This document shows positions 1 through 64,000 of a stretch of 64,000 bases of DNA, one piece after another; within the stretch, counting starts at the first letter, position 1, and each line of letters begins with the position of its first letter. This DNA comes from an uncultured bacterium. GTDB taxonomy: Bacteria; Eisenbacteria; RBG-16-71-46; CAIMUX01; WJJG01. The DNA lies in assembly GCA_964612295.1 (NCBI GenBank), contig CAZTDY010000001.1, forward strand, positions 48,032 through 112,031, written 5' to 3'. The notes beneath the pieces were generated by a model, which did not search any database, had not been told where the DNA came from, and saw nothing but the letters and a program-made list of their open reading frames with translations. The translations under genes and the position numbers were made by a program.

Positions 1-986
1 CCACGACGCCATACGGCCGTGCGGTTGGCAATGAGGGGCATCCGGTGCAGGTGGCGGAGCTCCTCAATGCCATCAGGGCTCCCATCTACATCGAACGGGT
101 TTCGCTCGAGAGCCCGAAGCACAACGCAAAGGCCCGTCGTGCGGTCAAGAAAGCGCTGAAGTACCAGGTGGAAGGCAAGGGGTTCAGTCTGGTCGAGGTT
201 CTCTCTCCGTGCCCGACCGGCTGGGGACTGCCCACGGTCGAGGCCCGCAAGTGGATCGGCGAGGCGATGGAGCCGGTCTTCCCGCTGGGCTGCCTGCGCG
301 ATCATGGCAAAGACCTCGACGCCACCCCGCGCGAGCCGGCCAAGTACCTGGTCGACAATATCCACGGGGCGCTCGATCTGCCCGACCCGGCGGATGATCA
401 CGGTGTGGCCGAGGCCAAGACGATGGATCAGGTGGACGAAGCCTGGCGCAATCCCGCGATCAAGGTGGCCGGTTTCGGTGGACAGGGCGTGCTGCTCCTC
501 GGCCTCGGCATTGGAGCCACCGGCATGAACGCCGGCTATCACGTTTCGTGGCTTCCGTCCTACGGCCCGGAAATGCGGGGCGGAACGGCAAACTGCTCGG
601 TGCACGTGTCGACCGATGTGATCGGTTCCCCCGTGGTGGCCGACATCGATGTCCTCGTGGCGTTCAATCGCCCGTCGCTCGAGAAGTTCGAGCCGGACCT
701 ACGCCCAGGTGGCGTGGTCTTCTACGACAGCTCTCTCGTTGACGTGAAACCGAAACGGGAGGATATTGTCGCCGTACCGGTTCCGGCGACGCAGCTGGCG
801 GATGAGCTCGGTAATACCAAAGCCGCGAACATGGTCATGCTAGGGGCCGTGGCGCGCCGGACCAAGCTGTTCACGATCGAGGATGTGACTTCGTCGCTCG
901 GCGATTTCATCAAGAAGACGAAGCTGATCCCGCTCAACGAGCAGGCGGTCAAGAAGGGCACCGACTACATCGACCAGTTGGGTTAG
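1..986 (+). CDS. 2-oxoacid:ferredoxin oxidoreductase beta (TPP-binding) subunit C-terminus fused to a gamma-type domain; 5' partial, with the reading frame open from position 3
   Basis: FSLVEVLSPCPTGWG is typical of the C-terminal end of OFOR/PFOR beta subunits. It is followed by AIKVAGFGGQGVLLLG...GYHVSWLPSYGPEMRGG, which matches the OFOR gamma subunit. There is no in-frame stop upstream within the window. Confidence 0.8.
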   Translation, partial: TTPYGRAVGNEGHPVQVAELLNAIRAPIYIERVSLESPKHNAKARRAVKKALKYQVEGKGFSLVEVLSPCPTGWGLPTVEARKWIGEAMEPVFPLGCLRDHGKDLDATPREPAKYLVDNIHGALDLPDPADDHGVAEAKTMDQVDEAWRNPAIKVAGFGGQGVLLLGLGIGATGMNAGYHVSWLPSYGPEMRGGTANCSVHVSTDVIGSPVVADIDVLVAFNRPSLEKFEPDLRPGGVVFYDSSLVDVKPKREDIVAVPVPATQLADELGNTKAANMVMLGAVARRTKLFTIEDVTSSLGDFIKKTKLIPLNEQAVKKGTDYIDQLG

Positions 987-1045
987 CCACCGCGCACGAG
1001 AGGCGCCTTACTTGATCGCTCCTCCACGGAAGGGGGTGGATCAAG

Positions 1046-1438
1046 GTGGCGCCAGCAGTCTTGATTGGAGAGGAACAGCCCCAACTCAGGCAGCGCTACG
1101 CGGACTATCTGCGCGAGCAAGGCTACGAGGTGTGGGCGGCGGCGGATGCCACTGAGATTCTTTCGATGGCGAAGGCCCACCGGCCCGGCGCGATCGTCTT
1201 GGATCCAGAGATAGACGAAGGGCAAGGACTCAATGCGGTCCTTGCCCTTCTTGCAGCAGGCCTACGAGTGTCGGTCATCTTCAATACGTCGCGTCCTCGG
1301 TCGCTGGAGACCGACTTCTCCAGCTGGGTGGCGGATGCCTACACGGTGCGCTCCCCGGATATTCAACACTGGGGCGAGTCCGTGTTGGAACATCTGGAAA
1401 CGGCTAAGCAGCGCTTGCCAGGATTTTCTCCCGCATGA
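1046..1438 (+). CDS. Small degenerate receiver-domain (CheY-like) protein. The acidic pair is replaced by Glu-Glu (VLIGEEQ).
   Basis: Residues alternate in a beta1-alpha1-beta2 receiver pattern: VLIGEE / LRQRYADYLREQGYEV / IVLDPEID / VSVIFNTS. GTG start. No conserved lysine is recognisable. The 3' end overlaps a convergent ORF. Confidence 0.45.
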   Translation: MAPAVLIGEEQPQLRQRYADYLREQGYEVWAAADATEILSMAKAHRPGAIVLDPEIDEGQGLNAVLALLAAGLRVSVIFNTSRPRSLETDFSSWVADAYTVRSPDIQHWGESVLEHLETAKQRLPGFSPA

Positions 1439-1922
1439 TGAGGTGCCGTTCCAGGCGCCCGAGATCTTCGTCCAGTGTGCGGAAGAAGGATCTCGTGGTG
1501 CGTGGCGCGGTGGAAACAGAACACCCCTTCCGGTCCAAGTACTCCTCGGTATCCTCCAGGTCCTGGAGGATCAGGAGGTCTGCCTCGAGGAGCTTCTCGA
1601 GAACCTCCACGTCGACCTTCTCCGCGTGAAAGAAAGCCGAGAAGCTGTGCGGTGAACAGCGAACCGAATCGACGATGGTCTGCAGATGCAGACGGCGTTG
1701 ATCGAGCTGTTCCATGTGGGCATCCCAGGGCTCGGTCGACCACCGGTCGTGAATCGACTCCAAGGTTCCCAGCAGGTGCATCAACTTGCGATACACTCTC
1801 GTCCGAAGACGGGAATCCTCCTCCTGCCGCTGTTCGCGGTTCTTGTAGCCCTCGTACCCCGGCACTAGGTAGGCCAGGTTCTCGAGGAAGCGGAGGCCAC
1901 TGGAACGGTGCTCGGCGCGCAT
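1404..1922 (-). CDS. Hypothetical protein (172 aa), no recognisable domain
   Basis: Long ORF on the minus strand, convergent with 1046..1438 with about 35 nt of overlap. Its composition is that of a soluble protein. Coding status is uncertain. Confidence 0.35.
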   Translation of the reverse strand: MRAEHRSSGLRFLENLAYLVPGYEGYKNREQRQEEDSRLRTRVYRKLMHLLGTLESIHDRWSTEPWDAHMEQLDQRRLHLQTIVDSVRCSPHSFSAFFHAEKVDVEVLEKLLEADLLILQDLEDTEEYLDRKGCSVSTAPRTTRSFFRTLDEDLGRLERHLIMREKILASAA

Positions 1923-2389
1923 ACTTCTCCTCCGATAGGGGGCCGGAGTCGATTCGAATGCCGAACGCGCTGCCTAGCGGTTGTCGCTTCTGTGCAGGGC
2001 AACCGCGGATGCAGCGGTTCGGTTCGTCTCATTGAGCCTGTCGGCTCACTCTGCCTCGGTTCGGGTCTGTCACTGGCGGCGGACATCTCCGCGCGCCCGT
2101 CGTGTCGCTCCCCTTGGCTCCCATCGTCTGCCTCAGCATCCCGCAGGCCCCCGCGGACCACATCCGGAGTGGTCCCCCGGACGCGCTCGGTGTGATCTCC
2201 CAGGTCACCCGAGCGAGGGGCAGTTGTGCAAGCTTCGTTCCCCGAGCTGCTTGACCCACTGCAAGTGACTATCTAGCATGAGGAAAGAGGTCCCGGTCGG
2301 ACGGAGAGGGGGAGAGACGATTGGGTGCAATCCGCCCCGCTTGTGGCAGAATGCAAGAGGTCCGTCCACGGTAGGCCAGGATCGGAGGA

Positions 2390-3769
2390 ATGACCTTGCC
2401 GGCCCCTGTCGACCAAACGCAGGTGCCCCATTGGGGTGCCCACCCCGCGGTGCTGCTCGTGGCGCACGAGGGTCACCCGGCCGCGCGTTGGGATGAGGCC
2501 CTGCGGGACGCCGGCTACGCGGTCACCGCCGTCGCCAGTCGGGAGGCGGCCATGGAGGCCCTGGATCGGGTGACCGTGGATGTGGTGATCACCGAGCTGC
2601 GCACCGCCCGCATCCAAGGCCTGGGGATCATTGCCGTCGCCCGGCGACGCAATCCGGATGTGGGCGCCGTTCTTCTGATCGAGCCCGATCAGGAAGAGCG
2701 GGCGGTCAAGGCGCTCTCGCGAACCGTCATCGACTATCAGTCCGCTCCTTTCCGTCTCCCAAAACTGCTCGCCATCATCGCGCGGATTGAGGAACGACAG
2801 GCTCTCTGTGGCAAAGTCGCGCGGCTTACCCAACAGCTCGACCGCCGTTTCAGCTTTCCGAACTTGATCGGACAATCGACCGCGGCGGCGCGGATGCGAT
2901 CCTGGCTCAAGGAGGTGTCGCCTACCGACCTGCACGTTCTGCTGATCGGTGAGGAAGGGTCCGGGAAGCGCCTGATTGCAGGGATGCTCCACCACAACAG
3001 CCCACGCCGCAATGAAGCGCTGGTCGAACTCGACTGCGCGGCGCTACCACCCCGCCAGCTGCAACGGGAGCTTTTCGGTCCGCCGGTCCGCGCCCGAAAC
3101 CCGCGGAGGCCGGGGCGCCTGGAGAAGGCGGCCCAGGGGACGCTTCTCCTGCGGGGGGCAACCTCGCTGCCGATCGAACTGCAGGCGCGTGTCGCGGAGG
3201 TTCTCCGCACGGGAGTGCTGAGGCCCGTCTTCGGAGCGGGAGCGATCGAGATTCACCCCCGGCTTGTCCTGGCCGCCGAGGAGGATCCGCGAGGCCTGGT
3301 CGAAGACGGGCGTTTCGACCCGAGCCTCCTCGATCTGGTGGGGGAGAGCGTGCACGACCTGCTGCCGCTTCGGCACCGCCGGAGGGACATCCTGGATCTG
3401 GCGGACCACTTTCTGGCCGAGGAATCGAAGCATCTGGATACGCCTCTTCGCCTGCATCGCGCCACCCGGGATGCGCTCCTCTCCTATGACTGGCCGGGCA
3501 ATACACGCGAACTCCGCCAGGTGATTCGCGAGACGGCCAGGACCAAGCCGGGGGGAGGAGAGGTCGCCGCCGAAGACCTGCCGGAGGATATCCGCGAGCA
3601 CGGGGGGGGTGAGCGCCGGCGGCTGCCCGTGGGGACGCCGCTGGCTGAGATCGAGCGGCGGATGATCCAGGAGACACTGCGCCTGTGCGAGGGAAACCGG
3701 GAGAAGGCCGCCGCCATTTTGGGCATCGGCGTGCGGACTCTGTACCGTAAAATCAAGTCATTTAGGTAG
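2390..3769 (+). CDS. Sigma-54 enhancer-binding-protein-like regulator (NtrC/Fis family architecture) with degenerate receiver and degenerate AAA+ motifs
   Basis: The N-terminal receiver-like domain reads VLLVAHEG...DVVITELR. The central sigma54-interaction domain has LLIGEEGSGKR, ELFG and GNTRELRQVIRE. The C-terminus carries a Fis-type HTH (REKAAAILGIGVRTLYRKIKSF). GAFTGA and the Walker B DE pair are not recognisable. Confidence 0.8.
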   Translation: MTLPAPVDQTQVPHWGAHPAVLLVAHEGHPAARWDEALRDAGYAVTAVASREAAMEALDRVTVDVVITELRTARIQGLGIIAVARRRNPDVGAVLLIEPDQEERAVKALSRTVIDYQSAPFRLPKLLAIIARIEERQALCGKVARLTQQLDRRFSFPNLIGQSTAAARMRSWLKEVSPTDLHVLLIGEEGSGKRLIAGMLHHNSPRRNEALVELDCAALPPRQLQRELFGPPVRARNPRRPGRLEKAAQGTLLLRGATSLPIELQARVAEVLRTGVLRPVFGAGAIEIHPRLVLAAEEDPRGLVEDGRFDPSLLDLVGESVHDLLPLRHRRRDILDLADHFLAEESKHLDTPLRLHRATRDALLSYDWPGNTRELRQVIRETARTKPGGGEVAAEDLPEDIREHGGGERRRLPVGTPLAEIERRMIQETLRLCEGNREKAAAILGIGVRTLYRKIKSFR

Positions 3770-3856
3770 TTATGGCATAGGCCGATCCTCTGGTGCCCCT
3801 TCCGAGTGGGCGGACGCGCAATTGTGTGTCCCCCAACCCAGCTCCCCCTGCCTGCA

Positions 3857-3862
3857 TATAAT
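3857..3862 (+). promoter_or_regulatory. Perfect TATAAT -10-like hexamer in the 285-bp leader upstream of the TonB-dependent receptor gene
   Basis: gcatataatgag sits in otherwise GC-rich DNA. No good -35 hexamer lies at 17 bp. It is about 195 nt upstream of the receptor start. Confidence 0.2.
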
Positions 3863-4054
3863 GAGATCTTCCCCATCTGTTGCTCATGCCAGCGCATCCC
3901 CTTACCGATCACAAATATGCAGACCGCCAACGTGCATTTGCCGACGCAGACCGGGACTTGGGACGCGGCAGATTACCGCCGCCCGATCGGCGAAGACCGC
4001 CTTCTTGGCCCACTCACGTGCGAGGGGCCTGTTCGTGGATAGGGGGAGACCGAC

Positions 4055-6127
4055 ATGCTCGTCCACGCGCTTGTCATGACCAGGGTGCCGGCCACTGTGG
4101 CCGTTGCCATCCTGCTCCTACTTGCCCTCGGCTTGCCGGCTTGGGGGGAAGAGGAGACTGGCTCGGAGCCACGTCTCACCGAGATGAGTCTCGAGGAGCT
4201 GATGTCGATCGAAGTGACCTCGGTCTCGCGTAAGGGTGAGCCGCTTTCGGAGGCCGCGGCGGCGGCGTTCGTTATCACCGCGGATGAGATCCGTCGTTCG
4301 GGCTACACGACGGTCGCAGATCTCCTGCGCTTGGTGCCGGGAATGCTCGTCGGCCAGATCGACGCCAATAAGTGGGCCGTGAGTGCTCGCGGATTCAACG
4401 GACAATTCGCGAACAAGCTCCTTGTCCTGATCGATGGCCGGAGCGTCTATACGCCGCTCTTTGCCGGCGTGTATTGGGATGTCCAGGATCTTATGATCGA
4501 GGACATCGAACGCATCGAGGTGATTCGCGGGCCCGGCGCCACCCTCTGGGGGGCGAACGCGGTCAACGGCGTGATCAACATCATCACCTGCGACGCGGCC
4601 GACAGCGAGGGACTCCTGGTCAGCGGAGGGGGCGGGAATGTGGAGCGGGGTTTCGGGGCGGTCTGATTCGGGCACCGGCTGAATGATCGCGCTTCTGTCC
4701 GCGTCTACGGCAAGTACTTCGATCGGGCTGGATCGGTGGATTCGCTGGGAGAGACGCAGTCCGACGAGTGGACGTCGGGACGGGGCGGGTTCCGCCTCGA
4801 CTGGGGGGTGGGTTCTCGCGACCATGTCACCGTTCAGGGCGATGCCTACCAGGGCGATATGGGGGTGGTCTACCCCTTCCCGAGCAGCCAGCCGCCCTAC
4901 CAGGTGCAGATCGAGGATGTGACCGAAGTGGCGGGCGGCAATCTCCTCACGCGTTGGTCGCGCAACCTGTCGCCGACCGCCGCCTGGGGGGTTCAGCTCT
5001 ATTTCGATCGCACCGAGCGCTCCGACGTCTTCTTCACCGAGAATCGCAGCACGGTGGATGCGGACTTCCAGCACAGCTTCTCGGTGCGGGGCAACACGCA
5101 TCTGGTCTGGGGTGCCGGGTACCGCCGCGGTGAATGGGATTTCCTGGGCACGGAATACGCGGCCACAAAGGAAGGACTGGAAAAAGGTGATGAGGGTCTC
5201 CTGAGCGGATTCGTTCAGGGAAACTGGTCGACGGCGCAGGACAGATTACGCCTGACGTTGGGCTGCAAGGTCGAACACAAAACGAACCAGGCGGGGCTGG
5301 ACCAGGATCTGACCGAGATCCAGCCGAACGGCCGGCTCCTTTGGCTGCCCAACGATCATCACGCGCTGTGGGCCTCCGTTGCCCGAGCGGTACGAACGCC
5401 CACTCAGGTGGAGATGGCCGGCAATGTCTGGCTCGGATACGTGCCCCCCGGCGTGCCGGAGAACCCCGGCCAGGTTCCTCTGATGATCACCCTGGTTGGA
5501 TCGGAGGATTACGTCAGCGAAGAACTCCTGGCCTACGAGTGTGGATATCGCTGCCAACCTCGGGATGGCCTGACCTTCGACTTCGCGGCATTCTACAACG
5601 ACTACACAAACCTCCGGGGCATGATCCAGGGTGAGGCGGAGGTGCGGATGGATCCGCAGCCGCACGCCTTTGTGCCGATCATCCTGTCGAACGCGCAGGA
5701 GGGCGAAGCCTACGGGGCCGAGCTGGCCGCCGGCTGGCAGATGCTGGAAAACCTGCGTCTGCGGGCAAGCTACTCCTACTGGGATCTGAATCTGAAGAAC
5801 GAATTGCAGGACCTGTATGACATGGGCTTCAGCGAGGACAGCACCTGGCCGCCCCATCAGGTCTTGCTGCGGGTTTCCGCAGATCTCGCCCGGAATCTCG
5901 ACCTCGATCTCGTCGGCCGTTTCGTGGACGAATTGGGCGACTTCAGGATCGAGGCGTACACGGAGCTCGATGCGCGCCTGGCCTGGCGCCCCGCGAGCGG
6001 GCTGGAGCTTGCCGTCACCGGGCGCAATCTCCTGCAAGAACAACACCCGGAGCACATCTCCGAGTTAAGCGAGGTCGGGACCGAACTGGAACGTGGAGTC
6101 TATGTTTCGGCGAGCTGGAAACACTAG
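4055..6127 (+). pseudogene. TonB-dependent outer-membrane receptor (plug plus 22-strand barrel) interrupted by a single in-frame TGA at 4664..4666
   Basis: ORF 4055..4666 encodes a signal peptide, a TonB-box-like region and the plug domain (DGRSVYTPLFAGVYWDVQDLMIEDIERIEVIRGPGATLWGANAVNGVINI). The same frame continues straight after TGA with FGHRLNDRASVRVYGKYFDRAG and then the barrel to 6127. Other genes in the window use TGA as an ordinary stop. Confidence 0.8.
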
Positions 6128-6698
6128 CCGCGCCAGAAACCTGGCGATTCGCTTCTTGATCGCACTCGCCATCGCAGGCGGTGTGAGCGGGGGTGAAGTT
6201 TGCCATGCGGGCAAGAGCTCCGTGGAGGAGGTCAAGGCGGCCTTCCTCTACAACTTCGCTCGTTTCATCGAATGGCCGGACGCGGTGTTCAACGCCCCCC
6301 AAAGTCCTTTTGTCATCGGCGTTCTGGGCGAAGATCCATTCGGCGGCGCCCTGGGCGAGATCGTCGGTCACGAGAAGGTGGGGGGGCGGCGGATAGAGAT
6401 TCGGCGCTGGGGGCAGGCTCACGAGGTGGCCGGCTGCCATCTGCTCTTTGTGAACCCCGATCTTCCCGATCGGCTGACCGTGTTGCGGAGCCTGCCGGCG
6501 GAGGGTCTGCTGACCGTGGGCGACGGCGAGGGGTTTGTGGAGAGCGGCGGAATCATCGGTCTGATCGTCGAACAGAATCGTGTGCGTTTCGAGGTGAATC
6601 TGGCCGGTGCTGAGAGAGCTGGCCTGGTCTTGAGCTCGAAGCTGCTGAACTTGGCCCGGGAGGTGGGGCACTGGCCCGTAGAAGGGGATCTGAGGTGA
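6102..6698 (+). CDS. DUF4154 (YfiR-like) periplasmic protein
   Basis: Signal peptide [27 protein letters not shown] followed by the [15 protein letters not shown] motif I associate with DUF4154/YfiR. It overlaps the receptor 3' end by 26 nt and has a GTGA overlap with the downstream kinase. Confidence 0.7.
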
Positions 6699-9151
6699 TC
6701 CGGTCATTTCTCGATCTAAGCATCCGGCGCAAGCTGACCCTGATCATCATGCTGACCAGCGTGAGTGCGCTGATCGTATTGGCGACGGCTTTCATGTCCT
6801 TTGAAAAGGTCCATCTCCAGAACGAGGCGATCAGAGCCTTGGGACTACAGGCTGATTTGGTGGGCGCCAACAGCGCGGCTGCGATTCTCTTCGACGACTT
6901 CACCTCGGCCACCGAGACGCTGTCGGCCTTGCGCGCCGATTCCCACATCGCCACGGCCTGCATCTACCGTCCGGACGGGACCATCTTCGCGACCTACTAC
7001 CCTCCCGGGATGAAGGGGGGCCGGATCCCTCCCGAGCCGGCGCCGGAGGGTTTCGAGGTCACGCCGGGCTCTCTCCACCTGTTCAGAGAAATCCGGTTCC
7101 GTGGTGAGTACGTCGGCACGCTCTACCTCTGCTCGGATCTCGAGGGCATGGCGGCCCACTTGGGACAATACACCAGGATCGCGATCACCCTCGTGGTGGC
7201 AGCGACCCTCTTGGCCCTGCTCATGTCCTTCTGGCTGCAGCGTCTTATCTCGCGGCCCATTCTGAAACTCACCGAGACGGCCACCACCGTGGCCCGGAAT
7301 CGGGACTACTCGATTCGCGCGGTCGGACATGGTGATAATGAGATCGGGAAACTCATCAACCACTTCAATGCCATGCTTGTTCAGATTCAGAAACGTGATC
7401 GCGAACTGCAGCAACATCGTGACCACCTCGAAGAGGAGGTTGGCAAACGAACCGAGGAACTCTCCCGGGCCAATGCAGAGCTGATCCAGGCCAAGGAGCG
7501 CGCCGAGGCGGCCGCGGAGGCCAAGAGCCAGTTCCTCGCCAACATGAGCCACGAGATCCGCACCCCGATGAACGGCGTGATCGGGATGACCGATCTGACC
7601 CTGGATACGGAGCTGACCGCTGAACAACGAGAGTATCTGACGCTCGCCCAGACGTCGGCGGAATCGCTGCTGCAGATCATCAATGACATTTTGGATCTCT
7701 CGAAGATCGAAGCGGGGCGGATGCGGCTCGAGCACGAGGACTTCGACCTCTGGGAGTGCCTCGAGGACACCCTCAAGTCGCTCGCGGTTCGCACGAGGGA
7801 GAAAGACCTGGAACTGGTGTGCAACATCAGCCCGCGCGTTCCGCGGCGCGTGATGGGAGACCATGGCCGCCTGCGTCAGATCGTGGTCAACCTGGTCGGC
7901 AATGCCGTCAAGTTCACGGATGAGGGCGAGATCGTCCTGAAGGTCGAACCGATTGAAATCGCGACCGACAAATGTTTCCTCACCTTCGCTGTCGAGGACA
8001 CGGGGATCGGCATCCCTGAAGACAAGCTCGCCCAGATCTTCGAGAACTTCACCCAGGCGGATGGTTCCATCACCCGCCAGTATGGCGGCACCGGGCTCGG
8101 CCTGGGGATTTCGCAGCAGCTCGTCGGGCTCATGGGTGGAACGATCAAAGTGGAGAGCATCGAGGAGAGCGGCAGCACGTTCTCCTTCACGGCGCGACTC
8201 GAACGGCCGCCCGCGATGTCGGACACAGAGGCTGACGGCACCTGCGAACGCACGGTTCTTGCGCCTGCTCATGGGCGGCACGTGCTCATCGCCGACGACT
8301 CTCCCGGGACGAGCCAGGCCCTCCGTCAGCTGTTAGAGGATTGGGGCCTTCAAGTCAGCGTTGCTTCCACACCTGCCCAGGTCGACGAACTCCTCGCCGA
8401 AGCCGGGGAGCACACGGGCATCGACCTCCTGCTCCTCGACGCCCTGCTACCACCGGGCGGGGTCCGGAGCTTCATCAAGGGGCTCGGCGGGCGGGCTGCC
8501 GACGGGGCAGACGGATCTCCGAGGGTTGTCGTGCTCCTGCCGGGTGGTGGCCACCGTTCCGCCGACGTCGCGAACTATCTCGAGGATGGAGCCGGCGAGT
8601 GCATCAGCAAGCCTATCCGCCACAGTGAGCTCTTCGAGGCGGTCAGGAATCTGCTTCTGCCGCGACTCCAGGAGCTCGGACAGAGCGCGGGGTGCGTTGG
8701 GAGCGGGCCTGCGTCGCGTGACCTGGGAGATCGCAAACAGGAAGTCCCCCCACACCAGTCGCTGCGGATCCTGGTCGCGGAGGACAACCCCGTCAATCAA
8801 CGGCTCATTGTCGAACTGCTCCGTCAGCGAGGGCACGATGTGACGGTGGTCGAGAATGGCGCGGATGTGATTGAGGCGACCCAGTCCGAGTCGTTCCAGA
8901 TCGTGCTCATGGATCTCCACATGCCGGAGATGGGCGGCATCGAGGCCACCATGGCCATCCGCGCCGAGGAGCAACGGGTGGGCGGGCACCTCCTGATCGT
9001 GGCGCTCACCGCCGATGCCGTGGTGGGTGTGCGCGAGGAGTGTTTCGCCGCCGGCATGGACGACTACCTCGACAAACCAATCAAGCCGCAGCAGCTCTTC
9101 GATGTGTTGGCCCGGTTCTTCCCCGCCCGAGAGGATGATCAGGCCGCCTAG
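6695..9151 (+). CDS. Hybrid sensor histidine kinase / response regulator: periplasmic sensor domain between two TM helices, HAMP, HisKA, HATPase_c and two receiver domains
   Basis: H-box [18 protein letters not shown]-box [12 protein letters not shown], and G-boxes DTGIGI and GGTGLGLGI. The two receivers read HVLIADDSP...LLLLDALLP...ISKP and [11 protein letters not shown]...[13 protein letters not shown]...YLDKP. Confidence 0.9.
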
Positions 9152-9411
9152 ATCGCCGTCCTCTTCCCGACGATGACCCGCGACTGCCAAAATGGCAGCC
9201 CTGCAATCACGCCCCGTGTTCTGACTGGTCCAGATCCGCAATCGGCTGTGCCCAAACCCCCGCATGTCGCAGAATATCACGCTCGTTTGTTCCAAAACGA
9301 AACATCCAAAGCGCCAGAGTGGCATCATTCAGGCGATTCATCTGGGGGTTGCACTGAGGGATTCGCATCTAACTTTTGGACTTATATCTATTTACATTTC
9401 TCGTGTCACTT

Positions 9412-9427
9412 TGGCATGATTCTGGCA
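9412..9427 (+). promoter_or_regulatory. Sigma-54-like -24/-12 element (TGGCATGATTCTGGCA) in an AT-rich island upstream of groES
   Basis: GG and GC dinucleotides have the canonical 10-bp spacing, with two mismatches to TGGCAC-N5-TTGCW. It sits in AT-rich sequence (cttatatctatttacatttctc) about 170 nt upstream of groES. A CTTGAA hexamer at 9428..9433 could alternatively be a sigma32-type -35. Confidence 0.2.
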
Positions 9428-9597
9428 CTTGAATGGGGCATGGAAGGCCATCGGCCTGTCTCGAAATGGGAGGTAGGGAGACACTCACAGGGTGGCTCCT
9501 GCGGGAGCTGCCAACAGCTCACAGGAGCAATCAGAACAGCGGATCAGGGGTTCGGCCAGAGCCGCAACCCGAGGATCCAGCGTAAGGAGGAAGGGTG

Positions 9598-11578
<1,981 letters not shown>

Positions 11579-11607
11579 GCCGGCCAAGCACACAGCTGCA
11601 ATCAAGT

Positions 11608-11647
11608 GCGCCCCCGGGTCTTGACGACCTGGGGGCGCTTCTTTGTG
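11608..11647 (+). terminator. Rho-independent terminator after groEL (13-bp GC stem, 5-nt loop, T-rich tail)
   Basis: gcgcccccgggtc-ttgac-gacctgggggcgc followed by ttctttgtg. It lies between the convergent genes and may act in both directions. Confidence 0.55.
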
Positions 11648-11662
11648 CGCAGGTTGCGTTGC

Positions 11663-13735
11663 CTATCTGAGGAAGGCTATGCGACGCACCAAGTCCACGT
11701 CTTGGCCCTTCAGCTTGACGTAGTAGATCCCGGCCGAAAGCGGTGGTCCTTGAGCGGAGAGATCGTCGCAGGTGAACGCATGGCGTCCCGCCGTTGCCCA
11801 ACCCTCCTCGAGGGATCGGATGAGCCGGCCGTCGGCGCCGTACATTCGCAGCGTCCTCTGCCCCGCGCTTGGCAGTGTGTAGTGCACGCGCAGTGCCCCC
11901 GTCACTGGATTGGCGACTCGCAGTTGTGGCTTCAGCCGGAGAGCCGCCTGATCGGGGACAGCGGAAGCTCCGGTGAGCAGCCATCCCAAGCAGCGGTGTA
12001 GGCAGAGTCGCCGGTCCGTGGCGTTGTTGATTCCCTCAAAGCCGAAGCCAAAGAGAATCGCTCGATAACTGCCGGTATCAATCTTCACCGCGGCGGCGCT
12101 GCTGGGGGAGAAATTCCAGATGACCGTGGCGTCGGTGTCGGCCGGGTCGATCACCCAGGCATACTCGTGATTGTCGGCACCGTCACCACCCTCAATAGTC
12201 AGGGCGAGTCCGTCAGAAACTGGATCCCCGCTGACCGGGTCGAGCGTTCGATCCGACGTATCCGAGCCGGTTACATCCGCGTGGAGGTAGTCGTGAAACC
12301 AAATCGGGATTTCATTGGTCGGCTCGTGGAGGCCGTAAATGTAGGGCTCCCAGCCAAGGAAATGACCATGGACCAGGAGGTTTCCACCGGCGGCAAGAAA
12401 GTCGGACAGCGCCGCCCGGTCACTTGCGATCAGCGCGGGCATGAAATCGCCGGTGAGCCAGACGACCGCCGGGAACGAGCTGAGAAGCTCATCCACCGTT
12501 CCACATCCACTGCGGTCGATCAGAGCATACTGGTAACCATGGTGCTCGAGAGCATCGACCACGTACTGCTCGTAGTCGGCGGCGCCATCATCATCCACAA
12601 CGAGGACCTGCAGACCTGAGGTCATCTGCGTATAGAGGAGCGCGCGCGTATCTTCCGGAGCACCGCCCGCCTGACTCAGGGCAAGGTCGATCCCGGCGTA
12701 GCCAGGAGCTCCCGCATGGCCTTCGAGATGGAGTTCGATATACTCCCCCGGGGCGAGGGTGACCTCAGCCAGTGAACCGTAGGACATCGTTTCGCTGTGG
12801 AGGCCTACAGTCCAGTCGGGCGGCCCCACCAGTGAAGCCTGGATCGAAAAAATGTCGGTCACGTTGCCCATGTTGTAGACGCGGAAGGGAGTCATCTCGA
12901 AGTCTTCAAACGGAAGACCGAGACCGACCTGCGAATCCAAGGCGCAATAGCGAAGAGCGTAGTCCGGGATCGGCTGCGTGTTGGCGCTGGTGAGAACCCA
13001 TTGGCTGTCGTCACTCGACCGGGCCGGTCCGTCGCGCTGGATGAAGGCGACCATCGTGAGCTCTTCCTGGACCCAGGACGCGTCCACGTCGAAGTTCGCC
13101 TGCACGTTCTGCATTTCGCCCAGCATGCTCACCGTGATGGGCACCTCGTCGATCATGACCCGGTTGACGTTGTCGTGCCAATCGTCATCGCCCGTGACAT
13201 CGTAGTAGAGGTTGTCTTCGGTCAGGGCGGCGCGCAGCATCAGGCCTGCGATCTCCGGCCCGTCCTCCACGACCTCGATGTCGAGATCGATCGATCCGGT
13301 CGGCGGCGTGAAGTCATGGCTGTTGATCGTGATCTTGAAGTGGCTCGGTTCACACAGTAGCCGATCGATGCTCGGAGCAAAGGCACCCCCGTCGAGCATA
13401 TAGGAGAAGCCCCCGAGCACGGTATTGCGCGGACCGCCGACATAGACTGAAGGATATCCAAGGATATCGTAGTAGGTCTGCATGCGCGCGTCGGAGTCAG
13501 CACACCCCAAGCCTCCCGAGGTCGCGTAGTAGCTGATGGCACTCATCTCATGGCCGCGGAAGAGAACCTGATCCGCCTCAATCCCGGAGGCGGCGTTTGG
13601 ACAGCTCGGTCACCAGGTGGCCGTACAGAATTCGAGGATAGGCGATGAGGGATGCCATGCGGACGCATCACCAGCCATGAGTCCAAGGGCGAGAACGACA
13701 ATTAGAGTGGACGGAATCGCAATCCAGCGAGACAT
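11663..13735 (-). pseudogene. Secreted protein with a GATase1/ThuA-like central domain and a T9SS-type (FlgD-Ig-like) C-terminal sorting domain. The signal peptide is separated from the body by an in-frame TGA at 13610..13612.
   Basis: ATG at 13735 gives MSRWIAIPSTLIVVLALGLMAGDASA|WHPSSPILEFCTATW, then TGA, and the same frame runs into the 627-aa ORF beginning at 13546. The C-terminus LRVANPVTGALRVHYTLPSAGQRTLRMYGADGRLIRSLEEGW...GIYYVKLKGQDVDLVRRIAFLR fits the T9SS CTD pattern. Confidence 0.65.
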
Positions 13736-13890
13736 AACGCACCTCCGTCACGTGGTTGGCGGGCGTCAACCTCAGAGGAAAGATGCATTTCTAACCGCGC
13801 AGGTCGACACGTATAAGGATAGCCGAAAGGGGCCCCGGAAGACAACGGCCAGCGACCGCACGCTCAGACGAAAGGAGGTTTGCCGCGGAA

Positions 13891-15321
13891 CTAGAAATCG
13901 TAGTACAGCGTCATCTCGTATGGATGCGGACGATTGCGCACTTCGTTGGCCTCGAGGGTGAGTTTCCTGTCCACCCAGTTCGGCACGAACGTCTCGGGGA
14001 AGACGCCTGATTCGGTCAGGAACGCGTGGTCATCTTCCAGGGCCTGCAGGGCTTCGACCAGCGAGGTTGGCACCGAGGTGATCTGAGAGAGAGCCGCCTG
14101 ATCTAGCGTCCGCACCTCGTCGTTGATGGGCCCCCATCCGAGCTTGCAGGGATCGATCCGGTTGCGAATGCCGTCGAGCCCGGCGAGGAGTTGCGCGGAC
14201 ATCGCCAGATACACGTTGCAGGTGCCGTCGGGCGGGCGGAACTCGATGCGCTGATCCTGCTCGTTGTTCGCGTACTTCGGAATCCGAATCGCAGCGCTCC
14301 GGTTGGCCAGGCCGAAGAAGAGCATGGTGGGTGCTTCAAATCCTGGAATCAACCGCTTGTAACTGTTCGTGCTGGGGTTGGTGAGGGCCAACAGTGCCCG
14401 ACCGTGCTTCAGAAGTCCGCCGATGTAGAAGAGCGCGGTTTCGCTCAGGCCGTGAAGGCCATCGGGATCGTAGAACAGGTTCTTGCCCTCTGAGAGCAGG
14501 TTTTGATGAAAGTGCATGCCGGAACCGGCCTCGTTGTAGAGCGGCTTGGGCATGAAGGTGGGACTCAGGTTCTGGCGCACGGTCAGATTCTTGATCACGT
14601 GCTTCGACCACATCGTGCCGTCGGCGGCCTTCAGGAGCGGCTGGCGGGTGAGTTCGATCTCACACTGGCCCGGTCCGCCCACCTCGTGATGATGGTAGCG
14701 AACCGGCATGCCGGCGTCCTCGATCATCTGGACCATCTTCGCGCGCAGGTTGTGCAGCCGATCCAGCGGGGGACTGGCATGGTAGCCCCCCTGATGGGGG
14801 ATGTTGTGTCCGAGTTGCCGTTCTCCGGTGTGGGCCGTGTTCCAGTCCGCTTCGTCCGAATCGACCTCGTAGAAGGAGGAGTTGATCTCGTTGCCGTAGA
14901 AGACCTTGTTGAACACGTAGAACTCGAGCTCGGTCAACCACAGGCTGCCGGTGGCGATACCCTGATCACTCGCGTACTGCTCGGCCCGGCGGGCGATGAT
15001 GCGAGGATCGCGGCTGAACCACTCGCCGGTGTCGGCCTCGGCGATCTGACAGATCATGCTGAGCGTGGGCAGCTCGTAGAAGGGATCCAGCCGGGCGGTG
15101 TCGGGGTCCGGCTTCAAGACCAGATCGGCACCTGAGCGTCGCTGAAAGCCGGGCACGCTGGAGCCGTCGAAGGCCACGCCGTTGTCGAGGGTCTTCTGAC
15201 TGAACGCGCTCTTGGGCAGGGTGACGTGCTGCCACCGTCCGAAAAGGTCGGAGAACTTCAGATCGATCATCTCCACCTGGTGTTCTTCGATGATTCCGCG
15301 CAGCGGTTCAAAAGCGGACAT
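13891..15321 (-). CDS. glnA: Glutamine synthetase type I
   Basis: Motifs GSGMHFHQ, NPSTNSYKRLIPGFEAP and RIPKYANNEQDQRIEFRPPD, in a full-length 476-aa protein. Confidence 0.95.
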   Translation of the reverse strand: MSAFEPLRGIIEEHQVEMIDLKFSDLFGRWQHVTLPKSAFSQKTLDNGVAFDGSSVPGFQRRSGADLVLKPDPDTARLDPFYELPTLSMICQIAEADTGEWFSRDPRIIARRAEQYASDQGIATGSLWLTELEFYVFNKVFYGNEINSSFYEVDSDEADWNTAHTGERQLGHNIPHQGGYHASPPLDRLHNLRAKMVQMIEDAGMPVRYHHHEVGGPGQCEIELTRQPLLKAADGTMWSKHVIKNLTVRQNLSPTFMPKPLYNEAGSGMHFHQNLLSEGKNLFYDPDGLHGLSETALFYIGGLLKHGRALLALTNPSTNSYKRLIPGFEAPTMLFFGLANRSAAIRIPKYANNEQDQRIEFRPPDGTCNVYLAMSAQLLAGLDGIRNRIDPCKLGWGPINDEVRTLDQAALSQITSVPTSLVEALQALEDDHAFLTESGVFPETFVPNWVDRKLTLEANEVRNRPHPYEMTLYYDF

Positions 15322-15350
15322 GTTGGCCTCCTCAGATCACTCGAACGACG

Positions 15351-15374
15351 GTCCGGTCTTTTGGCGCAAAAACC
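15351..15374. promoter_or_regulatory. Imperfect 24-bp palindrome CCGGTCTTTTGGCGCAAAAACCGG in the glnA leader / divergent glnA-hflX promoter region
   Basis: It lies 30-53 bp upstream of the glnA start codon on the minus strand. Candidate operator or leader hairpin. Confidence 0.25.
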
Positions 15375-15516
15375 GGAGTGCGAGGGCGAAATATCATAGG
15401 ACATTCAGTGGCCGGATCACAAGTCCCGGCTGCAGCGCGGGGGCGGGCTCCACGATCAAACACCTTGATCCGTTTCCTGGGGAACCGTCTAATCAGAGGT
15501 ACGGGAGGACAGACAA

Positions 15517-16732
15517 CTTGGCATTTGAGACCAAACGCAAACCTGAACGATCCATCTTGGTGGGCCTGCTTGAACGGCCCCGCCGGCGACGGACGGGAAA
15601 TACGGCGGTCCCCAACGGCCTGAGCCTGGCCAACGGCCCCAAGCCCACGGGCGCCAGCCTGGAAGAGCTGGCCCTGTTGGCGAAAACCGCCGGCAGCGAC
15701 GTCCGCGATCAGCTTCTGCAGCGACGCGAGGCGATTCGGCCCGCGACCTTCCTCAGCCGCGGGAAGCTCGAGCAGCTCGCTGCTCTCTGCGAAGAGGCCG
15801 ACGCCGACCTGGTCATCTTCGACGAGGACCTCTCACCCGCCCAGGGACGCAATCTGGAGAAATATCTGGAGCGGAAGGTCATCGACCGCACCGAGTTGAT
15901 CCTGGACATCTTCGCTACCCGGGCGCGGACGCGCGAGGCGCAGCTCCAGGTCGAGCTGGCCCAGCTGCAGTACATGCTGCCGCGCCTCACGGGCCTCTGG
16001 AAACACCTCTCCCGGCAGGTCGGCGGGATCGGAACCCGCGGCCCCGGGGAAACCCAGCTCGAGGTCGACCGCCGGCGGGTTCGTCAGCGCATCAGCATTC
16101 TCAAGCGGCGCCTGACCGCCGTGGAGCGGGAGCGAGCGACCCAAAGCCGGCAGCGGAAAGCCATGTTTCGCGCCTGCCTGGTGGGATACACCAATGCGGG
16201 GAAGTCGACCCTCTTCAATACGCTCACGCGGGCCGGCGTCCTGGAGGAAGACCGCCTTTTCGCCACGCTCGAGACGACCACGCGCCGCCTGTCGATCGGA
16301 CCGGACCAGACCGTCCTCTTGTCCGACACCGTCGGTTTCATTCGCAAACTTCCGCATCATCTGGTGGCGTCCTTCCGGGCAACGTTGGGGGAGGTTCGCG
16401 AGGCCGATTGCCTCATCCATGTGGTTGACGGCTCGCATCCCGGGTTCCATCAACAGATGACCGCGGTGGACGAGGTGGTCGAGAAGCTCCTGGAGAAGCG
16501 GGAGGTGTCCCGGCTGGTGATTCTGAACAAGGCCGACCTCCTGACGCCCGAAGAGCGGCTCGGCCGCCGGGCGGAATTTCCAGACGCCCTGCTCATGTCG
16601 GCCCGCGAACGCGAGCAGGCCGAGGCGCTCCGCGGGCGCCTGGTGGACATCTGCCGCGAGAATCACCGTTGTCAGGAACGCCCTGCCGCCGAGGAGGAGT
16701 CCACCCGGCAGGAGGAGCCCCCACGTGGCTGA
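15517..16732 (+). CDS. hflX: GTPase HflX
   Basis: ERSILVGL...ADLVIFDEDLSPAQGRNLE...VIDRTELILDIFATRARTREAQLQVELAQLQYMLPRL...GYTNAGKSTLFN...DTVGFI...NKAD. The likely start is TTG 15517 preceded by GGAGG, because the track ORF start (15212) overlaps glnA. Confidence 0.85.
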
Positions 16733-17897
16733 TTGGCCTCCCGGATCGCCTGCGCCTCTGCAGATCCGCGCCTGGTGCGACCGGCTTCGGGGCTTCGCCG
16801 ACCTTGACGACCTCCACTCCTCGGACTTCTGGCGGGCGGAGTCGGCCTCGATTGAAGATCTGCTGGCCACCCCCCATGTCGGCCGGCGATCCTCTGCGGG
16901 CACCGGCGTCGGGCCGCGCGCGCGCATCGTTCACTGGAACATCCTGAAGGGAATCGCCTATGAGGGGCTCCGCGACGCCCTCTTGACCCACCCCGCGCTG
17001 AGAGATACGGATGTCCTCCTGCTCAATGAGGTCGATGTGGGGATGGCCCGTTCGGGCAACCGCCACGTCGCCGCTGCGCTGGGACGCGACCTGGATCGGG
17101 ACTGGGTCTACCAGCCGAACTACCTCGAACTGACGAAGGGGCCCGCCGGCGATGCCCTCGCTCCCGGCCAGAACGAGACCGGCTTACACGGCGTGGCGAT
17201 CCTGACGCGCGCGGCTCCCCTGGCCTGGGCACCGATTGAGCTGCCCGAGTGCTTTCAGATGTTTTCCTTTCACGAGAAGCGCCTTGGCCGGCGGACCGGG
17301 CTGGTCCTGTCCCTTCCGGGGGGGCTGGTCGTGGGCACTGCTCACCATGAGGTGCGCGGGATGCCCCGGTGTCGGGCCGAACAGACCAGGGCTTTCCTCG
17401 CCGGCGTCCAATCTTTCTGCGAGGATGAAACCCGCGCCGGCCGGCCGCCCGAGCGGGTAATCCTCTCCGGAGACCTCAACACCCACACCTTCCTGCGGGG
17501 CGACCTGCAGAGTGCAATCCGCGGGGCCCTGAGGCTCCTCTTCACGCCGCAGGGTGCCTTGCGCCGCCAATTCCTCTCTCCCTGGCTCAGGAATCGGGAA
17601 CCCCTCTTCTCCGTGCTACGTGAGGCCGGGTATCGTTGGCAGGAGTACAACCGCGACCAGCACACCGCGCACGCGCCCCTGCCGGTGATCGAGGAGGGCG
17701 ATCGACTCCCTCGAGCGCTCCACCGCCTGCTCTCGGCGCTCTTGCCCTTTCAGGAGCGGGGCATTCCTCTGCATCTGGACTGGTTTTTTGGCCGGGGGCT
17801 GCCCGATGTGGGCGTGAAAGCTCAGACGATCGATGAACTCGCCGGCGACGGAAGACCGTCGGATCATGCGCCGATCCTGCTGGATCTGCCGGGCTAA
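16725..17897 (+). CDS. Endonuclease/exonuclease/phosphatase (EEP) family protein
   Basis: IVHWNILKG, LLLNEVD, GDLNTH and SDHAPILLDL. The GTG start overlaps the hflX stop. There is a long N-terminal extension before the catalytic core. Confidence 0.75.
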   Translation: MADWPPGSPAPLQIRAWCDRLRGFADLDDLHSSDFWRAESASIEDLLATPHVGRRSSAGTGVGPRARIVHWNILKGIAYEGLRDALLTHPALRDTDVLLLNEVDVGMARSGNRHVAAALGRDLDRDWVYQPNYLELTKGPAGDALAPGQNETGLHGVAILTRAAPLAWAPIELPECFQMFSFHEKRLGRRTGLVLSLPGGLVVGTAHHEVRGMPRCRAEQTRAFLAGVQSFCEDETRAGRPPERVILSGDLNTHTFLRGDLQSAIRGALRLLFTPQGALRRQFLSPWLRNREPLFSVLREAGYRWQEYNRDQHTAHAPLPVIEEGDRLPRALHRLLSALLPFQERGIPLHLDWFFGRGLPDVGVKAQTIDELAGDGRPSDHAPILLDLPG

Positions 17898-19447
17898 GAG
17901 ACCTGCTCGGCCGTCTCGAACATGATGCGGTTCTCTTTGAGGAACGGGATCATCCGCGAGAGGGCCTCGACCACGTCGGCATCGAGCTGGGCGCCGCTCA
18001 CCCGCCGGATTTCCGCGAAGGCTTCATCCTCGGTCCAGGCCAGGCGGTAGGGGCGATCCGAGGTGAGCGCATCGAATGTGTCGGCCACGGCGATGATCCG
18101 GGCCGCCATGGGAATCGCCTCTTTCGTGATTCCCATCGGATAGCCGCGGCCGTCGATCCGCTCGTGATGGAACAGGACGACCTGGCTGGCCTCCTTCAGC
18201 TGATCGATGTGGCTCAGGACCTCGTATCCCCGCCAGGGATGTTGTTTGACGATCTCGAACTCCTCGGGGCTCAAAGGACCCCGTTTGTTCAAGATCGACT
18301 CGGGCATCCCGATCTTGCCGACGTCGTGAAGGATGCTTGCCCACCGCAGGTCTTCCAATCCCGAGACCGACAGCCCCAAGTCGCGGCCGAGCAGCATCGA
18401 GAGCAGATTGACGCGTGCCGAATGCCCCGATGTGTACGGGTCCTTGGCTTCGATCGCGCTCACCAGCGCCTTGACGGTGGACATCAGGAAGTTGCCCACG
18501 TTCTCCTGCAGGTCCGCGCTCCGCAAGGCCATGCTGGTCTGCTCGGCCAGGGCCCGCGTCAGGCGGAGATCCGGGGCGCCGTAGGGGGCTCGCCCGGCCC
18601 GCAGGAGGGCGATGAATCCCGCCTTCGGCCGATCGGCATCGATCGGGCACAAGGCGACCTGGACGGGTGCCGGAAACGGGCTCGGCTGGCCGAGGACCTG
18701 GGATAGATCTCCGTGGATCTGCCCGGTCGACCAGCTGCCCATGCTGTACCAAAGCTGGGCCGCCAGGTCGCGCGAGTCGCGCTCGCCCAGCTGCAGGCGC
18801 GGGGGATCGACGTAGGGGTTTGCGCACAGGACCGGCTGCCGGAACCCGGGGATCTGCAGCAGGGCCAGATCGGCGCCCACCGGCGCACACCCCTGCTGGA
18901 GGATGAACTCGATCGCCTGCGGATCCGTATCGGGAGCTCTCATCCGGGCCGAAATCCGTCGCAACATGCCAAGCTCGGCCTGCAGGCTGATGAGCTCATC
19001 CTGAAGGCCACAGTTGCGCTTGGCCAGGGCCAGGTGCGAACCCAAAGCCAGGGCCAGGGTGCGCAGCATCCGCTCGGCCTGTTCCCGCCCCTGCCGCGGC
19101 GACTTGCGCGACAGCGCCGTGAGGACCCCGGGGGCCGATCCCGCGGTGGAGGGGACCGGCACGGCCAGGAGGAGGCGGCCATCCGGGAGGATCTCATGCG
19201 CGGTGCACATCTCGGAGGTGGCCTCCCGAGCGAGCGACTGGATCCGGCGCACCACATCGTCGGCCGGCGTCGAGGGGGTGGCAAAGAGCACTCTCAGATC
19301 CGTCGACCAAAACTGGAGGTGCAGATCGGCCTCCTCCGCGTGGGCCCGGAGCAGGCCCGCGAACCCCGAATCGATGAGTTCGGTTGCTTGACTGGGCTGA
19401 TGCAGACCGAGCATGGGCTGTGACCTCGATTCAGGGTGAGCTTTCAC
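17894..19447 (-). CDS. HD-GYP domain phosphodiesterase (c-di-GMP signalling) with an N-terminal regulatory, GAF-like region
   Basis: HDVGKIGMPESILNK...HHERIDGRGYP in the C-terminal half. Convergent with the EEP gene, with a 4-nt overlap. Confidence 0.85.
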   Translation of the reverse strand: MKAHPESRSQPMLGLHQPSQATELIDSGFAGLLRAHAEEADLHLQFWSTDLRVLFATPSTPADDVVRRIQSLAREATSEMCTAHEILPDGRLLLAVPVPSTAGSAPGVLTALSRKSPRQGREQAERMLRTLALALGSHLALAKRNCGLQDELISLQAELGMLRRISARMRAPDTDPQAIEFILQQGCAPVGADLALLQIPGFRQPVLCANPYVDPPRLQLGERDSRDLAAQLWYSMGSWSTGQIHGDLSQVLGQPSPFPAPVQVALCPIDADRPKAGFIALLRAGRAPYGAPDLRLTRALAEQTSMALRSADLQENVGNFLMSTVKALVSAIEAKDPYTSGHSARVNLLSMLLGRDLGLSVSGLEDLRWASILHDVGKIGMPESILNKRGPLSPEEFEIVKQHPWRGYEVLSHIDQLKEASQVVLFHHERIDGRGYPMGITKEAIPMAARIIAVADTFDALTSDRPYRLAWTEDEAFAEIRRVSGAQLDADVVEALSRMIPFLKENRIMFETAEQVS

Positions 19448-19668
19448 CGATGACGAATCTTATCTCCTGGCGGCGGGTTTCACTTATAAGGGTCGGCCCC
19501 CGCGGTCCGTTTCTGTGATGGTCCGCACGCGTAGTTGGCTGATCTCGGAGGCTTGGTGGCAGGCTTAGGGGTTGGATGGATTCAGCCAGTCCAGTATCCT
19601 GCCGGAGCCGGCCCAGCGGCATACGCTAGGGCCGGCGGATCCCCGCCCTTGAGGAGGGCGATTGGGAG

Positions 19669-21057
19669 ATGAAGGAAGCGAGGACTATGAGACTACGGAA
19701 CGAGTACAGAGGTGGATTCCGGCCACTGAACCTGGGTGGCCGGATCGATCGGGTGATGCTGCTTCTTCTGGTGCTGATCGGCTGCCACGCCACAGCGCCC
19801 GGCGCCGATCTCGTCGAAAGCGTGGTCGCGGTGGTCGACAAGGAGCCGATCCTGCGAACGGAGATCGAGGCCCAACTGGAGATGGCCCTCTATTCGATGG
19901 GGATCGACCCCAACGACACGGCCCGCGTCTTAGAGATCCGCGAGCAGGTCCTCGATCAGCAGATCGACCAACTGGTGCTCTACCAGGAAGCCGTCGTTCA
20001 GGAAATCCCGATCGACGAGGAGGAGATCGACGGCGCCGTGAACGAGGCGATCGCCCGAAACAAGCAGGAAATCGGCTCCGAGGAGCTGTTTCTCAGGCAG
20101 CTCGAGCTCGACGGGCTGACCGAGGACGAGTTGCGCGAACGCTACTCCCGCCAGGCGCGCATCGAGATGATGGTTGGGCGGCTCATGCACCGAGACCTGA
20201 ACGTCGAGGTTTCCGTGAACGAGGAAGAGATCAAGGCCTACTTCGACGAGCACCAGTCCGAGCTTCCGCGCCGCGAGGCAGCGCTGCACTTGCAGCACAT
20301 CGTCATCGGGGTCTCTCCCGACACCATTCTCGTGGAGAAGGCCCAGTCGCTTGCGTTGGAGGTGGCCACCCAGATTCGATCCGGTGAATTGAGTTTCGCC
20401 GATGCGGCGCGGCGCTATTCCGACGACCCCAACGGCCGCACGGGCGGTGATCTTCGCCGGGTCGCACGCGGCGATTTCGCGCAGAGCATGGGGCCGGCGT
20501 TCGAGGACGCTCTGTTTGTGCTCGAGGTCGACCAGCTCTCGGATCCGTTGCCCAGTCCGCTGGGGTTTCACCTGGTCCTCCTCCAGGACAAGGACCCGGC
20601 GGGCGCCTGGATCCACCCGAGTCACATTCTCTTCCGGGTCCCCGTGGTGCAGGCCGATGCCGCGCGGGCGGAAGCAGAGGCCGAGGAGGTCTACCGGCGG
20701 GCTCAGGCCGGTGAGTCGTTCGAAGAACTTGCGCGGCGCTTTTCCGACGAACCCGAATCCGCCGCCCGGGGAGGAGACCTGGGCTGGATCCCCACGAGCA
20801 CGCTCACCGATCAGGCGGCCGAGCTGCTTCCGCGGTTGGCCGAGGGCGAGATCACGCCGCCGCTGACAACCGATGGCTTTTTCCACATCTTTCGTTTGAT
20901 CGAGCGTGAAGGTGAGCGGGACTATGCCTACGAAGAGGTGGTCACCGAGTTGACCAACGTCGTGCGAGAGCAAAAGCGCATGGAGCGCTATGAGGAATGG
21001 GTCGCCGAGGTCAGAGAGCGGCACTACATCAAGAGAAATCCATGGGGTGAGGATTGA
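19669..21057 (+). CDS. SurA/PrsA-like periplasmic peptidyl-prolyl isomerase with two parvulin domains
   Basis: Signal peptide, SurA-N-like helical region, then two rotamase domains (GGDLRRVARGDFAQSMGPAFEDALFVL...GFHLVLLQDK and GGDLGWIPTSTLTDQAAELLP...GFFHIFRLIERE). Confidence 0.85.
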   Translation: MKEARTMRLRNEYRGGFRPLNLGGRIDRVMLLLLVLIGCHATAPGADLVESVVAVVDKEPILRTEIEAQLEMALYSMGIDPNDTARVLEIREQVLDQQIDQLVLYQEAVVQEIPIDEEEIDGAVNEAIARNKQEIGSEELFLRQLELDGLTEDELRERYSRQARIEMMVGRLMHRDLNVEVSVNEEEIKAYFDEHQSELPRREAALHLQHIVIGVSPDTILVEKAQSLALEVATQIRSGELSFADAARRYSDDPNGRTGGDLRRVARGDFAQSMGPAFEDALFVLEVDQLSDPLPSPLGFHLVLLQDKDPAGAWIHPSHILFRVPVVQADAARAEAEAEEVYRRAQAGESFEELARRFSDEPESAARGGDLGWIPTSTLTDQAAELLPRLAEGEITPPLTTDGFFHIFRLIEREGERDYAYEEVVTELTNVVREQKRMERYEEWVAEVRERHYIKRNPWGED

Positions 21058-21358
21058 TCAAACACTGCACTGGCTCTGTCTGGTGAAGAGCCGGTCGCTC
21101 GCTGCGCGCGCCTGCCGGGAGGGGCGCGTGCTGGTGGACGGGAGTCCGGTGAAGGGCTCTCGCGAAGCTCGGTGCGGTGAAGAGATCGTCCTGCAGAACC
21201 CCGCCCGTGTGCAGGCCAAGGTCATTGAGCTCTGCGCGGTTCCCGCCCGCCAGATCAGTCGCAAGGATGCAGGCGACTACTACACCGTGCTTCGGGTGGA
21301 AGAGCTCGACCGACAGGACCTCAACTGGAACCGCTCGGATGGAACCGAGGACGAATGA
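21047..21358 (+). CDS. S4-domain RNA-binding protein (Hsp15 / RqcP-like)
   Basis: RIDQTLHWLCLVKSRSLAARACREGRVLVDG is an S4 fold motif. The GTG start sits just inside the surA 3' end, and there is an ATGA overlap with ftsE. Confidence 0.7.
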   Translation: MRIDQTLHWLCLVKSRSLAARACREGRVLVDGSPVKGSREARCGEEIVLQNPARVQAKVIELCAVPARQISRKDAGDYYTVLRVEELDRQDLNWNRSDGTEDE

Positions 21359-22053
21359 TCACCTTCGAGAAGGTCGGCAAGCGATACTCCGAGGCGGGCG
21401 ACCTGTGGGCCCTGGAGGATCTGAGCTTCCACATTGAATCCGGCGAGATGGTCTTCCTGCTGGGGGAGAGCGGCGCCGGTAAGAGCACCCTCCTGAAACT
21501 GATCACCCTCGAAGAGCGCCCGTCGAAGGGGAAGGTCCATGCGGTGGGCTTCGACAGCGAAACCATCACCCGGGCGCAGGTTCCCTTCCTCCGGCGCCGG
21601 TGCGGCATGGTCTTTCAGGATTTCAGGCTGATCAAGGACAAGACCATTTTCGAGAATGTGGCGTTCTGCCTGCGGATGACCGGGACCCTGGAGCGGCAGG
21701 TCATCACCCGGGCGGTGTCGCGGGTGCTGCGCAGCGTGGGGATCTACGGGAAGCGGAATGCGTTTCCGCATCAGCTCAGCGGTGGTGAGCAGCAACGCGC
21801 CGCGATCGGCCGCGCTCTGATCCATGAACCGCCCCTGCTGCTGGCCGACGAACCGACCGGCAATCTCGATCAGGCGACCGGCACGGAAATCATGACCCTG
21901 CTCGAACAGTTTCACGTGGCGGGAACCACGGTTATTGTGGCGACCCACAACATGGAGTTCGCCCGCCGGTTCGCCACCCGGATGATCACCTTGCACCAGG
22001 GGCAGATCGCCGAGGATCTTTTCCTGAGACCCCACGGCACGGAGATCTATTGA
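21355..22053 (+). CDS. ftsE: Cell-division ABC ATPase FtsE
   Basis: [27 protein letters not shown] and [12 protein letters not shown]. Confidence 0.95.
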
Positions 22054-22940
22054 ACACGTTCACGTTCTTCATGCAGGAGGCGAACTCCTCCTTGCGCCGG
22101 AACCTGTCGGCGAGCTTCGCTGCGGTCACCGCGATCGCCGCGGTTCTCTTCCTGCTCAGCTTGCTGATGGTGGTCAGCCACAACATCCTCGTGCTGGCCG
22201 AACGGTTGGGAGAACGCAAGGGGCTGTCCGTTTTCCTCGACCCGGATCTGCCGGCCGAGCGGGTGAGCGAACTCGAACATCACTTCTCCAGCTTCCCGGA
22301 AGTGCGCGCGCTTCAAGTTGTCTCCCGCGCCGACGCGCTCCGAGAGATCGAGGAGGATCTGGGGCTGGAGAACATCGCCGAGGCGATCGGTGAGAATCCG
22401 CTCCCCGACGCGCTTCTCATCCTCCCCGATCCGGACCTGGACGACGCGGCCACCCTGGCCCGTCTGGCGGGAGAGATCGAAGCCTACGAAGGGGTCGAAG
22501 ACGTTCTCTACGGCGAGCGGTGGGTCGAGGCCCTCGATCGCGGGCTGACCATGGTCCAGCGGGCCAATGCGATCACCGGGTTTCTCGCGGTTCTGGCCAT
22601 CGTGCTGGTCCTCGGCAACACGCTGCGTCTCATCGTGCTCATGCGCGAAGAGACCCTCGCCATCATGAAGATGATGGGAGCGACCGACGCCTTCATCCGC
22701 TCTCCGTTTGTCCTGGCCGGGGTCATGCTCTGCCTGACCGGGGCCGTTCTGGCGCTGCTCATGCTTTACGCGGGTTACGTGGCCAGCGGCTACCTCTTTC
22801 CCGGGCTGCGGTTTCTCCCGACGATCTCCCTGGTGACGTTTGTCCTGGGGGTGGGTGTTGTCGGTGTGGCGGGCAGTCTCCTGACGGTCGAGGTGTCGAT
22901 CCGCCAGCTCGAGCGGCAGGGAGGGCACCTTGAAACATAG
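22050..22940 (+). CDS. ftsX: Cell-division permease FtsX
   Basis: FtsX topology with an N-terminal TM, a periplasmic domain and three C-terminal TMs. TTGA overlap with ftsE. Confidence 0.9.
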   Translation: MNTFTFFMQEANSSLRRNLSASFAAVTAIAAVLFLLSLLMVVSHNILVLAERLGERKGLSVFLDPDLPAERVSELEHHFSSFPEVRALQVVSRADALREIEEDLGLENIAEAIGENPLPDALLILPDPDLDDAATLARLAGEIEAYEGVEDVLYGERWVEALDRGLTMVQRANAITGFLAVLAIVLVLGNTLRLIVLMREETLAIMKMMGATDAFIRSPFVLAGVMLCLTGAVLALLMLYAGYVASGYLFPGLRFLPTISLVTFVLGVGVVGVAGSLLTVEVSIRQLERQGGHLET

Positions 22941-24111
22941 TGCCTTTGCGAACCTGACGATTCCGCTTCTCGCCACAGGTATGCTGGCCGCCGGCCTCCT
23001 GCTGGTGTCGGTGGCGGCGCAGGGTAGCTCCATCGAAGCGCTCATCCGGGAGCGGCAGGCGGAGCTCGCCGAGCTGAAACAGAAGGTCCAGGCGGGCCGA
23101 ACCAAGATCGCTCAGCTCCGGGAAGAGGGGAAGAATATCGAGGTCATCCTGACCGAGCTCGAACGACAGCGATCGAACGGCGAGCGCTATATCAAGACGC
23201 TCGACGACCAGGGGGCGGCCCTGGAGCGCGACATCGCGATCCGGCGCAGTGATCTCGACCGGAAGGAAGCCGGCCTGGAGGCCATTCGCACCGACTTGGG
23301 AGGTGCGCTGGTTCACTACTACAAGCTGGGCAGCATCAATGCGGCCGAGCTCATCGTCTCTTCGGCCACCTTCGGCGAGATTTTCGCGCGGACTCACTAT
23401 TGGGGGCGAATGGTCAAGAAGCTGCGCAGCAGTGTGGAGGTGGTGTCGGAACAGCGCGAGGCGATCGCCGCGGATCTGGATCAGATCGGCGCGCGCCGCA
23501 GCGAGGTCACCAGTCTGCGTTCGGATCGGGAGCGGGAGCTCGCCGCGCTCGGGCGGGAAGCCGAGCAGCGCAAGCAGGATCGGGCCGTCCTTCAACGGGA
23601 CATCGCGCGCTACGAGGAACAGACCCGCAAGCTCGAGGAATCCCAGGCCCGGATCGAGACGTTGATCGCGGATGCGCAACGGGGCGCGGGGACCTTTGCC
23701 GGCCAGGGACTGAGGCACATCCGCGGGCAGCTGGCCTGGCCGGTTCGCGGCAAGATCGTGACCCGCTTCGGCACGCACGTGCATCCGCGCTACGGGACGA
23801 GGGTCACCCAGAAAGGGATCGAGGTGGTCGCCGCTCACGGCACGCCCATCAAGGCCGTGGCGGCCGGCCGGGTCGTGTATGCTGGCTGGCTGGGGGGCTA
23901 CGGCAAGACGGTGATCTTAGAGCACGGGCAGGATTACTTCACGCTCTATGCCCATGCGTCCGTGATCGACGTGCCCCAGGGCGAGATCGTGGCTGAAGGA
24001 CAACGAATCGCCCAGGTTGGCGATACCGATTCGCTGAAGGGGAGCAGCCTGCACTTCGAGATCCGCAAGGGTTCCGAGGCGCTCGATCCGCAGCTCTGGC
24101 TCCGGCGGTAG
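22930..24111 (+). CDS. EnvC-like murein hydrolase activator: coiled coil plus M23 peptidase domain
   Basis: Signal/TM region, long coiled coil, then a C-terminal M23 domain (GIEVVAAHGTPIKAVAAGRVVYAGWLGGYGKTVILEHGQDYFTLYAH...SSLHFEIR). Confidence 0.85.
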   Translation: MKHSAFANLTIPLLATGMLAAGLLLVSVAAQGSSIEALIRERQAELAELKQKVQAGRTKIAQLREEGKNIEVILTELERQRSNGERYIKTLDDQGAALERDIAIRRSDLDRKEAGLEAIRTDLGGALVHYYKLGSINAAELIVSSATFGEIFARTHYWGRMVKKLRSSVEVVSEQREAIAADLDQIGARRSEVTSLRSDRERELAALGREAEQRKQDRAVLQRDIARYEEQTRKLEESQARIETLIADAQRGAGTFAGQGLRHIRGQLAWPVRGKIVTRFGTHVHPRYGTRVTQKGIEVVAAHGTPIKAVAAGRVVYAGWLGGYGKTVILEHGQDYFTLYAHASVIDVPQGEIVAEGQRIAQVGDTDSLKGSSLHFEIRKGSEALDPQLWLRR

Positions 24112-24143
24112 CTGCAGACCGGATCGCCGATGCCGCTGCTCAG

Positions 24144-25280
24144 GTGGACCGCAACGAGAAGGAGAGACGCAAGGTGACGGGCGGGTCCTCGGCGATCCTC
24201 TGGGATCGCCTTAGACACCAGGACCGCGCTTCCGCGGCCCTGCGGGAGGCCTGGAAGCGGGGCCGAACCGCCCACGCGGTCCTCATTTGGGGGCCCGAGG
24301 GGGTCGGCAAGACCCGCGCTGCCCATGCGTTTGCCCAGCAACTCCTGTGCGCAGGCGACCCAGTGCCCTGCGGCAGTTGCGTTCCCTGCGGGCAGACGGC
24401 CCGCTTCACGCACCCCGACATCCACGTGGTGCTCCCGGGCCGCGTGGAGGACGATACGCATCAGAAGGCGCTTGAAGCTTTCGGGTCAGATCCCTACCAT
24501 TGCTGGGAGATACCGGCGAACGCCACAATTGGTATCGAGCGAATCCGGGCCCTGAAGGCGGAAGCCTCCAAGGCGCGGGTGGGGACGGGGAACCGGGTGG
24601 CGATCATCCGGGACGCCGAGAGAATGACACCTGAAGCAGCGCAAGCGGCGCTGAAGCTCATAGAGGAGCCCCAGGACGGGACCTATCTGATCCTTACGTG
24701 CCAAGACCCTAAGCAGCTTCTCCCCACAATTCTCTCTCGCTGCCAACGGATTCGTCTGCGCCCGTTACCGCGCTCCTTCCTCGGGGAGGTGCTGTCGGAC
24801 CAGGGGGAGGCGGCTCAAGGGGCGGTCGATCTTGTGTCGTCTCTGGCTCAGGGAAGCCTCGGGCAGGCCCTGCGGCTGCTGGATGAAGACGTGGCGGCTC
24901 TCCGGGATCTGGCTCTGAATCTGTTCGACGCCCCTCTGTCCGATGTGGGCGCCGTGCGAGATAAGGTCAGGCCGTTGGAGCGTCCACCGGGAAAACACTG
25001 GAACCCGGAGCGCGCGCGAACGGTCGTGGATCTGATGATGCGATGGTATGAGGATCTGCTGCTCGTTCGCAGCGGTTTGAGTGATGATGCCGTGGCCAAT
25101 CGGGACCGCCTGGAGCAGGTGAGGACCCAGGCCCGGCAGGTCTCGGTCGAAGAACTCAAGCGCCGCATCGGGATTCTCGAGGAGATGGTCGCCGCCATCC
25201 GGCAAAACGTGAATCCGATGCTCTCGCTTCAGACGGCGCTTCTGCGCCTGAATGGTCTGGCCGAGACGAACGACATCTGA
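24144..25280 (+). CDS. holB: DNA polymerase III delta-prime subunit
   Basis: AHAVLIWGPEGVGKTRAAHAFAQQLLC...CGSCVPCGQTARFTHPDIHVV. The start is uncertain (GTG 24144 or GTG 24172). Confidence 0.85.
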   Translation: MDRNEKERRKVTGGSSAILWDRLRHQDRASAALREAWKRGRTAHAVLIWGPEGVGKTRAAHAFAQQLLCAGDPVPCGSCVPCGQTARFTHPDIHVVLPGRVEDDTHQKALEAFGSDPYHCWEIPANATIGIERIRALKAEASKARVGTGNRVAIIRDAERMTPEAAQAALKLIEEPQDGTYLILTCQDPKQLLPTILSRCQRIRLRPLPRSFLGEVLSDQGEAAQGAVDLVSSLAQGSLGQALRLLDEDVAALRDLALNLFDAPLSDVGAVRDKVRPLERPPGKHWNPERARTVVDLMMRWYEDLLLVRSGLSDDAVANRDRLEQVRTQARQVSVEELKRRIGILEEMVAAIRQNVNPMLSLQTALLRLNGLAETNDI

Positions 25281-25330
25281 GGCATAGAGACTGCCGCCGG
25301 GCCCGGCTCGGACGGCTGGAGACAACATAC

Positions 25331-26416
25331 ATGTCCTTTGCAGATACCGATCACCAACCCGAAGCCGAACCCACGCCCGAGGACCAACCTCGCAGCCAAG
25401 CGGCAGCGGAAGAACCATCCGGGAACGACACCCCCCCCTCCCAGGGCGATCAGCCATCAGACGCGGCCTCGCCGGAGAAGCCGGGCAGGGGAGACCACGG
25501 CTCCGACGGGCAGCGGGGAGGCGGCGGCCGGCCCCGCCGACGCGGGGGGGAATCGAAGGAGTTTCCGGAACAGATCGGCCCCTACTACCACATCGCCTTC
25601 CGCGGGGGGCGGCGCGAGGTCTTCGTGAACCCCAAGAAGCTCGACCTGCGGCTCCAGACGCCGGTCTTGGTCGAAGCCGAGCGGGGGAAGGACCTGGGTT
25701 GGGTGGCGGTCTGCGACGGCGAGCCGCTCAAGCGCCGCAAGGGTCAACCCCTTCGCGGCATCCTGCGAGTCGCGACCGAGGAGGAGGTCTCCCGGCTGGC
25801 GGTACTCTCCGAAGAAGATCAGGAAGCGCTCGAGATCTGCCGGGGTCGAGCGGAGAACTTCAATCTCGAGATGAAGATCATCGACGCGGAAACCCAGTTC
25901 GACGGCAACCGGGTCACCTTCTACTTCACCGCCGAGCGCCGGGTCGATTTCCGCGAGCTGGTCCGCGACCTGGCCAGCATTTTCCGCACCCGGATTGAAT
26001 TGCGTCAGGTGGGAGCCCGGGATGCCGCCCGGCGCTGCGACGGCATGGGGCCTTGCGGCCGCCAGCTCTGTTGCACGACCCATCTGCTCGAATTCGAGCC
26101 GGTTACGCTGAAGATGGCCAAGGAGCAGAATCTGAGCCTCAACCCCGTCAAGATCTCCGGCTCCTGCGGCCGGCTGATGTGTTGCTTGACCTACGAGTGT
26201 GCGGCGTATCAGGCTGCGGTGCAGAGCGCTCCGCCCATCGGCTCGCGGTGGCGGCTTCGCAAACAGGAGGTCGAGGTGACCGGGCACGACATCGGCAACA
26301 ACCGGGTCATCATCGGCAACGCCGAAAACGAGACGACAGCGATTGACCTGGACGACTTCGAGGCCCGCGCCCGCCCGGCCGGCAAGCGTCCGCCCGAATC
26401 CGGCGACCATGATTGA
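25331..26416 (+). CDS. ricT: PSP1 C-terminal domain protein (RicT/YaaT family) with an approximately 100-aa acidic, Pro-rich N-terminal extension
   Basis: Conserved core YYHIAFRGG...RIELRQVGARDAARRCDGMGPCGRQLCCTTHLLEFEPVTLKMAKEQNLSLNPVKISGSCGRLMCCLTYE. Confidence 0.85.
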   Translation: MSFADTDHQPEAEPTPEDQPRSQAAAEEPSGNDTPPSQGDQPSDAASPEKPGRGDHGSDGQRGGGGRPRRRGGESKEFPEQIGPYYHIAFRGGRREVFVNPKKLDLRLQTPVLVEAERGKDLGWVAVCDGEPLKRRKGQPLRGILRVATEEEVSRLAVLSEEDQEALEICRGRAENFNLEMKIIDAETQFDGNRVTFYFTAERRVDFRELVRDLASIFRTRIELRQVGARDAARRCDGMGPCGRQLCCTTHLLEFEPVTLKMAKEQNLSLNPVKISGSCGRLMCCLTYECAAYQAAVQSAPPIGSRWRLRKQEVEVTGHDIGNNRVIIGNAENETTAIDLDDFEARARPAGKRPPESGDHD

Positions 26417-27203
26417 CACCCACGCACATGTCCATCTTCCGCAGTATGCCGCCGACCGCGCGCAGGTGGTGGCGCGCAACTTCGCCATCGGGTTGACCGG
26501 GTTTCTGGAAGTCAATATCAGCTTCCGCGGCTGGCCATCCGTGAAACGCCTGATCGAGGGGGATCCCCGAATCGTGGGAACGGTGGGCATCCATCCCCAC
26601 GAGGCGGCGCGGGAGACCATCTCTGATCTGCGGGCGCTCGAGCCCGAACTCGATCACGGGGCGGCGATCGCGGTGGGGGAAACCGGCCTGGACACCTATC
26701 GTGACTACGCCCCGATCGAAGCCCAACAGAAGCTCTTTCGTTATCAGATCGGGTGGGCCCGGGAGACGGGTCTGCCTCTGGTCCTTCACTGCCGAAGCAC
26801 CTTCCCGGAGGTGTTCGCGGCCCTCGACGAGGAGGGTGGCGGTGAGGTGGGGGGCGTCTTCCACTGTTTCTCGGGGGGGCTGCCGGAGCTCAAGGAGGTG
26901 GTCGCGCGCGGATTCTACGTGGGCCTGGGCGGGGCGGTGACCTACTCGCCCGACCGCTGGGCGCGGATCCTTCCGCACCTCCCGCTCGACCGATTGTTGT
27001 TCGAAACCGACTGCCCCTACCTGCGCCCTGCCCCCGATCGGAAGGGACGCAATGAGCCGGCCATGGTCTTCCTGGTCGCCGAGCAGGTCGCCGAGATGTT
27101 GGGGCGCCCGGCCATAGAGCTCGAACGGCTGGCCGATGAAAACGCGGACCGCCTCTTCGGCCTGCCCGAGGCGATGGTCGGCTCCACGGGGGAGTCGTCG
27201 TGA
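26409..27203 (+). CDS. tatD: TatD family metal-dependent hydrolase
   Basis: MIDTHAHVH...GETGLDTY...LPLVLHCR...GVFHCFSGG...LLFETDCPYL. It overlaps the ricT stop. Confidence 0.9.
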   Translation: MIDTHAHVHLPQYAADRAQVVARNFAIGLTGFLEVNISFRGWPSVKRLIEGDPRIVGTVGIHPHEAARETISDLRALEPELDHGAAIAVGETGLDTYRDYAPIEAQQKLFRYQIGWARETGLPLVLHCRSTFPEVFAALDEEGGGEVGGVFHCFSGGLPELKEVVARGFYVGLGGAVTYSPDRWARILPHLPLDRLLFETDCPYLRPAPDRKGRNEPAMVFLVAEQVAEMLGRPAIELERLADENADRLFGLPEAMVGSTGESS

Positions 27204-28057
27204 AGCCCTCTGGCACGCGACAGTACCTGAAGGCCCACGGGATCACGCCCAGGAAGTCCTGGGGCCAGAATTTCCTGGTGGGCCCCGCCATCCCGGAGCG
27301 CCTGGTGCAAGGCTGGGATCTGCAGCCCGGCACGGGGGTATTTGAAATCGGAGCCGGGGCCGGAGCGCTGACGCGGCCGCTGCTCGAGCGCGGGATTCCC
27401 GTGGTGGCCGTGGAGCGGGACCGCCGGCTGTGCGGACTGCTCCGGGATCGATTCGAGGACGCTGACGACCCGGATCGATTTCGACTGATCGAGGGGGACA
27501 TCCTCGCTCTCGATCCCGCGGAGCATCTGGCGGCGATGCGAAGGGTGACGAGCTGGGTGCTGGTGGGCAATCTGCCCTATTCCATCATCACCCCGATTCT
27601 CGAATGGGCGATCGCCCACCGCGAACGCTTTGTGTGGGCTGCATTTATGGTCCAGCGCGAGTATGGGGCCCGAATGGCCGCGCGGCCCGGCACCTCGGAG
27701 TACGGCTCGCTGACGCTCTGGGCCGGGTACCATTTCAGGATCGAGAAGGAAATGGCTGTGGGAGCATCCCACTTCTGGCCGATGCCGAAAGTAGAGTCAG
27801 TGGTTCTTCGCCTGACGCCCTGGGAGACGCCTCCGGTCGAGGTCCCTTCAGCCGAGGCTTTTGAACGGGTGGTGCGGGCCGCGTTCGCGCACCGGCGGAA
27901 GATGCTCGGCGGATCGCTGGCGCGGGCTCTGGATTTGTCGCGCGAGGAGGTCCTTACCATCTTGCGCAACGCGGGCATAGACCCGAAACTGCGCGCCGAA
28001 CAATGCGATGCCAACGCTCTGGCGGCCCTGACCCGGGCCTGGGCCGAGCGAAGGTAG
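27200..28057 (+). CDS. rsmA: 16S rRNA (adenine1518/1519-N6)-dimethyltransferase
   Basis: GQNFLVGPAI...VFEIGAGAGALT...VVAVERD...GNLPYSI. GTGA overlap with tatD. Confidence 0.9.
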   Translation: MKPSGTRQYLKAHGITPRKSWGQNFLVGPAIPERLVQGWDLQPGTGVFEIGAGAGALTRPLLERGIPVVAVERDRRLCGLLRDRFEDADDPDRFRLIEGDILALDPAEHLAAMRRVTSWVLVGNLPYSIITPILEWAIAHRERFVWAAFMVQREYGARMAARPGTSEYGSLTLWAGYHFRIEKEMAVGASHFWPMPKVESVVLRLTPWETPPVEVPSAEAFERVVRAAFAHRRKMLGGSLARALDLSREEVLTILRNAGIDPKLRAEQCDANALAALTRAWAERR

Positions 28058-28075
28058 GCAGAAAGGGGGAGGGGA

Positions 28076-28834
28076 ATGTCACAGGGGATGATCGGGATCG
28101 TGCTCGCCGGCGGGCTGGGCTCCAGGCTCCATCCGTTGACGAAGGTCACCAACAAACACCTTGTGCCCGTGCACGACAAACCGATGATCTACTACCCGAT
28201 CCGGACTCTCGTGCAGGCCGGGATTCGTGACATCCTGCTCGTCACCGGGGGGAACAGTGCCGGCGACTTCCTCAAGCTCCTGGGCAACGGCAAGGAGTTC
28301 GGGCTCGAGCACCTCGACTATGTCTATCAGGAAGGCGAGGGCGGCATCGCCGCCGCGCTGTCCTTGGCTCGCTACTACGCCGAGGGCAAACGGATGGTGG
28401 TCATTCTCGGAGACAACATCATCGAGGACGACATCTCGGCCCATGTCGAGTCCTATCGCCGCCAGTCCGAGGGGGCGAAGATCCTCCTGAAAGAGGTGCC
28501 GGATCCGCAGCGGTTCGGCGTGGCGGAGCTCGATGGAGACCGGGTGGTGGGGATCGAGGAGAAACCCGCGAATCCCAAAACCCGCTATGCCGTCACCGGA
28601 ATCTATATGTACGATGACCGGGTTTTCTCGATCATCGATGATCTCGAACCGTCGAAGCGCGGAGAGTTGGAGATCACCGACGTCAACAACAACTATATCC
28701 GCAGCGGCAGCCTGACCTTTGACTTCCTCAAGGGATGGTGGACCGACGCGGGCACATTCGAGTCGCTTCTCAAGGCGACTCTGTTGGTGGCGAAGAAGGA
28801 AGGCGCGCTTTCGAAGCACATGTTGGAGCTCTAG
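28076..28834 (+). CDS. Sugar-phosphate nucleotidyltransferase, short RmlA/glucose-1-phosphate thymidylyltransferase-like form
   Basis: GIVLAGGLGSRLHPLTKVTNKHLVPVHDKPMIYYPIRTLVQAGIRDILLV...VILGDNI...YAVTGIYMYD. Confidence 0.8.
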   Translation: MSQGMIGIVLAGGLGSRLHPLTKVTNKHLVPVHDKPMIYYPIRTLVQAGIRDILLVTGGNSAGDFLKLLGNGKEFGLEHLDYVYQEGEGGIAAALSLARYYAEGKRMVVILGDNIIEDDISAHVESYRRQSEGAKILLKEVPDPQRFGVAELDGDRVVGIEEKPANPKTRYAVTGIYMYDDRVFSIIDDLEPSKRGELEITDVNNNYIRSGSLTFDFLKGWWTDAGTFESLLKATLLVAKKEGALSKHMLEL

Positions 28835-28837
28835 CGT

Positions 28838-30771
28838 TGGCGCATCCCCCCCGAAAGAACGGCATCCGGAGCCGGCGTTGGCCGTGGTCGCCCTTGCTCG
28901 GGCCGGCTCTCGCCCTGTTGGGGTGCGCGCTTCCCGCTCAGGCGGCCTCGGTCCTCTCACATTGGCAGATTCAGCCGGTCTACCGGACCGACTACAAGGT
29001 CAGTGAGTCGGAGAAGGACTGGAAACAGAGCCTCACTTTCGGGCGCGCGAGCGAGCGGCTCGCCTTTGACTTGCGCATGACCAGCGGCCGCCGGGAGAAT
29101 GAGCGGCGCAACAACTTCCGCCGCAACGACGACAAGATGATCCTCGGCCTCAGTCGCCCGATTCCGCTGGGCACGGTGAGCCTGGAGAGTTCTTTTCTCC
29201 GGCTCGCCGATATCACCGATCGATCGAAGAAGGCCAGCACGGACGAGACCGTGGACCTGGTGAGCAGCCTCGCTCTCCTCACGCGTGAGGATGCGTCGCT
29301 GAACCTCAAGATGAACGCCGGCTATCTGCGTGAGGTCAATACGCAGATCCGCTACGGGTCCCGGGCCTCGGTTGACTCGACCATCGCTCCGGGGTGGACC
29401 GGGGGGAGCTCCCTCAACAGCAAGTGGAATCCGGGGGACACCTTCGCGTTCACCGGTCGGTTCTTCTACGATACGACCGTTCAGGAATCGGAGACTTTCC
29501 GCACCGAGACGAGCAGCACCGATACCCTGCATACGGAGCAGAAGAACACGGATCGCTCCTTCTCCATGAACGGTGATTTCACGGTCGAATGGGACCGCTA
29601 CGAACTTCTGTCGGTGTCCTACCGGGGCGGTTTCAAGGACAGCGAATCGCAGTATTACCACGCGGCCGAAGAGGCCCAGGAGAGCAAGAGGATCGTGGAG
29701 CGGCGTTCGGTCATGCAGCTCTATGGTGAACGGAAGGACAGCTTCGGCTACGTGCTCGAATACAGCCTTCGCGAAAACGAGACCGACTTCGTCCTGCTCA
29801 ACACCGATCGGAGCAATACGTCGGACGACGTCTCGATCGGGGGGTACTACAACCTCGGCGGGATCCCTCTCCTGGGAAGCATCCCGGGAGTCAGGGGCAC
29901 AGAGTTCAGCGTGGAACTCAATTCCTCGGACGGGCAGTCCGTCACGCAGGGAACGGCGTCCTATAACACCCGGCGGCAGGAGCTCAATTCCGAGGTTCGC
30001 CGGCGGTTCGCAACAATTCTCGAACTCGTCGGCAAGTACCGCGAATCACTGACGCAGGATATGTACGGAGACGGAGCGCTGGACAAGGACCGCCTTCGGA
30101 CCGAGCTCAATGGGACCATCAAGTACACGCCGTCGCCGGGCTTCAGGGCAAACCTGACCTACACGGCCAAGTCCGAGGAATCGATCAAGATTCCGGCGGC
30201 GACCGCCGCGCAAACGCAGCAGAAAGACGACCACAACGTGAACGGGAGCTACACCTGGACGCTGCCGTTCGGCCCGATCATCAAGCAGACGATCCAGCTT
30301 GGGGCGACCTACACCTACTACGTTTTCGACGAGGACAAGAACGACCTGACCCGCAACAACCGCGTGGTCTCCGAACTCGATCTGCCGCTCTTCCCGGGCA
30401 CCATGCTGGGGATCAAACACACCTATCGGCGAAACGACAGTGGGGCCCATCAGTACGCGGAGGACCGGCGCTTCCGCACCTACGCGCCCAGCAGGAAGTC
30501 GCTTTCTCAGAACCTCAGGGTCAATCTGCGGTATGAGTTCCCGGGTGGATTCCACATTGCCGCCCAGCAGGTGATGGATCTGAATCACAACACCACGGTG
30601 AGTACGGGCAGTGTCCGCTCCACGGAGAAGTACGAGTTCACCGGCAAGGCCGGACTCAAGCGGACCTTTTCGAGCGGTCTCAATCTGACGGCTCAGATCC
30701 AACGTGTGAACAGCAACGTGAAGGACGACTTCTGGCGGGTCAATGCAGTGCTGGAGAAGACGTTCAAATGA
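28838..30771 (+). CDS. Putative outer-membrane beta-barrel protein (about 640 aa), family not recognised
   Basis: Likely TTG start giving the signal peptide MAHPPRKNGIRSRRWPWSPLLGPALALLGCALPAQA|AS. Amphipathic beta-strand periodicity runs throughout, and the C-terminus is ...FWRVNAVLEKTFK. Confidence 0.55.
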
Positions 30772-31388
30772 AGACTTCAACACGAATGCTCGTTTGCAGC
30801 CGACTCGCGGTCCTTGCGCTCCTGTGCCTGGGGTTTGCCGGGGGGTGCCTGTTCACGCCCCGGGAGCCCGAGGATCCGGGTGGGGGGGTGGCCCTTCCCG
30901 ATTGGGTCGATCCTACAACCCTGGGGGACGCCCTCGGCAATATGGAGCGAGCGTTGGAGGCCAAGTCGCTCACCAACTACGGTCAGTCCTTCAATGAGGG
31001 CGGAGAATTCGAGCTCATCTTTGACATCACCGATGAGGGTGAGCTGGGCGACCTGAGCATTTTCGAATCCTGGAGCGGCGAGCAGGAAGAGCAGCGAATG
31101 GACGGGATCGTTGCGGCCGCCGCTGCCGACGTCGAGGTCGAATGGGTGTTCACCGCCGAGACCGACTCAATAGACGAATCCGTTAGTGAGCGATATTATA
31201 AGGACTTAGGGTACAATCTCACCTTCAGCAAGGGCGGGGCCAGCGCGACCTACTCGGGCTCGGTGGACATGTGGTTCGAAGACAACGGCTCCGGGCTCTG
31301 GTTCATCTCCAGGTGGATCGACAAACGGTCCCACGCCACGAATATGACCTGGGGGTGGCTGAGAGCGAAGAACACGGTCGAGTTCTAG
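30768..31388 (+). CDS. Lipoprotein, hypothetical (206 aa)
   Basis: Signal peptide with lipobox (LALLCLGFAGGC). ATGA overlap with the upstream barrel gene. Paralogous to 31630..32262. Confidence 0.6.
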   Translation: MKTSTRMLVCSRLAVLALLCLGFAGGCLFTPREPEDPGGGVALPDWVDPTTLGDALGNMERALEAKSLTNYGQSFNEGGEFELIFDITDEGELGDLSIFESWSGEQEEQRMDGIVAAAAADVEVEWVFTAETDSIDESVSERYYKDLGYNLTFSKGGASATYSGSVDMWFEDNGSGLWFISRWIDKRSHATNMTWGWLRAKNTVEF

Positions 31389-31629
31389 GCCGGCCCTCGC
31401 CCGCTGGGCCCCGGCGTGTGCTTTCCCGCCCGCTCGCCCAACCGAAAGCGGACAAAGAGGTTGCCGAGCAGCCCCCGCGTGGGGCACGATTATTGCGCAT
31501 TGGCCGAAACCTGCCACGCGACAGTCGGTTTAGAGACACAGGATCGAGGCCGCCGCCGCATCCGTCGATAGGTGAGAATGCCCAACTAGAATAGGTTCGC
31601 CTTTCCGGCACCCTACAGGAGACTCAGTG

Positions 31630-32262
31630 ATGAAGATTCTCCCGCGTATATTGATGACTGTTCTCTTTTTGGCCCTGATGGTCCCCTTGGTCGGGTGTCC
31701 GTTCTCGACGAAGCCGAGTCCGAAGGATATCGTGGACCCGCCCGCGACCTTCAAACCCCGCACCCATCCGGACAGCCTGCTGCAGAATCTGATGCTGGCC
31801 TACGAACAGCTCATGCCGGCCGAGTTCGAGAGCCTGCTCGCGCAAGATTTCGTGTTCCAGTTTTCGGATATCGACGTGCTGGATGATGACGTGCCCTCCG
31901 ACGATCTCGCCCGGGAGGATGAGGTCGGCATTCATCAGAGGATGTTCGACAACGCATTGGTGCAGACGCTGACGCTGAGTTTTGAGTACGACATCTCCTC
32001 CCTGGAGGTCGACGAGCTGGTCTCATCGCCGGAAGACACCCTCTGGACGTTGCTCCTGACCAACGTGGATCTCTTTCTCTACGGCGGAACGCCCCAATAC
32101 CCTGACGAACCGGCCTCTTACGAGCTCGAGAATGGGGTCGAGCAGTTCTGGTTCCGCAAGAATTCCTGGACACACGACAACGGAGACCCTATATGGACTA
32201 TCGTACACTGGAAGGAGCATAACTTCGGCGGCGGCAAGCGGGAGGCCGAGCCGCTGCCCTAG
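31630..32262 (+). CDS. Lipoprotein, hypothetical (210 aa), paralog of 30768..31388
   Basis: Lipobox MVPLVGC. Shares segments with its neighbour (FELIFDITDEGELGD versus FVFQFSDIDVLDDD; SGLWFISRWIDKRS versus DPIWTIVHWKEHNF). Confidence 0.6.
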   Translation: MKILPRILMTVLFLALMVPLVGCPFSTKPSPKDIVDPPATFKPRTHPDSLLQNLMLAYEQLMPAEFESLLAQDFVFQFSDIDVLDDDVPSDDLAREDEVGIHQRMFDNALVQTLTLSFEYDISSLEVDELVSSPEDTLWTLLLTNVDLFLYGGTPQYPDEPASYELENGVEQFWFRKNSWTHDNGDPIWTIVHWKEHNFGGGKREAEPLP

Positions 32263-32276
32263 CAAGGGGCGCACGC

Positions 32277-32756
32277 TTGAGTCCGCGCAGGAAGAAGCAA
32301 AAGACAGGCCTGAGCCTTGGATGGCTCGGGCCTCTTCTTGTCTCCTTTGTGGCCGGGGGGTTGACCGTCTACTTCCTCATGAGCTCGGGGCATCTCGTTC
32401 CACTGGGCGACGACGCGGCCGACATTCACTTATCCGAGCTGCGGGACGCCAGGCTGCAGCTGCTGGAGACCCTCCTTCTGCCTCAGGCGCGGTGGACCGC
32501 CCGGGAGCTGTCGGAGCCGATCGATTGGCAGGGCAGTCTCCCGGATTCAGTCAGCCTGGTGCAGTGGAATGCCCGTATCACGCAAGGTGTGCAGAGCCTG
32601 GGGTTTGAGATCCTCTCCGGGGCCGAGGAAGTGATTCCCCGGGCCGGGCGGTGGCCGCTCCAGCGCCTCACGCTCGAAGTAGGGGAGTCCGGCTTGCCCC
32701 TGGGCCGGATCATGGTCGAGACATCACGCTCTCCGCGACTTCCCCAGGCTTTCTAA
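32277..32756 (+). CDS. Membrane-anchored hypothetical protein (basic N-terminus, single TM, then a soluble domain)
   Basis: MSPRRKKQKTGLSLGWLGPLLVSFVAGGLTVYFLM... Confidence 0.45.
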   Translation: MSPRRKKQKTGLSLGWLGPLLVSFVAGGLTVYFLMSSGHLVPLGDDAADIHLSELRDARLQLLETLLLPQARWTARELSEPIDWQGSLPDSVSLVQWNARITQGVQSLGFEILSGAEEVIPRAGRWPLQRLTLEVGESGLPLGRIMVETSRSPRLPQAF

Positions 32757-32900
32757 ACATGTGATTCAAACCTCTAAGAATCCCGGAATCGAACCGATTC
32801 GCCATGTATTGGAGAATGCGGTTGACCGTTTCGACCAGGCTCCAGTAGACTCTTGAGTCTGTGTTCATTCTGGCAAGAATGTGCGGCGGAGGAGTACTTT

Positions 32901-34481
32901 ATGGGTGGCAACAATCGGTGGAAGGTCCTGAGCTTGATCGTCTTGCTCGCGCTGTCCGCCTACGCGCTGTACCCCACGGTGCGGTATTACGCCATGGATA
33001 CGGAGCAGTTCGAAGCGCTGCCCCCGGCCAAGGCAGAGAAGCTGCGCGATAGCGCGCTCAACCTGGGACTGGACCTCCAGGGCGGTATGCACCTGGTCCT
33101 TGAACTGGACCGGAGCACGCTTTCGGCGGCCGAAGTCCCGAATGCGATGGAGAGGGCGATTCAGGTCCTGCGCAACCGCGTGGACCGATTCGGCGTGGCC
33201 GAGCCCAATATCCAGCGTCAGGGCGAAGACCGCATCGTGGTCGAGCTTCCCGGGCTTCTCGACAAAGAGCGCGCAGTGCGGCTCATTGGTCAAACGGCCT
33301 TGCTCGAGTTCAAGCTGGTCAAGAGCGACAACGAGACCGTGCGGCTGATCGAGCGCATCGATCGGGCTCTGGCGGCGTCGACGGTCTCGGCTGAGGCCGA
33401 CTCCGAGGAGATCGAGTTTCTCCACCCGCTGCTCGAGCGGATGCCCTTCTGGCCGGACCTGCCGTTCGGCGGCGCCTTCTTCCCCGAAGCGGAACGCGAG
33501 GAGATCGATCGGCTGCTGACCACGGTGGATGTCGATTCTCTGCTGCCGGTTGACGCGGCGCTTCACTGGGGCAAGGCGACGGAAGCCTATCAGGGCTATC
33601 GGGGCCGGGTGCTCTACATCACCGACCGTCGCGCGCAGATGGACGGAAGCGGGGTGGCAAACGCCACCCGGCGTATCGGTGGCGACGCGACGCGGCCGAA
33701 CGCCTCGAGCGTCAGCCTGACGCTCAACGCCTCCGGAGCTCGCAAGTTCCGCCGGATCACCTCTCAGAATGTGGGACGCTCGCTGGCCATCGTGCTGGAT
33801 TCGCTGGTGGCGTCGGCTCCGTACATCAAGGAACGAATCGCCTCGACGCAGGCCTCGATCACCGGCAACTTCACCGACGAGGAAGCCAAGGATCTCGCGA
33901 TCGTGCTTCAGGTCGGTGCCCTTCCGGCGGAGATCAACATCATCCAAGAGATGACGGTGGGGCCCTCCCTGGGTGCGGATTCGATCCGGATGGGGGTCAA
34001 GGCGGCCTTGGCCGGCGCGTCCCTCGTCGTGGTGTTCATGCTCATCTACTATCGGGGATGCGGTCTGCTGGCCTTGTTGGCTCTCGTCCTCAACCTGATC
34101 TTCCTGCTGGCGGCCCTCGCCGGAATGCGAGGGACGCTGACCTTGCCAGGCATCGCCGGGATGGTGCTCACCATCGGTATGGCGGTCGATGCCAACGTGC
34201 TCATCTTCGAGCGCGTCCGCGAGGAGTTGCGGACCGGCAAGAAGGTCCGCAGCGCTGTCGAGGCCGGTTACAATCGCGCCTTCCGGACGATTCTGGACGC
34301 CAACGTAACCACCCTCATCAGTTCGGGTGTGCTCTGGTGGATCGCGAGCGGCCCCATCCAGGGATTTGCGACCACGCTGTTTATCGGCATCCTGGCAAAC
34401 CTCTACACCGCCGTTCTGGTGACGCGCATGATCCTCGAGTCCGTGGCCAGCAAGAAGGGTGTCGAGTCGATTTCGATATAG
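32901..34481 (+). CDS. secD: Protein translocase subunit SecD
   Basis: MGGNNRWKVLSLIVLLALSAYALYP...GLDLQGGMHLVLELD...PYIKERIASTQASITGNFT... plus the C-terminal 6-TM domain. Confidence 0.9.
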   Translation: MGGNNRWKVLSLIVLLALSAYALYPTVRYYAMDTEQFEALPPAKAEKLRDSALNLGLDLQGGMHLVLELDRSTLSAAEVPNAMERAIQVLRNRVDRFGVAEPNIQRQGEDRIVVELPGLLDKERAVRLIGQTALLEFKLVKSDNETVRLIERIDRALAASTVSAEADSEEIEFLHPLLERMPFWPDLPFGGAFFPEAEREEIDRLLTTVDVDSLLPVDAALHWGKATEAYQGYRGRVLYITDRRAQMDGSGVANATRRIGGDATRPNASSVSLTLNASGARKFRRITSQNVGRSLAIVLDSLVASAPYIKERIASTQASITGNFTDEEAKDLAIVLQVGALPAEINIIQEMTVGPSLGADSIRMGVKAALAGASLVVVFMLIYYRGCGLLALLALVLNLIFLLAALAGMRGTLTLPGIAGMVLTIGMAVDANVLIFERVREELRTGKKVRSAVEAGYNRAFRTILDANVTTLISSGVLWWIASGPIQGFATTLFIGILANLYTAVLVTRMILESVASKKGVESISI

Positions 34482-34524
34482 CGCCTGCAGGGCCGGTTTC
34501 AGAGGCTAAGGAGATCTGGAAACG

Positions 34525-35442
34525 ATGTTGACCATATTTACTGACACACGATTCGACTTCATGACGCGCCGCCGCGTGGCCTACGGCATTTCGGCGGTGT
34601 TTATCCTGATCGGGATCGTATCGGTGTTTATGCACGGCGGCCTGCGGCTGGGAATCGACTTTGCCGGCGGGCGTCTGATCGGCCTTCGCACCAGCGAGAC
34701 GGTCGTTGTGGAAGACGTTCGGGCTGCCGTCGATGCCGCGGGATTCGAGGGGGCCGAGATTCAGGCCGTCAGGGGCACGAAGGATCTGCTCATTCGGATT
34801 CCGGACGTTTCCGACCAGCGGGGGGGCGAAGCCTCGCCGTCGGCTCGGATCATGTCCGCGATGGAATCGCAGTTGAGCGGCGTCGATGTCGAGTTGCTCC
34901 GCGAGGAGCTGGTGGGGGCGAAGATCGGGAATGAGATCCGCAAACAGGCCTTCTGGGCGATTCTGCTCTCTCTGGGCCTGATTATGATCTACATCGCCAT
35001 GCGCTTCGAATTCCGCTTCGGTCTGGGAGCGGTGGCCGCGCTGGCTCACGATGTGCTCATCACCCTGACCTTCTTCTCGCTGTTCGACAAGGAGATCACC
35101 ATGCCGGTGGTGGCAGCCTTGCTGACCATCGCGGGATACTCGATCAACGATACGATCGTGGTCTTCGACCGGATCCGCGAGCAGCTGGTTCGCCTGCGCC
35201 GCGAGTCGTTCCTGAACGTGATGAACATCAGCATCAATCAGACGCTATCGCGGACGGTGATCACGGCCATGACGACGCTGTTCACGGCCCTCGCGCTGCT
35301 CATTTTCGGTGGCGAGGTGATCAAGGACTTCGCCTTCGCGATGACCGTGGGCATTGTCGTGGGCACCTACTCCTCGATCTTCGTGGCCAGTTCGCTCGTT
35401 CTCGAGCTCCGCAAGGCCAAGGAGGCCAGAGGCGAGGCGTAG
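34525..35442 (+). CDS. secF: Protein translocase subunit SecF
   Basis: RRRVAYGISAVFILIGIVSVFMHGGLRLGIDFAGGRLI... plus the C-terminal TM domain (NDTIVVFDRIRE). Confidence 0.9.
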   Translation: MLTIFTDTRFDFMTRRRVAYGISAVFILIGIVSVFMHGGLRLGIDFAGGRLIGLRTSETVVVEDVRAAVDAAGFEGAEIQAVRGTKDLLIRIPDVSDQRGGEASPSARIMSAMESQLSGVDVELLREELVGAKIGNEIRKQAFWAILLSLGLIMIYIAMRFEFRFGLGAVAALAHDVLITLTFFSLFDKEITMPVVAALLTIAGYSINDTIVVFDRIREQLVRLRRESFLNVMNISINQTLSRTVITAMTTLFTALALLIFGGEVIKDFAFAMTVGIVVGTYSSIFVASSLVLELRKAKEARGEA

Positions 35443-35506
35443 ATTGGGAGATTCGCGTTCGCGCGCACCTTGCGAGCGGAACGAACGCATGAGTATTGCG
35501 TATTGT

Positions 35507-35540
35507 GGGGGTGACCTGAACGGGTGACCCCCTCGCTTTA
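35507..35540 (+). terminator. Candidate terminator hairpin after secF
   Basis: gggggtgacc-tgaacg-ggtgaccccc forms a 10-bp stem with one central mismatch, followed by tcgcttt. Confidence 0.35.
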
Positions 35541-35656
35541 GGCGGGGGGGGCCTGAGCGCCCAGGCCTCTCGGAACCGCCGAAGCGCCCAAGTGTTTGAC
35601 CCAGCAGGAGATGTCTGCAGAATCACCCCCAAGGTCGCAGTGGGAGGAATCAACCG

Positions 35657-36424
35657 GTGCGGAGCGTGCGGAACCCGTCCATCAACCCTTGCCGGGTCGG
35701 CATTCTGATTGCCCTGGTCGGCGCCATCCTGACCTCGCCGTCCGCCCAGGCCGCCACACCCAGCCCCGGGGTCACGCTCGCCCGCCTCAAGTACAGCGGC
35801 GGTGGTGACTGGTACAGCAACCCCACCTCGCTCCCCAATCTGGCCCAGGAGCTCGAGGCCAGAACCTCGATTCCGATCGCAACGCACCAGGAAGCCCGGG
35901 TCAGCGTTCTTGACGAGGAGCTGTTCGACTACCCGGTTCTCTACATGAACGGCCATGGCCGGATCAGCATGACCGAGACCGAGGCCCTGCGCCTTCGCCG
36001 GTATCTGACCGGGGGCGGATTCCTCTGGGCGGATGACAACTACGGCATGGACGAGAGCTTCCGCGCGCTTCTGAAGCTGGTCTTCCCCGGCCGGACGCTG
36101 GCGGAATTGCCGTTCGATCACCCGATCTACCACTCTTTCTATGACTTCCCGCTCGGCCCCCCGAAGATCCATGAGCATGACAAAAAGCCCCCTCAGGGGC
36201 TGGGTCTGTTCGATCGTGGGCGGTTGGTGGTGTTCTACACCTATGAGTCCGATATAGGAGATGGGCTGGAAGACGAGGGGATTCACGACGATCCTTCCGA
36301 AAAGAGAGAAGAGGCCATGCGGATGGCGGTCAACGTGATCGTCTATGCGGTGACCGGCGAGGCGTCCCCGCGACCGGTAAGCTCGGCGGCCCTGCCGGGC
36401 GATTCCCGAGGAATGCAGCGATGA
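35657..36424 (+). CDS. Secreted DUF4159-like protein (GATase1/ThuA-like fold)
   Basis: Signal peptide ...SPSAQA|AT, then GGGDWYSNPTSLPNLAQEL...PVLYMNGHG...LRRYLTGGGFLWADDNYG, which matches my memory of the DUF4159 signature. ATGA overlap with the next gene. Confidence 0.6.
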   Translation: MRSVRNPSINPCRVGILIALVGAILTSPSAQAATPSPGVTLARLKYSGGGDWYSNPTSLPNLAQELEARTSIPIATHQEARVSVLDEELFDYPVLYMNGHGRISMTETEALRLRRYLTGGGFLWADDNYGMDESFRALLKLVFPGRTLAELPFDHPIYHSFYDFPLGPPKIHEHDKKPPQGLGLFDRGRLVVFYTYESDIGDGLEDEGIHDDPSEKREEAMRMAVNVIVYAVTGEASPRPVSSAALPGDSRGMQR

Positions 36425-39400
36425 GCCAGCAAAAGGAGTTTGAACGCAGGCTGCGCACGGCGGCCAACGGTCGCTACAGGCGAGTGGTCTTCGAAGGCGC
36501 GGCTCGCTGGCTGGCCTGGTGCGTTTCCGGTCTGGTCATCCTCTTCCTGATCGGCTTCCTCCTGCCGCCGACGCGTCTGTGGTCGGGTGTCATGGCTGCC
36601 GCGGCCCTCGTCTGGTTCGGGGCCACGACGGTGCTGTTTCTGTTCCGGGCGCTCGCGCGTCTGCCCCGGCTGGATGATTACGCGCTCTGGCTCGAGGAGC
36701 GAGGCGGGCTCAAACGCAACGAGCTGATCAACGCGCTCCAACTCGAGCGAGACGCCGCCCGCTGGCAGCCGGATTTGGTCTCGCGCGAGCTCGTCGGAAG
36801 ATCTCTTCGGCGCGCGGGCCAGGTCATCTCCTCGCTCAACCTCGGGACGCTCCACCGCGAGTGCGCGATTCCTCCCCGCTTGGGTCTGGCCTTGGCCGCC
36901 TTGACGCCTCTGGTGATCCTCTGGCTGGCGGCGCCGCTGCGTTTCGCCGATGCCACCCAGCTCTTCCTCTGCGCCGGGTCCGAGGGGGTGGTCCCGGCCG
37001 TCGAACTCACCGTGTCGCCGGGAGACCTGAAGGTCGAGAGAGGCGCCTCGGTGACGATCGAAGCCACGGTCGAAGGCCGACGCCGTCCCGGCAACGCGCG
37101 CCTCGAGATGCGCCGGCCGGGCGGCGAGTGGAACCAGGCCGACATGGTGCGCGGCGAGGCCTCGGGCGACGCCCGGGACCACTACCAGTTCGTGGCCAGC
37201 AACCTGGGCGGCGATCTCGAATACCGCGTCCGGGCAGGGTGGGCGACGAGCGCGCCCCACCGCATCCGGGTCCTCGAGCGCCTGCAGGCCCTGGGCTACC
37301 GGAAGCACTACGATCCGCCTTCCTACACCGGACTCCCGCGCCAGCGAGAGGTATCATCGACCGGAGACATCGCCGCGCTCTTCGGCACCGAAACCACCTT
37401 GGAGGTTCGTCATCGCCGCGCGGGCGCGAGCGGTCGGCTGCGTTTCCTTCCCCTGAATGAGACCCGCCCCCTGGCCGTGGGCGGCCAGGGACAGCTGCGG
37501 GCGAGCTGGTCCATGCACGAGAGCGCGGACTATCTCGTGGAGCTCTTCGATCGCGAGGAGGGCGACACCTGGGTTTCAGACACGTTCCATGTCGAGGTGG
37601 TCCCGGACCTGGCCCCCGCGATCCGCCTCCTGGAGCCTTCGCAGCACACCAAGGTCCCCGCCGACATGCGCGTGACCCTCGTGGTCGATTGCGTGGACGA
37701 TTTCGGCATCACCGAGCTGGCCATGGTCTACGGACGTCCGGGGGACGATCCGCAGCGCGTGGAATTGGCTCGCTGGGACGATCACAAGGAAGCCCGCCTG
37801 ACCTATCACTGGAACATGGAAGAGGTCTCGCTCTTGCCGGGTCAGGAGCTGCACTACTTCCTGCAGCTCTACGACAACGATCCGCTGAACGGACCCAAGA
37901 TGGCCGAGACCGAGGTCTTCAGCGTGCGTTTCCCGAGCATGGCCGAACTCTACAGCGATGCCGAGCAGGGCCGCGAGGAGGAGATCGGCTCGCTCGAGGA
38001 GGCGCTCGAAGTCCAGGAGAACCTGCAGGAGGAACTCAAACAGGTCGCGCAGGAGATGCTGCGCGAGGAGGAGATCTCCTGGGAGAAGCACCAGGAGATC
38101 AGCGACCTGCTCGAGCAGCAGAAGTCACTGGCCGAGAAGGTCAACGATATCCAGCAATCCTTAGACGAGTCACGCCAGCGCATGGAGAACCAGAACCTCT
38201 TTTCCATGGAGATGATCGAGAAGGTCGAGCAGATCCAGGATCTGGTGGGCCAGATCCAGAGCGATGAGTTCCGCGAGCTGCTGTCCGAAATGAATCAAGC
38301 GCTGCGCAACATGAACCAGACCGAGCTCCAGCAGGCGATGGAGCAGATGAAGATCACCCAGGAGGAGATCAGCCAGTCACTGGACCGGACGCTGCAGATG
38401 CTCAAGCAGCTCCTGGCGGAAGAGAAGATCGACCGCATCATGCAGGAGATACAGACTCTGCAGGCCATGCAGGAGGCCATCAACCGGCAGCTCGAAGGCG
38501 ACCAGCAGCAGAAGGCTGATGCGCAGGAGGGCCAGGAGAAGACCGACGACCAGAAGGAGCAGTCGGATGCGCCGTCCGACTCGCTGTCCTCCGGGGGGCA
38601 GTGTCCGATGAGTAAGGAAGAGTCACAGGAGCTGGCCCAGCAACAGGAAGCCCTGCGCGAGCAGCTCGAGAAGCTGCAGAAGGAGCTCGAGGAACTCACC
38701 AAGGAGTGCAAGAAGGACTTAGAGAAGCTGGCGGAGGCCCTCAAGGAGATGATGGAGCAATCTGCTCAGGAAGAAACCCCGGAGCAGATGCAGCAGGCCC
38801 AGCAGGCGATGGAGCAGCAGAACCGCGACGCGGCCCTCAAGTTCGGTCGGAAGGCCAAGGAGGGTCTTGCGCAGATGGCGTCCAGCATGGCGCAGCTCCA
38901 GAGCGACGTCGACTTAGAAGCGGCGGAACGTCTGGCCCGAGCGCTCTACAATCTGGCCAATCGGATGGTGCAGGCCTCGCTCCGGCAGGAGCATCTCGTC
39001 CGCCTGGCCGAGGAGACCGGTCCGCGCGAGCTGGCCGTGGCTGAACAGCAGCTGGTCGAGGAGCTGAGCGCTCTCGGCGATTCGCTGTTCCAGATCTCGA
39101 AGCAGACCGCCGTCGTCAACCGTGGTCATCTGCGGGCCATGGGGGAGGCGTATCAGAAGGTCCTGGACACGCGCAATCTCTTCGAAAGCGGCCGCCGGTC
39201 CCCCGCGCTCCAGCGCGCGCAGGAGTCGACCCTGGCGATCAACAGTGCGATCAAGAGGCTGGTCGAAGCAGCCGGCGAGATGACCTCGCAATGTTCCTCG
39301 AACTGTCCCAACCCCTTCAACCGGATGCAAAGCCTGACGAACCAGCAGTGTCAGCTCAACCAGCAGACCCAGCAGATGATGCAGGGAATGCAGGCGCAGC

Positions 39401-39855
39401 GGCCCACCATGAGCCAACAGGAGTCGCTCATGCGTATGGCCGGCCGCCAGAAGATGATCCAGGAGGGCCTCCAGGAACTGCAGGGCGAGATGAAAGAGTC
39501 GGGCAAGATGATGGGCGATCTTGGCGATGCGATCGAGGAGATGGAAGAGGTCATCGAGGAGTTGCGCAACCGGAACGTCGATCAACGCATCGTCGAACGC
39601 CAGGAGCGTATTCTGAATCGGATGCTGAGCGCCCAGCGCTCGGTTCGTAAGCGGGATCAATCGGAAGAAAGGCTCTCCCGGGCGGGGATCAGTCCGCCCG
39701 ACCGCAATAGCCCGGAGGGCATCGACATGGGTCGCTCACGCTCGGAGATTCTCCAGCGAGCCATGCTGCGCGGGGCCCAGGACCCGGTGCCCGCCGAGTA
39801 TCGCGGCCTGGTGGAGACCTATATGCGTTCGCTACTGCGCGGGACCACCCGGTAG
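36421..39855 (+). CDS. Giant (1144 aa) membrane-anchored protein: 2-3 N-terminal TM helices, a beta-rich middle region and a long Gln/Glu-rich coiled coil. Possibly DUF4175-like.
   Basis: TM helices WLAWCVSGLVILFLIGFLLPP and VMAAAALVWFGATTVLFLF. Residues about 500-1050 are dominated by E/Q/L/K heptad-like sequence (LEEALEVQENLQEELKQVAQEML...QQMMQGMQAQRP). Uninterrupted ORF. Confidence 0.8.
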   Translation: MSQQKEFERRLRTAANGRYRRVVFEGAARWLAWCVSGLVILFLIGFLLPPTRLWSGVMAAAALVWFGATTVLFLFRALARLPRLDDYALWLEERGGLKRNELINALQLERDAARWQPDLVSRELVGRSLRRAGQVISSLNLGTLHRECAIPPRLGLALAALTPLVILWLAAPLRFADATQLFLCAGSEGVVPAVELTVSPGDLKVERGASVTIEATVEGRRRPGNARLEMRRPGGEWNQADMVRGEASGDARDHYQFVASNLGGDLEYRVRAGWATSAPHRIRVLERLQALGYRKHYDPPSYTGLPRQREVSSTGDIAALFGTETTLEVRHRRAGASGRLRFLPLNETRPLAVGGQGQLRASWSMHESADYLVELFDREEGDTWVSDTFHVEVVPDLAPAIRLLEPSQHTKVPADMRVTLVVDCVDDFGITELAMVYGRPGDDPQRVELARWDDHKEARLTYHWNMEEVSLLPGQELHYFLQLYDNDPLNGPKMAETEVFSVRFPSMAELYSDAEQGREEEIGSLEEALEVQENLQEELKQVAQEMLREEEISWEKHQEISDLLEQQKSLAEKVNDIQQSLDESRQRMENQNLFSMEMIEKVEQIQDLVGQIQSDEFRELLSEMNQALRNMNQTELQQAMEQMKITQEEISQSLDRTLQMLKQLLAEEKIDRIMQEIQTLQAMQEAINRQLEGDQQQKADAQEGQEKTDDQKEQSDAPSDSLSSGGQCPMSKEESQELAQQQEALREQLEKLQKELEELTKECKKDLEKLAEALKEMMEQSAQEETPEQMQQAQQAMEQQNRDAALKFGRKAKEGLAQMASSMAQLQSDVDLEAAERLARALYNLANRMVQASLRQEHLVRLAEETGPRELAVAEQQLVEELSALGDSLFQISKQTAVVNRGHLRAMGEAYQKVLDTRNLFESGRRSPALQRAQESTLAINSAIKRLVEAAGEMTSQCSSNCPNPFNRMQSLTNQQCQLNQQTQQMMQGMQAQRPTMSQQESLMRMAGRQKMIQEGLQELQGEMKESGKMMGDLGDAIEEMEEVIEELRNRNVDQRIVERQERILNRMLSAQRSVRKRDQSEERLSRAGISPPDRNSPEGIDMGRSRSEILQRAMLRGAQDPVPAEYRGLVETYMRSLLRGTTR

Positions 39856-39894
39856 GGGCGGACAAGACCCTCTGGACGGAAAACGGGACGTGTC

Positions 39895-41565
39895 ATGCGA
39901 GGAAATCGCCCAGCATCTTATCTAAAGGCCGCGGGCCTGGTGTGCCTTCTGGCGCTCAGTCCTCTCGGAGCGCCGGCCCGCGCGCAGGAGATGCGCCGCC
40001 CCATCCAGGTGCCGACCAGCCCGGTCACGCGTGACCTGCGAACCGCGAGCGCGTTGGTCAAGCAGGGACAGATTCCCGCGGCCATCGAACTGCTCGAACC
40101 GCTCCTGGAGCGGTATCCGGGCGAATCGCGGGTCATCCGGATGCTGGGAGAGGCCTACCAGCGCATCGACGGGTACGATGAGGCGATCGAACTCTACCGG
40201 AACGAAATCAATCGAGCGGGTGGCCGGACGACCGAGTTCTGGAGCCTGATCGTCAACGCCCAACAGCGTGCCGACCGCTGCACCGATGCGGTCGATACCC
40301 TGCTCGAGGTCCTCGAGCGGGAACCCGCCTGGCTGAATCGATTCCGCGATCAGCTCGAACTGGTCGTGACGGACTCGACCTGCGGCCGCCCGGCCTTGGC
40401 CTATCTGGAGGAGCGCGCCAAAGAGAAGAGCTGCCCGCCGGCCTGGCGCGAGGCGCTGGGCAATGTCTACGTGGTTCTCGAACGGGATCAGATGGCGCTC
40501 GAGGTCTACACCGAGCTCGACCGGCAACGGCCTGATCGGGGACAGGCGATCTACAATCTTGCGCGCACGCTCACCCGCAGAGGCAAGCTCGAGGCCGGCG
40601 TGGCGGCGTACGACTCCGTGCTCAGCATATCGAACACGCGCCAGACGCTCGAACCGGCCCTCTACGAAAAGGCGGTCCTGATCGAACGCCTGGGACGTCC
40701 TGAAGAGGCGGCCGCGCTCTACACGCAGATGACCGAGCAATACCCTCACACGCAGCTCTCGATGCGGGCCGAACTTGCCAGGGCCGGGCTCTACCTGGGG
40801 CCGCTGGGGGACGTCGAAAAGGCCGAGGCCGCCTATCGCACCGTGCTCGCGGATCTCGACAGCAGGCCGCAGAACCGCGCCTTTAGGACCATTCGGGAGG
40901 ATGCTCGGCTGGCCCTGGCGGAGTGCGCGCTGAGGCTGGGGCAGTTCGACGAGGCCGACAGCGTCTACACCCGGCTGGTCAGAGAATCGAACAACAAGCG
41001 GACCAAGGAGCGGTGCGCGTTCGAGCTCGGACAGCTCCGGTTCTTCCAGGGGGATCTCGCGGGGGCCGAAGCGGCCTACTACGCGCTGACCGACGACTAC
41101 CCTCAGGGGGAGTGGGTCAACGATGCGCTCGAGCAGGCGTTGCTCATCGGGGAATTCGGGATGCGGGTCCCGGGCACGTTGACCGAGTTCGCCGAGGCGT
41201 TGTATGAACGCCGGAGGGGCGATCTGGAGGCCGCGGAGAGGATCTGTACAGAGTCGCTGGCGGACACCACGATCGTTCTTCTGCGCGACCACTTGCGTAT
41301 GCTGCAGATGCAGCTGGCCGGAGATCGGAATCGCTGGTCCGAGGCCGATTCGGTGCTGGCCGTCCTGCTCGACCAGGATCCGGACACCCGTGTCGGGGCC
41401 CGGGCCCTCCTCTGGATGGGGGGGCGCGCCGAGGCCGATCCCCTGAAGGCGGACAAGGCTCAGCAGTACTACGAAGAGGTCATTCTCCGTTATCCTGACT
41501 CATTCGAAACCCGGCAGGCGCGGGATCGCCTACAGGTTCTGCGCAGACGATCCGAGGATTCATAG
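39895..41565 (+). CDS. Secreted tetratricopeptide-repeat protein
   Basis: Signal peptide LVCLLALSPLGAPARAQE. Multiple TPR-like helical pairs (AYQRIDGYDEAIELYRNEI, AIYNLARTLTRRGKLEAGVAAYDSVL, ALYEKAVLIERLGRPEEAAALY). Confidence 0.85.
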   Translation: MRGNRPASYLKAAGLVCLLALSPLGAPARAQEMRRPIQVPTSPVTRDLRTASALVKQGQIPAAIELLEPLLERYPGESRVIRMLGEAYQRIDGYDEAIELYRNEINRAGGRTTEFWSLIVNAQQRADRCTDAVDTLLEVLEREPAWLNRFRDQLELVVTDSTCGRPALAYLEERAKEKSCPPAWREALGNVYVVLERDQMALEVYTELDRQRPDRGQAIYNLARTLTRRGKLEAGVAAYDSVLSISNTRQTLEPALYEKAVLIERLGRPEEAAALYTQMTEQYPHTQLSMRAELARAGLYLGPLGDVEKAEAAYRTVLADLDSRPQNRAFRTIREDARLALAECALRLGQFDEADSVYTRLVRESNNKRTKERCAFELGQLRFFQGDLAGAEAAYYALTDDYPQGEWVNDALEQALLIGEFGMRVPGTLTEFAEALYERRRGDLEAAERICTESLADTTIVLLRDHLRMLQMQLAGDRNRWSEADSVLAVLLDQDPDTRVGARALLWMGGRAEADPLKADKAQQYYEEVILRYPDSFETRQARDRLQVLRRRSEDS

Positions 41566-41574
41566 GGAAGACCA

Positions 41575-42870
41575 ATGAGACGAGAGAGAACACAGCAAGC
41601 CAATCGCCTTCTGGGATGCTGCCTACTGGCCGCGGCTCTTCTGGCCGGCCTGGGCGGGTCCCCGGCCGACGCCCGGCTCCTTGTTCCGATGGACCTGACC
41701 CAGACCGACCATCTGAAGGCCTATGGCGTCGCCTATGACGCGTTGGAAGACGGCCAGACGGTCGAGTGGCTGCTCAACTACCGCAGCGGATCGTTCCTGA
41801 TGGAGGATACCCAGGGGAACCGAAGACGCGCGCTACTGCGCGGGGTGCGCGTGGAGCTGACCTCGGCCGTGGAGGAGGCGAGCATCTACGCCGAGATCGA
41901 GGGGGAGAACATGGAGGTCATCCTCCTCGAGAAGGCCCCCCGGGTTGCCGTCTATGCGCCCCCTCACGGCGATGAGCCGTGGGATGACGCGGTCATGCTG
42001 GCCCTGGAGTACGCGGATATCCCCTTCGACCAGATCTATGATCAGGATGTGCTCACCGGCGAGACGTTCCAATACGACTGGCTGCACCTGCATCACGAGG
42101 ACTTCACCGGGCAGTACGGCAAGTTCTACGCTGGATTCCGGCATGCCGATTGGTATCAGGGTCGGCAGCGGCGAATGGAGGAGGAAGCGCAGGCCGCGGG
42201 CTTCGCCAAGGTCTGGCATCACAAACATGCCGTGATCAAGCGGATCAAACAATATGTGGCCCAGGGCGGCTTCCTCTTCGCCATGTGCTCGGGCACCGAT
42301 AGCTTCGATATCGCCCTGGCGGCGGACGGGGTGGACATCGTGGACACGGTCTACGATGGGAATCCGGCCGATCCCGCGGCCCAGACGAGGCTCGACTTCA
42401 GCAACACACTGGCCTTCGAGAACTTCCAGCTCGAGATGAACCCCTACGTCTACGAGTTTTCCAATATCGACATGAGCGACTACTCGAAACTGAGGGGGGC
42501 TGCGGCCGACTTCTTCGTGCTCTTCGAATTCTCCGCCAAGGAGGATCCGGTGCCGACCATGTTGACGCAGTGTCACGTGGATCTGGTCAACGGGTTCCTC
42601 GGCCAGACCACCAGCTACAACCGGGAGACGCTCAAGCCCTCCACGCTGGTTCTGGGAGAGGTGCCGGGCACGCAGGAGGTCAAGTACATCCACTCGAACT
42701 TCGGGCGCGGCACCTGGACTTTCTTCGGCGGCCACGATCCCGAAGATTATGAGCACCGCGTCGGGGACCCGCCGACCAAACTCGAGTTGCACAAGAACTC
42801 GCCCGGATACCGCCTGATCCTGAACAACGTCCTGTTTCCCGCCGCGAAGAAGAAAGAACGCAAGACGTAG
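41575..42870 (+). CDS. Secreted class-I glutamine-amidotransferase-like (ThuA/DJ-1 fold) protein with a Cys nucleophile-elbow-like motif
   Basis: Signal peptide LLGCCLLAAALLAGLGGSPADA, then RVAVYAPPHGDEPWDDAVMLALEYADIPFDQIYDQDVL and QGGFLFAMCSGTDSF (a G-x-C-x-G-like elbow). Confidence 0.55.
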   Translation: MRRERTQQANRLLGCCLLAAALLAGLGGSPADARLLVPMDLTQTDHLKAYGVAYDALEDGQTVEWLLNYRSGSFLMEDTQGNRRRALLRGVRVELTSAVEEASIYAEIEGENMEVILLEKAPRVAVYAPPHGDEPWDDAVMLALEYADIPFDQIYDQDVLTGETFQYDWLHLHHEDFTGQYGKFYAGFRHADWYQGRQRRMEEEAQAAGFAKVWHHKHAVIKRIKQYVAQGGFLFAMCSGTDSFDIALAADGVDIVDTVYDGNPADPAAQTRLDFSNTLAFENFQLEMNPYVYEFSNIDMSDYSKLRGAAADFFVLFEFSAKEDPVPTMLTQCHVDLVNGFLGQTTSYNRETLKPSTLVLGEVPGTQEVKYIHSNFGRGTWTFFGGHDPEDYEHRVGDPPTKLELHKNSPGYRLILNNVLFPAAKKKERKT

Positions 42871-42938
42871 TCCGCGCGCCTTGTCGAGCCCCCCCCTCTC
42901 GACGCGTGAGCGGGCTTTACGCGCGCCTCCCATCGCGT

Positions 42939-42947
42939 GTTAGAATC
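42939..42947 (+). promoter_or_regulatory. Extended -10-like element TGTTAGAAT upstream of the M3 peptidase gene
   Basis: gcgtgttagaatcactgg, about 35 nt upstream of ATG 42982. Confidence 0.2.
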
Positions 42948-42981
42948 ACTGGCTGAACCGTTTCTCAGAAAGGGGATTTCC

Positions 42982-44805
42982 ATGACACAGGACGTTCAAG
43001 AAGCCATGGCTCTGCCGCACTGGGATCTGACCAACGTATACACAGGACTCGAGACCGAGGACTTCGAGCGGGATCTGTCCGCGCTCAAAGCCAAACTGGA
43101 CCGGATCGAGGCCTTCGCCGCACAGGCCGGGGTCGAGCGCTTGGCATCCCCGCCTTCGGATCTGACGGAAGCGACGAGTAAGCTCGAGGAGATGATCGCC
43201 CAGTTCAACGAGATGCTGAAGCTGCTCTCGACGATGAACGCCTACGTGCACAGCTTCGTCTCCACCGACTCCTACAACGCTGCGGCCAGCAAACGCCTGA
43301 GCGAGCTGGAGCAGCTCGACGTTCGGGCCGGCAAGGTCCACACCCGGTTCCAGGGCTGGGTCGGCTCTCTCGGCAAGAAGCTCGACCAGATCCGCGCCTC
43401 ATCCGCGGTGGCCGAGGAACATGGCGAGGTGCTGAAGGACATCGTCGTTCGCAGCCGTTTCCTGATGGATACGAAGCTCGAGGATCTGGCGGCCGAACTG
43501 GAGCTCTCGGGCGGGGGCGTGATGTGGAAGCTTCAGGGCAACGTCACCAGCCAGCTCAAGGTTCCCTTCGAACGAGACGGCAAGACCGAGCAGCTTCCGA
43601 TGACCATGATCCGCAACCTCGCGGCCGATCCGGATGAGGACATCCGCCGTCGCGCGTATGAGACCGAGCTCAAGGCCTGGGAATCGATCCGCGAATCGGT
43701 GGCTTTCTCGCTGAACTGTGTCAAAGGGTCAGCCGGCACCCTCGCCCGGTGGCGGGGCTACGACGATGTCCTGCACGGCGCTCTTCTGCGCAATCACATC
43801 GACCGGCCCACGCTCGATGCCCTCTTGGGTTCGATCCGCGTATCCTTCCCCATGTTCCGCCGGTATCTGTCCAGCAAGGCACAGAAGCTGGGCAAGGAGA
43901 AGCTCCCCTGGTGGGATCTCTTCGCACCGGTGGGCAAGGTGAATCCCACCTATGACTGGGCCGAGGCCCGGAGCTTCATCGAGGAGCAGTTCGGCGGCTT
44001 TCATCCCGATCTGGCGAGCTTCGCCAAGCAGGCCTTCGATAACAACTGGATCGACGCCGAGCCGCGGGACGGAAAGCGCGGCGGCGCATTCTGTATGCGG
44101 GTGCCCGGGGTGGAGGAGTCGCGAATTCTGGCCAATTTCGACGGCAGCTTCGACCAGATGGTCACCCTGGCGCATGAACTCGGTCACGGATTCCACAACT
44201 CCTGCCAGACGGGCCTGCCGATGATGAGGCGGGGATCTCCAATGGTGCTGGCGGAGACGGCCTCGATCTTCTGCGAGACGATCTGTTTCAATGCCGCACT
44301 GGAGAAGGCTTCCGCGGAAGAGCAGCTGTCGATCCTCGAGAATCAGCTGCTGGGCGCGACCCAGGTGACGGTGGATATCTCATCGCGGTTCATCTTCGAA
44401 TCGGAGGTGCTCCGCCGCCGGGCCGATGCCGAACTCAGCGCGGACGACTTCTGCGAGATCATGGTGGCGGCTCAGAAGGAGACCTACGGCGAGGTCTTGG
44501 ACTTCGAGCATCTGCACCCCTACATGTGGCTCTTGAAGCCCCACTACTACTATGGGGACCTCAACTTCTACAACTTCCCCTACGCATTCGGCCTTCTGTT
44601 CGGGATGGGCGTTTACGCGATCTACCGGAAGGAGGGGGAGGCCTTCATTCCTCGGTACAAGGAGCTGCTGCGAAGCACCGGCGCCGGGGAGGCGGCCGAT
44701 CTGGCGGCGCGGTTCGGGATCGACATCCGCTCCACCGACTTCTGGAAGGGGAGCCTCGACCTCGTGGCGGCCCAGGTGGACCGCTACTGCGAGCTGAAGG
44801 GGTAG
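42982..44805 (+). CDS. M3-family oligoendopeptidase (PepF-like)
   Basis: Zinc motif HELGHGFHN with downstream E. Length and helical N-terminal domain are typical of M3B. The start is ATG 42982 after aaagggga. Confidence 0.85.
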   Translation: MTQDVQEAMALPHWDLTNVYTGLETEDFERDLSALKAKLDRIEAFAAQAGVERLASPPSDLTEATSKLEEMIAQFNEMLKLLSTMNAYVHSFVSTDSYNAAASKRLSELEQLDVRAGKVHTRFQGWVGSLGKKLDQIRASSAVAEEHGEVLKDIVVRSRFLMDTKLEDLAAELELSGGGVMWKLQGNVTSQLKVPFERDGKTEQLPMTMIRNLAADPDEDIRRRAYETELKAWESIRESVAFSLNCVKGSAGTLARWRGYDDVLHGALLRNHIDRPTLDALLGSIRVSFPMFRRYLSSKAQKLGKEKLPWWDLFAPVGKVNPTYDWAEARSFIEEQFGGFHPDLASFAKQAFDNNWIDAEPRDGKRGGAFCMRVPGVEESRILANFDGSFDQMVTLAHELGHGFHNSCQTGLPMMRRGSPMVLAETASIFCETICFNAALEKASAEEQLSILENQLLGATQVTVDISSRFIFESEVLRRRADAELSADDFCEIMVAAQKETYGEVLDFEHLHPYMWLLKPHYYYGDLNFYNFPYAFGLLFGMGVYAIYRKEGEAFIPRYKELLRSTGAGEAADLAARFGIDIRSTDFWKGSLDLVAAQVDRYCELKG

Positions 44806-45066
44806 GGAGCGGGGGAAGATACCTCTCTAGCGGATCCCTCACAGAATCAAGGCATATACCTTGTCTCTGCGAGGGGCGCCGCCGCGCACACTTTCCCCGC
44901 AGAAATCGTCTGTAATCTCCCGGGCAGCTCCGTCACATACCTGTGAGCACCCAGACGGGGGGTCTGGCGCGGGCTTCAGAGCTGCTCGTGTGAGCCTCTC
45001 GATAAGGGGAATCACCCACGGAGATCAAGCGCCGGGAGCCGAAGGGTCCCCGGCGCTTGGGATTTC

Positions 45067-46152
45067 TCAGCCGTTGGCCTTCGCGAACGCCTTCATGTAG
45101 TCGACGATCGCTTCGACGGACTCCATCGGACAGGAGTTGTAGGTCGAGATCCGAATACCGCCCACCGACCGATGGCCCTTGATGCCCAACATGTTCTTCT
45201 CTTTGCCATCGGCGACGAACTTCGCCTCCAGCTCCTCGGAGGGCAGCCGGAAGACGATGTTCATCATCGAGCGGCTCTCCTTGTCGACCGGGGCGGTGAA
45301 GAAGTCCGGGTTGGCGTCGAGCGTGTCGTACACCAGGCCGGCCTTCTTGCGGTTGTTCGCTTCGATCGCGCCCAATCCCCCGATCTCCTTCATGTTGGCC
45401 AGAACGTTGCGCAACATGTAGATGTTGAAGGTGGGGCAGGTGTTGAACATCGAGTTCTTGTCGGCGTGCGTTGCGTATTTCAGCAGGGTCGGGTTCTCAG
45501 CCTTGCACTGCTGCAGGATGTCATCGCGCATGATGACGACCGTAACGCCAGCCGGGCCCACGTTTTTCTGGGCGCCCGCGTAGATGATCCCGTAGGGCGC
45601 CGGATCGAACTTGCGCCACAGGAAGTCCGAGGACATGTCGCAGACCAGAGGCACGTCACCGGTCTCGGGCGTCCAGTGCCACTGTGTTCCCTTGATCGTG
45701 TTGTTGCTGGTGAAGTGCAGGTAGCGGGCGCCGGGGGTGAGCTTCAGGTCCTCCTGACGGGGGATCTTCGTCAGACCCACTGTTTCACCATCAAAGGCGA
45801 CGTTGACATTCCCGAAGAACTTGGCTTCGGTGATCGCCTTCTTCGCCCAGGTGCCGGTGTGGATGTAGTCGGCCGTCTGATCCTTGGCCAGCAGGTTCAT
45901 CGGAATCATGCAGAACTGCATGCTGGCGCCGCCGGTCAGGAAGAGCACATGATAGTTCTCGCCCAGGCCGAGGAACCCCCGCAGCAAGCTGATCGCTTCG
46001 TTGTGCACCGCATCGTACTCTTTCGAGCGGTGGCTGGTCTCCATCACCGAGGTGCCGGTGCCCTGCCAGTCGAGCAGCTCGGTCTGCGCCCTCTCCAGAG
46101 CGGGAAGCGGGAGAACAGCCGGACCTGCGTAGAAATTATGTGCGCGAGCCAT
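45067..46152 (-). CDS. serC: Phosphoserine aminotransferase
   Basis: NFYAGPAVLP...FLTGGASMQF...AGAQKNVGPAGVTVVIMR...IGGIRISTYN. Confidence 0.95.
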   Translation of the reverse strand: MARAHNFYAGPAVLPLPALERAQTELLDWQGTGTSVMETSHRSKEYDAVHNEAISLLRGFLGLGENYHVLFLTGGASMQFCMIPMNLLAKDQTADYIHTGTWAKKAITEAKFFGNVNVAFDGETVGLTKIPRQEDLKLTPGARYLHFTSNNTIKGTQWHWTPETGDVPLVCDMSSDFLWRKFDPAPYGIIYAGAQKNVGPAGVTVVIMRDDILQQCKAENPTLLKYATHADKNSMFNTCPTFNIYMLRNVLANMKEIGGLGAIEANNRKKAGLVYDTLDANPDFFTAPVDKESRSMMNIVFRLPSEELEAKFVADGKEKNMLGIKGHRSVGGIRISTYNSCPMESVEAIVDYMKAFAKANG

Positions 46153-46168
46153 GACGTCGATCCTCCAA

Positions 46169-47041
46169 TTAGCCGTAGTGCTCTTCGAGCAGCTCGAGAA
46201 TGATATCGCCGATGCGAAGGAGGTTTTCCTTCGACGAGGCTCCGATATGGGGTGTCATGAACACGTTGGGAGCCTTGAGCAGCGGACTGGTATCTGGCGG
46301 CGGATCCGACTCCCAGACGTCGGTTCCATAGGCCCGGACCTTTCCGCTCTCCAGCGCGGCCACCAGGTCGGCATCGTTGATGACCTTGCCGCGGCCGGTG
46401 TTCACGATGATGACGCCGTCCTTCATCTTGGCGAAGAGGTCGGCGTTGAACATACCCTTGGTCTCGTCGGTCAGCGGCGTGTGGATCGAGATGAAATCGG
46501 ACTGGGCACACATCTCGTCGAGCGAGACGAGCCTCGCGTGGTCGGATGATTCGACGTACTTATCGTGGGCGACCACGTTCATGCCGAAGGCCTTGGCGCG
46601 GGTCGCAACCTCGGTGGCGATCCGGCCGATGCCGAGGAGACCCAACGTCTTCTTGAACAGCTCGGTGCGCTTCAGCTCCTTCTTGGCCCACTTGCCTTCG
46701 GACATCGTCACGTGTCCTTCGACCAAGCGGTTGGGAATACCGACCAGGTGGGCGAAGGCGATCTCGGCCACGGCCACACTGGAGGCGGCGGCCGTGTTGA
46801 AGACCTTCACGTTCTTCTTCTTCGCGTACTCCTGATCCACGTTGTCCAGACCGACGCCTCCCCGGATGATCATCTGCAGAGCCGGTGCGCCGTCGATATA
46901 CTCCTGGGTGCACTTCGTCTTGCTGCGGATCAGAACGACGTTGGCTGTGTCGACTTGAGATTTGTCGTCAGTGACCTCGCCGAACTTCGCCAAACGTCCT
47001 GGAAGGGACGGGTCAAACGCATCGGAAATGAGGATCTTCAT
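46169..47041 (-). CDS. serA: D-isomer-specific 2-hydroxyacid dehydrogenase, most likely short-form D-3-phosphoglycerate dehydrogenase (no ACT domain)
   Basis: GLLGIGRIATEVATRAKAFGMNVVAHD...IVNTGRGKVI...YGTDVWESDPP...FMTPHIGASS. Sits directly upstream of serC. Confidence 0.8.
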   Translation of the reverse strand: MKILISDAFDPSLPGRLAKFGEVTDDKSQVDTANVVLIRSKTKCTQEYIDGAPALQMIIRGGVGLDNVDQEYAKKKNVKVFNTAAASSVAVAEIAFAHLVGIPNRLVEGHVTMSEGKWAKKELKRTELFKKTLGLLGIGRIATEVATRAKAFGMNVVAHDKYVESSDHARLVSLDEMCAQSDFISIHTPLTDETKGMFNADLFAKMKDGVIIVNTGRGKVINDADLVAALESGKVRAYGTDVWESDPPPDTSPLLKAPNVFMTPHIGASSKENLLRIGDIILELLEEHYG

Positions 47042-47114
47042 AGCGCCTCCTAGAGCCTGGGTCCGTCAAGTGATCGATCGCACGCTACGCCCTTCGCCTG
47101 GGCAATCCCCTACG

Positions 47115-48359
47115 CTACCCAGAGAGAGGCCTGACAATCAACCCGGAACGTAGCTTCGGCTCGAACCAGGTCGATTTTGGGGGCATGACCTCGCCTGCGT
47201 CGGCGACCGACATGAGCTGGTCGATGCTGGTGGGGTAGAGGGCAAACGCGACCGCCCACCCTTCGCCACAGCGCTTCTCGAGCTCGGCTGTGCCGCGGAT
47301 TCCGCCTACGAAATCAACCCGCTTGTCGGTCCGGGGATCCTGGATGCCGAGGACCGGGCTGAGCAGATTGCTCTGCAGGATCGCGCAGTCGAGCGACTTG
47401 ACCGGATCATCCGCAGGGAAACTGCCCTCGCGGGCGACGAGCCTGTGCCAGGTGCCGCCGAAGAACATGCCGAATTGCTGCGCGGCGGGCGGTTCGGGGG
47501 AATCGGCCGGCTGGATGTCGAATCGTTCGCCCACCTTCTCGAGGAACTGCTCCGGGCTCAGGCCCTGCAGATCCTTGACCACGCGGTTGTACGCCATGAT
47601 CTTCATCTCTTCGTGGGGGAAGATCACCGTGAGGAAGTAGTTGTACTCCTCCTCGCCCGTGTGCGCCGGATTGGACTCTTTTCGCATGGCCCGCACCCGG
47701 GTGGCCGAGGCGCTGCGGTGGTGTCCGTCAGCGACGTAGAGGTAGGGCACGCGCCCGAATCCCTCGCTCAACTGGCTGATATCGGCCGCCTCCGAGATCA
47801 CCCAGAGGGTGTGCCCGATGCCGTCCTCACTCACGAAATCGTAGTCGGGCGCCTTGTGGCACAGACGCTCGATGAGGGTGTTGATCTTGGGCTCGGCGGC
47901 ATAGGTCAGAAACACGGGTCCGGCATTGGCATCCAATGCGTTGACGTGGCGGGTCCGGTCATCTTCTTTGTCGGGGCGCGTGAATTCGTGCTTCTTGATC
48001 GTCCCCGCCTCATACTCGTCGACGCTGGCGCCCGCGACGAGCCCGGTCTGCACGTGATCGCCCATCTTCTGCCGGTATAAGTAGTAACAGGGTTTATCGT
48101 CTCTGATCAGGGCGCCCTCATTGGTGAGTTTGCGTAAGGCACGGCCGCCGGTCTCGTAAACGCTCGGATCGTAGGGGTCGATCCCCGGGTCCAGGTCGAT
48201 CTCCGGTTTGATGACATGCAGGAACGAGTATTCGTTGCCCTTCGCCATCTCACGAGCTTCTGCGCTGTTCATGACGTCATAGGGTGGGGAGGCGATTTGG
48301 GCGGCCAGCTCGGGACGAGGGCGCCATCCGCGGAAGGGTCGAATCTGGGACATCGGCAA
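47115..48359 (-). CDS. DUF1015 domain protein
   Basis: YLYVADGHHRSASA motif and overall length. Genomic linkage to serA-serC, which I recall as typical for this family. Confidence 0.85.
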   Translation of the reverse strand: MPMSQIRPFRGWRPRPELAAQIASPPYDVMNSAEAREMAKGNEYSFLHVIKPEIDLDPGIDPYDPSVYETGGRALRKLTNEGALIRDDKPCYYLYRQKMGDHVQTGLVAGASVDEYEAGTIKKHEFTRPDKEDDRTRHVNALDANAGPVFLTYAAEPKINTLIERLCHKAPDYDFVSEDGIGHTLWVISEAADISQLSEGFGRVPYLYVADGHHRSASATRVRAMRKESNPAHTGEEEYNYFLTVIFPHEEMKIMAYNRVVKDLQGLSPEQFLEKVGERFDIQPADSPEPPAAQQFGMFFGGTWHRLVAREGSFPADDPVKSLDCAILQSNLLSPVLGIQDPRTDKRVDFVGGIRGTAELEKRCGEGWAVAFALYPTSIDQLMSVADAGEVMPPKSTWFEPKLRSGLIVRPLSG

Positions 48360-48473
48360 TCCTCCTACGCATTTCCACTCCTGTTTCTACGCAAGCGGCC
48401 GATATTAGCAGATGAAGCCGAACGGTGTCACGGTCTTCCGGCAAATGTCGCAGACCTTGACAGCCGACCACCC

Positions 48474-48490
48474 TGGCACTCAGAATGCTT
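48474..48490 (+). promoter_or_regulatory. Sigma-54 promoter candidate TGGCACtcagaATGCT upstream of the zinc-ribbon gene
   Basis: Perfect -24 TGGCAC. GC of the -12 element is at the canonical spacing, with one mismatch in -12 (ATGCT versus TTGCW). A TTGACA hexamer lies at 48455..48460. About 110 nt upstream of 48601. Confidence 0.3.
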
Positions 48491-48600
48491 TGATTCGGGA
48501 TCAGGGGGTCCCGTCGCACACGAGGGGGTGTGCAGGGTGGAGGGGCAGAAGCCTCACTTGGCAGACGCATCTGAGGTTCGTCTCAGGAGGGGAGGGGAGG

Positions 48601-48798
48601 ATGGAAAGGGAGTTTGCGCTGCCGACTTGCCAGAAGTGCAGCACCGGGTTGCTGATCCCGCTTTCAGACTACGGCCGCGAAGGTGCACCCATCAAATTCA
48701 AGGCCTGGGTGTGCAGCAACCCTGAATGCGGTTTCAACATCCGTATCGACAACGGCGAGATCAGCTACGGTCGCACCATCAGCTTCTCCAGCAAATAG
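48601..48798 (+). CDS. Small zinc-ribbon protein (65 aa, two CxxC pairs)
   Basis: MEREFALPTCQKCSTGLLIP...WVCSNPECGF, preceded by GGAGGGGAGGGGAGG. Confidence 0.5.
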   Translation: MEREFALPTCQKCSTGLLIPLSDYGREGAPIKFKAWVCSNPECGFNIRIDNGEISYGRTISFSSK

Positions 48799-48856
48799 TG
48801 CCCGACGCGTATCCGCCCCCGCCTTGCGCAATAGCACTTCAAGGCATGGACAGACC

Positions 48857-49549
48857 ATGATCCGCGCAGTCATTTTCGACCTGGATAACACGCTGACCGA
48901 TTTCATGAAGATGAAAGAGCGGGCGATCCAGGCTGCAGCCTTCGCGATGTACGACATGGGTCTTCCCCTCACGGCTGAAGAGACCTACCAGCGCATCTAC
49001 GAAATCTACGACCGCGAAGGGATCGAGTACCAGTCGGTGTTCGATCACCTGTTGCGCGACTTGTACGGCCATGTGCCTCCCTCGATCCTGGCGGCAGGAA
49101 TCATCGCCTATCGCAAGGCGCGTGACTCGACCCTCGTGCTCTATCCCCACGTGAAGTTGACGCTGATGGAGTTGATGCGCCGGGGCCTGCGTCTGGCCGT
49201 GCTCTCCGATGCGCCCAGCCTGCAGGCTTGGCAGCGGATTCATCATCTGGCGCTTCAGCATACGTTCGAGCATGTGATCACCTTCGATGACACCGGCCAG
49301 CGAAAGCCCGCTCCCGAACCGTTTCGGAAGGTGATGGGTCTGCTGGAACTGTCCCCCGAGGAAGTGATCATGGTGGGGGATTGGCCCGATCGGGACATGC
49401 GCGGGGCCAGCGCCCTCGGCATCCGGACCGTCTACGCGCGCTATGGCGACACCAAAGACACCGAGCGGTCGGGCGCCGATTTCGAGATCGATGATGTCAT
49501 CGAACTCCTGGACATTCTCGAAGAGCTGAATGAGGGAGGCCGCGAATGA
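48857..49549 (+). CDS. HAD-superfamily hydrolase (subfamily IA-like)
   Basis: Motif I IRAVIFDLDNTLTD, motif II SD-region VLSDAPS, and motifs III/IV GQRKP / VGDWPDRD. Confidence 0.8.
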   Translation: MIRAVIFDLDNTLTDFMKMKERAIQAAAFAMYDMGLPLTAEETYQRIYEIYDREGIEYQSVFDHLLRDLYGHVPPSILAAGIIAYRKARDSTLVLYPHVKLTLMELMRRGLRLAVLSDAPSLQAWQRIHHLALQHTFEHVITFDDTGQRKPAPEPFRKVMGLLELSPEEVIMVGDWPDRDMRGASALGIRTVYARYGDTKDTERSGADFEIDDVIELLDILEELNEGGRE

Positions 49550-51189
49550 AGCTGATCACCGCGGCCGACATGCGGGAATGCGATCGCCGCACGATCGAGG
49601 GGATCGGGCTCCCGGGGCCCACCGGTGGGCTCGCCTTGATGGAGCGCGCCGGATGGGGGATCTTCGCCGCCCTGCGTCAGCAATTCTCTGCCCTCGCCCA
49701 GCGTCCCATTCTCATCTTCTGCGGTCGGGGCAACAACGGAGGCGACGGGCTGGTCGTTGCCCGCCTTCTCGCGCAGCGCGGCTGCCTTCCGCACGTGTTC
49801 CTCCTGGCCGACCCCGCCGATCTGACGCCGGACGCCCGGGTTCAATGGGACCGCTGCCTCACGCTCAAGGCGCCCGTCCAGGTCGTGGCCGAGCCCGAGG
49901 CCCTGCACCGGGCAACGGACGCGATCCTGAAAACCGCCTCCCTTCATCGGCCGCTCGTGATCGACGCGATTCTGGGCACCGGTAGCCGCGGCGCCCCCCG
50001 AGGGCTGCTGGGGGCCGCGGTGAGCCTGATCGAGGAGCTGCGCCTGGGAGAAGCCGCTGAGGTTCTCGCCGTGGATTTGCCCACCGGAGTCGATGCAGAC
50101 ACTGGGCAGGTGGCCGGCGAGGCGGTCACCGCCGATCTGACGGTGACCATGGCCTACGCCAAGGCCGGGTTCTATGCCTACCCGGCGCGAAGCCACCTGG
50201 GGCGCCTGCGGATTGCAGACATCGGGATCCCGCGCATCGTGGAAGAAGAGGTCGGCCTCACGCTCAACCTCATGACGTTGGAAGAGGCCGGTCTCCATCT
50301 GCCCGGCCGGGCGCGGGATGCCCACAAGGGCGCCCTCGGACGCGTTCTCATCGTGGGCGGTTCGCCGGGACTTTCTGGCGCGCCGGCCCTGGCCGCGGAG
50401 GCCGCCCTGCGCGCGGGGGCCGGTCTCGTCACGATCGCCCTCCCGCAAGGGTGTAATCAGGCCCTCGAGGCGAAGCTCACCGAGGTGATGACCTACCCCT
50501 GTCCCGAGGGCGACCACGGTGGCCTGACCGCCGAGGCCGCTTCCTGGATTCGCCGGCGCGATGAGGTCACCGATGTCTGGGCCGTCGGCCCGGGGATCGG
50601 CCGTAATCCAGATACCCAGGAGCTGGTGCGCGAACTGGTGAAAACGCAGCCGGGCCCGATCGTCGTCGATGCGGACGGCCTGTTCGCTTTGGCCGGCGGC
50701 CGCTGGGAGCGGTCACCCGAGCTTCCCGTGCCGGTTTTGACGCCCCACCCTGGAGAGATGCGTCGGCTCGAAGAGGATGAGAGCGCCTCGGCCGCCCCGC
50801 CCTGGGAGCGCGCGTCCGCCTATGCGCGGGAGCAGGGGTGCGTCCTGATCCTGAAAGGAGCTCCGACCGTGATCGCCGCGCCGGACGGCCAGGTCTGGGT
50901 CAATCCGACCGGCAACCCCGGTTTGGCCACGGGAGGGAGCGGCGACGCCCTGACCGGAATCCTGGCCGCTCTGCTGGGCCAGGGGTGTGATCCGGTCACT
51001 GCCGGGCGGGTCGGCGTCTTTCTGCACGGGTTCAGCGCGGACCTGGCTTCGGAAGTGTATGGAGAGGCAGGACTTCTGCCGACCGACCTGATCCAGATGT
51101 TGCCCGCCGCATGGGGTGAGATCGAGGCCCTGGAGGCCGAATCTCCCGAGAATGCCGGGTGCACGGAATACGCCACCCGGATCCCCTGA
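49546..51189 (+). CDS. nnr: Bifunctional NAD(P)H-hydrate repair enzyme Nnr (epimerase plus ADP-dependent dehydratase)
   Basis: N-terminal YjeF-N (ILIFCGRGNNGGDGLVVARLL). C-terminal carbohydrate-kinase-like domain (GRVLIVGGSPGLSGAPALAAEAALRAGAGLVT...LTPHPGEM...GGSGDALTG). ATGA overlap with the HAD gene. Confidence 0.9.
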   Translation: MKLITAADMRECDRRTIEGIGLPGPTGGLALMERAGWGIFAALRQQFSALAQRPILIFCGRGNNGGDGLVVARLLAQRGCLPHVFLLADPADLTPDARVQWDRCLTLKAPVQVVAEPEALHRATDAILKTASLHRPLVIDAILGTGSRGAPRGLLGAAVSLIEELRLGEAAEVLAVDLPTGVDADTGQVAGEAVTADLTVTMAYAKAGFYAYPARSHLGRLRIADIGIPRIVEEEVGLTLNLMTLEEAGLHLPGRARDAHKGALGRVLIVGGSPGLSGAPALAAEAALRAGAGLVTIALPQGCNQALEAKLTEVMTYPCPEGDHGGLTAEAASWIRRRDEVTDVWAVGPGIGRNPDTQELVRELVKTQPGPIVVDADGLFALAGGRWERSPELPVPVLTPHPGEMRRLEEDESASAAPPWERASAYAREQGCVLILKGAPTVIAAPDGQVWVNPTGNPGLATGGSGDALTGILAALLGQGCDPVTAGRVGVFLHGFSADLASEVYGEAGLLPTDLIQMLPAAWGEIEALEAESPENAGCTEYATRIP

Positions 51190-51330
51190 TCGATACCAGC
51201 CCTTACGCGATTTGCGCTTCTGCAGAGATCCGCCCCACTCTCCGAAAATTAGGCTAGGAGATCCCCTTTCGTTGCTGGACTCCGTCCGGTTCGGTCAGGC
51301 CGGGCGTGCAAGCCCTGGGAGAGACGCGCA

Positions 51331-53128
51331 CATGTCCACGCCGCCCTTCGACAAACCCGAGAACGCCCCGCGCCCCGTCTTGGAGCAGCCGGCCGAACCC
51401 ATGGTGACCCCTCCCCGAACCGCCGAGGAGCGAGGTTTTGCGGAGTTTCTCTCCGCCCTCAAAGCGGTCAGCTTCTACCCGGAGGGCAATCCCGTCCGCG
51501 AGCGTATGCTGGCCGCCCTCGTGGACACGCTGGCAGCATCGCCAGCGGGCAGCGACGGATTGGAGGCCAGGTGGACCTCCGAGCACATCCTCTGGGCCGG
51601 GATTCCGGTGCTCGCCCGTGGAGACGAAGGGTGGGATTCGATGACCCGCCTCTTCGAAGCCGGGCTCAGGAGTCTGACCTTCCTGCCTGCGCTGAGCCTC
51701 GTCGAGGTCGAACGGGTGCTGAGCCTGTTGGCTCGGACGATCCGCGGGGAGTTGAATCCCACCGATGAAGACCTCTCCGTGATGCTCTGGGAAATGGACC
51801 TGCCCGCCATCGCCTATCACGTGCTCGATACCCTCGACGATCCGCTCCCTCTGGAGATGCTCGACAGCACGCCTCAGGACGGTCCAGCCGAGGAACAGGC
51901 CGAGGACGACACTCAGATGTGGGAGGAGATACACCCTCTCGAGCGGTATGTCGCTTCCGCGGGCGGCCTCGACACGACGGACCTGGATGCGCGCACCCTG
52001 CGAACCGACGAGGCCGATCTGGCCCACCTGCGCAACCAGGCGAAATCGGAAGGCCTGCGGATGCGCCGGAAGATGGTGATGGTGTTGGGGGAGATCCTGC
52101 TGCTCGACCTCTCGCCTGCCGAATCGCGGCGCGTCCTGGCCCTCATTCGGCGATTCGCAATCGAGGTCTTGCAGGAGGGGCACTTCGACACCTATGTCCA
52201 GCTCGTTCACCGTTTCCGCGAACGAGTGAACGACTTCCCCGGAAACCTGGGGGAAGGGATGCGCCGGCTGACCGACGAGCTGTCCGGGCTCGAGGCGGCG
52301 CGGCAGACCCTGGGGGCTCTGGAGTCCCTGCCCTGCGATAACGAGAAGATGATCGTGGCCTTCCTCAGCGAGCTGCAGCCCGACGGTCTGCAGCTCATCT
52401 TTGATCACGTCGCCGAACAGGGCGTCGCTCGGGCGCGGACCGGGCTCACCATCCCGGATCAGGCGATTGCCCGCGCCATGGTCCACCGTCCGCAGGCGCT
52501 GCTGGGGCAGCCCACCGGTCTGACCGATCGGCATCTCCAGGCGCTGGCCCGGCTCCTTCCAAAACAGACCACGCCGGACCAGGCCGAAGTCTGGAGCATG
52601 ATTCTGGTGACCTTGCAGCGGTGTCCCGAGGCCCCCGTCCGCATGGCGCTCCTCGAATTCCTCGCGGCCTGCCGGGCCCCCAACCTCGAGAAGCGCCTGC
52701 TCAGATCACTCGACGACGAGGACGGTAGGGTGCGCAAGACCGCCGCGCTGCTCATGAGCAGGACGATGGGCGCGGCCGCCCTTCAACCGCTGCTCCAGGC
52801 CCTGTTGTCGAGAGACTTCGACAAGCGCGACTTCGACGAGCAAGCCGCGCTCTATGAAGCCCTGGCGAATTCTTCGCCAGAAGAGGTCTTCCCCTTGTTG
52901 GAGCGCACCGTCTCGCGGCGTGATTGGCTCGCGCCGCGTCACTGGCGGGTGCAGAAGGCGTGCGCCCTGCGCGCGCTCGGGCTGATCCCGATCGAGCATG
53001 CCGGACCGCTGCTCATGAAGTATCGCGATGCAAAGGATCCATTGCTGGCCGAGGCCAGTCGGCATGCGCTGGAGCAGCATCGCCGTTCGATTCAGGAAAC
53101 CAGACCGGCGCCGGGCGCGGCGGCCTGA
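51331..53128 (+). CDS. Hypothetical protein (about 600 aa) with an N-terminal regulatory-like helical domain and C-terminal HEAT/PBS-lyase-like repeats
   Basis: Likely start ATG 51331 (MSTPPFDKPEN), because the track ORF start overlaps nnr. The C-terminal LLRSLDDEDGRVRKTAALLMSR...LLQALLSRDFDKRDFDEQAALYEALANS resembles HEAT repeats. Sits directly upstream of an HD-GYP gene. Confidence 0.55.
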
Positions 53129-53146
53129 GCATAGGAGGGCAGCCGT

Positions 53147-54814
53147 ATGGCGGCCAGGGATGAACACCCGGCAGAGGGATTCCGGAACGAGTGGAAGAGG
53201 CGCGACAAGCGACCGATTCAGAACGCCGGCGGTCTTGCCAAACGACGTGATTCTCGCGGTGCGCTTGCCGACCCGAACCACTGGGAATCGCAGAATTCAT
53301 GGGACATCGGAAGCCCGAGCGGGCCTCCCGCCGCGGAGAAGGCCGATGTGGACGTGCGAACCACCCCGGACCAGGAAATCGAAACGGTCGGGGCGCGTCT
53401 CCTGAGGCACTTTCACAGCTGCTGGAGAGCCTTGGTTCTGAGGGGTATGCAGGACTCCACCTTCCGCACGGCGCTGCATGCACTGCGAACGGCGGTGATC
53501 GATCTCGAATCCCAGGATGTGCCCGCGCGCCTCGTCCGGTACGGAAGCGGTGTCGTGGCGGGCGAAGAAACGTTGTCGCCCTATTCGTCCGGGAACCTGC
53601 TGGCGCAGATGGTCGCCGAGGAAATGGATGCGATGGGTCTCAAGGGGATCCGATTCCGGGGACCGTGGGACGATGCCGAGGTCGCACGTTTCCTTCAGCT
53701 CCTCGAAAACTGGCGGCGCGCCGAGGAAGCGACCGACGCCGAGCGCCGCGAAGAGATGGAGGCGATGGGCGTAGGCAGCATCGAGATCCTCACGGGGGAG
53801 GATGAGACGGAGGCTGACGCCGACCTTCCCACGAGCGGGTGGGACGCCGTTGCCGATCTCGGTGAGCTGCGCAAACGGGCCCGGCAGACTTTCTTCGGCG
53901 CCCTCCGCGTGGCCCGGTTCCAGATGAGCAGCCTGAGCGGCCAGAGCAGCCCCGCGCTGCGGCGCACCAGGCAGGTCGTGCACAAGATCATCGACACCCT
54001 CGTCGAGGAGGAATTTTCCCTTCTTGCACTCACCGCCCTGAACGCGTTCGATACCCAGACGTTCCTGCATTCGGTCAACGTCTGCATCCTGGCCACTGCG
54101 CTGGGGCAGCGCCTGGGTCTCAACAAGCGCGAACTCTCCGAACTCGGGGTGGCGGCCTTCTTCCACGATCTGGGCAAGATGAACATGCCCAAGCCGGTCC
54201 TCAACAAGCCGGGCACCTTCAGTCCGGCCGAGTGGGAGATCATGAAGACCCACCCGCTCGAGGGCGTCAGGACCCTTGTGCGGAGCGATCAGTTGAGCTC
54301 CCTCACCATGAAGGTGGCGCTCGTGGGGCTCGAACATCACATGCGCTTCGATCTAACCGGCTATCCGCGGATGGGCGATCAGTGGGACATCGGCGTCCTG
54401 AGCAGGATTGTCTCGATCGCCGATTGCTACGATGCGATGTCATCCCACCGCACCTACGAGACCAACCGCCTGATCCCCCATCGGGTCATGACCCATATGC
54501 TTGGCCGGAGCGGCAAGAACTTCGATCCCGTGCTCATGCGTCTCTTCGTGGGGCTGATGGGGCTCTACCCCGTGGGGAGCCTCGTCGAACTGACCGGCGG
54601 CGAGCAGGCGGTCGTGGTCGCGACCGATCCGGACGACCCGGTGAGACCGGTCGTGCGCCTGACCCGGACAGGTGACGGGGATCCCGTGCCCGGCAGCGAC
54701 TTGCAGCTCGTGAGTCTGACCGACAAGCCCTGGGGCGGGGGAGAGAAACTCCCCATCGTGAGGGCGCTGGACCCCGAGGAGGTCGGCGTGGACCTCTCCG
54801 CCTATCTGCTGTAG
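53147..54814 (+). CDS. HD-GYP domain phosphodiesterase (second paralog in the window)
   Basis: HDLGKMNMPKPVLNKPGTFSPAEWEIMKTHP...HHMRFDLTGYP. Confidence 0.85.
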   Translation: MAARDEHPAEGFRNEWKRRDKRPIQNAGGLAKRRDSRGALADPNHWESQNSWDIGSPSGPPAAEKADVDVRTTPDQEIETVGARLLRHFHSCWRALVLRGMQDSTFRTALHALRTAVIDLESQDVPARLVRYGSGVVAGEETLSPYSSGNLLAQMVAEEMDAMGLKGIRFRGPWDDAEVARFLQLLENWRRAEEATDAERREEMEAMGVGSIEILTGEDETEADADLPTSGWDAVADLGELRKRARQTFFGALRVARFQMSSLSGQSSPALRRTRQVVHKIIDTLVEEEFSLLALTALNAFDTQTFLHSVNVCILATALGQRLGLNKRELSELGVAAFFHDLGKMNMPKPVLNKPGTFSPAEWEIMKTHPLEGVRTLVRSDQLSSLTMKVALVGLEHHMRFDLTGYPRMGDQWDIGVLSRIVSIADCYDAMSSHRTYETNRLIPHRVMTHMLGRSGKNFDPVLMRLFVGLMGLYPVGSLVELTGGEQAVVVATDPDDPVRPVVRLTRTGDGDPVPGSDLQLVSLTDKPWGGGEKLPIVRALDPEEVGVDLSAYLL

Positions 54815-54842
54815 CCCTCCCTGATTACAGAGGCACATCCCG

Positions 54843-54869
54843 CCCGGCCACCGCCCCGTGGTGGCCGGG
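54843..54869 (+). terminator. Perfect 10-bp GC hairpin (cccggccacc-gccccgt-ggtggccggg) immediately after the HD-GYP gene
   Basis: It lies 29 nt after the stop. The T-tract is poor (aatcatgtt), as is common in GC-rich genomes. Confidence 0.4.
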
Positions 54870-54876
54870 AATCATG

Positions 54877-54905
54877 TTGACCCTCTACGCCAACATACCT
54901 ATATT
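54877..54905 (+). promoter_or_regulatory. Sigma-70-type promoter TTGACC-N17-TATATT
   Basis: Near-consensus -35 and -10 hexamers with 17-bp spacing in an unusually AT-rich patch, upstream of the lipoprotein gene. Confidence 0.45.
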
Positions 54906-55017
54906 CCATACCTAACCATCCTTGCGGAGGGTGGGTTTTGGGTGCGTGAGCCTTCTGATCGCTCGCCACCTCGGGGTTAGTATGGCCACTTTGGCCTGTT
55001 CAAAGGACGTTGCGGAT

Positions 55018-55488
55018 ATGAGGCGAACCTTCTGTCTGACGCTGGCCTTGTCTCTTCTGACAGTCTGCGGGCTTGGTTGCACGAAACTGGTGCCCGTCGA
55101 AGGCTCGGTTCTCGATGAACGGAAAGCGTCGGTGATCACGTTCACGGATGGGTCCTCCATCCGCGGCAAGATCGACATTGACGAGGACGTGGTCGTCACC
55201 AAGGGCGGCGTCGTCTATGCCGGCATCATCTACGATCTGACCGACGAGGAGATCGTGCTCGATGAATGTCGTTATCTGCATGCTCATGAGGGCTACGACG
55301 CAGGACGGAGCCGCCTGGCCGAAGCGCGCGTCGACGTCCAGCAGGAGCTGATGAGCTTCGAATTCCGGCGCGACGAGATCGAGCGGGTCGAGCGCGTGCG
55401 GGTGGATGCGATGAAGACTGCCACGCGCACCGCCTTCTGGACGTTGTCCGGCGTGGTCTCGGTCTTCCTTCTCCAGGAACATTCCTAA
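55018..55488 (+). CDS. Putative lipoprotein, hypothetical
   Basis: MRRTFCLTLALSLLTVCGLGC signal and lipobox-like N-terminus. An alternative upstream TTG start at 54922 exists. Confidence 0.5.
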   Translation: MRRTFCLTLALSLLTVCGLGCTKLVPVEGSVLDERKASVITFTDGSSIRGKIDIDEDVVVTKGGVVYAGIIYDLTDEEIVLDECRYLHAHEGYDAGRSRLAEARVDVQQELMSFEFRRDEIERVERVRVDAMKTATRTAFWTLSGVVSVFLLQEHS

Positions 55489-55580
55489 GATTTGAACGCC
55501 CCGCTGGATGAGCCGCGGGATGGGAACGGATCGGCAAACGGGACAAGAGGATTCGAATCGCTATGCTAAGGAGTCGATCG

Positions 55581-57143
55581 ATGACGAAGCGTGTGGCTGC
55601 GCTGAGCTGCTTGACTGTCCTTCTCGGACTCGCCCTGTCTGTCGTCTTCCCGGCCGAGGCTCAGACCGACTATTTCGACTATTACTTTCCCGTGCCCGTT
55701 CCGTATTACGCCGGCGAGAACTTTGATCTCGCGGTGATGATGTCCCAAGGCCAGTTCAGCGACGTGGCCTCGGTCTACCCCATGCTCTTTCACCGGCCGC
55801 TCGATTCGATCGGTCCTCGCCCCGGCGCCGATGCGTGGGGGATGGGCGGCGCCCACCTGGCCCTGACGGATGGTCCGCAGGCAATGGGGTGGAATCCGGC
55901 GGCGCTCGGATATTTGAGGGAGCCGGCCGTGTCCCTGGATGCCATTCGCAAGACCTCCTCCGGCTCGGGGACCGCGCTTCCCGACACCGTGCACATCGAA
56001 GGGCAGCCGGAGTTCGGCATCGACACCTATGACTGGAAGCTGGCCCCCCTGAGCGGGTTCGGCTTCTTCGGCGGAGCCATGCCGCTCACCGATCTGGGCG
56101 GCCGTCCGCTGGTCGGTGGATTGAGCTATCGCCGCAGTATCGAAGCGGCCTGGGCGCAGGAGACCCTGCTCGAGATGGGATTGCTGGAAGGGACCGGCTT
56201 CCCCTTTGTCGTCGGCCTGGACTCGAGCGAGTGGGGATCGATCGAAAGCTTGACGGCGAGCCTCGGATACGAGCTGGTCGGGTCCGAGCAGGTGTCTGTG
56301 TCCGTTGGGGGGAGCGCCAACTTCCTGAGGGGCCGGATTCGCACGCGGATCACGACCGATGTGGCGGTTCGCGACTTCGAGCCCGGGGTCCTCTCCTTCC
56401 AGAAGGACGCCAAGGGATTCTCCTTCGAAGGGGGTATCCAAGCGCGCATCATGGATCTGGTCCGGGTCGCGGGGTGGGCGAGCCTGCCCTACAGCCTCGA
56501 GATCTACAATAGCCGGTTCACCGATGTGACGATCGTGACCCCGGACGCCAGCTTCGGGTTCCGTACCTTTGGAGAAGTGGCCGACTACGATATCGAAGTG
56601 CCGATGTTCTTGAGCGCCGGCGTGGCGGTGGGGCCGATCAAAGGCATCACGATCGCGGCCGACCTCAATCAGCGCAACTGGTCCGAAGCCGAGATCAAAC
56701 ACAAGCTCGAAGAATATCAAGTCTTCGATGGCCCGTATCCCGGCCCCGATCTGACCAGCTATCACCTGGGCGCCGAGTTCGAGTTTCCGCTCCTGAAGGG
56801 AGCGATCCACAGACGCGGCATGGAGCTCTATGCGCGGGCGGGCTACCGCACGATTCCGCTTTCGATGTACGACCTCGATCCGGTCAACGGGGATGCCCCG
56901 TACTATCTCGGGGATCCGATCGAGGGCAGCGGCTACAGCCTCGGCTTTTCACTGCTGACGGACGCTCAGATCGACTTCAACCTGTCCATGGAGTTTCAGT
57001 CCTACAAGATGCGGCGCTGGTTCCTCGATGACACCCGTGACATCGAAGAGCGCGAGCTGACCTTCAATGATCCTTACGACCGGGCTCCGGTCATTGACCT
57101 CAAGCAGACGATGATGCGGGTTAGCTCGACCTGGCGGCTGTAG
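55581..57143 (+). CDS. Outer-membrane beta-barrel protein, FadL/TodX/PorV-like (family uncertain)
   Basis: Start ATG 55581 with an AAGGAG RBS. Signal peptide ...VVFPAEA|Q. Conserved-looking segments GADAWGMGGAHLALTDG...MGWNPAAL. Beta-strand periodicity up to the C-terminus. Confidence 0.5.
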   Translation: MTKRVAALSCLTVLLGLALSVVFPAEAQTDYFDYYFPVPVPYYAGENFDLAVMMSQGQFSDVASVYPMLFHRPLDSIGPRPGADAWGMGGAHLALTDGPQAMGWNPAALGYLREPAVSLDAIRKTSSGSGTALPDTVHIEGQPEFGIDTYDWKLAPLSGFGFFGGAMPLTDLGGRPLVGGLSYRRSIEAAWAQETLLEMGLLEGTGFPFVVGLDSSEWGSIESLTASLGYELVGSEQVSVSVGGSANFLRGRIRTRITTDVAVRDFEPGVLSFQKDAKGFSFEGGIQARIMDLVRVAGWASLPYSLEIYNSRFTDVTIVTPDASFGFRTFGEVADYDIEVPMFLSAGVAVGPIKGITIAADLNQRNWSEAEIKHKLEEYQVFDGPYPGPDLTSYHLGAEFEFPLLKGAIHRRGMELYARAGYRTIPLSMYDLDPVNGDAPYYLGDPIEGSGYSLGFSLLTDAQIDFNLSMEFQSYKMRRWFLDDTRDIEERELTFNDPYDRAPVIDLKQTMMRVSSTWRL

Positions 57144-57321
57144 GAGGGGTGGGGGAGGCCCCCCCGCTTCAGGCCGAATCGCGCTCGTCCAGCCTCAGGA
57201 TCCCTCCGCCCTGGCGCACCCTGCGCCGGCCACAGTGCCACCACCAGATGTCAATTGCCTGTGTTTCAATGAGTTGCATCGGTATCGCCAATCCGATCCA
57301 GCGGACTACCAGTCCGCTGCC

Positions 57322-57343
57322 CAGATTGTGCCCCGGGGCACAA
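57322..57343. repeat. Perfect 22-bp palindrome GATTGTGCCCCGGGGCACAATC in the convergent intergenic region
   Basis: Arms of 11 bp with no spacer, read directly from the sequence. Confidence 0.6.
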
Positions 57344-57388
57344 TCGAAACCCCCGGGCGGCCGCCACAAACCAGCTCACAGCAAGAAG

Positions 57389-57425
57389 GCCCGGAGCTCA
57401 TCGCCCCGGGCCTTATCTCTTCGAG
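57389..57425 (-). terminator. Hairpin aggcccgg-agctcatcgc-ccgggcct flanked by pyrimidine-rich sequence on both strands; candidate nrdJ terminator
   Basis: 8-bp GC stem about 55 nt beyond the nrdJ stop on the minus strand. tatctcttc follows on the plus strand and tcttgctgtg on the minus strand. Confidence 0.4.
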
Positions 57426-57480
57426 CGAGCAGCTTGCTCACCTCCGTGTAGCGGTCACTGGACCGCGGCCAGCCGGACGG

Positions 57481-60288
<2,808 letters not shown>

Positions 60289-60337
60289 CCGCCCCCAAAT
60301 GGGACGAAATCTGGCAAAAAGAACCGAGCTCCAATCT

Positions 60338-60353
60338 CCCCAACATCTTGGGG
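60338..60353. promoter_or_regulatory. Inverted repeat CCCCAA-catc-TTGGGG in the nrdJ upstream region
   Basis: Perfect 6-bp arms with a 4-nt spacer, 50-130 nt upstream of the candidate nrdJ starts. It is adjacent to a partial NrdR-box-like sequence, ACCAAATATGGTGG (60372..60385). Confidence 0.3.
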
Positions 60354-60596
60354 TGAGTTTCTACTGGTAGTACCAAATATGGTGGACGTCAAACCGAAAA
60401 AAGCCGCGATCATCTAAGTGCTTCTGATGGGAACGATTGCAGTTTCCAAACGACCAGGATGATAGAAGTGCAACCGACAGGCCGTGGTTCGTGCAGCTGT
60501 AACACGCTTACTGACGGTCGGTTAGAGGTTTAGAAATGCCGGAACCCGCACTGGGCAAGGCCCGCGCTGATCGCCAGTGACGCGACGGGCGGCCAA

Positions 60597-61478
60597 TTAC
60601 TCTTCTTCGAGCAGCACATCGAGGAATCGGCGCATGACGGTGGGGATTTCACGCCCCCTTTTGACCAAAACGCCGAGCGGCCTGTAGTAGGATTGCTTCG
60701 AGAATCGGACTGAAGTCAACGTGCCCAGCCCCACCTCGCGCTCAACCGTCATGCTGGGCAGGACCGAGACGCCCGCGTTGATTTCGATCGCTCGTTTGAT
60801 CGTTTCAATGTTGTCGAATTCCATCGCCACCTTCACCTTGATGCGGTGACTGCGCAGAATGCGGTCGACGGCGCGGCGGGTGGGGATATCGCGCTCGAAC
60901 GCGACGAAGGGCTGCCCCTCGAGTTTCCGAAGCTCGACCTTCTTGTACTTGGCGAGCGGGTGGGAGGGGTGACACACCATCACGAGCTCGTCGTTGCGGA
61001 AAGGAAGGATGTCGAGCCCCGACCGGCGGGCCGGATAGGCCACGATGCCGACGTCCGCGGTATTGCCGACCACCGCCTCGTAGATCTTGTTGGCCCTGCT
61101 GAACTCCATGCGCACGCGCGCACCCGGATAGCGCCGCATGAACTCGGTCAGGTAGGGGTGCAGCTCATGCATTCCCACGCTATAGATGGTGGCGACCCGC
61201 ACCTCGCCCACCACGCTCTTGCTCAGTTGCTGGAGGCGGGTCTCCATGTTTTCGATGCGCAGAAGGATGTCCTTCGAGACCTCGTAGAGAATCTGCCCGG
61301 CCAGGGTCGGGGCCAGGTTCCGTTTCCCTCGCTCGATCAGCTTGTGGTCGTACTTCTCCTCCAGGCTGCGCATCTGCTGGCTGACAGCCGACTGGGAGAT
61401 GAAGTTGAGGACCGCCGCTTTCGAGAAGCTCTTGGTCTCCACAACGTCGCAAAACACTTTCAGGGTTTCGAGCTGCAT
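60597..61478 (-). CDS. LysR-family transcriptional regulator
   Basis: N-terminal HTH LETLKVFCDVVETKSFSKAAVLNFISQSAVSQQMRSLEEKYDHKLIER plus a LysR substrate-binding domain. Confidence 0.9.
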   Translation of the reverse strand: MQLETLKVFCDVVETKSFSKAAVLNFISQSAVSQQMRSLEEKYDHKLIERGKRNLAPTLAGQILYEVSKDILLRIENMETRLQQLSKSVVGEVRVATIYSVGMHELHPYLTEFMRRYPGARVRMEFSRANKIYEAVVGNTADVGIVAYPARRSGLDILPFRNDELVMVCHPSHPLAKYKKVELRKLEGQPFVAFERDIPTRRAVDRILRSHRIKVKVAMEFDNIETIKRAIEINAGVSVLPSMTVEREVGLGTLTSVRFSKQSYYRPLGVLVKRGREIPTVMRRFLDVLLEEE

Positions 61479-61580
61479 GACGAGCTCCTCCTCAGGCGAA
61501 TCCGATTGGGCCCCCTCGCTCCCCCCGCCGCCTCACTTCGCGGGACCGGGATGAGCAACTCGGGAAACAGCCTCACAGGC

Positions 61581-61595
61581 TAATCATTCCTATTA
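61581..61595. promoter_or_regulatory. LTTR-type T-N11-A box TAATCATTCCTATTA in the divergent lysR / methyltransferase intergenic region
   Basis: TAAT-N7-ATTA dyad in an AT-rich patch, about 100 bp from the lysR start and about 110 bp from the methyltransferase start. Confidence 0.3.
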
Positions 61596-61706
61596 GCATG
61601 CATCGGGTCTCCCGTCTATGCTCGATGCGCGGTTTGGCCGGCCTCTCGGCCCCGATTTGACACCCCAACCGGGATGCGCGTACCATCTGTGGCCCGGAGG
61701 AGAAGA

Positions 61707-62606
61707 ATGGCCGCTGTTGCAGGTGCACCACAACCCTTCCCGTATCAGGGCAGTAAGCGGCTCTTGGCGGCCGAGATCGTCTCCTGCGTACCACCCGGAA
61801 CGCGCCGGATCGTCGAGCCCTTCGCGGGGTCCGGGGCCGTCAGCATCGCGGCCGCGAAATTGGATCGTGCGCCCGAATTCCTGATCAACGACCTCAATCA
61901 CCCCTTATCCGCGCTGTGGGCGGCGATTCTGGACGACCCCGTAGCGCTCTGTGACGGCTATGAGTCGCTGTGGAATGCCCAGCAGGGGAGGGAACGGACC
62001 TTTTTGGGTGAGGTTCGCTCCCGCTTCAATCGAACCCACCAGCCGGCCGACCTCCTCTACCTGTTGGCTCGCTGCGTGAAGGCCGCCGTCAGGTACAATG
62101 CGCGCGGCGAATTCAACAACAGCCCGGACCATCGCAGGCAGGGGAAACACCCGGACAAGCTCCGCACGAACATCCGGGCGACCTCGAATCTCCTCTGCGG
62201 ACGGACCGCCGTGAGCTCGGACGATTACCTGGAGGTGCTGAAGCGTTGCGACTCGGGCGACTTCGTCTACCTGGACCCGCCGTACCAGGGAGTGTCCGGG
62301 AATCGCGACTCCCGCTACATGTCGCAAATCGCGCACGACGGGTTCTCGCGGGCGCTCGATGAGCTCAATGGGCGCGAGGTCCCCTACGTGCTCAGCTATG
62401 ACGGCCGCACCGGCGGTAGGTCCTACGGCGAGCTGTTACCGGCCGGGCTGGATCTGACCCGGGCGGAACTCCCCGCCGGCCGTTCTTCGCAATCCACCCT
62501 CCTGGGGCGCAGCGACCTGACCGTGGAATCTCTGTACCTCTCCCGGGCCTGTCTGCGAAAGCTCGGGGGGATTCCATCCACCCTGCAGCAGCTGACGGCG
62601 TCATGA
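61707..62606 (+). CDS. Dam-family (D12 class) N6-adenine DNA methyltransferase, apparently orphan
   Basis: PFPYQGSKRLLA, motif I EPFAGSGAV, INDLNHPL and motif IV YLDPPY. The start is ATG 61707 after GGAGGAG; the track ORF starts at 61674. No restriction endonuclease candidate is adjacent. Confidence 0.85.
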   Translation: MAAVAGAPQPFPYQGSKRLLAAEIVSCVPPGTRRIVEPFAGSGAVSIAAAKLDRAPEFLINDLNHPLSALWAAILDDPVALCDGYESLWNAQQGRERTFLGEVRSRFNRTHQPADLLYLLARCVKAAVRYNARGEFNNSPDHRRQGKHPDKLRTNIRATSNLLCGRTAVSSDDYLEVLKRCDSGDFVYLDPPYQGVSGNRDSRYMSQIAHDGFSRALDELNGREVPYVLSYDGRTGGRSYGELLPAGLDLTRAELPAGRSSQSTLLGRSDLTVESLYLSRACLRKLGGIPSTLQQLTAS

Positions 62607-64000
62607 GCGGGTTCACCTTCTCCGTGGCGGTGCTGGGCTGCCGGGCCAACCAGGACGAGATCGACGGGCTGCGCTCACACCTCCTGGGGCTGGGGGGAAC
62701 CGAGGTACCCTTTCCCTCCGCGGCGGATATGACCATCGTGAATACTTGTGCGGTCACGAATTCGGCGCTCGCCCAGTCGCGCCAGGAGATCCGCCGGGCG
62801 GGACGGCAGAAGGACGACGGGCTCCTGCTCGCGGTCGGGTGCGGTGCGCAGATGACTCCCTGGGCGCTGGCGACCCTGGAAGGCGTCGATCTCGTGGTCG
62901 GCAATCGGGACAAGGCCGAACTGCCGCGCATTTTCGAGGCCCTCTTCACCGGCCCTCTGCCCCGCGATGGCACGCTGATCGATGCTCTCCGGAAGGAGGG
63001 CTTCGAGCCGGCGCCCTCGGAAGAGAGGCCCGGCGGCCCCCCGGTTCTGTGGTCTGAGGATCCCCGCCCGGCGCGGTTTCTGTCGAAAGGCGAGGTGATC
63101 CCCCAGACGCGCAGCCGAGGCCTTCTCAAGATTCAGGATGGCTGTCATCACCGCTGCCGATACTGCATCGTGCCTCACCTGAGGGGCGCTCCCCAGTCCC
63201 GGCCGATCGATGAGGTCTGCGCCGAAGCCGAGAGGCTGGCCCGCGCCGGCTTCCGGGAGATCGTGCTCACCGGCATCAATCTGGGTCTCTACGGGCTCGG
63301 CCCAAGTCGCGATGCGGATCTTGCGACTCAGGAACACCTTCCCCGCCTTCTCCGCCGGCTGGAGGCCATTGGGGAGCTGAAGCGGATCCGGCTCAGTTCG
63401 CTCGAACCGATGACGATCACCGAGCCACTCTTAGACGCGCTGGCCACCTCGGCCAAGGTGGCCCGTCACCTGCATCTGCCGTTGCAGAGCGGAGCCGATG
63501 AGATCCTGAGGCGCATGAACCGGCCCTACGACAGCCGCGCGGTGCGCTCTCTGGTGGCCCGGGTGCAGCGGCATTGGCCCAGTTTCGGACTCGGCGTGGA
63601 TGTCGTGGCCGGGTATCCGGGAGAAGAGGATCACCATTTCGCTCAAACCCTGGCGCTGATCGAAGAGCTTCCCGTATCCTATCTCCACGCTTTTGCGTAC
63701 TCGGAGCGTCCGGGCACGGCCGCGGCGGAAGATCCCGACGTGGTCGCGCACGCCGTTCGGCGCGAACGCGTCAAACAGCTGCGCGCGCTGGATGAGAAGT
63801 TGCGGCGCAGGTTTCAGGAGAGGCTGTCCGGAGCGCAGTGCGACATCATCGTGGAACAGGCCGATGAGGGCCAATTCACGGGCATGAGCGGCGAGTACGT
63901 GAAAATGCGAGGATCCGGGGCGTTCTGCAGCGGTGATTGGGTGCGGGTGGAGGCTGCAGAAACGCTTCGTCCCGGATTGATGGGGTGTCGGCTTCTGGAG
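62603..64000 (+). CDS. Radical-SAM methylthiotransferase (MiaB/MtaB family), 3' partial. Not in the ORF track because there is no stop in the window.
   Basis: N-terminal MTTase domain (FSVAVLGCRANQDE...IVNTCAVT), radical-SAM CxxxCxxC (GCHHRCRYCIVP) and a TRAM-like end. ATGA overlap with the methyltransferase gene. The frame stays open to position 64000. Confidence 0.85.
   Translation, partial: MSGFTFSVAVLGCRANQDEIDGLRSHLLGLGGTEVPFPSAADMTIVNTCAVTNSALAQSRQEIRRAGRQKDDGLLLAVGCGAQMTPWALATLEGVDLVVGNRDKAELPRIFEALFTGPLPRDGTLIDALRKEGFEPAPSEERPGGPPVLWSEDPRPARFLSKGEVIPQTRSRGLLKIQDGCHHRCRYCIVPHLRGAPQSRPIDEVCAEAERLARAGFREIVLTGINLGLYGLGPSRDADLATQEHLPRLLRRLEAIGELKRIRLSSLEPMTITEPLLDALATSAKVARHLHLPLQSGADEILRRMNRPYDSRAVRSLVARVQRHWPSFGLGVDVVAGYPGEEDHHFAQTLALIEELPVSYLHAFAYSERPGTAAAEDPDVVAHAVRRERVKQLRALDEKLRRRFQERLSGAQCDIIVEQADEGQFTGMSGEYVKMRGSGAFCSGDWVRVEAAETLRPGLMGCRLLE

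Follow-up and report, generated by a model that had tools for sequence, protein, structure and literature searches.

To our knowledge, enhancer-binding proteins (EBPs) devoid of GAFTGA are known only as scattered cases. The receiver of NtrX, whose kinase partner is NtrY and which belongs to the alphaproteobacterial ntr locus, can be phosphorylated. At the glnAp1 and glnAp2 promoters of enteric bacteria, NtrC can use the same sites to repress the overlapping sigma-70 promoter and to activate the downstream sigma-54 promoter. In NtrX, the loop replacing GAFTGA is three residues shorter (10.1101/2023.06.06.543975, legend of Fig. S1), and the protein has been reported to repress its own promoter (PMC6158489). 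VpsR of Vibrio cholerae is an atypical EBP without GAFTGA and with ND in Walker B, which acts with sigma-70 independently of phosphorylation (PMC6158489). NtrC of Rhodobacter capsulatus and Caulobacter crescentus has the GAFTGA-containing L1 loop deleted and regulates sigma-70 promoters, including by repression (10.1101/2023.06.06.543975). The NtrC-like HsfA of Myxococcus xanthus, which is counted among the atypical EBPs, directly controls the heat-shock gene lonD (PMC6158489; PMC9109919). Bacteroidota and Planctomycetota have been reported to tend to place chaperone genes under sigma-54 (PMC12316311).

Here we analyzed a 64,000-nt stretch of DNA (the window) from an uncultured member of the Eisenbacteria, in which an EBP-like gene is associated with groES-groEL. 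Literature searches returned nothing specific on sigma-54 in Eisenbacteria or on control of groESL by an EBP-type regulator. The features of the locus are listed in Table 1.

Table 1. Features of the EBP-like gene, its neighbors and the groES upstream region, in window coordinates
Feature	Position	Strand	Basis or remark
Stand-alone atypical receiver, 130 aa	1046..1438	+	59 nt after POR beta/gamma gene
orf172, 172 aa, Eisenbacteria-only, four-helix-bundle	1404..1922	-	divergent from EBP-like gene
Sigma-54-type -24/-12 promoter facing orf172, GGGAACGAAGCTTGCA	2227..2242	-	cross-locus conservation
Sigma-70-type promoter of EBP-like gene, TTGACC-17-TAGCAT	2251..2279	+	consensus scan
EBP-like protein, 459 aa	2390..3769	+	Pfam, NCBIfam, PDB alignments
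Degenerate receiver of EBP-like protein	2447-2794	+
E69 codon, phospho-acceptor Asp column	2594..2596	+	structure and family alignments
Sigma-54-type AAA+ core	2864-3328	+
Walker A GEEGSGKR, Lys retained	2948..2971	+	structure and family alignments
L1 loop region, ELFGPPVRARNPRRPG, without GAFTGA	3068..3115	+
Walker B strand GTLLLRG, RG at DE columns	3137..3157	+
AAA lid	3371-3610	+
Fis-type HTH	3641-3760	+
Lineage-specific insertion between EBP-like gene and groES	3770..9151	+	Pfam
B1, perfect palindrome TGCCAAAATGGCA, distal candidate operator/UAS	9185..9197	.
A1 (TGTCGCA-N3-..) and A2 (TGTTCCAAAACGAAACA), conserved 17-bp palindrome-like elements	9265..9304	.
B2, CGCCAGAGTGGCA	9312..9324	.
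B3, TGTCACTTTGGCA, overlapping -24 element of groES promoter	9404..9416	.
Sigma-54-type -24/-12 element, TGGCATGATTCTGGCA	9412..9427	+	~170 nt upstream of groES
groES	9595..9897	+	probable regulated operon with groEL
groEL	9917..11578	+	probable regulated operon with groES

Results

The EBP-like protein and its motif columns

The EBP-like protein exceeded the Pfam thresholds for four domains, Response_reg (34.1 bits), Sigma54_activat (98.9 bits; PF00158 cut-off, 20.2 bits), AAA_lid_14 (66.7 bits) and HTH_8 (53 bits), bearing out the full NtrC-like architecture assigned in the preliminary description. The Response_reg score indicates that the receiver fold is retained despite the absence of the phosphorylation residues. 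The N-terminal domain just passed the Pfam VpsR-domain threshold (26.5 vs 23.7 bits), and the NCBIfam NtrX model (NF051870) gave 199 bits, short of its curated equivalog cut-off of 600. In a Foldseek search with the AF2 model (pLDDT 82), the best match was Brucella NtrX (5m7p), and NtrC1, LuxO and FleQ were also matched.

Motif columns were read from residue-by-residue alignments to structures of PspF and the Aquifex NtrC family and from a 48-sequence alignment. In the receiver, H26-E27, E69, E98 and A119 occupy the columns of the acidic pair, the phospho-Asp, the Thr and the Lys, respectively. The Glu previously placed at the phospho-Asp position is thus located in that column, and the acidic pair is indeed lost, although the aligned residues are one residue off the AH read earlier. 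In the AAA+ core, ELFGHEAGAFTGAQKRHPG pairs with ELFGPPVRA---RNPRRPG, so that GAFTGA is absent and the loop is three residues shorter than in canonical EBPs, and the GTLFLDE of Walker B is column-matched by GTLLLRG. Together with the Walker A sequence, these deviations agree column by column with the preliminary description, and the alignments revealed no intact GAFTGA, DE Walker B or Asp acceptor. Both R-fingers are gone as well (FRADLLDRL aligned to FDPSLLDLV), with D310 and L316 in the columns of PspF R162 and R168, and the sensor I Asn is replaced by E297 (CATN aligned to LAAE). The sensor II Arg (PLRHRRRD) is retained and the HTH is conserved.

GAFTGA is missing with the same three-residue deletion in all 30 crown-clade clusters examined. 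The Walker B RG is confined to the protein of the window and its 84% relative; most family members keep the D, with G, H, D or N next to it. As judged from these alignments, every sequence determinant known to be necessary for sigma-54 contact, ATP hydrolysis and phosphorylation is absent, and by its motifs the protein is a fit to the atypical (sigma-54-independent) EBPs, which have the EBP architecture without a functional GAFTGA and include TyrR, HupR, PhhR, NtrX, VpsR, HsfA and the Rhodobacter and Caulobacter NtrCs.

The EBP-like gene is not decaying. Its dN/dS against the 84%-identical relative is 0.15, indicating purifying selection, with the strongest constraint on the AAA+ core (0.088). 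At least 30 clusters at 42-84% identity have an intact, full-length reading frame with family-specific invariant residues.

Palindromes and promoters upstream of groES-groEL

Three of the four TGCCA-N3-TGGCA sites in the window (B1, B2 and B3) are located inside 232 bp. Across 17 loci, all 18 perfect copies are found within 460 nt upstream of groES and none in the other 260 kb; when up to one mismatch was allowed, 43 of 47 copies were in this region and 4 in the other 260 kb. The spacings between B1 and B2 (~128 bp) and between B2 and B3 (~91 bp) are both conserved. The B sites remain attached to groES despite insertions in the window, L005, L007 and L089, and a 10-nt duplication in L005 and L089 parts B3 from the -24/-12 element, both of which are retained. 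Because the A1 and A2 palindromes are conserved, further factors probably act at the groES promoter. CIRCE/HrcA control was rejected, as no CIRCE match with up to 3 mismatches was present anywhere in the window.

The preliminary description had listed 9412..9427 as a sigma-54-like candidate. This GG-N10-GC element is found at the same position in 15 of the 16 related crown-clade loci, with 8-11 of 12 positions matched. Sigma-70-like matches near groES in the crown clade are weak (7-9 of 12 positions) and vary in place; in the window, a possible sigma-70 promoter, TTTACA-18-CATGAT, is located at 9391..9420. Since sigma-54 consensus matches show no excess across the window (13 observed vs 21 expected), the evidence for sigma-54 consists solely of conservation between orthologous loci.

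The groES genes of the deep relatives L084 and L169 have no -24/-12 element and are preceded by a near-consensus sigma-70 promoter (TTGACA-17-TAGTAT or TAGCTT). A B site lies ~16-20 nt downstream of its -10 (one mismatch in L084, perfect in L169) and a perfect one ~140 bp upstream, and this arrangement of predicted sites is of repressor-type geometry. Within clade 1, whose EBPs are all dead, a B site thus lies either over the -24 (crown loci) or just after the sigma-70 -10 (deep loci). No B site overlapping the -24/-12 was seen among the sister-clade loci compared, where a second B-like site follows, at ~18 nt, a sigma-70-like -10 that is weak and not consistently conserved. As this holds for both GAFTGA-intact (e.g., L172) and degenerate (L085) loci, proximity of a site to a sigma-70 promoter does not on its own set dead EBPs apart.

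Divergently from the EBP-like gene, the promoter facing orf172 matches xGGCACG-N4-TTGCA at 9-11 of 12 positions and is conserved in position in 18 of 19 loci, L084 and L169 among them. The EBP-like gene's own sigma-70-type promoter, with its -35 hexamer only 8 bp away, is preserved near letter-for-letter in 14 of the 18 loci examined. The orf172 product carries an invariant N-terminal motif, RFLENLAYLVPGY..R..EDSRLR; a fold search retrieved generic helical bundles only, and no Pfam or fold similarity to PspA/IM30 was detected. The groES-groEL connection, the operator array, orf172 with its promoter at 2227..2242 and the intact sister clade were not part of the preliminary description.

Family and evolutionary history

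The EBP-like family is specific to Eisenbacteria, and the gene is almost always just upstream of groES-groEL. All crown-clade loci recovered share the gene order POR, small receiver, orf172 (opposite strand), EBP-like gene, groES and groEL. The B sites accompany the gene family across the deep divergence to L084 and L169. Canonical Planctomycete EBPs, the next-best homologues, were rejected as groESL neighbors: none of ~140 loci had groES or groEL within 7-8 kb.

The sister clade includes members with intact GAFTGA, DE and R-fingers, and in the GAFTGA-intact members a GG-N10-GC element is preceded, at 110-160 bp, by two B-like sites. Because such members persist, the ancestor of the family was probably a sigma-54 activator of groESL that used B-like sites. 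Loss of GAFTGA in the sister clade is accompanied by loss of the GC of the promoter -12. The phospho-Asp column is always E in the sister clade, which suggests that Glu was ancestral; crown-clade proteins carry E, Q, R, P or V there. The Asp-to-Glu phosphomimic proposed earlier is not family-wide in the clade of the window, where Arg, Gln, Pro or Val stands at this position in the majority of close relatives.

L084 and L169 encode a canonical GSFTGA EBP and a PAS histidine kinase in the same cluster; the canonical EBP is absent from the corresponding cluster in the clade of the window. The window contained no GAFTGA-bearing EBP, and across related loci (396 kb) GAFTGA or GSFTGA occurred only in L084, L169 and the sister-clade loci. 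A search for rpoN in the window and these 396 kb identified no RpoN box.

The small receiver and the insertion block

ORF 1046..1438 scored 38 bits on Response_reg (Pfam), covering only model positions 1-79 of 111. Among 15 orthologues, E9-E10 are invariant at the DD pair, as the EE reported earlier had suggested, but so are the phospho-acceptor D53 and T81, and an invariant Arg, R102, takes the place of the conserved Lys. Because the Asp and Thr are retained, the designation as a pseudo-receiver is not established, and the receiver is better called atypical. Its dN/dS of 0.16 against the 84%-identical relative marks it, like the EBP-like ORF, as a genuine gene. By sequence, it is a separate, conserved atypical receiver ending the POR operon. 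Its proposed pairing with the EBP-like protein was not supported: synteny, which is kept across the crown clade, is the sole connection, and in the deep relatives the canonical EBP and the PAS histidine kinase occupy its place. An origin as a truncated remnant of the canonical EBP of L084 was rejected (BLASTP E = 0.25, no significant similarity); its similarity to the EBP-like protein's own receiver is likewise weak (E = 0.013 over 31 residues).

The insertion between the EBP-like gene and groES encodes a TonB-dependent receptor, a YfiR-like DUF4154 protein and a CHASE8-HAMP-HK-2xREC hybrid kinase (Pfam). The receptor gene is broken by a TGA at 4664-4666 and intact in L168. This block was rejected as a partner of the regulator because it is lineage-specific and missing from most related loci, in which groES directly follows the EBP-like gene. 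Rfam and tRNA scans of the window gave no matches.

Discussion

We assign a probability of about 0.45 to the reading that the EBP-like protein is an ATPase-dead, phosphorylation-independent DNA-binding derivative that acts as a repressor or anti-activator of groESL. With the same reserve, we regard it as catalytically inert and descended from a sigma-54 activator (bEBP) whose dedicated target in Eisenbacteria was groES-groEL. The preliminary description had raised such a repressor or anti-activator as a possibility without naming groESL; the motif losses, the purifying selection, the intact HTH and the site geometry speak for it, and the link between protein and sites is one of co-occurrence. 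Dimers or a higher oligomer would bind the three predicted TGCCA-N3-TGGCA sites upstream of groES, as their co-occurrence with the gene suggests, and the AAA+ domain may serve only nucleotide-dependent assembly. Because the protein appears unable to remodel the sigma-54 holoenzyme, occupancy of B3 over the -24 would repress groESL transcription or block its activation. The protein would then be a functional analogue of HrcA/CIRCE on an EBP scaffold, and heat or unfolded protein, possibly via GroEL or orf172, are candidate signals for relief. The geometry of the candidate binding sites fits a repressor or anti-activator. B1 and B2, at activator-UAS positions (~-250 and ~-120), are equally compatible with activation. 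Against repression, the -24/-12 element of groES remains conserved in nearly all crown-clade loci, in contrast to the sister clade, where the -12 GC is lost along with GAFTGA. A sigma-54 promoter requires an activator, and none was found in the window. The A1 and A2 palindromes, as signs of further factors at this promoter, also count against it.

The retained Walker A Lys and the marginal VpsR-domain match would also suit a sigma-70-dependent activator or dual regulator, perhaps responsive to a nucleotide or ligand, that recruits or stabilizes sigma-70 RNA polymerase at groESL from the upstream B sites. The characterized GAFTGA-less EBPs all act at sigma-70 promoters, several of them as activators (PMC6158489; 10.1101/2023.06.06.543975), with Rhodobacter and Caulobacter NtrC, VpsR, TyrR and HsfA as precedents, the last an NtrC-like protein in control of a heat-shock gene (PMC9109919). 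In L084 and L169, the sigma-70 promoters are strong and a B site precedes the -35 by ~100 bp, and the window has its possible TTTACA-18-CATGAT promoter. We nevertheless consider this reading unlikely, since the crown-clade sigma-70-like matches are weak and unfixed in place whereas the -24/-12 position is conserved, and since one B site is always on or just downstream of the promoter, which is unexpected for an activator. That the strongest constraint falls on the AAA+ core, and that two conserved sigma-54-type promoters flank the gene with B1 and B2 at UAS-like distances, could instead point to a non-catalytic DNA-tethering partner of a GAFTGA-bearing EBP, mixed rings or mutual recruitment keeping both promoters activated. 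EBP hetero-oligomers have been reported in Myxococcus, as referred to in PMC9109919 (its reference 23), and the L084 and L169 clusters do carry a canonical GSFTGA EBP with a PAS kinase. However, these two loci have no -24/-12 at groES, the window's clade lacks the canonical EBP in its cluster and none was found in the window, and without either R-finger mixed interfaces would be catalytically crippled, making such a partnership very unlikely.

A further scheme, which we consider quite unlikely, combines a dedicated pseudo-EBP anti-activator with the two conserved sigma-54 promoters of orf172 and groESL: sigma-54 holoenzyme would be held poised at the chaperonin operon until another factor arrives, or be activated by an unconventional route, alongside repeated independent conversion of activators into non-activators with promoter co-decay in the sister clade. 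Examples of such a route are action together with the clade-specific helical orf172, or an EBP without DNA-binding domain acting in trans. The many lost catalytic residues, and a Walker B that is most degraded in the window's own lineage, might even suggest a functionless, decaying relic amid DNA motifs that belong to unrelated regulators; this is scarcely credible, as it is contradicted by the selection analysis, by the intact frames with their family-specific invariant residues and by the conservation of the gene's own promoter.

The repressor or anti-activator reading can be set beside known systems. NtrX of Brucella abortus (PDB 5m7n, 5m7o and 5m7p), the best structural match to the model, shares the REC-AAA+-HTH architecture, but the protein of the window additionally lacks the R-fingers and Walker B and is groESL-linked, and it is NtrX that has NtrY and the ntr locus. 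VpsR is a c-di-GMP-dependent activator of biofilm genes, whereas the operator position in the window suggests repression. The Rhodobacter and Caulobacter NtrCs, which are nitrogen regulators, keep the phospho-Asp, require phosphorylation and have at least functional ATP binding, and HsfA activates and is phosphorylated by HsfB. In having the sigma-70 promoter of an EBP gene back to back with the sigma-54 promoter of a small all-helical protein, the locus resembles PspF/PspA; PspF, however, is an active ATPase with GAFTGA, and orf172 is dissimilar to PspA/IM30. The function we propose is that of HrcA/CIRCE, in which a dedicated negative regulator acts through an inverted-repeat operator at the groESL promoter; the protein family is unrelated, however, and the window contains no CIRCE. 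The two B-like sites of the sister clade, around a weak sigma-70-like promoter and upstream of the -24/-12, recall NtrC at glnAp1/glnAp2; such an arrangement might offer a route from activator to pure repressor once the motor was lost. Because the sister-clade sigma-70-like promoter is not consistently good, this analogy is a lead and not a result.

Across the whole lineage, the probable transition from activator to non-activator can be read stepwise, from groESL-linked activators that are still intact and carry Glu at the phospho-site, through relatives without GAFTGA and without the -12 GC of the promoter, to a dead-motor clade in which the binding sites, the promoter-overlapping site and the -24/-12 element all persist. 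The locus extends to Eisenbacteria the reported tendency of Bacteroidota and Planctomycetota to link chaperone genes with sigma-54. It poses the testable question of what opens sigma-54 promoters beside an EBP incapable of opening them, and it points to a previously undescribed control of chaperonin expression in an uncultured phylum without CIRCE at groES.

An EBP-like protein with degenerate motor motifs is encoded next to groESL

The EBP-like protein (459 aa) matches four Pfam domains above Pfam's own thresholds, namely a receiver (34.1 bits), a sigma-54 interaction AAA+ domain (98.9), an AAA lid (66.7) and a Fis-type HTH (53), and scores ~200 bits on each of the NCBIfam models NtrC, AtoC and NtrX, far under every equivalog cut-off. 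The motif register was set by alignment to solved structures and by a 48-sequence alignment. The Walker A Lys (GEEGSGKR) and sensor II (PLRHRRRD) are retained, whereas the Walker B column reads GTLLLRG instead of GTLFLDE, the two arginine-finger columns are D310 and L316, and the sensor I Asn is E297. Where PspF has ELFGHEAGAFTGAQKRHPG, the protein reads ELFGPPVRA---RNPRRPG, which lacks GAFTGA in a loop shorter by 3 residues. In the receiver, the phospho-Asp is replaced by E69, the acidic pair by H26-E27, the Thr by E98 and the Lys by A119. The by-eye reading of these motifs in the preliminary description was essentially correct, apart from an acidic pair placed one residue off. A functionless gene is excluded by the dN/dS of 0.15 (0.088 in the AAA+ core) against the 84%-identical relative at locus L168.

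A database search returned ~34 clusters of this family at 38-84% identity, every one without GAFTGA; canonical Planctomycete EBPs start at ~35% identity. Scans of genomes and metagenomes assign the family to Candidatus Eisenbacteria MAGs. The gene order POR, small receiver, orf172 (opposite strand), EBP-like gene, groES and groEL is conserved, and groESL was near canonical EBPs in none of ~140 loci examined. One family member (L011) lies on a 2.7-kb contig, JAJRCS010000240.1, binned as 'Methanomicrobiales archaeon', and P0303 of the sister clade carries the label 'Candidatus Limnocylindria'; binning errors probably explain both.

EBPs devoid of GAFTGA are established, including TyrR, HupR, PhhR, NtrX, HsfA and VpsR (PMC6158489) and the NtrC proteins of Caulobacter and Rhodobacter (10.1101/2023.06.06.543975), and HsfA controls a heat-shock gene (PMC9109919). 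NtrX is the top structural match to the EBP-like protein and likewise has a loop 3 residues shorter. Unlike these atypical EBPs, the EBP-like protein has lost acceptor, loop, arginine fingers and Walker B in combination, is strictly associated with groESL and a specific, putative operator array, has sigma-54-type promoters on both flanks of its locus, and belongs to a visible evolutionary series. No description of such a system was found in the literature on EBP-type groESL regulators or on sigma-54 in Eisenbacteria.

The small receiver scores 38 bits with Response_reg over model positions 1-79 of 111. Its EE, D53, T81 and R102 (instead of Lys) are each invariant among 15 orthologues, and dN/dS against the L168 orthologue is 0.16. 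Judging from these columns, it is an atypical receiver with the acceptor Asp retained.

In the window and L168, an inserted block separates the EBP-like gene from groES, and L005, L007 and L089 carry different insertions at the same place; in loci with insertions the palindromic B sites remained attached to groES. The stretch from the EBP-like gene to the groES control region is a recurrent insertion site; L089 also contains a related kinase. The YfiR-like protein and CHASE8 kinase of the window and L168 resemble the YfiR-YfiN pair, but the output is a kinase rather than a diguanylate cyclase. In the window, the TonB-dependent receptor gene of the block is split by an in-frame TGA (GAV*FGH) common to three separate assemblies of this organism. 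The 84% relative has AGA (Arg) at this position in a single gene of 690 aa, and the TGA is either a nonsense mutation (pseudogene) or read through.

Features of the groESL locus and other parts of the window
Feature	Position	Strand	Description
Small receiver	1046..1438	+	
orf172	1404..1922	-	172 aa
Candidate sigma-54-type promoter of orf172	2227..2242	-	GGGAACGAAGCTTGCA; pattern xGGCACG-N4-TTGCA
Sigma-70-type promoter of EBP-like gene	2251..2279	+	TTGACC-17-TAGCAT; near-invariant in 14/18 loci examined
Leader element of EBP-like gene	2346..2357		GGCAGAATGCAA; (A/T)ATGCAA
EBP-like gene	2390..3769	+	
Inserted block	3770..9151		TonB receptor, YfiR-like DUF4154 protein, CHASE8-HAMP-HK-2xREC hybrid kinase; also in L168
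TonB-dependent receptor	4055..6127		TGA at 4664..4666
B1	9185		perfect TGCCA-N3-TGGCA
A1 and A2	9265..9304		17 bp each, 23 bp apart, just upstream of B2
B2	9312		TGCCA-N3-TGGCA palindrome
B3	9404		TGCCA-N3-TGGCA palindrome
Sigma-54-like site at groES	9412..9427		GG-N10-GC
groES leader	9436..9594		predicted hairpins
HD_5/HD protein	17894..19447		Pfam HD_5 and HD
Second sigma-54-like site	48474..48489		TGGCACTCAGAATGCT
HD_5/HD protein	53147..54814		Pfam HD_5 and HD

Palindromes and a -24/-12 element precede groES

TGCCA-N3-TGGCA palindromes (B sites) lie upstream of groES in every crown-clade locus, mostly three of them, at conserved spacings of ~128 bp and ~91 bp. Across 17 loci, all 18 perfect copies fall within 460 nt upstream of groES and none in the remaining 260 kb; with at most one mismatch, the count is 43 of 47, leaving 4 in the remaining 260 kb. 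Three of the four sites in the window are found within 232 bp, where 1.64 would be expected across the whole 64 kb.

B3 is overlapped by TGGCAYG-N4-TSGCA, a GG-N10-GC element. This is the sigma-54-like site singled out in the preliminary description, and its GG-N10-GC is positionally identical in 15/16 loci, with 8-11 of 12 sigma-54 consensus positions matched. Sigma-70-like matches near groES are weak and shift in place between loci. B3 and the -24/-12 element are distinct, selected elements, because both survive a 10-nt duplication that parts them in L005 and L089. Any of G, C or A precedes the invariant GC, unlike in the palindrome half-site with its GG, which argues against the GC part being another half-site. 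Sigma-54-type promoters have been reported as enriched at groES, groEL and dnaK in Bacteroidota and Planctomycetota (PMC12316311).

Two further conserved palindrome-like elements of the types TGTCGCA-N3-TGCGACA (A1) and TGTTCCA-N3-TGGAACA (A2) share the 7-3-7 geometry of NtrC sites and could be the UAS of a true activator. No CIRCE was present at groES when the window was scanned. The groES leader is long (~160-190 nt), and pairing in its predicted hairpins is kept through a few two-sided changes (9/35 pairs, five close relatives); in this small sample it could be a structured leader.

Over the whole window, sigma-54 consensus matches are not above chance in number, and no rpoN was seen in the window or in 396 kb of related loci. 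A second sigma-54-like site proposed in the preliminary description is intergenic, with one mismatch to consensus. It faces a small ORF (start at 48601) and a gene for a HAD hydrolase, with a DUF1015 gene in divergent orientation.

orf172 is divergently oriented from the EBP-like gene

The conserved minus-strand orf172 had been overlooked in the preliminary gene inventory. Its family comprises 89 clusters, all from Eisenbacteria, and has no Pfam domain; dN/dS against the L168 orthologue is 0.047. Structure prediction gave a four-helix bundle with high confidence, for which a fold search found no informative structural neighbour. The orf172 gene appears to be driven by a sigma-54 promoter, because the minus-strand element, 8 bp upstream of the -35 of the EBP-like gene, is kept in 18/19 loci, the deepest ones included. 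The element contrasts with the adjoining canonical sigma-70 promoter, which adds credibility to reading both flanking promoters as sigma-54-type.

The leader of the EBP-like gene contains a conserved (A/T)ATGCAA element, at equivalent positions in relatives and in some loci as TGCAA-N16-TTGCA. It lies ~110 bp upstream of the minus-strand promoter and could serve orf172 as a UAS or belong to the EBP-like leader. In several relatives (L001, 6164..7657; L003, 3644..5509; also L005, L008, L088 and L089), an insertion between orf172 and the EBP-like gene carries, on the minus strand, a gene for a large secreted Cys-rich protein, likened by eye alone to papain-type cysteine peptidases; this gene would share the minus-strand promoter.

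Some relatives have intact EBPs or a sigma-70 promoter at groES

A sister clade headed by P0045 comprises >120 clusters, one record of which is named Eisenbacteria, and its EBP genes are also just upstream of groESL. The phospho-site is Glu throughout. P0214, P0226, P0228 and P0279 retain GAFTGA, Walker B DE, the arginine fingers and the sensor I Asn, while other members have L1 deletions, insertions or substitutions. By neighbour-joining, the family of the window (clade 1), the sister clade and the two together against canonical EBPs were each monophyletic in 100/100 bootstraps. Within the sister clade, intact members branch among degenerate ones. The common ancestor was therefore probably active as an EBP and independent of phosphorylation, with repeated loss of the contact loop thereafter.

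Sister-clade loci carry a pair of B-like sites upstream of groES, separated by 42 bp. In the three loci with intact EBPs, a GG-N10-GC element (CGGCACGACCATTGCG; TGGAACAGCGGTTGCC; TGGAATACGGATTGCT) lies 110-160 bp beyond these sites; at the homologous place, the two loci with degenerate EBPs have lost the -12 GC. This small sample of three against two loci suggests that the activator used the B sites as its UAS and that decay of the promoter goes with decay of the motor.

In L084 and L169, deep clade 1 relatives from named Eisenbacteria MAGs, a canonical EBP (GSFTGA, DE, intact receiver) and a PAS kinase stand in place of the small receiver, followed by orf18x, a GAFTGA-less EBP (P0033, P0031) and groES. 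Here groES is preceded by a sigma-70 promoter close to consensus (TTGACA-17-TAGTAT or TAGCTT) and lacks a -24/-12 element. One B site, perfect in L169 and with a single mismatch in L084, follows the -10 by ~16-20 nt, and a perfect one lies ~140 bp upstream, an arrangement that, as read from the DNA, is a repressor geometry.

A third branch of the degenerate family (L086, L087 and L170; P0032 and P0034) is not beside groESL and adjoins a tatA-like gene; no TGCCA-N3-TGGCA occurred in the sequence of these loci examined.

Possible roles at groESL

We propose that the EBP-like protein would descend from a groESL-specific sigma-54 activator, having retained DNA binding, and probably nucleotide binding and assembly, with sigma-54 contact and ATP hydrolysis both presumably lost. 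Our tentative preference, with a probability of roughly 0.45, is a repressor or anti-activator at groESL. Three points favor this: the promoter carries a B site throughout clade 1, where all EBPs seem dead; in the deepest dead relatives, the B sites at a sigma-70 promoter are placed as for a repressor; and the canonical activation route appears closed to the protein. The chief objection comes from the crown clade, where the -24/-12 element, which needs some activator, remains conserved. For that reason we kept two other explanations: sigma-70-dependent activation by the EBP-like protein, in the manner of VpsR or Rhodobacter NtrC, which we consider rather unlikely, and tethering in a mixed assembly with an active EBP, which seems more doubtful still.

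Elsewhere in the window, two proteins carry Pfam HD_5 and HD domains. If HD_5 denotes c-di-GMP phosphodiesterases of the HD-GYP type, as we take it to, the organism may use c-di-GMP signalling, which would bear on the idea of a VpsR/FleQ-like ligand for the EBP-like protein.

What the first reader, a model, noticed from the sequence alone, without database searches (positions are those of the whole stretch)
4664..4666. In-frame TGA splits an otherwise complete TonB-dependent receptor between plug and barrel
Seen in the sequence. ORF 4055..4666 (signal peptide plus plug) and ORF 4736..6127 (barrel) are in the same frame. The only interruption is TGA at 4664..4666. Translation straight through gives ...NVERGFGAV*FGHRLNDRASVRVYGKYFDRAG..., which reads like the conserved plug-barrel junction of TonB-dependent receptors; a codon such as CGA (Arg) or TGG would restore it. 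TGA is an ordinary stop for other genes here (for example 6093..6698, hflX, ftsE).

The options are a recent nonsense mutation (pseudogene), a sequencing or assembly error, or programmed read-through. A second secreted-protein gene in the window (13610..13612) has the same kind of single in-frame TGA, so two in 10 kb is worth a look.
Basis: seen in the sequence. Interest (0 to 1): 0.5.

Follow-up and report, generated by a model that had tools for sequence, protein, structure and literature searches.

The report
Recently broken TonB-dependent receptor gene
One base change has replaced a nearly invariant arginine codon with a stop codon in an otherwise intact outer-membrane receptor gene, so this is an ordinary young pseudogene; the second in-frame TGA nearby is a real selenocysteine codon and has nothing to do with it.

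Summary
The TGA at 4664..4666 is real. It is the only interruption of a 690-codon TonB-dependent receptor gene (4055..6127).

It is not an assembly error. The same 203-residue truncated product is encoded on 24 contigs from at least five samples, with three slightly different consensus sequences.

It is not a recoding site. The column is Arg in 117 of 119 protein homologs and in 67 of 68 metagenome loci retrieved by tblastn. None of them has TGA or Cys there. The closest ortholog (82% aa, syntenic) has AGA, one A>T change away. No SECIS-like hairpin follows the TGA.

The break is young. The downstream barrel still looks selected (dN/dS 0.17, plug 0.14, neighbours 0.05-0.20) and shows no rate acceleration.

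Best reading: a recent nonsense mutation, fixed in a nearly clonal Eisenbacteria-like population.

The "second TGA" (13610..13612, minus strand) is a different thing. It replaces the first Cys of a conserved TATW-C-x-x-C-P motif. It is TGA in 16 related genomes and TGC/TGT in others. A covarying hairpin follows it. It is therefore a selenocysteine codon in an Omp28-related secreted protein. Two TGAs in 10 kb is a coincidence of unlike things.

The parts
4055..4663 (+). 5' part of the receptor gene (203 codons): signal-peptide-like N-terminus, TonB-box/plug domain and the first barrel strand(s). This is all that normal termination at the TGA would produce.
   Evidence: Translation. Pfam Plug PF07715 at residues 64-173, E 4.4e-22. 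The signal peptide is read by eye from MLVHALVMTRVPATVAVAILLLLALGLPAWG and was not tested with a tool.
4664..4666 (+). Premature TGA stop codon in place of a nearly invariant Arg (ortholog codon AGA).
   Evidence: Arg 117/119, Gln 2; AGA in L002-L004, TGA in L001; Arg 67/68 in tblastn-retrieved loci; codons CGC 36, CGT 16, CGG 8, CGA 5, AGA 2.
4667..6127 (+). 3' remainder of the receptor gene (486 codons plus TAG): the rest of the 22-strand beta-barrel. It is still open and conserved but has no signal peptide of its own.
   Evidence: Pfam PF00593, E 1.9e-26. dN/dS 0.166 against L002. No excess of lineage-specific changes.
6156..6698 (+). Downstream operon partner, a YfiR/HmsC-like DUF4154 protein. 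It is intact.
   Evidence: Pfam PF13689, E 1.3e-43. Same gene order in L002. dN/dS 0.20.
6695..9151 (+). Downstream operon partner, a CHASE8-HAMP hybrid histidine kinase with receiver domains. It is intact.
   Evidence: Pfam hits. Synteny. dN/dS 0.136.

Best explanation
The gene at 4055..6127 encodes a TonB-dependent outer-membrane receptor close to the TOL_0244-type family. It heads a conserved cluster of receptor, YfiR-like protein and CHASE8 histidine kinase. In this lineage a single base substitution turned the codon of a nearly invariant barrel arginine into TGA. The most parsimonious change is AGA>TGA; CGA>TGA is the alternative.

Translation should therefore stop after 203 residues. That would release a periplasmic plug fragment. 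The remaining barrel has no signal peptide, so a fragment translated on its own could not be exported and assembled. The receptor is thus inactivated, making this a young pseudogene.

The mutation is fixed in every sampled member of a nearly clonal population. It is recent enough that the downstream 486 codons have no further damage.

Shown: the stop, its reproducibility across assemblies, the Arg column, the intact orthologs, and the lack of SECIS and of conservation of the TGA. Inferred: loss of function, the ancestral codon, and recency. Whether the loss was neutral or selected (for example escape from a phage or bacteriocin that uses the receptor) is speculation.
For: (1) There is one in-frame TGA between the Plug and barrel domains.
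(2) Orthologs are single genes. P0001 is 690 aa, 82% identical and in the same gene order, and has AGA at the site.
(3) The column is Arg in 117/119 aligned homologs. It is Arg in 67/68 metagenome loci found by tblastn, a route that does not depend on ORF calls. None of those junction segments has an in-frame stop.
(4) The exact truncated product is on 24 contigs from JGI 3300013118, 3300008954 and 3300009320, ENA ERZ23498639 and Logan SRR8062351. The loci are 99.9-100% identical to the window, and two of them carry SNPs elsewhere, so at least three distinct consensus sequences share the TGA. No intact allele above 82% identity appears in the protein collection.
(5) Recency: dN/dS is 0.14 for the plug and 0.17 for the barrel, against 0.05-0.20 for ten neighbouring genes. 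The relative-rate test shows no acceleration, e.g. barrel 16 vs 18 and 20 vs 15 unique changes. If the barrel has been neutral since the TGA arose, the chance of no new stop falls below 5% once more than about 15% of the branch has elapsed.
(6) TGA works as a stop elsewhere in the window, and orthologs end at the same residues.
(7) There is no SECIS-like hairpin. The fold z-score is +0.28, no stem of 5 bp or more lies in the 16-37 nt zone, and the lineage's SECIS model does not hit.
Against: The barrel shows no sign of decay and the downstream operon genes are intact. That is what a still-translated gene would also look like, and recency and continued function cannot be told apart from sequence alone.

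The samples carrying the TGA may come from one site or time series, so their independence as populations is limited. They are independent as sequencing libraries and assemblies.

No read-level data, expression data or proteomics were available. The organism evidently uses UGA for selenocysteine at another gene, so it has UGA-decoding machinery.
Confidence: 0.85

Rival explanations
1. Functional stop-codon read-through. The UGA is decoded at a useful rate, for example by near-cognate tRNA-Trp, so a full-length receptor is still made, possibly at a reduced or regulated level.
For: The 486 downstream codons are open and look selected. The allele is fixed in all sampled contigs. UGA is the leakiest stop codon in well-studied bacteria (my own knowledge, not tested here).
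Against: The TGA is unique to this lineage and absent from 119 plus 68 relatives. No stimulatory structure follows it. The next base is U, and as far as I recall from E. coli work UGA-U is an efficient termination context. The replaced Arg is nearly invariant, so Trp or another residue there may not be tolerated. The near-clonality of the population explains the lack of decay without invoking function.
Confidence: 0.07
2. Selenocysteine insertion. The TGA encodes Sec, as in the recently described Sec-containing TonB-dependent receptors.
For: The lineage uses Sec, as shown by the Omp28-like gene in the same window. Sec-containing TonB-dependent receptors exist: NCBIfam NF049944-NF049947, PMC12013277 and PMC13188914.
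Against: Homologs have Arg, never Cys, at the column. No relative has TGA there. No SECIS-like hairpin is present and model R1 gives no hit. The protein scores 26-52 bits against the Sec-type receptor families, whose cut-offs are 700-850. Its context GFGAV-U-FG resembles none of their motifs (PCPU, CU, FCYXU, PUIUD).
Confidence: 0.01
3. Sequencing or assembly error. The true codon is a sense codon.
For: MAG and metagenome assemblies do contain consensus errors. One related contig (L001) has a suspicious cluster of four G>T / C>A differences within 16 bp.
Against: The same TGA is in 24 contigs from at least five samples, assembled by different pipelines (JGI, ENA, Logan), including three distinct consensus sequences. 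No intact allele exists in the collection.
Confidence: 0.03
4. A naturally split receptor. Plug and barrel are normally separate genes that assemble after translation.
For: Two ORFs are called separately in public annotations.
Against: All 119 close homologs and the syntenic ortholog are single genes. The second ORF has no signal peptide and, if started at GTG 4736, lacks the sequence between 4667 and 4735 that is conserved in homologs.
Confidence: 0.01

Closest known systems
Single-nonsense-mutation pseudogenes of bacterial outer-membrane receptor genes
   Same: One premature stop in an otherwise intact, recently selected gene. Intact orthologs exist in relatives. The neighbouring operon genes are untouched.
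   Different: Nothing essential. Here the allele is seen only in uncultured, nearly clonal metagenome populations, so loss of function is inferred and not measured.
TOL_0244 family TonB-dependent receptor (NCBIfam NF053590)
   Same: With Arg restored, the protein aligns end to end (profile positions 2-603 of 604) at 602.8 bits. Plug and barrel domains are present.
   Different: The score is just below the family cut-off of 645, and the gene is interrupted by TGA.
Selenocysteine-containing TonB-dependent receptors (NCBIfam NF049944-NF049947; deep-Sep paper PMC12013277)
   Same: A TonB-dependent receptor gene with an in-frame TGA in a Sec-using organism.
   Different: Those families have Cys-containing homologs at the Sec site and TGA-containing homologs in other species. 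Here the site is Arg, the TGA is unique and there is no SECIS. Scores are 26-52 bits against cut-offs of 700-850.
Omp28-related selenoprotein / hypothetical protein GOS_C (NCBIfam NF045500, UxxC motif; PMC13188914). This applies to the second TGA only.
   Same: Same UxxC motif and Omp28-like domain. Cys/Sec pairs across relatives and a hairpin after the UGA.
   Different: The match is only 27.9 bits against a cut-off of 200. The window protein is about 690 aa, with extra central domains and a C-terminal FlgD-Ig domain. It is therefore a distant relative and not a member by NCBI's threshold.

Membership tests
TonB-dependent receptor | N-terminal plug domain (PF07715) | tested here: met
   E 4.4e-22, residues 64-173.
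TonB-dependent receptor | C-terminal beta-barrel domain (PF00593) | tested here: met
   E 1.9e-26 in the part after the TGA.
TonB-dependent receptor | Plug and barrel in one uninterrupted polypeptide behind one signal peptide | tested here: not met
   TGA at codon 204. Orthologs are uninterrupted.
TOL_0244 family receptor (NF053590) | Score at or above the curated cut-off (645 bits) | tested here: not met
   602.8 bits with Arg put in place of the stop. This is a near miss, so the protein is a close relative.
Bacterial selenoprotein gene (applied to TGA 4664) | Cys in homologs at the UGA column (Cys/Sec pair) | tested here: not met
   Arg 117/119 and 67/68, the rest Gln, and no Cys.
Bacterial selenoprotein gene (applied to TGA 4664) | TGA conserved at the same column in other Sec-using relatives | tested here: not met
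   no other locus has TGA. The closest ortholog has AGA.
Bacterial selenoprotein gene (applied to TGA 4664) | SECIS hairpin shortly downstream of the UGA | tested here: not met
   z +0.28; no stem of 5 bp or more with its loop 16-37 nt downstream; no hit of model R1.
Sec-type TonB-dependent receptors (NF049944-NF049947) | Score at or above the family cut-offs (700-850 bits) and the PCPU / CU / FCYXU / PUIUD motif | tested here: not met
   26-52 bits, covering the plug region only. The context is GFGAV*FG.
Pseudogene (recent) | Disabling change relative to intact orthologs | tested here: met
Pseudogene (recent) | Relaxed selection or further decay downstream of the lesion | tested here: not met
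   none is detectable. That is expected if the lesion is young, with an upper bound of about 15% of the branch.
Pseudogene (recent) | No full-length product made | not testable with these tools
   Needs proteomics or ribosome profiling.
Bacterial selenoprotein gene (applied to the second TGA, 13610..13612 minus strand) | Cys/Sec pair, TGA conserved in relatives, and a covarying hairpin after the UGA | tested here: met
   the TATW-[U/C]-xx-C motif has TGA in 16 loci and TGC/TGT in more than 20; 98.5% of cells paired, 3 of 6 pairs with compensatory changes.
Omp28-related selenoprotein (NF045500) (applied to the second gene) | Score at or above the curated cut-off (200 bits) | tested here: not met
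   27.9 bits. The UxxC motif is the same, but the relationship is distant.

The most novel reading that the evidence does not exclude
The UGA at 4664 is not a dead end. In this Sec-using, TAG-preferring lineage it is read through at a physiologically meaningful rate, by near-cognate decoding or SECIS-independent insertion. The receptor would then be made at a low or condition-dependent level, and the fixed allele would be a regulatory variant rather than a loss.
Probability: 0.04. Interest if true: 0.55.

Novelty: already known. Interest (0 to 1): 0.12.

Why it matters
The main value is for annotation. The receptor should be marked as a pseudogene, one gene with an internal stop, rather than as two proteins, which is how it currently sits in public protein collections.

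It also shows that two in-frame TGAs close together need not share a cause. One is a lesion and the other is a selenocysteine codon.

The side result has some practical weight. Most database entries of the Omp28-like family from Eisenbacteria and relatives are N-terminally truncated because gene callers stop at the Sec codon. They therefore lose the signal peptide and the redox motif.

Tried and rejected
(1) Rfam at gathering thresholds and ARAGORN over the whole window found nothing: no tRNA-Sec and no known recoding element.

(2) Pfam on about 48 crude gene calls found no selA, selB or selD in the window. Sec use by the organism therefore rests on the Omp28-like gene alone.

(3) GC3-based screening for other genes split by one stop was too unspecific, because antisense frames also have high GC3. 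I replaced it with a greedy gene list plus Pfam. The same-frame neighbours 27200..28057 / 28076..28834 (KsgA, nucleotidyl transferase) and 39895..41565 / 41575..42870 (TPR protein, unknown) are separate genes divided by TAG.

(4) A covariance model of the lineage's SECIS (R1) hit only its own training site. The model is gene-specific, so this negative is weak on its own.

(5) A literature search for the sample accessions, and for Eisenbacteria plus selenocysteine, found nothing. The habitat remains unknown.

(6) The genome-contig scan did not return the window's own genome. Its sequence (AILFGFGFEG) does not fit the search pattern used. The Eisenbacteria assignment therefore rests on the nearest relatives' names only.

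(7) My first regex for reading the Arg column in the metagenome loci caught only 27 of 80. An alignment-based reading replaced it and caught 68 of 80.

Full report
**Observation**

Reading 4055..6127 in one frame gives 690 codons with exactly one internal stop. It is TGA at 4664..4666 (codon 204), in the context ...GGGGNVERGFGAV*FGHRLNDRASVRVYGKYFDRAG..., and the gene ends with TAG at 6125..6127. The mechanical ORFs 4055..4666 and 4736..6127 share the frame.

Pfam places a Plug domain (PF07715, E 4e-22) before the stop and the TonB barrel (PF00593, E 2e-26) after it. With Arg written in place of the stop, the protein aligns end to end with NCBIfam NF053590 (TOL_0244 family TonB-dependent receptor) at 602.8 bits, just under the cut-off of 645.

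Aligned to BtuB, codon 204 falls near BtuB residue 155. From my memory of the BtuB structure (plug to about residue 132, barrel from about 137) that is the second barrel strand. The break is therefore slightly inside the barrel, not exactly at the junction.

**What occupies the column in relatives**

A search of the large protein collection returned thousands of full-length homologs. In an alignment of the best 120, the column is Arg in 117 and Gln in 2. The one remaining row is the window's own barrel ORF, which has a gap there. Cys never occurs.

Protein collections hide genes split by a stop. I therefore also fetched DNA loci from metagenomes by tblastn and read the codon directly. Among 68 alignable loci there are 67 Arg (CGC 36, CGT 16, CGG 8, CGA 5, AGA 2) and 1 Gln. 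None has an in-frame stop in the 95-residue junction segment.

The closest ortholog, P0001, is 690 aa and 82% identical. It lies in the same gene order: sigma-54 activator, receptor, DUF4154, CHASE8 histidine kinase, groES/groEL, glnA, hflX. It has AGA at the site. One A>T transversion, or C>T from CGA, therefore accounts for the TGA. The two halves are not normally separate genes.

**Is the TGA real?**

The exact 203-residue truncated product is encoded on 24 contigs. These include JGI samples 3300013118 (a 218,924-bp contig), 3300008954 and 3300009320, ENA ERZ23498639 and Logan SRR8062351.

Five fetched loci are 99.9-100% identical to the window and all carry the TGA. One differs at 4931/4935/4936/4946 and 9141, and another at 6623. 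So at least three distinct consensus sequences from different libraries and assemblers share the stop.

No intact allele closer than 82% exists among the scored clusters. The clusters of the two half-ORFs contain only half-length members. A consensus error is therefore very unlikely. The population is also nearly clonal.

**Is it recoding?**

TGA is a working stop in this genome. 17 of about 48 crude gene calls end in TGA, many in NTGA overlaps with the next start. The orthologs of three such genes in L002 end at the same residue.

The 60 nt after TGA 4664 fold no better than shuffled sequence (z +0.28). There is no uninterrupted stem of 5 bp or more with its loop 16-37 nt downstream. The intact ortholog folds differently there.

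Sec-containing TonB-dependent receptors do exist: NCBIfam NF049944-NF049947, PMC12013277 and PMC13188914. They are defined by Cys/Sec pairs and by TGA-containing homologs. This gene has neither, and it scores only 26-52 bits against cut-offs of 700-850.

**Age of the lesion**

Against L002, dN/dS is 0.14 for the plug and 0.17 for the barrel. That lies inside the range of ten neighbouring genes, 0.05-0.20, at dS of about 0.35-0.7.

Relative-rate tests with four outgroups show no excess of window-specific amino-acid changes in the barrel: 16 vs 18, 20 vs 15, 20 vs 14 and 16 vs 16. At columns conserved at 90% or more, the window deviates 9 times and the intact ortholog 11 times.

About 3.9% of possible substitutions in the barrel would create a stop. 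If the barrel has drifted neutrally since the TGA arose, the chance of no second stop drops below 5% once more than about 15% of the window's branch has elapsed.

So the mutation is recent, or the barrel is still under selection. Near-clonality makes recency a sufficient explanation.

**Mechanism and consequence (inference)**

Termination at codon 204 would yield a signal-peptide-bearing plug fragment. The rest of the barrel has no export signal, so even re-initiation, for example at GTG 4736, could not give an assembled receptor. I conclude the receptor is inactivated.

The downstream YfiR-like and histidine-kinase genes are intact. Whether loss was neutral or favoured, for example by escape from a phage or bacteriocin that docks on the receptor, cannot be tested here.

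**The second TGA is a different phenomenon**

The gene on the minus strand (13735..11663) reads MSRW...EFCTATW*PSCPNAASGIEADQ.... Full-length homologs have TATW-C-x-x-C-P at exactly this place, and two thirds of the database homologs are N-terminally truncated just after it.

In 80 loci from GTDB species representatives (Candidatus Eisenbacteria, Krumholzibacteriia, Thermoanaerobaculales and others) the column is TGA in 16. It is TGC/TGT in more than 20.

In the window and ten Eisenbacteria loci the UGA is followed 17-18 nt later by a 6-7 bp hairpin with an almost invariant CGGGAUU loop (one locus has CGGGAUC). In the window it lies at 13573..13593 on the minus strand. 98.5% of cells pair, and 3 of 6 pairs show compensatory double changes. 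Slid controls pair at only 26-42%. Cys-form homologs lack the hairpin.

This is a selenocysteine codon with a SECIS element in a UxxC redox motif. NCBIfam NF045500 (Omp28-related selenoprotein, called GOS_C in PMC13188914, UxxC) is the nearest named family. It matches at only 27.9 bits against a cut-off of 200. The protein also carries weak Omp28 and FlgD-Ig matches, both below Pfam's cut-offs.

The syntenic relative L002 lacks this gene between groEL and glnA.

**Verdict**

The best explanation is an ordinary, young nonsense-mutation pseudogene of a TonB-dependent receptor, fixed in a nearly clonal population related to Eisenbacteria (confidence about 0.85). Read-through (0.07), error (0.03), Sec (0.01) and a natural split (0.01) are the rivals.

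The coincidence of two TGAs in 10 kb dissolves, because one is a lesion and the other a bona fide Sec codon. Interest in the finding itself is low.

Noticed in passing
window 11663..13735 (minus strand); Sec codon 13610..13612; hairpin 13573..13593: A secreted protein of about 690 aa, with Omp28-like and FlgD-Ig parts, has UGA in place of the first Cys of a conserved TATW-C-x-x-C-P motif. A covarying SECIS-like hairpin with loop CGGGAUU follows. The same column is TGA in 16 related genomes and TGC/TGT in others. It is a selenoprotein, only distantly related to NCBIfam NF045500 (27.9 bits, cut-off 200). Public gene calls start at Met 13546 and miss the signal peptide and redox motif.
   Followed up: yes
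protein ids P0121-P0144; loci L010-L047, L074, L076: About two thirds of database entries of this Omp28-like family are N-terminally truncated just after the UxxC position. Evidently gene callers stop at the Sec codon. A second group (L039, L040, L045, L047, L074) has TGA with a different downstream hairpin.
   Followed up: partly
L016 about 2435..2443: One relative reads TATW-TGA-GGC-TAG-TGC, so it has a TAG where the others have Tyr (TAC) two codons after the Sec codon. This may be a lesion or an error in that MAG.
   Followed up: no
window 11606..13890 versus L002 17511..17577: The whole Omp28-like selenoprotein gene is absent from the otherwise syntenic relative (84% nucleotide identity). 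There groEL is followed directly by glnA. This is a lineage-specific gain or loss.
   Followed up: partly
whole window (crude gene list): TAG is the commonest stop codon (24 of about 48 genes; TGA 17, TAA 7) in a 63% G+C sequence. More than half of the TGA stops sit in 4-nt NTGA overlaps with the next gene's start.
   Followed up: no
window 4931, 4935, 4936, 4946 versus L001/L008 (JGI 3300009320): Four G>T / C>A differences lie within 16 bp of the barrel, three of them amino-acid changing (A>S, G>V, L>I), in an otherwise identical 5.9-kb contig. This looks like either a small recombination patch or damage-type sequencing errors in that assembly.
   Followed up: partly
window 4055..9151: The cluster of TonB-dependent receptor, YfiR-like DUF4154 protein and CHASE8/HAMP hybrid histidine kinase is conserved in the relative L002 and sits behind a sigma-54 activator gene (2390..3769). 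Its ligand and signalling role are unknown.
   Followed up: no
window 28735..32756, 41575..42870, 54922..57143: Several sizeable ORFs (678, 206, 211, 159, 431, 188 and 526 aa) have no Pfam match at E <= 0.001.
   Followed up: no

Follow-up and report, generated by a model that had tools for sequence, protein, structure and literature searches.

Within the 64-kb stretch of DNA from an uncultured bacterium analysed here (the window), a minus-strand reading frame raises the question of whether an in-frame TGA marks a broken gene, a sequencing error or a codon that is translated. An earlier reading of the letters alone (the sequence-only reading) had described a signal peptide starting at ATG 13735, a TGA at 13612..13610 and the continuation of the same frame into a 627-aa ORF, and had named pseudogenisation, sequencing error and stop-codon read-through as possible causes. 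Re-reading of the sequence gives the same layout: ATG 13735..13733 starts MSRWIAIPSTLIVVLALGLMAGDASAWHPSSPILEFCTATW, and past TGA 13612..13610 the frame is free of stops down to TAG 11665..11663, running through the ORF at 11663..13546. Comparative analysis makes it very probable that TGA 13610..13612 encodes selenocysteine (Sec), and that the gene 13735..11663 specifies one exported selenoprotein of 690 residues. Recoding of this kind is already known, and the protein family is one not previously annotated as a selenoprotein. The overall gene layout is as follows.

11663..13735, minus strand: predicted selenoprotein gene, complete, of 690 codons followed by TAG (11663..11665), with a single in-frame TGA taken to encode selenocysteine (U42)
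13742..13746, minus strand: Shine-Dalgarno sequence GGAGG, read from the sequence, 6 nt upstream of ATG 13735
13658..13735, minus strand: predicted Sec-type signal peptide, residues 1-26, MSRWIAIPSTLIVVLALGLMAGDASA, with A-S-A before W27, assigned by inspection
11663..13546, minus strand: 627-aa ORF of public records, starting at Met64, an internal position within the thioredoxin-like domain; the same call is found on 22 contigs
11608..11638, no strand assigned: GC-rich, terminator-like 13-bp hairpin between the selenoprotein gene and the convergent groEL

By inspection, the predicted signal peptide combines R3, an 18-residue hydrophobic core and the end A-S-A|W, and an equivalent N-terminus of the form ...A-x-A|WYP is present in both Cys and Sec orthologs. 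The proposal of the sequence-only reading that this N-terminal piece belongs to the 627-aa ORF is borne out by full-length Cys homologs of 662-677 aa, which span 96-99% of the fused 690-residue protein. Homologs that look 'short' conceal a signal peptide and an in-frame TGA upstream, as in the gene described here, and each public call of a TGA form that we saw consists of a stub of 36-41 aa and a body of 564-627 aa without a signal peptide. The consistency of the gene callers can be read as support for split expression, in which a peptide of 41 residues and, separately, a cytoplasmic protein of 627 aa initiated at Met64 (ATG 13546) would be made; for HBP35 of Porphyromonas gingivalis, cytoplasmic forms truncated at the N-terminus are reported to arise from internal starts (PMC2907840). 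However, Met64 falls after b1 and a1 of the thioredoxin-like domain and is not kept as a start in Cys-form orthologs, inspection of the sequence upstream of ATG 13546 revealed no Shine-Dalgarno comparable to GGAGG, and the C-terminal sorting domain would be senseless on a protein that is not exported. Translation into two such products is thus highly improbable, and initiation at Met64 would account for no more than a minor by-product under selenium limitation.

A first indication that the TGA is translated as selenocysteine comes from the residue to which it aligns in orthologs.

13610..13612, minus strand: predicted selenocysteine codon TGA (U42); 34 Cys-form orthologs have the first Cys of WCxxC in this column, and 48 further contexts have TGA
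13601..13612, minus strand: predicted redox motif U42-P-S-C45 (UxxC), preceded by T-A-T-W, from homolog alignment

The context T-A-T-W-[TGA]-P-S-C-P corresponds to TATWCxxC in all full-length homologs, with Cys exactly at the TGA column. This W-x-x-x-C thioredoxin motif around the codon was overlooked in the sequence-only reading. An unbiased census of the U42 codon in other assemblies, covering 84 unique orthologous contexts, yielded TGA in 49, TGC in 27, TGT in 7 and AGC in 1, and neither TAA, TAG nor any other codon at this column in any of the 84. The 49 TGA contexts lie at 30-57% protein identity, and their frames are intact and conserved on either side of the codon.

These observations bear directly on the possibility of an authentic pseudogene, in which a nonsense mutation separates the signal peptide from the body of a decaying gene. 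In its favour, the same window contains a true nonsense TGA at a conserved Arg of a TonB receptor, and one related copy of the present gene (L006) carries an extra TAG together with one broken stem pair in the hairpin described below. A decaying gene, however, does not fit with an identical TGA retained in 49 of 84 contexts between intact flanking frames, with nearly all of the others coding for the catalytic Cys and none for TAA or TAG, nor with a covarying hairpin that follows the codon in TGA forms only. We consider pseudogenisation, as raised by the sequence-only reading, very unlikely at 13610..13612. Sequencing or assembly error, with TGC or TGT as the true codon, might be suspected for a metagenome-derived sequence, TGA being one base away from either. 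It is contradicted by the 261-nt region around the codon, which shows no difference between six contigs that were independently assembled from different samples with different pipelines (L166-L171; JGI, ENA, Logan), by the occurrence of the same TGA in dozens of unrelated ortholog assemblies, and by the lack of a homopolymer at the site. An error at this codon is thus extremely improbable.

The second line of evidence for selenocysteine insertion is a local RNA hairpin located in the coding region downstream of the TGA.

13573..13593, minus strand: putative SECIS hairpin, stem CCGCCUC, loop CGGGAUU (13580..13586), stem GAGGCGG, -13.4 kcal/mol

The hairpin starts 16 nt past the UGA and is built within the codons for A-A-S-G-I-E-A-D. 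It agrees with all published criteria for bacterial SECIS (bSECIS) elements, which are a loop of 3-9 nt, a stem of 4-16 bp, a G among the first two loop nucleotides, a UGA-to-loop distance of 16-37 nt and a minimum free energy of at most -7.5 kcal/mol (PMC13188914); the respective values here are 7 nt, 7 bp, a loop beginning with CG, 23 nt and -13.4 kcal/mol. The 6-bp core of the hairpin is fully paired (78 of 78 cells) across the 13 nearest TGA genes, which belong to the same clade, and compensatory double changes occur at three core pairs. The covariation score of 0.295 was matched by none of 500 shuffles, and slid controls were 24-41% paired, although the score comes from these 13 relatives, in which coding constraints act as a partial confounder. 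Within the same clade, Cys-form genes lack the hairpin, and the difference is reflected in folding energy, with -9.06 kcal/mol in 10 Sec genes versus -5.49 kcal/mol in 10 Cys/Ser genes (p=0.0004). At equal GC, folding is better in Sec genes than in Cys genes across the whole family. The signal is confined to the local hairpin, as the stability of the 71-nt region as a whole is not above that of shuffles (z=+1.24). Other lineages of the family have a second, different SECIS design that likewise covaries when tested in the register taken from individual folds; RNAalifold found no consensus structure for the heterogeneous set of this type-B design. No Rfam family matched anywhere in the window at gathering thresholds; bacterial SECIS elements located within ORFs are poorly covered by Rfam.

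Decoding of the UGA by means other than Sec has to be weighed against selenocysteine: it could consist of leaky near-cognate read-through with Trp, Cys or Arg, or depend on a suppressor tRNA, and the hairpin would then be no more than a stimulator of read-through. Such stimulation by downstream structures is known in general, and the genes of the Sec machinery were not found in the DNA at hand: ARAGORN detected no tRNA-Sec in the 64-kb window or in 42 related loci, selA, selB and selD are absent from the window by a Pfam scan of ~30 ORFs and the precomputed annotation of the rest, and tblastn with approximate query sequences of E. coli SelA and SelD gave no match in 872 kb of related DNA. On the other side, U42 occupies the nucleophilic Cys position of CxxC, which is the canonical site of Sec/Cys exchange, the spacing of the hairpin and its loop G fit the SelB-type bSECIS consensus, and the closest family so far catalogued likewise consists of UxxC selenoproteins. 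In addition, TGA serves as an ordinary stop in 15 of the 47 window ORFs, about one third, which argues against a global reassignment or a general suppressor. A GC3-based scan for interrupted genes was poorly specific, reporting mostly adjacent same-frame genes or non-coding frames, and missed TGA 13610..13612. Non-Sec decoding is improbable, and of the read-through suggested by the sequence-only reading the generic sense can be dropped, whereas programmed insertion of selenocysteine via the downstream SECIS hairpin is retained. Taken together, the TGA/Cys census, the TGA-specific covarying hairpin, the use of TGA as a normal stop elsewhere and the six identical assemblies point to a selenoprotein gene.

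According to the proposed mechanism, a ribosome would reach the UGA at codon 42, where the hairpin would act as a bacterial SECIS and recruit SelB-GTP-Sec-tRNASec, SelB and tRNASec being the presumed factors, so that Sec would be inserted in place of termination. The product would then be exported by a route presumed from its predicted domains, which would follow one another in the order of signal peptide, thioredoxin-like/Omp28-like N-domain with U42-P-S-C45, beta-sandwich domains, ThuA/GATase1-like domain and C-terminal sorting-type beta-sandwich. The domains downstream of the signal peptide are located as follows.

13016..13657, minus strand: N-terminal module, thioredoxin-like plus Omp28-like beta-sandwich, about residues 27-240
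11966..12610, minus strand: conserved alpha/beta domain of ThuA/GATase1-like fold, about residues 376-590, with motifs VDDDG, GQDIGWE-like, YLHA and GGDGA(N/D)N
11666..11911, minus strand: C-terminal beta-sandwich domain of sorting type, resembling FlgD_ig and the T9SS type A CTD, about residues 609-690, sub-threshold in this protein

The fold of the N-terminal module was assessed on an AF2 model of the Cys ortholog P0003, which displays the b-a-b-a-b-b-a topology of a thioredoxin-like fold with CxxC (here UxxC) following strand b1, at the N-terminus of helix a1. At the sequence level, the 690-residue protein has no significant match to thioredoxin-family Pfam domains and stays below the gathering threshold of Pfam PF11551 Omp28 (34.9 bits). 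The T9SS C-terminal sorting domain claimed by the sequence-only reading holds for orthologs P0003 and P0013, which pass the TIGR04183 cutoff of 23 bits with 29.9 and 25.8, whereas the 690-residue protein itself remains sub-threshold (13.1 bits, E 0.07), as it does for Pfam FlgD_ig (24.4 bits, cutoff 27). PF18962 is annotated on P0016, P0022 and P0024 in precomputed records, the PDB matches of the C-terminal domain include FlgD, and the same C-terminal tail occurs on neighbouring secreted proteins in Eisenbacteria. The window genes scanned yielded no Pfam match to the T9SS machinery (PorK/L/M/N, Sov, PorU/V).

The best structural match is HBP35 of P. gingivalis, a T9SS cargo protein (PDB 5y1a), at a sequence identity of about 16%; it has Cys instead of Sec, comprises 314 residues in the solved chain and is without the ThuA/GATase1-like domain. 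Judging by this closest structural relative, the protein is probably a surface-displayed selenol/thiol oxidoreductase. Thioredoxin/TlpA/DsbA-type UxxC selenoproteins, several of which are listed as extracytoplasmic in a review table, similarly have Sec at the N-terminal nucleophilic position of CxxC at the start of helix a1, but the present protein joins this fold to an Omp28-like sandwich and to additional domains. The arrangement of a UGA followed at 16-37 nt by a coding-region hairpin with G in the apical loop resembles classical in-ORF SECIS genes of the E. coli fdhF type. In contrast to the E. coli element, to which it is unrelated in sequence, the hairpin is short (6-7 bp) and formed by the codons A-A-S-G-I-E-A, and other lineages of the same protein family carry a different design.

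Among NCBIfam profiles, the best match for the 690-residue protein and for all family members tested is NF045500, the 'Omp28-related selenoprotein' known as GOS_C (Zhang & Gladyshev 2008, PMC2398784; listed in the review PMC13188914). Both groups have a thioredoxin-like fold, seen in the ortholog model for the present one, a single Sec in UxxC (here U42-P-S-C45), many Cys-form homologs and no known function, and the Sec/Cys residue of every tested member maps to much the same point of the profile, around position 51. Scores of 27.9 bits for the 690-residue protein and 25-73 bits for its relatives, against a curated cutoff of 200 bits, indicate that this family is, at the level of sequence profiles, distinct from NF045500 and distantly related to it. 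Its members differ from GOS_C in being multidomain proteins of 660-690 residues with an added ThuA/GATase1-like domain and a C-terminal sorting domain, and in originating from Eisenbacteria, Krumholzibacteriia, Thermoanaerobaculia and relatives, versus marine GOS reads.

On balance, we lean towards regarding this as the first recognised selenoprotein family with a T9SS-type sorting tail, that is, of Sec enzymes exposed at the cell surface or released from it, which would be widespread in little-known FCB-group and Acidobacteriota lineages (Eisenbacteria, Krumholzibacteriia, Thermoanaerobaculia/Holophagae), with repeated Sec/Cys switching, at least two SECIS designs over the same active-site codon and more than half of the members (49 of 84 unique contexts) systematically mis-annotated as truncated ORFs in public databases. 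A full-text literature search returned no paper mentioning both Eisenbacteria and selenocysteine, and nothing relevant linking Omp28 with selenoproteins or type IX secretion with selenocysteine. Reading the TGA as selenocysteine turns an apparently broken gene into an intact one, corrects a systematic mis-annotation and implies that selenocysteine is decoded in Candidatus Eisenbacteria and in candidate lineages close to it. It also provides the GOS_C/Omp28-related family, whose function has been unassigned since 2008, with a multidomain and apparently surface-directed relative. The co-occurrence within one clade of Sec and Cys forms, with the hairpin present or absent, offers a natural experiment on how a SECIS element is built inside coding sequence.

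The sequence-only reading had grouped the codon at 13610..13612 with a second in-frame TGA at 4664..4666, in a TonB receptor gene, as a single phenomenon. The latter TGA is real, but its column is occupied by Arg in 117 of 119 homologs. As it replaces a near-invariant Arg, it is, by this alignment, an ordinary CGA->TGA nonsense change unrelated to the U42 site, and its candidacy as a second Sec site was rejected on the same grounds. A Sec-containing TonB receptor family does exist (NF049945, FCYXU motif), with the motif at a place other than TGA 4664..4666. The two in-frame TGAs within one window thus appear to have quite different causes.

The TGA at 13612..13610 very probably encodes selenocysteine (Sec) at codon 42 of a gene with the following layout:

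Elements of the gene and its 3' flank
13735..13733, minus strand: ATG, start of MSRWIAIPSTLIVVLALGLMAGDASAWHPSSPILEFCTATW, as read from the sequence
13612..13610, minus strand: in-frame TGA
11663..13546, minus strand: listed 627-aa ORF
11665..11663, minus strand: TAG stop
11608..11638: terminator-like hairpin, 13 bp, GC-rich (11 G:C pairs), T-rich tail on the plus strand

The sequence-only reading had proposed a signal-peptide start, a TGA and a frame running on into the 627-aa ORF, and this layout was confirmed: the frame stays open past the TGA until the TAG and spans the listed ORF. A Shine-Dalgarno-like GGAGG lies 6 nt 5' of ATG 13735, and no GGAGG was found in the sequence preceding the internal ATG 13546. 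The codon surroundings had been overlooked: T-A-T-W-[TGA]-P-S-C-P reads as a thioredoxin-type W-C-x-x-C motif with the first Cys position taken by TGA. A short way 3' of the TGA lies a GC-rich hairpin. The hairpin at 11608..11638, between the convergent groEL (end 11578) and selenoprotein (end 11663) genes, probably serves as a terminator, shared or bidirectional.

A homolog search returned 25 close family members, those bearing names being Candidatus Eisenbacteria. All full-length homologs (662-677 aa) contain TATWCxxC, its Cys aligned exactly with the TGA, and all "short" homologs (564-627 aa) start just past this motif. In every case examined, the DNA 5' of a short homolog encodes an in-frame signal peptide followed by (T/S)ATW-TGA-xxC, where gene callers left stub ORFs of 36-38 aa; the family is uniformly mis-annotated as truncated ORFs. 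The comparison with orthologs suggested in the sequence-only reading was made on 160 related loci, by scoring all forward frames at every position for the protein motif on either side of the site, while any central codon was allowed. It yielded 84 unique orthologous contexts, 34 of them with a Cys codon:

Codon at the site in 84 unique orthologous contexts
TGA: 49
TGC: 27
TGT: 7
AGC: 1
TAA, TAG or any other: 0

Sec/Cys exchange with both flanks conserved, as found here, is the standard SECIS-independent sign of a selenoprotein gene (method in PMC13188914). One TGA form, L006 (about 1555-1620, CAZNJE010000003.1), reads W-TGA-G-TAG-C and may be a decaying Sec copy, because it has an additional in-frame TAG two codons past the Sec codon and one broken SECIS stem pair (A:C); its genome also carries a Cys-form paralog, L012. 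Tandem family paralogs occur in L055 (1342, 3197; Thermoanaerobaculales), both TGA forms, and in L042 (1621, 3497; Holophagae), both Cys forms. Some TGA forms have Thr or Gly in place of the otherwise conserved Trp that precedes Sec (e.g. TSTT-U-GYCP, TAVG-U-PHCP; Trp-less in L045, L049, L050, L052, L053, L055, L085, L109, L112, L164 and L172), and only two Cys forms lack it, L091 (Thr) and L107 (Ser). A low-GC, very divergent ortholog of about 25% identity (L150 1528, Ga0307376_10000002) keeps the full architecture and a TGA at the site (ITATW-U-SYCP).

Sequencing error, one cause put forward in the sequence-only reading, is contradicted by the 261 nt surrounding the TGA, which match the window exactly in six contigs that were assembled independently, from different samples and by different pipelines; the same 627-aa gene call is present on 22 contigs. 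Global reassignment of TGA was ruled out as well: among 47 long, high-GC3 window ORFs, 15 end in TGA, so TGA serves here as a normal terminator. The largest share of this set ends in TAG (25, with 7 in TAA), which is unusual at a GC3 near 0.8; in genomes of such GC3, TGA is usually the dominant stop. The sequence-only reading had also grouped the site with a second in-frame TGA:

4055..6127, plus strand: TonB-dependent receptor, interrupted at 4664..4666 by a TGA that separates a Plug part (203 aa) from a barrel part (463 aa)

This grouping is unsupported, because the second TGA is a nonsense change at a conserved Arg (117 of 119 homologs), and a Sec site there was rejected on the same column. 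An 82%-identical receptor ortholog (P0029), one of these homologs, is uninterrupted, and the TGA was seen in all four independent assemblies covering it. The TGA seems to be a CGA->TGA mutation that became fixed, leaving a pseudogene or split gene.

The hairpin 3' of UGA-42 begins 16 nt past the codon and agrees on every point with the bacterial SECIS consensus given in PMC13188914 (legend to Fig. 2):

Local fold of the hairpin and comparison with the consensus
13593..13587, minus strand: 5' stem CCGCCUC
13586..13580, minus strand: apical loop CGGGAUU
13579..13573, minus strand: 3' stem GAGGCGG
Apical loop: published 3-9 nt, observed 7 nt
Upper stem: published 4-16 bp, observed 7 bp
G within the first two loop positions: required, observed CG...
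UGA-to-loop spacing: published 16-37 nt, observed 23 nt
Minimum free energy: published <= -7.5 kcal/mol, observed -13.4 kcal/mol

In the clade with the ...S/Q-G-I-E... context, the hairpin occurs in one register in all TGA genes and is missing from Cys/Ser genes, with energies of -9.06 kcal/mol in 10 Sec genes versus -5.49 in 10 Cys/Ser genes (Mann-Whitney p=0.0004). Across 13 intact TGA sequences all 78 cells of the six-pair core are paired, versus 24-41% in slid controls, and compensatory double changes occur at three pairs: 24:36 (U:A to C:G, synonymous third positions in the codons for Ala and Glu), 22:38 (G:C to A:U, via Ala to Thr plus Ala to Val) and 21:39 (C:G to U:A). The covariation score of 13 related TGA sequences was 0.295 versus 0.167 in shuffles and was reached by 0/500 of them, these hairpin statistics being drawn from related sequences and from an element inside coding sequence. 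Over the whole family at equal GC, the 63 nt past the codon fold at -19.0 kcal/mol in Sec versus -15.9 in Cys genes (p=0.004). The stability of the 71-nt region as a whole was not above shuffles, and an Rfam search gave no match. Krumholzibacteriia and other lineages (context CPRARAGLAVM) have a different design: one hairpin, larger and placed at nt 28-49, closes a G-U-C-A(U) loop, and a small GCGC hairpin accompanies it. This arrangement is 77.6% paired versus 34-44% in slid controls, and its covariation score was reached by 0/500 shuffles. The family uses two SECIS designs over one codon.

UxxC selenoproteins that have a thioredoxin fold and a SECIS inside the ORF are a well-known kind of feature, and a distantly related family is already catalogued; new is the particular multidomain family with signal peptide and sorting tail, which ranges over Eisenbacteria, Krumholzibacteriia and Thermoanaerobaculia-type lineages. 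The top NCBIfam match of the protein is NF045500, "Omp28-related selenoprotein" (27.9 bits, residues 38-235; cutoff 200), and its Pfam Omp28 and FlgD_ig matches are both sub-threshold. Relatives score 25-73 bits against NF045500 (highest in L150, 72.6), with the Sec/Cys residue at about profile position 51 every time. A catalogue of 2026 that lists 119 families of prokaryotic selenoproteins (PMC13188914) has NF045500 as the UxxC "Hypothetical protein GOS_C". Zhang & Gladyshev were the first to describe it, in 2008, as a UxxC protein with a Trx-like fold and unknown function, of which 74 forms had Sec and 312 had Cys (PMC2398784). The protein shares the UxxC motif, but its score lies far under the cutoff, and it is a distant relative of GOS_C, not one of its members. 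The Cys ortholog P0003, which is 43% identical, was modelled with AlphaFold2 (pLDDT 86.2, pTM 0.76), and the model predicts an N-terminal thioredoxin-like fold with b1 (29-35), C39xxC42 at the start of helix a1 (42-60), then b-a-b-b-a, followed by beta-sandwiches, an alpha/beta domain and a C-terminal beta-sandwich. Taken by itself, the middle domain, which is ThuA/GATase1-like (about residues 371-590 of the query), finds matches of 38-42% identity in MAGs of archaea (L079, L080, L121, L123 and others; Altiarchaeales and Methanophagales contigs), which points to a widely shared module without a Pfam family.

The analysis shows the recoding signals and the fold; that this organism uses SelB and tRNASec, how the protein is exported and what it acts on we infer. 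In the most likely mechanism, translation would begin at 13735, and the hairpin downstream of UGA-42 would recruit SelB with Sec-tRNASec for Sec insertion. The signal peptide, by inspection cleaved after A-S-A26, would direct export through the Sec translocon, the C-terminal domain would direct onward secretion and surface attachment, and the U42-x-x-C45 centre may work as a selenol/thiol oxidoreductase. Neither Sec-machinery genes nor tRNA-Sec were found in the 64-kb window or in 872 kb of related DNA. The type IX (T9SS) sorting domain that the sequence-only reading placed on this protein reaches only 13.1 bits there, against a cutoff of 23; the orthologs P0003 and P0013 pass this T9SS type A cutoff. 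In one Eisenbacteria locus the same FlgD_ig-type tail is found on five adjacent genes, as expected of a sorting tag. A literature search found nothing relevant tying Eisenbacteria or type IX secretion to selenocysteine. Two reports describe HBP35 of P. gingivalis, structurally the best match of the protein, as a hemin-binding protein with thioredoxin activity dependent on two active-site cysteines, for which the Por system (type IX secretion) provides both secretion and glycosylation (PMC2907840, PMC3120885).

Directly 3' of a Cys-form family member in a Thermoanaerobaculales MAG (L051, JALOLD010000048.1) lies a small gene of about 265 aa (3382..about 4180) with a signal peptide and HFTATW-TGA-GSC. 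Its best match is NF045500 at only 24.9 bits, thioredoxin models match too, and it is a candidate for another thioredoxin/Omp28-like selenoprotein.

Follow-up and report, generated by a model that had tools for sequence, protein, structure and literature searches.

Among the closest described systems are envelope-located, multi-gene blocks linked to the AAA+ ATPase MoxR. The Bacteroides aerotolerance (Bat) operon (MoxR, DUF58, BatA, BatB, BatC, BatD, BatE) combines a TPR protein with large membrane-anchored proteins; to our knowledge, the Bat operon of B. fragilis carries neither DUF4159 nor DUF4175, and no counterpart of the g4 gene described below. A second kind of operon, of the composition DUF4159-MoxR-DUF58-BatA(VWA)-DUF4175, probably includes the cmdA-D genes (RL3499-RL3502) of Rhizobium leguminosarum, of which cmdC and cmdD are presumably the DUF4159 and DUF4175 carriers. 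Published reports describe cmdA-D mutants with envelope and morphology defects, as well as a genetic interaction of the operon with the TPR protein TtpA (PMC5700661; bioRxiv 10.1101/551135).

In the present study we analysed a block of four ORFs (g1-g4), all on the + strand, which spans positions 35657-42870 of a 64-kb window (the whole stretch of DNA analysed). The g1/g2 junction is a 4-nt ATGA overlap, and gaps of 39 and 9 nt separate g2 from g3 and g3 from g4, respectively. These ORFs and spacings match exactly the four coupled, co-directional genes described in an earlier note on this DNA, whose family assignments (DUF4159, DUF4175, TPR and GATase1-like) all hold, and whose quoted motifs were recovered: GGGDWY, GHG and GGFLWADD in g1, CSSNC...QQCQLNQQ in g2 and FAMCSG in g4. 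The block and its putative upstream signals are as follows:

35596..35623, + strand: weak match to a sigma-70-like promoter (TTGACC-16-CAGAAT), within the 214-nt intergenic stretch that follows secF
35642..35648, + strand: ribosome-binding site GGGAGGA, 8 nt ahead of the GTG start of g1, read from the sequence
35657..36424, + strand: g1, exported DUF4159 protein (PF13709), 255 aa, GTG start
36421..39855, + strand: g2, 1144-aa inner-membrane protein of divergent DUF4175 type (PF13779, phmmer, AF2 model)
39895..41565, + strand: g3, exported 556-aa TPR protein that contains three TPR_6 modules similar to those of YbgF/CpoB (TPR families)
41575..42870, + strand: g4, exported protein of GATase1-like fold, 431 aa, uncatalogued family (structural model, no family match)

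The promoter match is not significant, since the scan, which did not extend to FCB-type promoters, gave one site against 0.9 expected by shuffling. All four products appear to carry a signal-like segment or a membrane anchor, in line with the earlier note: hydrophobic, signal-like N-terminal segments were found in g1 and g4 by hydropathy analysis and in g3 by eye, and g2 contains three transmembrane (TM) segments.

The analysis revealed that the block is conserved across many phyla of Bacteroidota-related (FCB) bacteria. In 18 of 80 species-level loci, all four genes stand side by side in the order g1-g2-g3-g4; these loci come from at least six named phyla (Eisenbacteria, Latescibacterota, Krumholzibacteriota, KSB1, Marinimicrobia and Fibrobacteraceae), and full contiguity was also seen in loci L001-L003 and L087. 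According to the gene calls of L001, L002 and L087, the overlaps at the g2-g3 and g3-g4 junctions measure 4 to 17 nt, and the g1-g2 overlap of L087 is 4 nt, as in the window. The recurrence of the same gene order in so many phyla indicates that the block is more than a chance arrangement. The earlier note had made its reading depend on HMM support and on co-occurrence; HMM support is present, and the four genes are carried together by related as well as distant genomes.

The block consists of two separable pairs, g1-g2 and g3-g4: of the 46 loci whose upstream sequence is long enough, 17 carry g3-g4 but not g1-g2 and 15 carry g4 by itself, and L085 contains g1-g2 alone. On these counts of unlinked g4 and of g3-g4 without g1-g2, a single obligate complex is not demonstrated. 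They favour an explanation in which an envelope module (g1-g2) and a secreted enzyme with a TPR helper (g3-g4) are independent, uncoupled neighbours, as do the lone g1-g2 of L085, locus L088, with tandem T9SS-sorted g4 paralogues and none of g1-g3 nearby, and Bernardetia, in which a solitary g4 has a sensor kinase on one side and a class A PBP on the other. We consider this explanation rather doubtful, because it does not sit well with same-order contiguity, including gene overlaps, in that many phyla, nor with the fact that operons of the MoxR type have independently recruited a TPR protein and another GATase1-like protein to the side of DUF4159/DUF4175.

Profile searches of approximately 50 ORFs covering the 64-kb window detected no MoxR, DUF58 or VWA gene, which bears out, within the window, the previously noted absence of the ATPase and VWA core. 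Two distant g2 homologues (P0153 and P0166) reside in DUF4159-MoxR-DUF58-BatA/VWA-DUF4175 operons (loci L084 and L086, from metagenomes), which directly shows the association of DUF4159 and DUF4175 with MoxR-DUF58-VWA systems that the earlier note gave as background, and supports the view that the window carries the same pair without the ATPase core. Both operons combine DUF4159 with a giant protein of approximately 1100 aa, which joins Ig-like domains and a helical region to a TM anchor at its N-terminus, is homologous to g2 (E=1e-87 to 1e-95 with a purpose-built HMM) and shares with it invariant PxYTG and DDFG motifs and a C-terminal Tyr. A TPR protein belongs to both operons, and L086 has a further GATase1_like protein as well, so that similar components recur whether or not the ATPase is present. 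The window block differs in that (i) it lacks genes for the ATPase, DUF58 and BatA/VWA, (ii) its g1 is only 32-33% identical to their DUF4159 proteins, and (iii) sequence searches detected no equivalent of its g4 in either locus.

The presence of DUF4159 and DUF4175 on the flanks of MoxR-DUF58-BatA in these two operons, together with the fact that inspection covered 64 kb of the genome, would also fit a Bat/MoxR system of the classical aerotolerance type, with the ATPase, DUF58 and VWA components encoded elsewhere and acting in trans. This seems quite improbable: none of the approximately 20 full four-gene loci whose gene tables were examined contains MoxR, DUF58 or VWA, and the MoxR-less type has its own subtype of g1, with a GHG motif and 46-58% identity among its members versus 32-33% to MoxR-linked g1. 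Furthermore, BatD found no match among the window proteins, and g3 reached 19.6 bits with the TPR_BatC model, whose cutoff is 175. With neither of these and no VWA or MoxR gene, the label "Bat-like" fails as a family assignment.

The g1 product matches PF13709 over nearly its full length (E=5e-65, 219 bits, profile positions 1-201 of 202), in line with the DUF4159 assignment of the earlier note. It also matched PDB 4i66 (Hoch_4089; E=3e-15), and Pfam, relying on structure, counts DUF4159 among the families of its class I glutaminase clan (PMC4702930). The fold of g1 is GATase1-like, with Asp-Asp occupying the elbow position of the would-be nucleophile; D127 is invariant in the orthologue comparison, and identity to orthologues of other phyla amounts to 46-58%.

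The similarity of g2 to PF13779 (DUF4175) is limited to 140 of the 825 profile positions (36.9 bits, cutoff 27.3); phmmer found matches among DUF4175-annotated proteins, and TIGR02302 matched neither g2 nor its relatives. The AF2 model of g2 (mean pLDDT 83) and its hydropathy and composition define the following parts:

36508..36936, + strand: membrane anchor; TM1 36508-36564, TM2 36589-36645, TM3 36880-36936 (hydropathy, model helices)
37000..37929, + strand: three Ig-like beta-sandwich domains, aa 194-503 (AF2 model)
37939..39666, + strand: Gln/Glu-rich helical region, aa 507-1082, approximately 15 helices (composition, AF2 model)
39292..39306, + strand: CSSNC (CxxxC) in a loop between helices, where model pLDDT is <50

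The TM segments correspond to aa 30-48, 57-75 and 154-172, and the basic N-terminus predicts that the helical loop between TM2 and TM3 is cytoplasmic. Structure comparison of the Ig-like domains matched only generic tandem Ig/FN3 arrays; P300-x-Y302-TG, D426-D427-FG and D485 within these domains are invariant across 47 sequences, among them the homologues that belong to MoxR-linked operons. The helical region (approximately 575 residues; 15.4% Gln, 14.5% Glu) accounts for a local AT skew of +0.26. Thus, of the layout given in the earlier note, the TM helices (three), the beta-rich middle and the Q/E-rich helices stand, but the single continuous coiled coil does not, as the model breaks it into approximately 15 helices. 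The reported Cys pair is present, although it is confined to the Eisenbacteria clade (Cys in 20/21 and 21/21 homologues) and is missing from distant homologues of g2.

Many TPR families match g3 (TPR_6, 84.9 bits), in agreement with its previous description. Its three YbgF-type TPR_6 modules (TIGR02795, E=4e-24) and periplasmic location are reminiscent of CpoB/YbgF of the Tol-Pal system, but the TIGR02795 score (85.4 bits, cutoff 90.1) arises from repeated TPR units, g3 is twice as long as CpoB, and no tol-pal genes adjoin it. In 31 of the 46 loci g3 is found upstream of g4 on the same strand, directly adjoining it in about two-thirds of these, with clpX or other genes in between in the rest.

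The g4 product had no Pfam or NCBIfam match in profile searches. It represents an uncatalogued, very strongly conserved family that was overlooked in the earlier note and is new here. Its model displays a class I glutamine-amidotransferase-like fold, and the following segments stand out:

42085..42102, + strand: HLHHED, aa 171-176, after the strand neighbouring the elbow strand (model)
42271..42297, + strand: FLFAMCSGT, strand-Cys238-helix, nucleophile elbow (model and conservation)
42730..42747, + strand: GHDPED, aa 386-391, directly following the last core strand
42844..42867, + strand: basic C-terminal tail AKKKERKT (conservation)

No other part of the block is as conserved as g4, which keeps 54-63% identity from one phylum to another; 92 of its 431 positions are at least 97% identical among 256 full-length members (median identity 56%). 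Cys238 is kept in 255/256 members and lies between strand 233-237 and helix 239-250 (pLDDT 78-93), which supports the GATase1-like fold with an AMCSG elbow suggested previously. Also near-invariant are H174 (255/256), D176 (256/256), H387 (255/256), D388 (254/256), P389 (256/256) and E390 (245/256). Class I amidotransferases carry His-Pro-Glu after the last strand, to which the His-x-Pro-Glu stretch of g4 may be parallel; GHDPED is a candidate source of the His/acid partner of Cys238, with a geometry deduced from a part of the model of pLDDT <50. Of 255 full-length members, 241 end in KT; a minority of homologues has a linker and a T9SS sorting domain in place of the tail (Por_Secre_tail in 6/7 long representatives; TIGR04183 at 50 bits). 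Judging from the signal-like N-terminal segments and these sorting domains, g4 is exported.

Members of the class I glutamine amidotransferase-like superfamily (ThuA/GH42-middle/PF07090/DUF4159; C26-type SpuA, PuuD) have no sequence-level match to g4, which differs from them in an additional N-terminal subdomain (approximately aa 34-120) and in some 100 inserted residues (aa 255-355). Moreover, the classical amidotransferases are cytoplasmic, whereas g4 is apparently exported. A profile comparison aligned the g4 elbow with GGFLWADD of g1 (48% probability, just 17 columns).

NCBI source names on P0005, P0025, P0058, P0366 and others read asparagine synthetase B and are the sole support for that identity, which is practically out of the question: profile searches found no Asn_synthase or class II amidotransferase domain in g4, and the domain content already refutes it; the export signal, the T9SS domain of some members and a class I-like fold in 431 aa also speak against it.

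Its fold and conserved residues make g4 a probable secreted thiol hydrolase. The closest structural neighbours (GH42 middle domain, ThuA, 3rht, STM3548) are mostly non-catalytic, which, like the shortness of the g4-g1 alignment, counts against the reading preferred below. Alternatively, g4 could be a binding or oligomerisation module, like the GH42 middle domain, ThuA-like proteins or the GIFT domain of IFT52/GldG, in which Cys, His and Asp would serve metal or ligand binding or structure. We regard this as unlikely in view of (i) the enzyme-typical level of conservation, (ii) the Cys placed by the model exactly at the nucleophile elbow, (iii) the apparent amidotransferase-like His-x-Pro-Glu and (iv) true hydrolases of the fold among the structural matches (SpuA, lin1909, Pdx2 and gamma-glutamyl peptidase).

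The reading that we prefer, at a probability of roughly 0.4, is that the block encodes an ATPase-less, envelope-associated assembly typical of the FCB superphylum, in which a scaffold would position the probable thiol hydrolase. The envelope-spanning scaffold or stress-tolerance system proposed in the earlier note is likewise conjectural. Homology shows g1 and g2 to be the DUF4159 and DUF4175 pair that in other bacteria brackets MoxR, DUF58 and BatA/VWA. Anchored in the inner membrane by its three TM segments, g2 may project its Ig-like domains and helical array into the periplasm and act as a scaffold across it, on which g1, a soluble exported GATase1-fold protein with Asp-Asp at the nucleophile site, and g3 would dock. 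As a periplasmic TPR adaptor, g3 may form the second pair with exported g4 and hold it, possibly via the conserved basic KT tail. With His174/Asp176 and His387/Asp388 flanking the elbow Cys in sequence, g4 might be a thiol-dependent hydrolase or transferase whose target would be an amide or ester bond in the envelope or at the cell surface, with peptidoglycan, lipoprotein or surface-polymer components as candidate substrates. It is worth mentioning that, where g4 is sorted by T9SS, as in some Bacteroidota, it would act beyond the outer membrane and at a distance from an inner-membrane scaffold, which counts against this reading. Since the cluster occurs without an ATPase or VWA partner, the DUF4159-DUF4175 pair may serve as the effector in MoxR-linked systems, for which MoxR, DUF58 and BatA would be an optional driver.

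When the sequence was re-read, the four-ORF layout described in the earlier note and all of the motifs quoted there were found where they had been placed. The genes of the block (designated g1 to g4) and its immediate neighbours are as follows:

secD-secF, 32853-35442, upstream neighbour of the block
g1, 35657-36424, + strand, DUF4159 protein, 255 aa, GTG start codon with GGGAGGA ahead of it
g2, 36421-39855, + strand, DUF4175-type protein, 1144 aa
g3, 39895-41565, + strand, TPR protein, 556 aa
g4, 41575-42870, + strand, GATase1-like protein, 431 aa
M3 oligoendopeptidase gene, 42937-44805, downstream neighbour of the block

The junctions within the block are an ATGA overlap (g1-g2), a 39-nt gap (g2-g3) and a 9-nt gap (g3-g4). 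Promoter and terminator scans produced matches no better than background. For both g2 and g4, the nearest relatives with a name come from Candidatus Eisenbacteria MAGs, which makes an origin of the window in this FCB-group lineage most likely. Only in close relatives do secDF and pepF lie beside the block. Three co-directional ORFs upstream of secDF (28735-30771, 30768-31388 and 31627-32262, encoding 678, 206 and 211 aa, respectively) gave no Pfam or NCBIfam match; the last of these recurs directly upstream of secD in the related loci L002 and L004.

The distribution of the block was surveyed in two steps: a g4 scan of GTDB genomes, one for each species, followed by a search of the flanks with HMMs built from the window proteins and their orthologues. 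The order g1-g2-g3-g4 was present in 12 of the 46 loci with at least 8.5 kb upstream, as well as in 6 loci on shorter contigs, and its carriers were labelled Eisenbacteria, Latescibacterota, Krumholzibacteriota, KSB1, Marinimicrobia and Fibrobacteraceae, among others. The homologous loci L001-L003 and L087 likewise showed this order. According to the gene calls, both g2-g3 and g3-g4 overlap by 4-17 nt in L001, L002 and L087, while g1 and g2 overlap by 4 nt in the window as in L087. Chance juxtaposition of the four genes was rejected. The g3-g4 pair occurred without g1-g2 in 17/46 loci, g4 occurred without g1-g3 in 15/46, and a further locus (L085) carried g1-g2 without g3-g4. The block is therefore divisible, despite its recurring order. 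These separate pairs, set against the recurring four-gene order, bear on the rival explanation that g1-g2 and g3-g4 are functionally independent, which we regard as a real though doubtful possibility.

A complete clpX gene (zf-C4_ClpX and AAA_2 domains) is located between g3 and g4 in Ignavibacteria and Melioribacteraceae (e.g. L052:8626-9882; also in loci L038, L042, L047, L051, L053, L055, L056, L060, L067 and L075), and the distance from g3 to g4 across it is constant (1.27-1.35 kb in 11 loci). In the 407-aa protein P0221, from a metagenomic fragment, a g3-like TPR protein, represented by its C-terminal portion, continues in frame into g4 from approximately profile position 99; a true fusion of g3 and g4 would account for this, as would an artefact of assembly or a frameshift.

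The g1 product is a full-length DUF4159 protein (219.2 bits against PF13709, cutoff 25.9, profile positions 1-201 of 202), which also matched an unannotated crystal structure, PDB 4i66 (E=3e-15). Pfam groups DUF4159 with ThuA, GATase1_like and the GH42 middle domain as members of the class I glutaminase clan (PMC4702930). Among phyla, g1 proteins of the MoxR-less type share 46-58% identity, whereas those of the MoxR-linked type share only 32-33% with g1 of the window and are missing its GHG motif. These differences in identity and in the GHG motif suggest that the two are long-separated subtypes and not the result of recent loss. A plasmid tblastn search with g1 turned up nothing beyond a lone DUF4159 gene on a Corynebacterium resistance plasmid and a Gemmatirosa megaplasmid lacking annotation, neither of which was helpful as to context. 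The former gene (L089:11962-12579, plasmid pCRULAC1 of Corynebacterium crudilactis; 46% identity to g1) adjoins a dihydrofolate reductase gene within a mosaic of IS26 and aminoglycoside/sulfonamide resistance genes, and was presumably captured from an unrelated donor.

The match of g2 to the DUF4175 model (PF13779) reached 36.9 bits (cutoff 27.3), covering only 140 profile positions (191-330 of 825). Comparison with DUF4175-annotated proteins showed clear homology, with E values of 1e-23 to 1e-36 and homologues of 970-1240 aa, and g2 has the common DUF4175 architecture of N-terminal TM helices followed by a region of about 1000 aa predicted to be extracytoplasmic; it is treated here as a divergent member of this family. 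Hydropathy analysis indicated 3 TM helices. In the AF2 model (mean pLDDT 83) a TM hairpin is followed by a helical loop, TM3, three Ig-like sandwiches (aa 194-503) and approximately 15 helices (aa 507-1082), and a fold search with g2 returned generic tandem Ig/FN3 arrays and nothing else. The helical region is rich in Gln (~15%) and Glu (14.5%), and this composition accounts for the +0.26 AT skew seen at 38-40 kb. Residues P300, Y302, G322, P406, D426, D427, D485 and Y1134 are invariant in 47 homologues, including very distant ones. The CxxxC motif pointed out in the earlier note is indeed present, but the alignment of homologues showed it to be specific for the Eisenbacteria clade. The model TIGR02302, which we take to represent an alphaproteobacterial DUF4175-like family, matched neither g2 nor its MoxR-linked relatives. 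AdvA of Acinetobacter, a much smaller division protein annotated as DUF4175, was set aside as a relative of g2.

The g3 product is a TPR protein with three YbgF-like TPR_6 modules. Its score against TIGR02795 (CpoB/YbgF) was 85.4 bits, below the equivalog cutoff of 90.1, and came from three repeated stretches.

Two distant homologues of g2 (~20% identity) are encoded in metagenomic operons of the type DUF4159 - MoxR - DUF58 - BatA/VWA - DUF4175 (L084 and L086), and these operons show directly that DUF4159 and DUF4175 accompany MoxR-DUF58-VWA, as had been proposed. Upstream in both operons there are genes for a TPR protein and a weakly Peptidase_C13-like protein, and in L086 also for a 766-aa GATase1_like protein. 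The Peptidase_C13-like protein (L084:1240-2256 and L086:4037-5059; ~340 aa, weak match to this legumain/caspase-fold family) is possibly a second thiol peptidase-like component of the ATPase-containing version.

The block had been interpreted as a Bat-like cluster devoid of the MoxR/DUF58/VWA core. The second part of this description was borne out, since no MoxR AAA+, DUF58, VWA or BatA domain was detected in the block or among the approximately 50 ORFs of the 64-kb window. Formal Bat membership had to be abandoned: besides the missing VWA component, neither g2 nor any other product matched the BatD Pfam domain, and g3 scored only 19.6 bits against the TPR_BatC model NF047507 (cutoff 175). The absence of the core concerns the window itself, and this bears on the explanation that a MoxR set encoded elsewhere in the genome acts in trans, which we consider improbable.

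Operons of the MoxR-DUF58-VWA type (Bat, Cmd and their relatives) are widespread, and their mutants have envelope, shape and stress defects; to our knowledge, no mechanism has been established for them. The cmdC and cmdD genes presumably carry DUF4159 and DUF4175 and, if so, would be homologous to g1 and g2. In Rhizobium leguminosarum the cmdA-D operon (RL3499-RL3502) has been linked to defects in the envelope and in morphology, and it shows a genetic interaction with the TPR protein TtpA (PMC5700661; bioRxiv 10.1101/551135). The functional literature on relatives of the block concerns MoxR-type operons only. The block is a new ATPase-less variant of this known, mechanistically unsolved type of envelope operon, and the variant is joined to an uncatalogued, extraordinarily conserved exported family, g4.

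The g4 product gave no Pfam or NCBIfam match even at E<=10, and a PDB sequence search was also empty. In its AF2 model, of moderate quality (mean pLDDT 62.7; core 78-93), the three-layer alpha/beta/alpha core superposes on known members of the class I glutamine amidotransferase-like fold, to which g4 is assigned at the superfamily level. Foldseek agreed with this assignment and also matched the C26-type hydrolases lin1909 and SpuA. A profile-profile comparison of g4 with g1 matched only 17 columns (48% probability), so that a common origin of these two GATase1-like genes is no more than suggested.

More than 8000 homologues of g4 were found. The protein of the window is 54-63% identical to those of Cloacimonadota, Latescibacterota, Bacteroidota, Ignavibacteriota, Chlorobiota, Calditrichota, Marinimicrobia, KSB1, Zixibacteria, Krumholzibacteriota and Fibrobacteraceae. 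In a 50% clustering of 15 billion proteins the family collapsed to ~20 full-length representatives, and the 150 best matches listed included no relatives more distant than the family itself. Across 256 full-length sequences with a median identity of 56%, at least 97% identity is reached at 92 of the 431 positions. D176 and P389 are present in all 256 sequences, H174, C238 and H387 in 255, and D388 in 254. The model places C238 at the nucleophile elbow of the fold, with strand 233-237 before it and helix 239-250 after it, and the HLHHED motif after the strand neighbouring the elbow strand. The residues H387-D388-P389-E390 (96-100% conserved) follow the last core strand, where the pLDDT is below 50. 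Class I amidotransferases have His-Pro-Glu after their last core strand; by analogy, GHDPED of g4 may occupy the same site, in a part of the model that is unreliable. Most structural neighbours of g4 are non-catalytic, and g4 may like them be a non-catalytic binding or metal-site module; set against the near-invariant Cys, His and Asp residues, this explanation appears unlikely.

The C-terminal residues of g4 are KT in 241 of 255 full-length members. In the window the protein has the basic tail AKKKERKT (42844-42867) and no T9SS sorting domain (Por_Secre_tail/TIGR04183); such a tail might serve as a ligand for TPR domains, contact the membrane or direct sorting. A minority of homologues (among them P0191, P0193, P0198, P0200, P0204 and P0211) carry a T9SS type A sorting domain (50.4 bits, cutoff 23) in place of the basic tail. 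This domain marks g4 as an exported protein, which in the sorting-domain lineages is sent across the outer membrane. The locus L088 (8352-11605) contains tandem g4 paralogues of 525 and 534 aa, both with a T9SS C-terminal sorting domain, followed by a third sorting-domain protein; g1-g3 are not nearby. The reading of g4 as a lipoprotein (LLGC near the N-terminus) was rejected, as this Cys lies ahead of the hydrophobic core and lacks conservation.

Several members of the g4 family bear the NCBI label "asparagine synthetase B". This identity is excluded by the domain content, as both the Asn_synthase domain and the N-terminal class II (Ntn) domain are lacking, and no tie was established between the family and the "asparagine synthetase B" of the MliR regulon of Bizionia. 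Our literature search found no functional study of DUF4159, DUF4175 or the T9SS-linked "asparagine synthetase B". None of the g1-g4 products matched a PADLOC model, and a defence-system reading was therefore rejected.

Elsewhere in the window, a 627-aa protein (11663-13546, - strand) combines an N-terminal Omp28-like region with a FlgD_ig domain at its C-terminus. The latter domain, also found on the gene following g4 in L001, may serve as a tag for secretion or sorting that is specific to the lineage. A 526-aa ORF (55563-57143) is a possible outer-membrane beta-barrel, matching BamG (33 bits) and PorV/PorQ family models only weakly. A 670-aa HEAT-repeat ORF (51116-53128) shares 74 nt with the end of the NAD(P)H-hydrate repair gene that precedes it (49546-51189), and its start codon was probably called too early.

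In the mechanism that we propose, g2 would be a scaffold anchored in the inner membrane and reaching into the periplasm, on which g1, whose GATase1 fold has Asp-Asp at the elbow, would dock along with the TPR protein g3. The latter would hold g4, plausibly via its conserved basic tail, and Cys238 of g4, together with His387 (or His174) and an acidic residue, would cleave or transfer an amide- or ester-linked group of an envelope or surface component. Parts of the same kinds recur whether or not MoxR is present, which suggests that DUF4159-DUF4175 is the effector and the ATPase/VWA set an optional driver. Taken jointly, g4 would represent an unrecognised family of exported Cys-His hydrolases of the GATase1 fold, universal or nearly so in the FCB superphylum and T9SS-secreted in some Bacteroidota, which with g3 and the DUF4159-DUF4175 scaffold would form an ATP-independent machine modifying an FCB-specific envelope or surface component. 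We hold this reading tentatively, with a probability of roughly 0.3.

Where the DUF4159-DUF4175 pair occurs naturally without the ATPase and VWA components, the presumed effector is set apart from its driver and the system is simpler to dissect; were the joint reading true, this pair would be identified as the effector module of MoxR/Bat/Cmd operons. The g4 protein, propagated in databases under a wrong enzyme name, ranks among the best-conserved FCB-superphylum proteins for which our searches returned no family model, solved structure or literature. Its near-invariant Cys/His/Asp cluster provides an immediately testable hypothesis of an enzymatic role at the envelope or cell surface, in a group with medically and ecologically important Bacteroidota among its members.
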